This document shows, in pieces, positions 1 through 20,000 of a stretch of DNA of 20,000 bases. This DNA is from an uncultured virus (IMG/VR IMGVR_UViG_3300036715_002708) (Duplodnaviria; Heunggongvirae; Uroviricota; Caudoviricetes): IMG/VR virus record IMGVR_UViG_3300036715_002708; one strand, written 5' to 3'. Within the stretch, counting starts at the first letter, position 1. Each line of letters begins with the position of its first letter. Both the position numbers and the translations under genes were made by a program. Below the pieces are notes generated by a model. It ran no database searches and was not told the origin of the DNA. It saw nothing but the letters and a program-made list of their open reading frames with translations.

Positions 1-882
1 AGTAATAATGCAACGACACTGGTTAAAAACGGGAAGCGGCCCATTCAATTGATAAGTAACCACTATTATAATGATATGTTGGACTGTCTACTTGGGTTCG
101 ACATATCGGCTAGTCAGTTTGGACTAAGACTATTAGAAAATGGAGATATTAACGTTGTAGAGCCAAACAGGCAGGTCTTTGACATTAAAGCTAAGAAGTT
201 TTTCTTAGTTCCTTCTTCCGTTGGTGACCCCAGAAATACGGTTAGGCGGCTATTGAAATATTCCAATCAATATAACATCACGCCTTTTTTCACCAAAGGA
301 ACCTACCAAGTTTTATCTCTAGCGGGTGAACTAGGAGCAAAGGATAATGAATCGTCCAAAAGTCAGTATTGCAAGGAAGACTATGCTTTCCCTATGAATC
401 TTTCCTCGATATGGACCGCTCCATATATTGACCTTGCGTCAGGAGAGATGAAGGACGTCCTAGGAGACATGACTGACTGCTATGGAAGTGTCTATGATTT
501 CTGGTTAGGCTTTAAACTGGCATTAGACAATAGACTGAAAGCTAATTGGAGTATGGAACATTGCACTAGCGTTGCAATGGACATGAATAACAGTTGCAAT
601 TTCTTATTCATACCTATTCACCAACGTTTTGGTTGTTGGCCAATCGTTAGTGATTTTATAAATGTAGCCCCAGACGCAGCCTATTATTTCCCGTCGCATT
701 ATCCGACGAGTGTAATTTTTAATAATGAGAGTGATTGGGGGCGGTTGGCTCAGGGTATCTATGACTTGACTACGGAAAACGACTTGGGACGAGCCATGAG
801 CGTTCTCATGCAGCTTTCTGCGTTTCTGGATATTAAGTTACCAATGATGAGAGACATTCCATGGGATGGAGATAAGGCATGA
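1..882 (+). CDS. Hypothetical protein, probably 5'-truncated by the window edge
   Basis: Frame is open from base 1 (agt aat aat gca...) through the TTG at 49 to TGA at 880-882; ATGA overlap with next gene; no recognisable motif. Confidence 0.75.
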   Translation, partial: SNNATTLVKNGKRPIQLISNHYYNDMLDCLLGFDISASQFGLRLLENGDINVVEPNRQVFDIKAKKFFLVPSSVGDPRNTVRRLLKYSNQYNITPFFTKGTYQVLSLAGELGAKDNESSKSQYCKEDYAFPMNLSSIWTAPYIDLASGEMKDVLGDMTDCYGSVYDFWLGFKLALDNRLKANWSMEHCTSVAMDMNNSCNFLFIPIHQRFGCWPIVSDFINVAPDAAYYFPSHYPTSVIFNNESDWGRLAQGIYDLTTENDLGRAMSVLMQLSAFLDIKLPMMRDIPWDGDKA

Positions 883-1364
883 TTATCGAAGATATCACTG
901 CCCTAGAAGAAAAGTTTAAGGAAGAAATGATACGCCGGTGTCCCAATGCTCATAATCCAATTGTTAAAATTGGAGTAGAGCTCAAATCTTCTATCAATAC
1001 CCCTAGCAGCAAGGAAATTGAAAACATACTCGTTAACATTCAATCAGACGAATATTATATTCAAGTCGGAGTTATGATAGACGTGAACCGCCGAGGGGAT
1101 ACAAAACAACAGTTTAACATTACGACTTGGCCATTAAACGAACGAGCGGTCAAAGAAGAAACTGTGCAGCTAAGCGATATCGTTGGGTTCCGTCTTACGT
1201 TTAGTTCTCCAGCATATTGTGTTCGGCAGTTTGAGAGCAACGGAAAGGACATTAACATTAGTTCAATCGTGGAAAACATTAATAGGCAAATAGAAATGCT
1301 ACAAGCGGTTGAGCAACTCCAACAGATCGTTAGGGGGATTATCCCAACGGCGGAGACAACATGA
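879..1364 (+). CDS. Hypothetical protein (161 aa)
   Basis: ATGA overlaps at both ends; GGAG/AAGG upstream. Confidence 0.75.
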   Translation: MIIEDITALEEKFKEEMIRRCPNAHNPIVKIGVELKSSINTPSSKEIENILVNIQSDEYYIQVGVMIDVNRRGDTKQQFNITTWPLNERAVKEETVQLSDIVGFRLTFSSPAYCVRQFESNGKDINISSIVENINRQIEMLQAVEQLQQIVRGIIPTAETT

Positions 1365-2227
1365 AGACAAATAAGATGACTATGTTCATCCAGACCAACC
1401 ATGGGAAAAAGAATATTGACGACAACGTAATGAGGTGGAATGATGAACTTGCCCGCATTTCTGCCATAAAGGAGCCTGTCGACGCTTGGACGAAAGCCGT
1501 AAAGACTGCCATTCTTAACCCTAGTATATGGAAATTGTTAGGCTATTATTCGGGAACGGTAGAGGAAAGGGAAGTAGCACCAGCATTCCTACTTTCAGGA
1601 CTCGAATACGTTATGATTGTTTTAGGCTTAGATAAAAACGACGTGGCCGAGATGGAAGTAAGCGTTTCCTCCCGTAGGTGGAAAAGTACTGGGACTCAGC
1701 CTCTAGAATGGAAATTATATGTTCAATTCGGAGACGGTATTTCTCCATCTGAAGGGAAAGAGGAGAATGGGGGCTATTTAGACTTGCAACTTATCTTTAA
1801 GCAGAGGCGACGGACTGTGGAGCTTGCAGAGATAAGCGCAAAATGCAATTTAGATTTCAACATTCCCGATTTTCTTGGTTGTAATATACAACTCATGATT
1901 AATAGCCAATTCTACCAGTCTGAGGGTAAGATGTTTCGTAATTTTAATGGGGATCAGATTGCAGTAGGAAACCCAGACATTGAGAAATTTAAAAGTACTA
2001 TCCTTGCTTCTAAGTGTTGTAACAGTAAAGCTGTGACTGATATCTTTAAGGGGTTCAAGTCAAGCATGGGAAGTACGCAGTCTTCCCTGGTTAAAGGAAC
2101 CCTCTTGAGTCTTTCTGGTATTAAGGAGAAGTCCGCTGAAGTGATTAGGGTTAGTGACAAAGAAGTCCATGTAGGTATGCCCCACTCCTATAGCTCTTAT
2201 GGTAATGTATTTATAATTAAGTTTTAA
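1361..2227 (+). CDS. Hypothetical protein (288 aa)
   Basis: Long ORF, GGAG upstream of start, ATGA-coupled to previous gene. Confidence 0.8.
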   Translation: MKTNKMTMFIQTNHGKKNIDDNVMRWNDELARISAIKEPVDAWTKAVKTAILNPSIWKLLGYYSGTVEEREVAPAFLLSGLEYVMIVLGLDKNDVAEMEVSVSSRRWKSTGTQPLEWKLYVQFGDGISPSEGKEENGGYLDLQLIFKQRRRTVELAEISAKCNLDFNIPDFLGCNIQLMINSQFYQSEGKMFRNFNGDQIAVGNPDIEKFKSTILASKCCNSKAVTDIFKGFKSSMGSTQSSLVKGTLLSLSGIKEKSAEVIRVSDKEVHVGMPHSYSSYGNVFIIKF

Positions 2228-2240
2228 TTCAGGAGGAATC

Positions 2241-3533
2241 ATGGAAAGCAAAGTTAGAACAAGATATATCGTTATTATCCCTAGGGGAGCAGGAAGTATA
2301 CAATACGTGGCAATGAACGCTATTGTCGGTACATTCTATAGTAGCGGGGCCAACAATAAGATATATGACTCTTTAGAGTTAATATTCCCAGGAGCTTATA
2401 AGCCTTTCCCAGAGAAAAGAGAGCTCATAGCTAAAGTTGCCGTGGAGGCCCTGTCATACGCTCGCAATGTTCGCATTAAATATACTAATTGCGAAGCAGA
2501 CGATGACGATCGTCACAGAATGGTGATTTTGGCTATTGCGAGTCATACGAAAAATAAGGACGTTTCTCATCTAGTTGTGCTGGAGAAATACCTTTCGGAA
2601 AAAGATATTATGGACCTTCCAACAACAGACAGCTCTAGGCATCGCACCTCGCCTGTCGGGATGGGGAACGTTCAGGGTGGCCCATCACAACAGCAGCAGC
2701 AATCGACTGGGTATATTTATATGCCTAAGAACGATATCCCTTTAATACTCAATAAGCACGAAGCCATGGTTCTTGATGATGTCCTTAACGCAATAGTTAA
2801 TCGCAAAAGAATTTTTGAAGACTATGGCCTAAACCAGGTGATGGATACTAACAGCATGTGTTTCTTGTTTCATGGCGCTCCTGGAACCGGAAAGACACAG
2901 GCTGCAAAGTATATAGCTAAGAAACTTAACATGCCTCTACTTGTGGTGGACCATAGTCAAATTGTTGATAAGTATGTTGGAGAAACTGAAAAGCGCATTG
3001 CTGAAGTTTTCAAGCGCGCAGAGCAGGAAAAGTGTATTCTCTTCTTTGATGAAGCCGACTCTTTGCTTGGGGCGCGCAGCGGAGCCGAGCACTCCTGGGA
3101 GATAAGCAAAGTTAACTCTCTTCTACAATCAATGGAAACATTTAACGGTGTAGCTATTTTTGCTACTAACTATGCGTCACAGTTAGACCAAGCTGTTAAT
3201 AGACGACTGTTGATGAAGGTAAACTTTGAACTCCCCGACCAAGAGGAGAGGGCTAAGATTTGGGAAGCTCTACTACCCGCTAAAATCCCCAAAGACCCGC
3301 TTGATTTTAAGGCTCTTGGTAAATATTTTATGACTGGAGGAGAGATTAAAAACGCTATTATCTCTGCTACAGTAGAAGTAGCTAAAACAAATGCCAAACT
3401 AAACATGGATACTCTAAACAAAATGGCAGCTAAAGTAATCGGGGAACGTCTCTTCGACCCATACAAAGAAGCCGACAAGGAGAGGTCTAAGAGAAGCCTC
3501 GGTTTTACTAATGTTCCCATGGAGCTCAAGTGA
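2241..3533 (+). CDS. AAA+ ATPase, classic clade, with uncharacterised N-terminal domain and Q-rich linker
   Basis: AGGAGG RBS at 2231-2236; Walker A GAPGTGKT, pore loop KYVGETEK, Walker B LFFDEAD, sensor-1 ATN, SRH LDQAVNRR, C-terminal SLGF. Confidence 0.92.
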   Translation: MESKVRTRYIVIIPRGAGSIQYVAMNAIVGTFYSSGANNKIYDSLELIFPGAYKPFPEKRELIAKVAVEALSYARNVRIKYTNCEADDDDRHRMVILAIASHTKNKDVSHLVVLEKYLSEKDIMDLPTTDSSRHRTSPVGMGNVQGGPSQQQQQSTGYIYMPKNDIPLILNKHEAMVLDDVLNAIVNRKRIFEDYGLNQVMDTNSMCFLFHGAPGTGKTQAAKYIAKKLNMPLLVVDHSQIVDKYVGETEKRIAEVFKRAEQEKCILFFDEADSLLGARSGAEHSWEISKVNSLLQSMETFNGVAIFATNYASQLDQAVNRRLLMKVNFELPDQEERAKIWEALLPAKIPKDPLDFKALGKYFMTGGEIKNAIISATVEVAKTNAKLNMDTLNKMAAKVIGERLFDPYKEADKERSKRSLGFTNVPMELK

Positions 3534-4180
3534 TTGAGAAAAATTGGTCCATCGATAAAAGCACTACGCTTAAGAAGATAATCAACGAAATAGCCACTAT
3601 AATTTTCAATGAGGTCCATACTTTCATTGCCGATGATAACGGATTAAACACTAAAAAGAAAATAGCTGATTACATTACCGACGCCCTTAAACATGACGAT
3701 TTTATTACAGTAGAGTATGTTCGTGCCGACTGCACCGTCGCATACCACATAGCTAAAACCTATGGCAATCGGATTACCTTTAGTAGTGCCTTTGACTTTC
3801 CCGTGTCTAAGACAATGGAAAACGCTGGGTCATATTCTATTAAGTTTGACCTAGACGAACAGTCAATCTGCATTGACACCTCCAAGGCAAATGGAATTAT
3901 TCAACTCTACGGAGCAGTTAACGGGATGATTGAAAGCATGTCCTCGTTTAATTCTGGAACCTCTGCTCCTGCAAAAGTAAGTGAGCTCTATAAGGTCATG
4001 GAGGAAAGCGGATTTGCGCTAGAAGGAGATAAAACCTGGACTAAGAAATGGCAGACGGAATACGGTCCAATCACTCTACACTTAAATTATAAAAATGATC
4101 TTACTGCTCTTACTGAACAAGATGTTTGTGCTGCTCAGTTAATCACAACTATTCTGGAGACCTTAAAGGTGAAATCATGA
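3530..4180 (+). CDS. Hypothetical protein (216 aa)
   Basis: GTG start overlapping upstream TGA, GGAG upstream. Confidence 0.75.
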   Translation: MIEKNWSIDKSTTLKKIINEIATIIFNEVHTFIADDNGLNTKKKIADYITDALKHDDFITVEYVRADCTVAYHIAKTYGNRITFSSAFDFPVSKTMENAGSYSIKFDLDEQSICIDTSKANGIIQLYGAVNGMIESMSSFNSGTSAPAKVSELYKVMEESGFALEGDKTWTKKWQTEYGPITLHLNYKNDLTALTEQDVCAAQLITTILETLKVKS

Positions 4181-4476
4181 CTGAAAACGAAATCAAGCCC
4201 ATAGAAGAACAGAAAACCGTTGTTAACGAAGTAGAAATTGTTTTGCAGAAGTTCCAAGATACCTCCAATATCTACTTCTGTAGTGAGTGCCGCAAGTTTA
4301 TTAGACCAGACGTAGAAAAGGGAGAGTTCTTTTGGTATGTTCCATTGACGGGAGCGACTCTATGTGGGACTGGTAGCTGCAAGCGGACTCATATGAGAAA
4401 GCTTCTCAAAAAAATTAGGCAGGCTGAAAATGTTGACCTAACAAAAAAAGAAGAAGACCCATCGGACGAGACCTGA
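4177..4476 (+). CDS. Small putative zinc-binding protein (99 aa)
   Basis: Start reassigned to ATG 4177 (ATGA overlap, AAGGTG upstream); CSEC...CGTGSC cysteine pattern. Confidence 0.65.
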   Translation: MTENEIKPIEEQKTVVNEVEIVLQKFQDTSNIYFCSECRKFIRPDVEKGEFFWYVPLTGATLCGTGSCKRTHMRKLLKKIRQAENVDLTKKEEDPSDET

Positions 4477-4583
4477 ATATACCTTATCCCGCCAACTGTA
4501 TTAGCACCTATCCACTCAATCACTTATATCGTTAAATCACCCAACAGTTACTTAACCCGTAGTACTGAAAAAGGAGAGAAATT

Positions 4584-5684
4584 ATGAAGATGAATATCGA
4601 AGACGCTAAGGCCGCAATCAAGTCACTCGACGTTACTATTCCAGTTTTCCTGTGGGGACCCCCTGGAGTGGGAAAGTCTGCACTTGTGAAGCAGCTTGCC
4701 GAGGAAGTCGGAATGGGATTCAAAGATGTCCGCCTCACTACCATTGACCCAACTGACCTTCGAGGTCTGCCATATATTTATGAGGGCAGGGCGTATTGGG
4801 CAAACCCAGTAATCTTGCCACAGAGGGCAGACGAAAAGAACGGAATAAAGGGAGATGAGGAACATGGATATTTGCTCTTAGATGAATTGAATTCTGCTCA
4901 CACTACCATTCAGGCTGGCGCCTATCAGTTGGTGCTTGACCGTAGGGTTGGTGAATATATTCTTCCCGATGGGTGGCGCATTATCGCTGCCGGTAACAGA
5001 GAAGAGGACCGTGGTGTTACTTTCCAGATGCCTCGCCCCCTACAGAATAGATTTGTCCATATTGAGATTGAGGTTGACAAAAAGATCTGGGTCAATTGGG
5101 CCATGAAGTCTGGAGTGTCACCAACTGTTATAGCTTTTATTGAGTCCCAACCTGGAATGCTTAACCCGCAGGATAAGGATAAAACGAAAAAGGCTTTCCC
5201 CACTCCTCGCACCTGGGAGTATTCCAGCCGTATTATTGAAACGGTAAAGAATGAAGACTTACTCATCCCATTGCTCCAGGGCACTATTGGAGATGCGGCA
5301 AGCCACCAATTTGTAAGTTTCCTTAAGCTGCGCCACAAGCTTCCAAATCTGGACAAGATTTTTGCTGGAAAGCAGGAGGAGTTGCCAACTGAGACCTCTC
5401 TTCAGTATGCTTTTTATGCTGCCCTTTGTGGCAAAGTGGATGATTTGGTCAAGGAAAAGGGCATCACTAAGCTCACTAAAGATGATAAGTTTATCGGTGG
5501 TTTGGTATATTGCATCACCAAATTGGAAAGAGAGTTTGTAGAGCTTATCGTTCGTCATCTTTCTGAAAGGCAGGGTCAGCTTTTTGTCTCTATAATCAAA
5601 ACCGCACCCGCTCTCGCAAAAGAACTCACTAAAATGTATGGTGAGATGATGACGGTTAGCATGAAATTCGGTGGTGGGAAATAG
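4584..5684 (+). CDS. MoxR-type AAA+ ATPase (copy 1)
   Basis: AAGGAG RBS; Walker A GPPGVGKS, DLRGLP motif, Walker B LLDELN, AAGN sensor-1, LQNRF arginine finger, PTPRTW; adjacent to a vWA gene. Confidence 0.9.
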   Translation: MKMNIEDAKAAIKSLDVTIPVFLWGPPGVGKSALVKQLAEEVGMGFKDVRLTTIDPTDLRGLPYIYEGRAYWANPVILPQRADEKNGIKGDEEHGYLLLDELNSAHTTIQAGAYQLVLDRRVGEYILPDGWRIIAAGNREEDRGVTFQMPRPLQNRFVHIEIEVDKKIWVNWAMKSGVSPTVIAFIESQPGMLNPQDKDKTKKAFPTPRTWEYSSRIIETVKNEDLLIPLLQGTIGDAASHQFVSFLKLRHKLPNLDKIFAGKQEELPTETSLQYAFYAALCGKVDDLVKEKGITKLTKDDKFIGGLVYCITKLEREFVELIVRHLSERQGQLFVSIIKTAPALAKELTKMYGEMMTVSMKFGGGK

Positions 5685-5694
5685 AACGGTTTGG

Positions 5695-5703
5695 TGCTAT
5701 ATT
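5695..5703 (+). promoter_or_regulatory. Possible extended -10 promoter element (TGcTATATT)
   Basis: TGnTATATT in the intergenic gap; same -10 hexamer as at 6992 and 19840; no good -35. Confidence 0.35.
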
Positions 5704-5704
5704 T

Positions 5705-5732
5705 AAGGGAGTGGGAATTACCCCACTCCCTT
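5705..5732 (+). terminator. GC-rich hairpin; weak intrinsic terminator or mRNA-stabilising stem-loop between MoxR and vWA genes
   Basis: AAGGGAGTGGG / CCCACTCCCTT 11-bp perfect stem with AATTAC loop; only a short T tail. Confidence 0.5.
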
Positions 5733-5770
5733 TAACTGGGTGTTAGCTGAAGTAGATATAGGAGTTAAAA

Positions 5771-6988
5771 ATGGCAGATTTTCTGGCTGGTAAAAGCGAT
5801 TCTGAAATTGCAAAGATTAAAATAGCGGCAGCTAAGAGAGAAGCTCATTCTAAATGTCCTTTCTTTGCGTTTCTTTTATTCGCTCCTAATTATAAAGAAA
5901 TGCCAGACGAACTATGGACCAGTAGAGGCGGAGAGCCAACGATGGCAACTGACGGAGAGAATATTCTATATTCCGTTCAGTTTGTCAAGAACATTCCTAT
6001 TGACCAGCTTATTGGCGTTCTTATACATGAAGTGTTGCACTGCGCTTTACTTCACGTCGTTAGAAAGGGTGTTCGTGATATTATTAAGTGGAACTATGCT
6101 ATAGATTATGCTACCAATTCCATCATAACAAAAAATAATATAAGCCTCCCACCCGGAAGCCTATACGACCCGAAATATAATGACAAGAGTGCTGAAGAGA
6201 TTTATATCGACATCTCTAAAAATCCGCCAAATATAAAGAAAGTAAAAATGTTTGACATGCATATGTTTGGAGACGATAAAGACGACAAGAAAAAGAACAA
6301 TGGTGGAGGCCAGAGTTCTAGTGAAAAGTTCAAGGAGCAGATGTGGAAGTCTCACCTCGCTAACGCCGCTGTTCAGGCACGCCAACAGGGGAAGCTCCCA
6401 GCTGGGATGGAACGTATTATCGAAGGAGTTCTGGAAGATAAGATTCCTTGGCAGCAAATGCTTGCTCGCTATTTAAGCCCATTTGCTCTAAAAACTGATT
6501 ATGATTGGTGCAAGCCTAATAAAAAGATGCTCCAGTCTGGTATCGTTCTTCCTGGGTTTAGCTCCGAAAGTCTCGAGATAGCAGTAGGAGTAGATACTTC
6601 TGGATCTATCAGCGAAAAAGACATCCAGTGTTTCCTTGGTGAAGTTCGAGGAATTATGAGTGTGGCTCAGTCTTATAACATTCATATTATCGGATGTGAT
6701 GCAGCCGCTAATGAAGAAAATTATCATCTTGTCACAGAATGTGACCCAACCCTTCCCAAAGGTCTTGGAGGCGGGGGCGGAACTGATTTTCGTCCCGTCT
6801 TTGACCTTGTGGAAAAGAAGGGTATCAGGCCGGCTGTACTTGTTTATTTCACCGATGGGTATGGAACATTCCCTGAAAAGCCCCCAGCATATGACGTTAT
6901 CTGGTGTGTAGTTCCTGGTGGAGTAGGCGCCGAACAGATTCCATGGGGCATGTATGTCAAGACAGAGTTTGAGCAAGAAGAAGGTTAG
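5771..6988 (+). CDS. HExxH metallopeptidase-like plus vWA domain protein (DUF2201-like), partner of MoxR copy 1
   Basis: AGGAG RBS; TMATDG, HEVLH zincin motif, WNYAID, MIDAS VDTSGS, GGGGTDF, YFTDGYG. Confidence 0.9.
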   Translation: MADFLAGKSDSEIAKIKIAAAKREAHSKCPFFAFLLFAPNYKEMPDELWTSRGGEPTMATDGENILYSVQFVKNIPIDQLIGVLIHEVLHCALLHVVRKGVRDIIKWNYAIDYATNSIITKNNISLPPGSLYDPKYNDKSAEEIYIDISKNPPNIKKVKMFDMHMFGDDKDDKKKNNGGGQSSSEKFKEQMWKSHLANAAVQARQQGKLPAGMERIIEGVLEDKIPWQQMLARYLSPFALKTDYDWCKPNKKMLQSGIVLPGFSSESLEIAVGVDTSGSISEKDIQCFLGEVRGIMSVAQSYNIHIIGCDAAANEENYHLVTECDPTLPKGLGGGGGTDFRPVFDLVEKKGIRPAVLVYFTDGYGTFPEKPPAYDVIWCVVPGGVGAEQIPWGMYVKTEFEQEEG

Positions 6989-6997
6989 CTGTATATT
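6969..6997 (+). promoter_or_regulatory. Putative sigma70-type promoter
   Basis: TTGAGC (6969-6974), 17-bp spacer, TATATT (6992-6997), upstream of the small-gene and RCC1 block. Confidence 0.5.
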
Positions 6998-7009
6998 TAA
7001 AGGATAGAG

Positions 7010-7031
7010 TGGGCCGCCTGCAGGCGGCCCA
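7010..7031. repeat. Perfect 22-bp GC-rich palindrome
   Basis: TGGGCCGCCTGCAGGCGGCCCA is its own reverse complement; lies directly before the GAAAGGA RBS. Confidence 0.9.
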
Positions 7032-7044
7032 GAAAGGAAATAAA

Positions 7045-7233
7045 ATGCCAGATAGATTTATTTATAGCAATACGGGAGCACTTGCCTACCGAGTTTCGGA
7101 CCAGGGGAGTAGTATCTTTATATATAATGCCCAAGGCCAATTAGCGTATAGATACGACCGAGCTGCAAACATTACATATGATGCAACAGGTGGAATTGTT
7201 ATGTTCGGTTCTATCCTACCGAACCTATCATAA
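7045..7233 (+). CDS. Small beta-hairpin repeat protein (62 aa)
   Basis: Start reassigned to ATG 7045 after AAAGGA; internal repeats FIYSNTGALAYR / FIYNAQGQLAYR / ITYDATGGIV. Confidence 0.65.
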   Translation: MPDRFIYSNTGALAYRVSDQGSSIFIYNAQGQLAYRYDRAANITYDATGGIVMFGSILPNLS

Positions 7234-7451
7234 TGCTTCCTAACATGTGGTGGGGATATCTTCACTCGAATGGAACTATTCAAGTCAAAAGATGGTGGGG
7301 AAACCGCGCAGACTATACCACTGATTGTGAAAATAGTCCCTTTGTTGTTAGCGTAGTCCAACCCTTTGAGGCTAATAGTAGAGAGGACGCTATGCAGATT
7401 GCACGTGCGCATTTGTTTCCAATCCCGCACATCATTCCAAAACACCAATGA
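7233..7451 (+). CDS. Hypothetical protein (72 aa)
   Basis: TAATG overlap with upstream gene; Trp/Tyr-rich small protein. Confidence 0.6.
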   Translation: MLPNMWWGYLHSNGTIQVKRWWGNRADYTTDCENSPFVVSVVQPFEANSREDAMQIARAHLFPIPHIIPKHQ

Positions 7452-7525
7452 ACGCATTGTTGAACTTTTGGCCTCGAAAAAATGATGAATATTAAAGAAG
7501 CCGCATATAAGGACAGTAGGAGCTG

Positions 7526-7801
7526 GTGGTGAGCAAGAAACATATAAATAGAGAACAAGAGCGACAGACAGTGAGACAAGAACAAAACTACGCGAACACA
7601 CAGCGAATGCCGCTAGAACCACCTCGTTATGTTAAGCCTCCAGATTTCGATATTGTGATAGAGGGCTATGTTCCTTTCGGTGTTTTATGGAACAATATAA
7701 AAACTGAATGGCATAGCCGCTGGGATACTTTCACAAATGTCATCAAGCAACGAATAGTGAAATATCTGGTATCATGGCACCAACAAAACAGAAACCTATG
7801 A
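7526..7801 (+). CDS. Hypothetical protein (about 90 aa)
   Basis: AGGAG upstream of GTG (start 7526 or 7529). Confidence 0.55.
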   Translation: MVSKKHINREQERQTVRQEQNYANTQRMPLEPPRYVKPPDFDIVIEGYVPFGVLWNNIKTEWHSRWDTFTNVIKQRIVKYLVSWHQQNRNL

Positions 7802-7809
7802 GCGACGAA

Positions 7810-8919
7810 ATGAAATCGAGAAAGAGGAGAAGTGAAGTAGGTAACACTAGCTCTATTGCTTCAGTTTTAGAATTATCAAAAATTGTGTTCCTTATCGGTG
7901 GTGATTTCCTTACCTTGAAAAAAGACGGAACGGTCTGGGCCTGGGGGAAGTACAATGGCAATGGCCAACTCGGTAACGGGACAAACACCGAGAGCAATGT
8001 TCCCGTCCAAGTTTCAGGGCTCACTGGGGTAACGGCCATCGCGGGGGGCGGTGCACATTCCCTCGCCTTGAAAAACGATGGTACGGTTTGGGCCTGGGGG
8101 TATAACGGCGATGGCGAGCTTGGCAACGGGACCAACATCAATAGTAATGTCCCCGTTCAAGTCTCAGGGCTCACGGGAATCACAGCTATCTCAGCGGGCC
8201 ATTCTCATTCACTCGCCTTGAAAAATGACGGTACGGTCTGGGCCTGGGGGTGGAACGGTTGGGGCCAACTCGGCAACGGGATCTGGGACAATAGCCAAGT
8301 TCCTGTTCGCGTTGCTGGGCTTACCCACATTATAGCTATCTCTTCTGGCTACACGCATTCCATTGCCCTGAAAGACGATGGAACGGTCTGGGCGTGGGGA
8401 TATAACAAATATGGACAACTCGGCAACGGAACTAGGGACGATAGCTATGTCCCCGTTCAAGTTGCAGGACTTACAGGGATTACGGCCATCGCCGGAGGTA
8501 ATGACTATTCCCTCGCCTTGAAAAATGATGGGACGGTATGGGCCTGGGGGTGTAATTATTGGGGTCAACTCGGCAACGGGACCTATACAGACAGAGATCT
8601 CCCAGTTCAAGTTTCATGGCTCACTGACGTTACGGCCATTGTTGGAAGTGGCGACCATTCCCTTGCCTTGAAAAACGACGGCACGGTCTGGGCCTGGGGG
8701 TATAACGGCGAAGGCGAGCTTGGCAACGGGACCAACACGTGTAGCAATGTCCCCGTCCAGGTTTCAGGGCTTACCGGGGTCACCGCCATCGCGGGAGGTG
8801 GGGGACATTCCCTCGCCTTCAAAAATGATGGGACAATCTGGACCTGGGGACGTAATAATTACGACCAACTCGGTAACTGGGGCAACACCGATAGCAATGT
8901 CCCCGTTCAGGTAACTTAG
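7810..8919 (+). CDS. RCC1-repeat beta-propeller protein 1 (7 repeats)
   Basis: Seven ~50-aa repeats of consensus [48 protein letters not shown]; start 7810 (MKS) chosen by analogy with paralogues, 7798 is an alternative. Confidence 0.92.
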   Translation: MKSRKRRSEVGNTSSIASVLELSKIVFLIGGDFLTLKKDGTVWAWGKYNGNGQLGNGTNTESNVPVQVSGLTGVTAIAGGGAHSLALKNDGTVWAWGYNGDGELGNGTNINSNVPVQVSGLTGITAISAGHSHSLALKNDGTVWAWGWNGWGQLGNGIWDNSQVPVRVAGLTHIIAISSGYTHSIALKDDGTVWAWGYNKYGQLGNGTRDDSYVPVQVAGLTGITAIAGGNDYSLALKNDGTVWAWGCNYWGQLGNGTYTDRDLPVQVSWLTDVTAIVGSGDHSLALKNDGTVWAWGYNGEGELGNGTNTCSNVPVQVSGLTGVTAIAGGGGHSLAFKNDGTIWTWGRNNYDQLGNWGNTDSNVPVQVT

Positions 8920-9022
8920 TATAACGCCTAGTTTTCGAGTCAATGGTCGAAGATTCTGTGATATCATCAGTGCGTAATAGATTAGAAACGTTTGCACCAC
9001 TTGAGCAGAAAGTGACAGTCAA
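8920..9022 (+). repeat. Conserved intergenic spacer, copy 1
   Basis: Aligns with 9971-10073 and 12340-12436; shared blocks TAAC, TCGAGTCAAT, ATTAGARACGTTTGCA, TTGAGCAGAAAG. Confidence 0.9.
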
Positions 9023-9970
9023 ATGAAATCGGTCGGGATTGCAAAACTATTTGATACATCTTCAGTTCCAGTGACCATTATATTCGGTAATGGATTGGGG
9101 CATGTTATTGCTTTTCAGAGTGATGGGACGGTTTGTATTGGGGGAGGAGGTAACGGTACCGACGAACTTACAAACAAAATCAACACCAATAACAAGGTTC
9201 TAACCCCGATTTCGAGGCTCACGGGGATTACGGCTGTCGCGAAGGGCTTTTCCCATTCCCTCGCCTTGAAAGATGACGGGACGGTATGGGCCTGGGGTGC
9301 TAATAGTTACGGCCAGCTTGGCAATGGGATCTGGGACAGTAGCGGTCTCCCCGTTCAGGTTTCAGGGCTTACCGGCGTTACGGCCATCTCGGTGGGCGGT
9401 AACCATTCTCTTGCCTTGAGAAATGACAGAACTGTCTGGGCGTGGGGGCGCAATAATCACGGCGAAATCGGTAACGGGACGAATACCAATAGCAATATCC
9501 CCGTTCAGGTTTCAGGGCTCACGGGGATCACGACCATCACTGGGGGCGGATATCATTCCCTTGCCTTGAAAAATGACGGTACGGTCTGGGCCTGGGGGGG
9601 TAACTGGGACGGCCAACTCGGCAACGGGACTAGGGATGATAGCAATGTTCCTATTCAAGTTTCAGGGCTCACTGGGATTACGGACATCGTTGGGGGTGGT
9701 TGGCATTCCCTCGCCTTAAAAAACGACGGTACGGTCTGGGCCTGGGGGTGGAACGGTTGGGGCCAACTCGGCAACGGGGTCTCGGGCAACAATAACAATC
9801 TTCCAGCTCAGGTTTCAGGGCTTATAGGGATCACGGCCATCACGGGGGGCGGTGCACATTCCATCGCATTGAAAAGTGATGGGACGGTCTGGGCGTGGGG
9901 GCGCAATAATCACGGCCAACGCGGTAATGGAGCCAACACCGATAGCAATGTCCCAGTTCAGGTGACTTAG
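9023..9970 (+). CDS. RCC1-repeat beta-propeller protein 2 (6 repeats, first degenerate)
   Basis: Same repeat consensus; ends PVQVT-stop like protein 1. Confidence 0.92.
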
Positions 9971-10073
9971 TATAACAGCTAATTGTCGAGTCAATGGTCG
10001 CAGATTATGTAATATCACCAGTGCGTAGGGAATTAGAGACGTTTGCATCATTTGAGCAGAAAGGAACAGTCAA
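9971..10073 (+). repeat. Conserved intergenic spacer, copy 2
   Basis: 103 bp, same length as and colinear with copy 1. Confidence 0.9.
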
Positions 10074-12101
10074 ATGAAATCATCCGAAATCGTAAAACTA
10101 CTCAATGACTCTTCAGTTGTAGCTGTTGTAAGTAGCGGCTCACATTCCCTCGCCTTGAAAAGTGACGGGACGGTCTTGGCGTGGGGGAGGAATTTTGACG
10201 GCCAACTCGGCAACGGGACTAGGGACGATAGCAATGTTCCCGTCCAAGTTTTGGGGCTGAGCGGAATTACGGCTATCGCAGCGGGCCATTCTCATTCCCT
10301 CGCCTTGAAAAACGACGGTACGGTCTGGGCGTGGGGTGCTAACTGGTCTGGCGAACTCGGCAACGGGACCAACACGTGTAGCAATGTCCCCGTCCAGGTT
10401 TCAGGGCTCACTGGCGTTACGGCTATCGCTGGAGGCTTTTGTCATTCCCTTGCCCTCAAAAGTGACGGGACAGTCTGGGCATGGGGTGATAATGGAGGCG
10501 GCCAACTCGGCAATGGGACCAACACATGGAGCAATGTCCCCGTTCAGGTTTCAGGTTTAACTGGAATTATGGCCATTGCGGGGGGCTGTTATCATTCCCT
10601 CGCCTTGAAAAATGACGGTACGGTCTGGGCCTGTGGGTATAATGGTTTCGGCGAACTCGGCAACGGGACCAACTCCGATAGCAGTCTCCCCGTCCAGGTT
10701 TCAGGGCTCACTGGGGTAACGGCCATCGCGGGGGGCTGGTCTCATTCCCTCGCCTTGAAAAACGACGGTACGGTCTGGGCATGGGGGTGGAATTACCTCG
10801 GCGCACTCGGCAACGGAACCTGGAACAGTAGCAATATCCCCGTCAAAGTTTCAGGACTTACGGGGCTCACTAAAATCGCGGGTGGCTATCTCCATTCCCT
10901 CGCCTTGAAAAACGACGGCACGGTCTGGGCCTGGGGGTGGAACGGTTGGGGCCAACTCGGCAACGGAACCAACACGTGTAGCAATGTCCCCGTCCAGGTT
11001 TCAGGGCTCACTGGCGTTACGGCTATCGCGGGAAGTTCTGGCCATTCCCTCGCATTAAAGAGTGACGGGACGGTCTTGGCCTGGGGATGTAATGATTACG
11101 GCCAACTTAGCAATGGGACCTACACTAATAGCAATATCCCCGTCCACGTTTTAGGGCTCACAGGGGTTACGGCCGTCGTGGAGGGCAGTAATCATTTCCT
11201 CGCCTTGAAAAATGACGGGACAGTTTGGGCCTGGGGTGATAATGAATACGGCCAGCTTGGCAACGGGACCAACACCGGTAGCAATGCCCCCGTTCAAGTT
11301 TTAGGGCTCACGGAGATCATTGCAATCGCGGCTGGAGATTATCATTCCCTCGCCCTGAAAAGTAACGGGACCGTCTGGGTCTGGGGGTGGAATTTTTACG
11401 GCCAACTCGGCAACGGGACCTACACTAGTAGCAATGTCCCCATCCAGATTTTGGGGTTCACTAGGGTTATTGCCATTGCTGGGGGCTATGACCATTCCCT
11501 CGCCTTAAAAAATGACGGTACGGTCTGGGCCTGGGGGCGTAATTATTGGGGTCAACTCGGCAATGAGACAACTATAGATAGCAATTACCCTGTTAAGGTC
11601 TCAGGGCTCACGAGGGTCACTAAAATCGCGGGAGCCCGTTGTCATTCCCTCGCATTGAAAAATGACGGGACGGTTTGGGCATGGGGGTATAACGATGACG
11701 GCGAACTCGGCAACGGGACCTACTCCCAGAGCAATCTCCCCGTCCAGGTTGCAGGGCTCACTGGCGTTACGGCCATCGTTGGGGGTAGTCGTCATTCCCT
11801 TGCCTTGCGGAATGACGGTACAGTCTGGACGTGGGGTAATAATGAATACGGCCAGCTTGGCAACGGGGCCAATGCCAATAGCAATCTCCCCGTCCAGGTT
11901 GCAGGGCTCACTAGCGTCACAGCTATCGCGGCGGGCTGGGCTCATTCCCTCACCTTGAAAAATGATGGGACGGTCTTGACCTGGGGATGGACTAATTACG
12001 GTCAATTTGACAACGGGGTTCGCATCAATAGCAAAATCCCTAACCAGTTTGACACACGAGCCAAACGTCAATTTGTTGTGCAATTGGAGTGGTCAAGTTG
12101 A
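10074..12101 (+). CDS. RCC1-repeat beta-propeller protein 3 (13 repeats)
   Basis: Thirteen GTV[W/L]x[W/C]G cores at 150-bp period; AAAGGA RBS. Confidence 0.93.
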   Translation: MKSSEIVKLLNDSSVVAVVSSGSHSLALKSDGTVLAWGRNFDGQLGNGTRDDSNVPVQVLGLSGITAIAAGHSHSLALKNDGTVWAWGANWSGELGNGTNTCSNVPVQVSGLTGVTAIAGGFCHSLALKSDGTVWAWGDNGGGQLGNGTNTWSNVPVQVSGLTGIMAIAGGCYHSLALKNDGTVWACGYNGFGELGNGTNSDSSLPVQVSGLTGVTAIAGGWSHSLALKNDGTVWAWGWNYLGALGNGTWNSSNIPVKVSGLTGLTKIAGGYLHSLALKNDGTVWAWGWNGWGQLGNGTNTCSNVPVQVSGLTGVTAIAGSSGHSLALKSDGTVLAWGCNDYGQLSNGTYTNSNIPVHVLGLTGVTAVVEGSNHFLALKNDGTVWAWGDNEYGQLGNGTNTGSNAPVQVLGLTEIIAIAAGDYHSLALKSNGTVWVWGWNFYGQLGNGTYTSSNVPIQILGFTRVIAIAGGYDHSLALKNDGTVWAWGRNYWGQLGNETTIDSNYPVKVSGLTRVTKIAGARCHSLALKNDGTVWAWGYNDDGELGNGTYSQSNLPVQVAGLTGVTAIVGGSRHSLALRNDGTVWTWGNNEYGQLGNGANANSNLPVQVAGLTSVTAIAAGWAHSLTLKNDGTVLTWGWTNYGQFDNGVRINSKIPNQFDTRAKRQFVVQLEWSS

Positions 12102-12145
12102 CAAAGAGAACCACCAAAACTAACAACTACGAGGAAAACAACGAA

Positions 12146-12339
12146 ATGAAATTGACCAAGCGAGCAAAAGCATTTGACAAATCCGCAGTCATAGCGACTA
12201 TCAAACTTGATAATGGATTAGAACATGCTATTGCTTTGCAGAATGACAGGACGGTCTAGGCGTGGGGGGGTACAACAATTCCGGTCAGCCTAGAAACAAG
12301 ACAACTAAACACAGTAAATCTCCCTTTCAGGTGACTTAG
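12146..12339 (+). pseudogene. Disrupted single-repeat RCC1 gene (copy 4)
   Basis: MKLTKRAKAFDKSAVIATIKLDNGLEHAIALQNDRTV then TAG at 12257 where TGG is expected, a G7 run that shifts the frame, then YNNSGQPRNKTTKHSKSPFQVT-stop. Confidence 0.8.
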
Positions 12340-12436
12340 TTAACAGCCAAATTTCGAGTCAATACTCTAAATTCTGTGGTGCAATCAGGCATAGGGGATT
12401 AGAGACGTTTGCATTTGAGCAGAAAGGAGCGATCGA
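12340..12436 (+). repeat. Conserved intergenic spacer, copy 3 (more diverged)
   Basis: 97 bp; retains TCGAGTCAAT, GATTAGAGACGTTTGCA, TTGAGCAGAAAGGA. Confidence 0.85.
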
Positions 12437-12643
12437 ATGAAATCGGCTAGGGTTTCAAAACCATTCGACACATCTGTATTTACAAAAATTATCACGCTCG
12501 CTACTAGTAGGGGCTCACATTCCCTCGCCTTGAAAAAAGACGGTACGGTCTGGGCTTGGGGGGGTAACTGGGCAGGCCAGCTTGGCAACGGGGCCGATAT
12601 CACCAGCAGCAATCTTCCTGTCCAGGTTTCAGGATTGAATTAA
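12437..12643 (+). CDS. Single-repeat RCC1 mini-gene or truncated gene (copy 5, 68 aa)
   Basis: AAGGAG RBS, MKS start, one intact repeat [25 protein letters not shown]...PVQVSGL; followed by an eroded remnant HNNHGQL at 12652-12672. Confidence 0.7.
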   Translation: MKSARVSKPFDTSVFTKIITLATSRGSHSLALKKDGTVWAWGGNWAGQLGNGADITSSNLPVQVSGLN

Positions 12644-12712
12644 ACTTGAAGCATAATAACCACGGACAACTTTAAATCGATACACTTAAAAATTAATAGC
12701 AAGGAGTACAAT

Positions 12713-13432
12713 ATGAGAGAAGATATTGATATTTATGCTATCCCTCCGGATGATAAGGGGTGGCGGATACTACCTAATGGGAACAAAGTGATGCTAGGTG
12801 AAGATGTAAAACTAGGCTATGGTGTGCAGCTTGGTGAATATGTTAGTATTGGTTCTGGCACGAGAATTGGTGGTCTCGTGTGGATAGGTAATTTTGTATC
12901 GTTTAAGAATAATGTAGAAGTTGGCAACAAGGTGATGATAGGTCATGGCGTCACTATAGGCAAAAATGTTAAATTAGGCAATAGTGTAATTCTTGGCAAT
13001 GGTGTAATATTATGTGACGACGTACGCCTTGGGGATAACGTGATTCTTGGAGACGACACGTGTCTCGGCAGCGGGACAACTAGTGACACACTCTATAAAG
13101 ATTTTATCTCTGCACTACCAGAAGTATTTGAGGCATGGAAATGGGTGACGGCGGAACGTAAATCTCCCTTTTCTGATGTGGTACGGGATTATTCAGATGG
13201 AGCCATCGTGGAAGAACCGGCGGCTATTCGCGATAACAAGGTAACTGGCCCAGGCTTATACGTAGTTCGTCCAGGTTACAGGCCTGAATATCTTGGACTT
13301 GCGTGGCCTAACTCAGGACTAATTTGTCTTCGAGTGGAGGTTCGTCGGGAGGATGTTTGCTTCGGTGGGCTTCCGACTAGGGATGCTATCCTACGCGTCA
13401 AAAGACTTAAGGTGCTTAATCAGGTAGGCTAA
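12713..13432 (+). CDS. Hexapeptide-repeat (left-handed beta-helix) protein with a distinct C-terminal globular domain
   Basis: AAGGAG RBS; long run of [VI]x[LI]Gxx hexapeptides (VMLGED VKLGYG VQLGEY VSIGSG...), then AWKWV...SPF...Y..G...GLYV...LRVEV...ILRVKRLKV. Confidence 0.8.
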   Translation: MREDIDIYAIPPDDKGWRILPNGNKVMLGEDVKLGYGVQLGEYVSIGSGTRIGGLVWIGNFVSFKNNVEVGNKVMIGHGVTIGKNVKLGNSVILGNGVILCDDVRLGDNVILGDDTCLGSGTTSDTLYKDFISALPEVFEAWKWVTAERKSPFSDVVRDYSDGAIVEEPAAIRDNKVTGPGLYVVRPGYRPEYLGLAWPNSGLICLRVEVRREDVCFGGLPTRDAILRVKRLKVLNQVG

Positions 13433-13534
13433 TAATGAAAGTCGGAGTGAAGCTGAGAATGCTGCATATTTCCATAGTTAAAACCAAGGCTTGCTCAAAA
13501 TAATTTCTAAAACTAAAAAGAATTCGGAGGAAAA

Positions 13535-14659
13535 ATGAGCAGAATAATTCTCCTCAATGAAATTATAACTATCTCTCGTAAGGATTTAAAATATTGCCAT
13601 GTACCTAAGAAAGGAAAGCCAATACTTGAAAACTATCCAGCGAAAAAGATATTTGGCAGAGTAAATTCTATGGACAGGCGAGGCATTGAGATGTCGTTAA
13701 TGATTCCCATGTTAGAGAATGAAACAATAGTGGGAACGATGGACACTGGAGTTCAAATTATTATTCCCACTAAAAAAGTTGACCGCATTCTCGACAAATT
13801 TTATGGTACAGACTTTGGCACCGCCGCCTCCTTGCCAGAAGAGATACATATTCCTACTCAGAAAACACTAGTGTCGGTAAAGGTTCATCGCCCTGGGGAG
13901 GTGAACATGAAGTTTACTCCGACACTCACTACAAATATTGCCGCCGTAGCCGAACAGATTAAAAAGGGGAATGAGGCATCTAGAGTCACGATCTTTGGCG
14001 ACATTGGCTCTGGTAAAACTTCACTAGCGGAAACACTATTTAGCGCTATTGGAATTCCATATATTATTGTAAATCAATATTGGTGGGCCGCAATGCCCTT
14101 TGAGGATTTAATTAGCGGCCTAAATTTTCTAGCTGATGTTGGAGCGGAAAGAAAACTTGGCATTATGCTTGATAATTTAGATGAACTTGTCGCGAGCACT
14201 TTGGTAAGCGATGCAGGGGGACAAGGTACAAGTAGTAGCCAAACAGCTACTCTACTTTTTCATCTTTCTCGTATATTCCGCCTCTTTCCTGGGACTATTA
14301 TCTCAACGACCTCTAGTGGTGAAGGTCTCGGTCATTTAAACGCTCAGACTCAATACTTTTTTAGTCTTAGTCTAAGTGAAACAGAACGGGCAAGTTTCTG
14401 GGAAATGATTTGTCCTACTGCTAGTAAAATGAAAGAAGAAATTGCAAGAGAAAATTTACCGATTAGTATTATGTGTGCTTTACTAAAGCAAGCTAAGGCC
14501 ATAGGATCTCTTCATAAAAGAAAGAATCCATCTGACGAAGATGTCAGGTGCGCATTGCAGTGCTGTGGAAAGAAAGAAGATGGGCAGCAGACTGGGTTTA
14601 TCAACGCACATTTCCACCCTGATGACCAAGTCAAACAGATTAAACGAAAGGAGGATTAA
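13535..14659 (+). CDS. Divergent AAA+-like P-loop ATPase
   Basis: GGAGG RBS; Walker A GDIGSGKT, Walker B-like IMLDNLDEL, lid-like ERASFWE, terminal QTGF. Confidence 0.7.
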   Translation: MSRIILLNEIITISRKDLKYCHVPKKGKPILENYPAKKIFGRVNSMDRRGIEMSLMIPMLENETIVGTMDTGVQIIIPTKKVDRILDKFYGTDFGTAASLPEEIHIPTQKTLVSVKVHRPGEVNMKFTPTLTTNIAAVAEQIKKGNEASRVTIFGDIGSGKTSLAETLFSAIGIPYIIVNQYWWAAMPFEDLISGLNFLADVGAERKLGIMLDNLDELVASTLVSDAGGQGTSSSQTATLLFHLSRIFRLFPGTIISTTSSGEGLGHLNAQTQYFFSLSLSETERASFWEMICPTASKMKEEIARENLPISIMCALLKQAKAIGSLHKRKNPSDEDVRCALQCCGKKEDGQQTGFINAHFHPDDQVKQIKRKED

Positions 14660-14660
14660 A

Positions 14661-14948
14661 ATGAAGGCTAAGGCAAAAAACAGGTATTTTGTTAACGACC
14701 TTACTCCTTACGTCGGAAGAATTATTACCTTTAAAGTTAATGTTGCTCACTCTGGACACAAAGAAGATACTCAAACCCCGTTATTTCTTTTGCGTGAAGT
14801 AAAAGAAACTGCCAGTGGGCATTTGTTGCTTGTAGGGGTTAACCTTAAAAGAGTTGAAGACATTCACACCCTAGACCGTAATACGGTTCCATTTAGATCT
14901 TTTAGGGTCGATCGTGTGCAATTCGGCTCTCTAAAGGTGATAGTTTGA
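14661..14948 (+). CDS. Small WYL-like domain protein (95 aa)
   Basis: Start reassigned to ATG 14661 after AAGGAGG; LLLVGVNLKR...FRSFRVDRV resembles the WYL signature R[ST]FR[LV]DR[IV]. Confidence 0.55.
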   Translation: MKAKAKNRYFVNDLTPYVGRIITFKVNVAHSGHKEDTQTPLFLLREVKETASGHLLLVGVNLKRVEDIHTLDRNTVPFRSFRVDRVQFGSLKVIV

Positions 14949-14951
14949 CCA

Positions 14952-15260
14952 ATGAATAACCTTGTCAAAGAGTCAAGAGAGGCTATTAGAGCGTTTATAG
15001 AGAATCCAACTAGGCAACGGTTAATAGCCATAAAGAAGCTAACCGATGAAGACAATCGAGCAGCTGGGCCTTGTTTAGTGAGCAAACACTGCGTTTTAAA
15101 AACAACAAACATCTCTGAATGCGCAAAGTGTCCCCTAGGAACGGTAAATGAAGTTGGTGATACCATGTGCTGGTTCGTTAGACTAGACAATCCTATAACC
15201 TGGAAAAAGCATAAGGCAACAATACTTAAAGCTTTAATAGAATTTCAGGCCGGGCTTTAA
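14952..15260 (+). CDS. Cys-rich hypothetical protein (102 aa), possibly metal-binding
   Basis: PC...HC...CAKCPL...MC pattern; tightly packed between neighbours. Confidence 0.6.
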   Translation: MNNLVKESREAIRAFIENPTRQRLIAIKKLTDEDNRAAGPCLVSKHCVLKTTNISECAKCPLGTVNEVGDTMCWFVRLDNPITWKKHKATILKALIEFQAGL

Positions 15261-15277
15261 ATCTTAAGGAGGAATTT

Positions 15278-16795
15278 ATGGAACTGAAAAAACTAGGAAT
15301 ATATGGGTGTGAGGCCATTGAAGACCTCATAGCCGCATCTATTTTAACCGGAGATTCGGCTATGTTTATTGGCAGTGCTGGAACTGGCAAAACATTTATG
15401 CTAGAGAGACTGGCCGAAGCTCTCGATCTTAAGTTCATTGCCTATAATTGTTCATCTAATAATTTTGAAGATCTTATTGGATTTCCCATTCTGAATTCAG
15501 ATAAATCGGCGATGGACTTTATCCCTACCCCAACATCTATTTGGGGAGTTAACCTTGTTCTTCTTGATGAGATTAATAGGGCTAGGCTTGACATTCAGAA
15601 TCACTATTTTCAGCTCATTAGGAATCGTAGCATCCAGGGGAAGAAAGTAGATAGTCTTAAATGGGTTTTTGCCGCGATGAACCCATTGAGTTATGCAGGA
15701 ACTCAGCCGCTTGATAAAGCTCTCGCTGACCGTTTTGCTTGGGTTATCAGGACTCCTGCTTTTCATGTAATAAACGAGGAAGATAGACATAGTATTATAA
15801 GTAATATCACATGTGACGATGCTCCTGCTATGAGTCATTGGGGCTTTTCTAAGTCATTTAGCCGAGACGAGAAATTGACAGTTGAACTAAAGTCATATTT
15901 CAAAGCCGCAGCCGCCATTTACAATCAGTATCTTAACGATTGTAACGATGTGATCCAATATGTAGACGATTTTATTATTTCAGTTAACAATGCAAGCGGT
16001 TACTCTGGGACCATAGAGGGCCGCAGAGCGGGTATTCTCCTTCGCAACATCCTTTCTCTCGCGGCAGTTAGAGAGGCTAGTGGCTTACCTGGTGGCCTGG
16101 AAGCAGCAGCAGGTAAAGCTATTTTCCATTCGTTCATCAATGAAGCTGTTGATGAACCTATTCCAAACAAGGTACTTGAGACTGCCCATGAGAAGGCCAA
16201 GGTATATCTGCGTAAGTCCGCCTCGTCTATCATGGAGACTATTGAGCGTTTACCTTATTCAATTCAAAAAATAGCTAAGGGTATGAGATATAACATTGAT
16301 CCGGTAGTCTTGGGTGGATATATAAACGCCCACCTCTCGGAGATTAATTCGGACCCAATGGCGATGGAAGCTTTTGCTTTAGCCATTTGGCCATTTCTAA
16401 AAAATTCTAACGTTACCAATGATGCTCTTGCTTCTATAGCCAGCATAATTTCCATTATACTTTCTAACCAAGACTCGGACTTTTATCAGGATGTATCACT
16501 TAGAGAAGAAATAGATATTAAGACGTCGGGGGCACTTGAACTGAACCATATAATTGATTTGATAACTCCAAATCCCAAACAGAATTTTACTAATATATCT
16601 AACTTGCTTAATTCAAAAGATGTCTATGACGAGATATCTCACCGCCAAGGACTAAGACCAAAGTTGTCGTCCCATACAGACTTTTCAGCCGAAAAAGTGA
16701 GAGGAGCTAAGATGTTAAAGGCTTATATGTACGTGTTGTCCAATAACAATTTTACTCCAGATGTATTTGCCTCATCTCAACAGAAGGAGGTATAA
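15278..16795 (+). CDS. MoxR/RavA-like AAA+ ATPase (copy 2) with C-terminal helical extension
   Basis: AAGGAGG RBS; Walker A GSAGTGKT, EDLIGFP, Walker B LLDEINRA, AAMNP sensor-1, LDKALADRF arginine finger, sensor-2-like EGRR. Confidence 0.88.
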   Translation: MELKKLGIYGCEAIEDLIAASILTGDSAMFIGSAGTGKTFMLERLAEALDLKFIAYNCSSNNFEDLIGFPILNSDKSAMDFIPTPTSIWGVNLVLLDEINRARLDIQNHYFQLIRNRSIQGKKVDSLKWVFAAMNPLSYAGTQPLDKALADRFAWVIRTPAFHVINEEDRHSIISNITCDDAPAMSHWGFSKSFSRDEKLTVELKSYFKAAAAIYNQYLNDCNDVIQYVDDFIISVNNASGYSGTIEGRRAGILLRNILSLAAVREASGLPGGLEAAAGKAIFHSFINEAVDEPIPNKVLETAHEKAKVYLRKSASSIMETIERLPYSIQKIAKGMRYNIDPVVLGGYINAHLSEINSDPMAMEAFALAIWPFLKNSNVTNDALASIASIISIILSNQDSDFYQDVSLREEIDIKTSGALELNHIIDLITPNPKQNFTNISNLLNSKDVYDEISHRQGLRPKLSSHTDFSAEKVRGAKMLKAYMYVLSNNNFTPDVFASSQQKEV

Positions 16796-17617
16796 ATGCT
16801 TAAGATAACCTGTTTTACTCCCAACAAAGACAAGGCAATGTTAGAAAACATTTTGCTACTTATAGAGTCTGAATCTGACGAGAAGCGCATAGCCATATTT
16901 AGAGAATTTAATGACTTCGGAGAGGTTCACTGTAAAGGCTGGCCCATTCTCAATCAAGAAGATTATGATAATTGTATGCTTATAGTTAAAAACCAAGGAC
17001 TTAATGAATCATTTGTGGTGGACAGTCCGGACTCTGAAAATGCTAACGTTATAACTAATATTTTCCGACATACTTTACTGCCTGGACCATTTCATAAAGT
17101 CATTTCCACTTCTATTGCAGCTGATTTTTGGAGTGCTGCACAGCTTCGTGCCAATAGACCACAAAGCTATGGCGAATCAGTTGATATTTTTACTTTCGAT
17201 GCACTAAAAGAAATGTGGAAATCTATTGGGAAAAGTGGATTTAGCAGTAAAAGTAAATCAGACTTATACGAGGGATTTGCTGAATCTGCAAGTGATATAG
17301 CCACTAGTCCAGAAAGCGAGGAATTCTGTAATCAACTTCCTGCTCGTATGATACAATTGGAAAATAACTATCATACTACTTATATGAAGCCCAATACTAC
17401 CATCATGTCTCCTACCAAGGTCTTAGCTCTCACCTCCAGAATATCTGGAAAAGTGCTCTATAACAAAGAGTCCTCGCCAGAGATTACTAATGATACAATT
17501 AGAAATAGACACATCATTGTAGACTTAATCGATCCATATAAAGATCCGATAGAAAGCGGTTTTACTACGGAGCAAGAAGCTCTGGCTGCTCTGACACCTA
17601 TTCCTCACAAGGAATAA
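16796..17617 (+). CDS. Hypothetical protein (273 aa) between MoxR copy 2 and its vWA partner
   Basis: AAGGAGGT RBS; abuts upstream stop. Confidence 0.8.
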   Translation: MLKITCFTPNKDKAMLENILLLIESESDEKRIAIFREFNDFGEVHCKGWPILNQEDYDNCMLIVKNQGLNESFVVDSPDSENANVITNIFRHTLLPGPFHKVISTSIAADFWSAAQLRANRPQSYGESVDIFTFDALKEMWKSIGKSGFSSKSKSDLYEGFAESASDIATSPESEEFCNQLPARMIQLENNYHTTYMKPNTTIMSPTKVLALTSRISGKVLYNKESSPEITNDTIRNRHIIVDLIDPYKDPIESGFTTEQEALAALTPIPHKE

Positions 17618-17621
17618 ACAA

Positions 17622-19034
17622 ATGCCGGACAAGAAAGCATTCAATCCGGAAGAGTTTAGAAAAGATGTTATTAACGCTATGGGGGCCAACGCCCTAGCCA
17701 TGTCAAGCTTTGTAAGAGTAGCTGATATACAGTTTGACACTTCTGTCCCCACTGCCGCAATTTCTTTGGACGGTTTGCCTGTTATTCATGTTAACCCAGA
17801 CTTCGTGGAAAAATACGCTACTACCCCAGAACATAGATTTGTCCTTATCTACCATGAGCTACTGCATATGATACTTGGGCATGGTGTTAAAATCAAAGAC
17901 ATGTCAGACAATGTAATAGCCGATGCCCTTATCAATTCTATCATATGCTGCCAGTATCCTCAAGCTAGATATACTCGGTTCTTTACAAATTTTTACGACG
18001 CTAAGAAGTTTCCAGATAACATTTTAAGACCGTATTCCAAGTTCGATAAATTTACCCACCGGCAAAAGTACCGTAAGCTATATTCTTTTTCGGGTATGTC
18101 CTGGCAAGACTTAAGGCGCTGGTATGACGAAAACACTAAAGAAGCAGGCAAGCCCCTAGAAACCCCCACCCTTCTTGGAACTCACGGAAAGGCAAAGACC
18201 GAGGGCAGTGGAGAGGTCTTGCTTCCTATAGCCGATGGGATTCGTAAATCTATTGAAAACGCTATTCGAGAGGAAGTAGAAAAAGAGCAAAATAGGATCA
18301 GGCAGAAATACTATAGGAGAAGTAACCCAGACTTTAATAAAATGGAAAAGGAGTTACAAGAATGTACAGAGCAGGGTTTTTCAAATAGCGTTTTTCTTAG
18401 AGCCATTACGAGAATGACCGAGTCAGTTAGGAAGAAAAGTGCTATTGAAAAAGTTCTTCTTGCTCAGTCTAAACAAAGTCTTTCCTCTCGTGTTGAGACT
18501 GCTATCCGTGGGATGTTCCCCAAAATTCCACTCATGACCCCTATCCCTAATTTTAGAGATAGATATGCGATTGCCGCCCAACAAGCCGGGGTGTACCGTC
18601 CCTTCTATAAGAACCCATTACTACCGAGAGATTATGGGGCGTGTAGCATTTATGTTGATGTCTCTGAAAGTATGGGTAATTATATGCGGCTAGTATATAA
18701 AGTTGCCGTTGATTGCAAGGATTATCTAGACGATAAAATCTTTTTATTCTCTAATGTTATTGAGCCAATCACTAAAAATGAACTATTAAAGGGAGTTGTT
18801 AAAAGCACAGGAGGGACTGACTTTAACATAATTATATCTCACATGGAGAAAAACAAAATTAAAAAGGCAGTTTTGTTCACCGACGGGTGGGCAGGGATAA
18901 ATAAGGATGGTCTTAGGTCCATAGAAAAGCACGGTTTAAGTATTATCTGTGTTCTAACTCCTCACGGGACAGAAGCCAATGTTAAGAAAATGTCTAAGCA
19001 AATTATAAAGATTGAGGAAGGAGACATTAAATGA
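17622..19034 (+). CDS. HExxH metallopeptidase-like plus vWA domain protein, partner of MoxR copy 2
   Basis: VPTAAI, YHELLH, NVIADALIN, MIDAS YVDVSESM, TGGTDF, LFTDGW. Confidence 0.87.
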   Translation: MPDKKAFNPEEFRKDVINAMGANALAMSSFVRVADIQFDTSVPTAAISLDGLPVIHVNPDFVEKYATTPEHRFVLIYHELLHMILGHGVKIKDMSDNVIADALINSIICCQYPQARYTRFFTNFYDAKKFPDNILRPYSKFDKFTHRQKYRKLYSFSGMSWQDLRRWYDENTKEAGKPLETPTLLGTHGKAKTEGSGEVLLPIADGIRKSIENAIREEVEKEQNRIRQKYYRRSNPDFNKMEKELQECTEQGFSNSVFLRAITRMTESVRKKSAIEKVLLAQSKQSLSSRVETAIRGMFPKIPLMTPIPNFRDRYAIAAQQAGVYRPFYKNPLLPRDYGACSIYVDVSESMGNYMRLVYKVAVDCKDYLDDKIFLFSNVIEPITKNELLKGVVKSTGGTDFNIIISHMEKNKIKKAVLFTDGWAGINKDGLRSIEKHGLSIICVLTPHGTEANVKKMSKQIIKIEEGDIK

Positions 19035-19774
19035 ATAGCCGAATACCCATTCCTGTTTCTGGAGATGCTGTAAGTGAATTTGATCCTACCAAAGATGCAA
19101 TAACAATAAGCATTGTGCCATCTAATCGGGCACCAGATGAACCAAAGTGGCGAGTGCATATAGGACGAACCATCTTAAAAAATGCTGGCGCAATGCACTT
19201 TTCTTATCTTCAGTCGTGGCGTAGTATGGAAGCCGCTTTCAAAGATAGGAACGCACGTGGTCGTGGATTTGTTTTAATGCTCAATGGGGAAGCGAGGCAC
19301 GTCGTTACCCCAAAGAGCTGGGACTTTCCAGAGCAATATAACATAAGCTTTGACTCTGATATTATAGACCCATTTCCTATTGCTACTAAAGAGCAGGTCA
19401 TCAGATATAATAATTTTGACCGTACTTCTATCGGGGGTTCTACATACCCAGTGAGTAACTATGTCGCTCATTCTGCTAGGACAATTATGTCATCTGTATT
19501 GGGAAACGAATTTATCCAAATAGGAGGTTTTGATTTTCCAAATAATGGATACTATGGAGTGCTCGGTATACCCATTGACCGTCTAGCGTTAGATGAATAC
19601 ACGAAGGAGATGTGCTTAAAAATTTATGGAGCTTCTTACAAGTTTAACTCCGCCACTAAGACATGCTGGGTAGAAAAGCAGTTTGATAATGGAGCAAAAG
19701 ATTATTATGTTGGCGACGGAGGGGCGAACAGACTAAAGTTCTTTAATATCTTATCTTTAGAGAGAAAACAATAG
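19031..19774 (+). CDS. Hypothetical protein (247 aa)
   Basis: GGAG RBS, ATGA overlap with vWA gene. Confidence 0.78.
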   Translation: MNSRIPIPVSGDAVSEFDPTKDAITISIVPSNRAPDEPKWRVHIGRTILKNAGAMHFSYLQSWRSMEAAFKDRNARGRGFVLMLNGEARHVVTPKSWDFPEQYNISFDSDIIDPFPIATKEQVIRYNNFDRTSIGGSTYPVSNYVAHSARTIMSSVLGNEFIQIGGFDFPNNGYYGVLGIPIDRLALDEYTKEMCLKIYGASYKFNSATKTCWVEKQFDNGAKDYYVGDGGANRLKFFNILSLERKQ

Positions 19775-19816
19775 GACGTGCGAAAGTTTGAAGAACTCAT
19801 GTAACCAAAGATCAGA

Positions 19817-19845
19817 TTGACAACAAGGTGAAAAAATATTATATT
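19817..19845 (+). promoter_or_regulatory. Near-consensus sigma70 promoter
   Basis: TTGACA (19817-19822), 17-bp spacer, TATATT (19840-19845), followed by AAAGGA RBS and ATG 19873. Confidence 0.8.
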
Positions 19846-19872
19846 GATACAAAGACAGTTAGAAAGGAAGCA

Positions 19873-20000
19873 ATGCGCAAATATAATGATTTCACGATAA
19901 GCTTATCTGGAAACCGAAAGACTAAATATATCATCGATGTAACTAAAGGCTGTATCGGAGCTAGAGTAACTGATGGAGGTTGCTATCACTCTTGCTTCTC
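19873..20000 (+). CDS. N-terminus of a possible radical-SAM-like protein, truncated by window edge
   Basis: Not in ORF track; MRKYNDFTISLSGNRKTKYIIDVTKGCIGARVTDGGCYHSCF has a D.tkGC...GC...CF three-cysteine motif with non-canonical spacing. Confidence 0.5.
   Translation, partial: MRKYNDFTISLSGNRKTKYIIDVTKGCIGARVTDGGCYHSCF

What the first reader, a model, noticed from the sequence alone, without database searches (positions are those of the whole stretch)
7810..12101. RCC1 propeller array with three hypervariable segments per repeat that reassort between genes: candidate shuffled binder repertoire
Seen: each 150-bp repeat has a near-invariant frame and three variable segments, V1 (before HSLAL), V2 (WG-xNxx-G) and V3 (after GNG), rich in W/Y/F/C/D/R. 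Nucleotide-identical or near-identical variants recur with different neighbours. V2 WNGW (tggaacggttggggccaactcggcaacgg at 8251, 9749, 10938) is followed by V3 IWDN, VSGN and TNTC respectively. V3 TNTC (accaacacgtgtagcaatgtccccgtccaggtttcagggc at 8731, 10368, 10968) follows YNGE, ANWS and WNGW. V3 TRDD (8431, 9629, 10218) follows YNKY, GNWD and RNFD. V3 IWD (8281, 9329) follows WNGW and ANSY. V1 AGHSHS (8194, 10281) precedes WNGW and ANWS. Whole-repeat duplication alone would not give this mosaic. Established: RCC1/BLIP-II propellers bind proteins through aromatic loops on one face. Inference: recombination or gene conversion in the constant segments builds a combinatorial set of binding surfaces, conceptually like lamprey VLR assembly, in a phage-like element. 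No hydrophobic signal peptide is evident, so the proteins may act in the cytoplasm or on the virion.
Basis: partly seen in the sequence, partly recalled or inferred. Interest (0 to 1): 0.85.

Follow-up and report, generated by a model that had tools for sequence, protein, structure and literature searches.

The report
Mosaic RCC1 propeller genes in phage
A fragment of a very large phage genome carries a small tandem family of RCC1-type propeller genes whose repeats have exchanged short pieces; the mosaic is real, but it looks typical of this widespread bacterial repeat family, not like a dedicated diversity-generating system.

Summary
Window 7810-12643 carries five tandem cassettes of RCC1 repeats: A has 7, B has 6, C has 13, D is a decayed one-repeat pseudogene, and E is a one-repeat 68-aa ORF. 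Each 150-nt repeat has a conserved frame and eight hypervariable codons in three segments.

Exact tracts of 41-62 nt that include variable codons are shared between otherwise ~73%-identical repeats. This exceeded all 1000 column-order permutations. The three thirds of the repeat have unrelated nearest neighbours.

An AlphaFold model puts V1 and V2/V3 in loops on the same propeller face.

- The same frame and variable positions occur in 9 of 9 bacterial homologues.
- Sub-repeat exact tracts of 35 nt or more occur in 32 of 89 foreign RCC1 loci.
- Silent divergence among repeats is high (dS ~0.8), and hypervariable codons give dN/dS 0.81.
- The PHI test is not significant.
- No diversifying enzyme was found.
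- The closest phage genome (333 kb) has no RCC1 genes, and the array's codon usage looks foreign.

Best reading: bacterial-type RCC1 binder genes captured by a huge phage, shaped over evolutionary time by duplication, unequal crossover and short-tract gene conversion. This is a new member of a known kind.

The parts
7810..8919 (+). Cassette A: RCC1-like propeller gene with 7 repeats. The ORF can also start at 7774, but the start conserved among cassettes (ATGAAATCG) is at 7810.
   Evidence: Pfam WD40_RLD E 3.7e-98 and RCC1 x7. Repeat register. AlphaFold pLDDT 90.3, pTM 0.87, 28 strands. Foldseek UVR8 TM 0.88. Start motif.
8917..9022 (+). Conserved intergenic leader, copy 1. It runs from the TAG stop of A to the ATG of B.
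   Evidence: 84% identical to copy 2 over 106 nt. Alignment. No Rfam family and no covariation.
9023..9970 (+). Cassette B: RCC1-like gene with 6 repeats. Like A, it ends ...NVPVQVT-TAG.
   Evidence: Pfam. Register. AlphaFold pLDDT 86.6, pTM 0.85, 24 strands. The model overlays seven-bladed UVR8 at TMq 0.88, rmsd ~2.1 A over ~313 columns, which I read as six of seven blades.
9968..10073 (+). Conserved intergenic leader, copy 2.
10074..12101 (+). Cassette C: RCC1-like gene with 13 repeats (equal to 6+7). Its last repeat and C-terminus have diverged.
   Evidence: Pfam WD40_RLD E 3.8e-242 in 3 stretches. Register.
12146..12339 (+). Cassette D: decayed one-repeat copy. A TAG replaces the conserved Trp codon at codon 38, and the frame is lost after that.
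   Evidence: Sequence and translation.
12337..12436 (+). Conserved intergenic leader, copy 3, with a 3-nt deletion.
12437..12643 (+). Cassette E: intact 68-aa ORF made of the cassette N-terminus plus a single complete repeat (one blade).
   Evidence: RCC1 HMM hit at contig 19239-19346, which is window 12539-12646. Translation.
5771..6988 (+). Left conserved flank: DUF2201 protein (putative metallopeptidase plus vWA-like domain), paired with the MoxR-like AAA gene at 4584-5684.
   Evidence: Pfam. PHROG 1314 and 1297. 80% identical homologue in related phages L015 and L016.
13535..14659 (+). Right conserved flank: AAA-like gene that is also present in the related phages. The 6.5 kb between the flanks is lineage-specific cargo.
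   Evidence: Homologue at L016 18178-19272, while the slot between holds other genes.

Best explanation
The array is lineage-specific cargo in a variable slot of a huge phage (about 330 kb). It is a tandem family of five cassettes, each made of a leader, a short N-terminus and n RCC1 repeats. They encode bacterial-type RCC1-like beta-propeller proteins without evident secretion signals.

Each blade contributes a 3-residue loop (V1) and a 14-residue loop (V2 and V3) to one face. That face is rich in Trp, Tyr, Asn, Asp and Gly and is the likely ligand-binding surface.

The family was shaped over evolutionary time by three processes:
- cassette duplication;
- unequal crossover between repeats, giving repeat numbers of 7, 6, 13, 1 and 1;
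- occasional short-tract gene conversion or template switching (about 30-60 nt) within and between cassettes, which recombines V1, V2 and V3 variants.

This is ordinary homologous recombination acting on repeats, as in many bacterial members of the family, and not a programmed assembly system.

Shown: the anatomy, the mosaic, the fold, the loop positions, the foreign codon usage, and the absence from the nearest relatives. Inferred: that the variable face binds host or other proteins during infection or on the virion, and which recombination enzymes act.
For: Phage context:
- The record is a 70,756-nt virus record, about 21% complete.
- The contig encodes DNA polymerase, primase, a UvsX-like recombinase, an SbcC-like protein and PhoH.
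- Relatives with 80% identical flanking genes include a 332,730-nt, 100% complete genome.

Cargo status:
- 0 of 2 related records have any RCC1 match.
- In those relatives the same slot holds a ligase-like gene and five paralogous ~210-280 aa proteins.
- GC3 of the RCC1 genes is 56-60%, against 32-47% in 13 neighbouring genes.

Bacterial affinity:
- 7717 proteins had E <= 0.001 among 8000 candidates scored. The best were 43-71% identical, and many carry T9SS, Ig-like, S-layer-homology (SLH) or dockerin domains.
- Only 24 of 50,697 phage records match, all at 37% identity or less.

Fold and loops.

Mosaic.

Cassette structure and decay.

Family-wide pattern:
- The entropy profile is the same in 9 of 9 homologues.
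- In-repeat exact tracts of 35 nt or more occur in 32 of 89 foreign loci (14 with 62-149 nt, 18 with 35-61 nt, 57 below 35 nt).

Selection: frame dN/dS is 0.10. The composition of the hypervariable positions is non-neutral.

Literature: passages of PMC9218822 list RCC1/BLIP-II as 10% of highly repetitive propellers, mostly bacterial with a few viral. They also describe paralogues that differ only in blade number and decaying young copies.
Against: - The PHI test is not significant.
- dN/dS at the hypervariable codons is 0.81 and saturated, so diversifying selection is not shown.
- No donor was found: the best bacterial match is 62% identical and the leader occurs nowhere else.
- The long-range order of repeats rests on one short-read assembly. 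In four runs the long contigs stop at 7906/7997 and resume at 12135, and only short exact pieces lie inside.
- B lacks a blade and D is broken, so some or all cassettes may be decaying rather than working.
- No binding partner, expression data or localisation is known.
- The absence of a signal peptide was judged by eye only.
Confidence: 0.6

Rival explanations
1. The array is an actively shuffling combinatorial binder repertoire: frequent recombination in the constant segments continually creates new binding faces in the phage population. This would be functionally comparable to the fungal nwd genes or, more loosely, to VLR assembly.
For: - Sub-repeat tracts are shared within and between cassettes.
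- The three segments have unrelated nearest neighbours.
- The variable residues resemble antibody CDRs in composition and lie on one face.
- There are several cassettes, including minimal ones.
- The contig encodes a UvsX-like recombinase and an SbcC-like nuclease.
Against: - dS among repeats is ~0.8 and mean nucleotide identity is 73%. That is no higher than the identity to foreign arrays (65-80%).
- There are only 16 exact tracts of 30 nt or more in 4.3 kb.
- The same pattern is found in bacterial genes.
- No dedicated enzyme was found.
- Joints seen in metagenome contigs have short sides and depths above that of the phage, so they come from other genomes.
Confidence: 0.1
2. The propellers are the sensor or third component of a MoxR-vWA conflict system (the beta-propeller ternary type of Kaur et al. 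2020), working with the flanking MoxR and DUF2201 genes.
For: - MoxR-like AAA genes paired with DUF2201 vWA-like genes lie on both sides (4584-6988 and 15278-19034).
- One of the AAA proteins gives a weak bpMoxR match.
- An IetA-like AAA gene lies at 2241-3533.
Against: - The bpMoxR match is 24.8 bits, under the 27-bit cut-off.
- In passages of PMC7159879 that system has the propeller fused to the vWA protein, plus a third protein with TPR repeats, a propeller and a membrane segment. 'RCC1' and 'DUF2201' each occur 0 times in its main text.
- Related phages keep the MoxR/DUF2201 genes but have no RCC1 genes at all.
Confidence: 0.07
3. The cassettes are recently captured genes that are decaying without function in the phage. 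The conserved frame would then reflect selection in the bacterial donor only.
For: - D carries a nonsense codon and a frame loss.
- E is a single blade.
- B models as six of seven blades.
- The C-terminus of C has diverged.
- Codon usage is foreign.
- PMC9218822 passages note frequent decay of young propeller genes.
Against: - Three long ORFs (369, 315 and 675 aa) remain open in repetitive DNA.
- A models confidently as a complete propeller.
- The leaders are 84% conserved.
Confidence: 0.15
4. The mosaic is an artefact of short-read assembly across repeats.
For: - In four runs no contig spans the array, and the long contigs break at its edges.
- C6 consists of two shared tracts (47 and 62 nt) separated by one base. 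Its V1-V2-V3 linkage is therefore the easiest to mis-join.
Against: - A mis-join can swap flanks but cannot create identical tracts in different contexts.
- Independent k=31 contigs at phage-like depth reproduce 8251-8536 with 0 differences, covering WNGW followed by IWDN.
- They also reproduce 9748-9893, covering WNGW followed by VSGN.
- Further exact pieces cover 8749-9200, 10751-10931, 11000-11220 and 11883-12092.
- One of these runs may be the source sample, so they are not fully independent.
Confidence: 0.05

Closest known systems
Highly repetitive RCC1/BLIP-II beta-propellers of bacteria (Pereira and Lupas 2022, PMC9218822; passages read)
   Same: - Blades average 67% amino-acid identity across the 23 regular repeats, above that paper's 60% criterion.
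- The homologues are mostly bacterial.
- Blade number varies between paralogues and there are decaying copies.
   Different: - The genes sit in a huge phage, in a five-cassette tandem array with a conserved leader.
- The sub-blade mosaic and the hypervariable positions are documented here. 'Hypervariable' occurs 0 times in that paper's main text.
Fungal nwd / HET-E-type WD40 repeats with high internal conservation (Paoletti 2007 and Chevanne 2010, as summarised in PMC4986451; passages read)
   Same: - Both are beta-propeller repeats with a conserved frame.
- A few variable positions per repeat lie on the interaction surface.
- Exchanges occur within and between paralogous genes.
   Different: - The fungal repeats are about 85% identical at the amino-acid level, whole repeats are shuffled, and positive selection is shown.
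- Here identity is 67% (amino acid) and 73% (nucleotide), the tracts are shorter than a repeat, dN/dS is 0.81, and there is no NACHT/STAND domain.
UVR8, HERC2 RCC1-like domains (RLDs), RCC1 and BLIP-II (solved RCC1-like propellers)
   Same: - Seven-bladed fold, with TM 0.88 to UVR8 and phmmer E 2.9e-72.
- V1 aligns with the W-R of a UVR8 'GWRHT' motif (alignment).
- By recall, those residues lie at the UVR8 dimer face, and BLIP-II binds beta-lactamase through loops of one face.
   Different: - About 31% identity to UVR8.
- No evidence here for UV sensing, nucleotide-exchange (GEF) activity or beta-lactamase inhibition.
- The blades are far more alike than in those proteins.
RCC1-annotated proteins of isolated phages (PHROG 4219, 7220, 16766; for example Synechococcus phage S-SRM01)
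   Same: RCC1 repeats encoded by phages.
   Different: - Only 24 of 50,697 phage records match, at 37% identity or less.
- The PHROG profiles are 763-1734 positions long, whereas these genes are short stand-alone propellers closer to bacterial genes.

Membership tests
RCC1-like repeat beta-propeller (Pfam PF00415 / PF25390; RCC1/BLIP-II superfamily) | Tandem ~50-aa RCC1 repeats scoring above the curated cut-offs | tested here: met
   A scores 306 bits for RCC1 (7 stretches) and 330 bits for WD40_RLD. B scores 201 and 233 bits. C scores 545 and 803 bits. The cut-offs are 21.7 and 150 bits.
RCC1-like repeat beta-propeller (Pfam PF00415 / PF25390; RCC1/BLIP-II superfamily) | Seven four-stranded blades forming a closed propeller | tested here: met
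   A: pLDDT 90.3, 28 strands, TM 0.88 to UVR8. B has only 24 strands and overlays six of the seven UVR8 blades. C was not modelled.
Highly repetitive beta-propellers (Pereira and Lupas 2022) | [quoted passage not shown] | tested here: met
   Mean 67.3% over 23 regular repeats (range 52-86%), and 62.7% over all 26.
nwd-type highly internally conserved repeats under concerted evolution | About 85% amino-acid identity between repeats | tested here: not met
   67% amino-acid and 73% nucleotide identity; dS ~0.8.
nwd-type highly internally conserved repeats under concerted evolution | Exchange of repeat sequence within and between paralogous genes | tested here: met
   Tracts of 41-62 nt are shared by A3/B5/C6, A6/C2/C6 and C2/C5. 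0 of 1000 permutations reach the observed maximum.
nwd-type highly internally conserved repeats under concerted evolution | Positive selection at surface positions | tested here: inconclusive
   Nei-Gojobori dN/dS is 0.81 at 8 hypervariable codons, against 0.10 at 33 frame codons, and is saturated. No orthologues were available for site models.
MoxR-vWA-beta-propeller ternary conflict system (Kaur et al. 2020) | Propeller fused to the vWA component, plus a third protein with TPR repeats, a propeller and a membrane segment; a conserved gene neighbourhood | tested here: not met
   The RCC1 proteins are stand-alone. The bpMoxR match is 24.8 bits, below the 27-bit cut-off. Relatives keep MoxR/DUF2201 without RCC1. 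The system's description comes from passages read.
Diversity-generating retroelement target | A nearby reverse transcriptase and a template repeat | tested here: not met
   No RVT_1 match in the 70.8-kb contig. The contig is only about 21% of the genome, so a distant element is not excluded.
VLR-type programmed gene assembly | An incomplete expressed gene completed from silent donor cassettes by a dedicated enzyme | tested here: not met
   A, B and C are complete ORFs, each with its own leader and start. Pfam named no deaminase or site-specific recombinase family in the 16 window ORFs scanned. Somatic-type variation cannot be tested with these data.

The most novel reading that the evidence does not exclude
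The cassette array is a phage-borne, evolvable set of binding propellers used in phage-host conflict. Short-tract exchanges between repeats and changes in blade number would create new binding faces. Incomplete products might be completed in trans, for example six-blade B by the single-blade protein E.

For B plus E, complex prediction gave weak support:
- The score was 0.45 (runs 0.45, 0.45, 0.57), against a best of 3 controls of 0.12.
- The mark was reached by 116 of 157 solved complexes and 2 of 215 mismatched pairs. At 0.60 or under it was reached by only 18 of those 157, and by both of the mismatches that passed.
- The runs agree in at least 92% of contacts, and the partner's pLDDT is at least 65.
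- My own alignment was used, so these counts hold only roughly.
- The pass may simply reflect likeness to solved seven-bladed propellers.
Probability: 0.1. Interest if true: 0.7.

Novelty: new member of a known kind. Interest (0 to 1): 0.35.

Why it matters
If the array is working, it is a compact natural example of how a phage can carry and remodel a family of protein binders built on a very regular scaffold. That is of interest for phage-host conflict and for propeller-based binder engineering.

As it stands, it mainly documents two things. First, short-tract exchange between blades, and not only whole-blade amplification, shapes highly repetitive RCC1 propellers. Second, such genes can be picked up as cargo by huge phages. 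It does not open a long-standing question.

Tried and rejected
- PHI test, my own implementation: not significant. Incompatibility is uniformly high at all distances, so the test has little power here.
- Population-level shuffling from public runs. All four runs are Logan contigs, not reads. Joints have sides of 22-50 nt and depths above that of the phage, so they most likely come from other RCC1 genes in the community. They are not usable as evidence either way, and no contig spans the array.
- Search for the conserved leader elsewhere: 0 matches in viral contigs and 0 in metagenome contigs.
- Search for a nucleotide-level donor. The frame 26-mer has 0 matches in GTDB representative genomes. 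It matches 10 metagenome loci, which are ordinary bacterial-type RCC1 genes at 65-80% identity.
- Leader as an RNA element or signal: no Rfam family, no covariation, and promoter- and terminator-like sites at chance level.
- DGR: no reverse transcriptase in the contig.
- tRNA genes: none in the window.
- MoxR-vWA ternary system: rejected on architecture and on lack of conservation.
- PADLOC: no hit for the RCC1 proteins.
- Literature. Searches for 'RCC1' with 'huge phage' (0 papers), for 'RCC1' with 'gene conversion', 'repeats' and 'bacteria', and for 'RCC1' with 'phage', 'beta-propeller' and 'repeat' listed no paper whose title or abstract describes such an array. The library does not hold most subscription journals.

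Full report
**What is there**

All substantial ORFs in the window lie on the + strand. The overall GC content is about 41%, but 8000-12000 stands out at 53-55%. That stretch holds three ORFs: A (7774-8919), B (9023-9970) and C (10074-12101). All three score far above Pfam's cut-offs for RCC1 repeats and the RCC1-like domain.

Anchoring on the DGTV motif gives repeats of 50 aa (150 nt), with three 51-aa exceptions. A has 7, B has 6 and C has 13, so 26 in total. Tandem Repeats Finder reports the same 150-nt period.

Two more cassettes follow the stop of C. D (12146-12339) is a one-repeat copy with TAG in place of the conserved Trp codon, followed by a lost frame. E (12437-12643) is an intact 68-aa ORF with the cassette N-terminus and a single repeat.

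B, C and E are each preceded by a conserved leader of about 100-106 nt. Copies 1 and 2 are 84% identical.

**The observation**

Entropy per column shows a strongly conserved frame and eight hypervariable positions: 6 and 7 (V1), 24, 26 and 27 (V2), and 36-38 (V3). The 29-mer and the 40-mer each occur exactly three times.

The repeats are not young copies:
- Mean pairwise nucleotide identity is 73% in 23 of 26 repeats (A1, B1 and C13 dropped). It is the same within genes (0.732) as between genes (0.722).
- Silent divergence is high (dS about 0.77-0.84). Frame codons are under strong purifying selection (dN/dS 0.10). The hypervariable codons give 0.81, which is saturated.

Against this background, exact tracts of 62, 54, 50, 47, 47, 41 and 41 nt are shared between particular repeats. 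No tract covers a whole repeat. Examples:
- C2 and C6 share V3 through to the start of the next repeat.
- A6 shares most of that tract.
- A3, B5 and C6 share the S3-V2 region.
- A3 and C2 share V1.

Two nulls were applied to 21 of 26 repeats (A1, B1, C13, A7 and B6 dropped):
- Permuting the order of polymorphic columns: 0 of 1000 permutations reach the observed maximum.
- Shuffling letters within columns: the mean maximum is 33 nt and the largest single value is 52 nt, against observed runs of 54, 54, 50, 47 and 47 nt.

The distance matrices of the three thirds of the repeat are uncorrelated. Nearest neighbours differ between thirds for almost every repeat.

As an outside control, exact matches between the array and 10 metagenome RCC1 loci never exceed 34 nt, and with 79 bacterial loci never exceed 31 nt. 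The longest match in each metagenome locus lies in the frame.

The states AGHSHS, WNGW and TNTC occur in all four presence/absence combinations for each pair of segments. At least one exchange between V1 and V2 and one between V2 and V3 are therefore required.

My PHI test was not significant (p 0.34 and 0.335). I attribute this to uniformly high incompatibility, but it remains a result against.

**Structure**

AlphaFold, run with a 21-row alignment, models A (from 7810) with pLDDT 90.3 and pTM 0.87 as 28 strands. The best solved matches are UVR8 (TM 0.88), the HERC2/HERC1 RCC1-like domains, RCC1 and BLIP-II.

Within each repeat the strands are VTAIAG (S1), HSLALK (S2), VWAWG (S3) and SNVPVQ (S4). 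The connections are:
- V1 is the 3-residue S1-S2 loop.
- The invariant N-D-G-T is the S2-S3 turn.
- V2 and V3 both lie in the 14-residue S3-S4 loop.
- SGLTG links S4 to the next S1.

In an antiparallel meander, alternate loops lie on opposite faces. V1, V2 and V3 therefore share one face, while the DG turn and the moderately variable SGLTG loop lie on the other. This is an argument from topology, because I could not obtain coordinates.

In the phmmer alignment, V1 corresponds to the W-R of a UVR8 GWRHT motif. By recall, those residues lie at the UVR8 dimer interface.

The hypervariable positions are 15% N, 13% G, 13% Y, 12% D and 9.6% W. W is expected at about 1.8% from base composition. This fits a binding surface.

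B models confidently (pLDDT 86.6, pTM 0.85) with 24 strands. It overlays seven-bladed UVR8 at rmsd about 2.1 A over about 313 columns. I read this as a seven-blade ring missing one blade, not a closed six-blade ring.

**Context**

The window is part of a 70,756-nt IMG/VR virus record estimated at 21% complete. The rest of the contig encodes a DNA polymerase in two ORFs, a primase, a UvsX-like recombinase, an SbcC-like nuclease, exonucleases, PhoH, sigma factors and a third MoxR/DUF2201 pair.

Two related records carry an 80% identical DUF2201 gene. One of them is a 332,730-nt genome scored 100% complete. Neither has any RCC1 match (0 of 2). In both, the slot between the DUF2201 gene and the downstream AAA gene holds other cargo: a ligase-like gene and five paralogous proteins.

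GC3 of the RCC1 genes is 56-60%, against 32-47% in the neighbours, and codon preferences differ. The array is therefore lineage-specific cargo, probably of foreign origin. It is not a conserved partner of the flanking MoxR/vWA genes.

**Comparison with the family**

The protein search returned 7717 proteins with E <= 0.001 among 8000 candidates scored. They are 43-71% identical, come from many bacterial phyla, and often carry secretion or surface domains. A scan of genome representatives gave 79 loci, with a best identity of 62%. Isolated phages match rarely and weakly (24 of 50,697 records, 37% identity or less).

- In 9 of 9 homologues examined, chosen among the most similar, the per-column entropy profile is the same as in the phage.
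- Metagenome RCC1 arrays are 65-80% identical in nucleotides to the window's array. That is as similar as the window's repeats are to each other.
- In-repeat exact tracts of 35 nt or more occur in 32 of 89 foreign loci: 14 with 62-149 nt, 18 with 35-61 nt and 57 below 35 nt.

Both the frame-plus-three-loops design and sub-repeat exchange are therefore traits of the family.

Passages of Pereira and Lupas 2022 list RCC1/BLIP-II as 10% of highly repetitive propellers, mostly bacterial with a few viral members. They also describe paralogues that differ only in blade number and decaying young copies. The fungal nwd family is the classical case of repeats exchanged within and between paralogues, with selected surface positions (passages). 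It differs in having about 85% repeat identity, whole-repeat shuffling and an NTPase domain.

**Assembly check**

Four runs from microbial mat and sediment hold the flanks at word depths of about 25, 7.5, 10 and 5.5. Their long contigs stop at 7906/7997 and resume at 12135. Inside the array, short pieces at phage-like depth match exactly. Among them are 8251-8536, which covers WNGW followed by IWDN, and 9748-9893, which covers WNGW followed by VSGN.

Frame segments reach depths of hundreds to about 4000, so many other RCC1 genes with 90% or higher local similarity live in these communities. The long-range order is not independently confirmed. However, a mis-join cannot create the shared tracts.

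**Verdict**

The mechanism of homologous exchange in the constant segments is supported. The claim of a special combinatorial repertoire is not: the pattern is family-typical, the exchanges are few on an old background, selection for diversity is unproven and no dedicated machinery is present.

The most likely reading is captured bacterial-type RCC1 binder genes in a variable slot of a huge phage, undergoing birth, exchange and decay.

Noticed in passing
window 9023-9970 (B) and 12437-12643 (E): B has six of seven blades and E encodes exactly one blade. Complex prediction for B plus E gave weak support: score 0.45 against a best of 3 controls of 0.12. The mark was reached by 116 of 157 solved complexes and 2 of 215 mismatches, but at 0.60 or under by only 18 of the 157 and by both mismatches that passed. 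The runs agree in at least 92% of contacts and the partner's pLDDT is at least 65. My own alignment was used. The pass may reflect likeness to solved seven-bladed propellers.
   Followed up: partly
window 4584-6988 and 15278-19034; contig 37395-40131 (L012 10896-13632): The 70.8-kb phage fragment holds three paralogous pairs of a MoxR-like AAA gene (PHROG 1297) and a DUF2201 metallopeptidase/vWA-like gene (PHROG 1314, labelled 'HNH endonuclease' in PHROGs). Their role in the phage is unknown.
   Followed up: no
window 2241-3533: A classical AAA ATPase matches PADLOC IetA (E 4.2e-44) and PHROG 10401. PADLOC returned no other defence-family match among the 19 window ORFs scanned, apart from weak AAA-type hits.
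   Followed up: no
L016 12065-17907 (same in L015): In the related phages, the slot occupied here by the RCC1 array holds a 314-aa protein, a ligase-like 378-aa protein and five tandem paralogous 209-284 aa proteins that looked Cys-rich on reading the translations. This would make the slot a hot spot for expanding gene families.
   Followed up: no
window 7868-11990, in runs X1-X4: Frame parts of the repeats reach word depths of hundreds to about 4000, against 5-25 for the phage flanks. The same communities therefore hold very many RCC1 genes with 90% or higher local nucleotide similarity. Their owners were not identified.
   Followed up: partly
window 12713-13432: A hexapeptide-repeat (left-handed beta-helix) protein lies directly after the array. 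It is likewise not among the ORFs of at least 150 aa listed for the corresponding slot of the related phages.
   Followed up: no
contig 55370-57994 (L013 9471-12095): The DNA polymerase (PHROG 405) is encoded by two adjacent ORFs that match profile positions 332-648 and 653-1047. This could be a split gene or a frameshift.
   Followed up: no
window 6989-7773: About 780 nt between the DUF2201 gene and cassette A have no convincing gene. The only ORFs are a minus-strand one at 7086-7622 and a 91-aa one at 7526-7801. Neither was examined.
   Followed up: no
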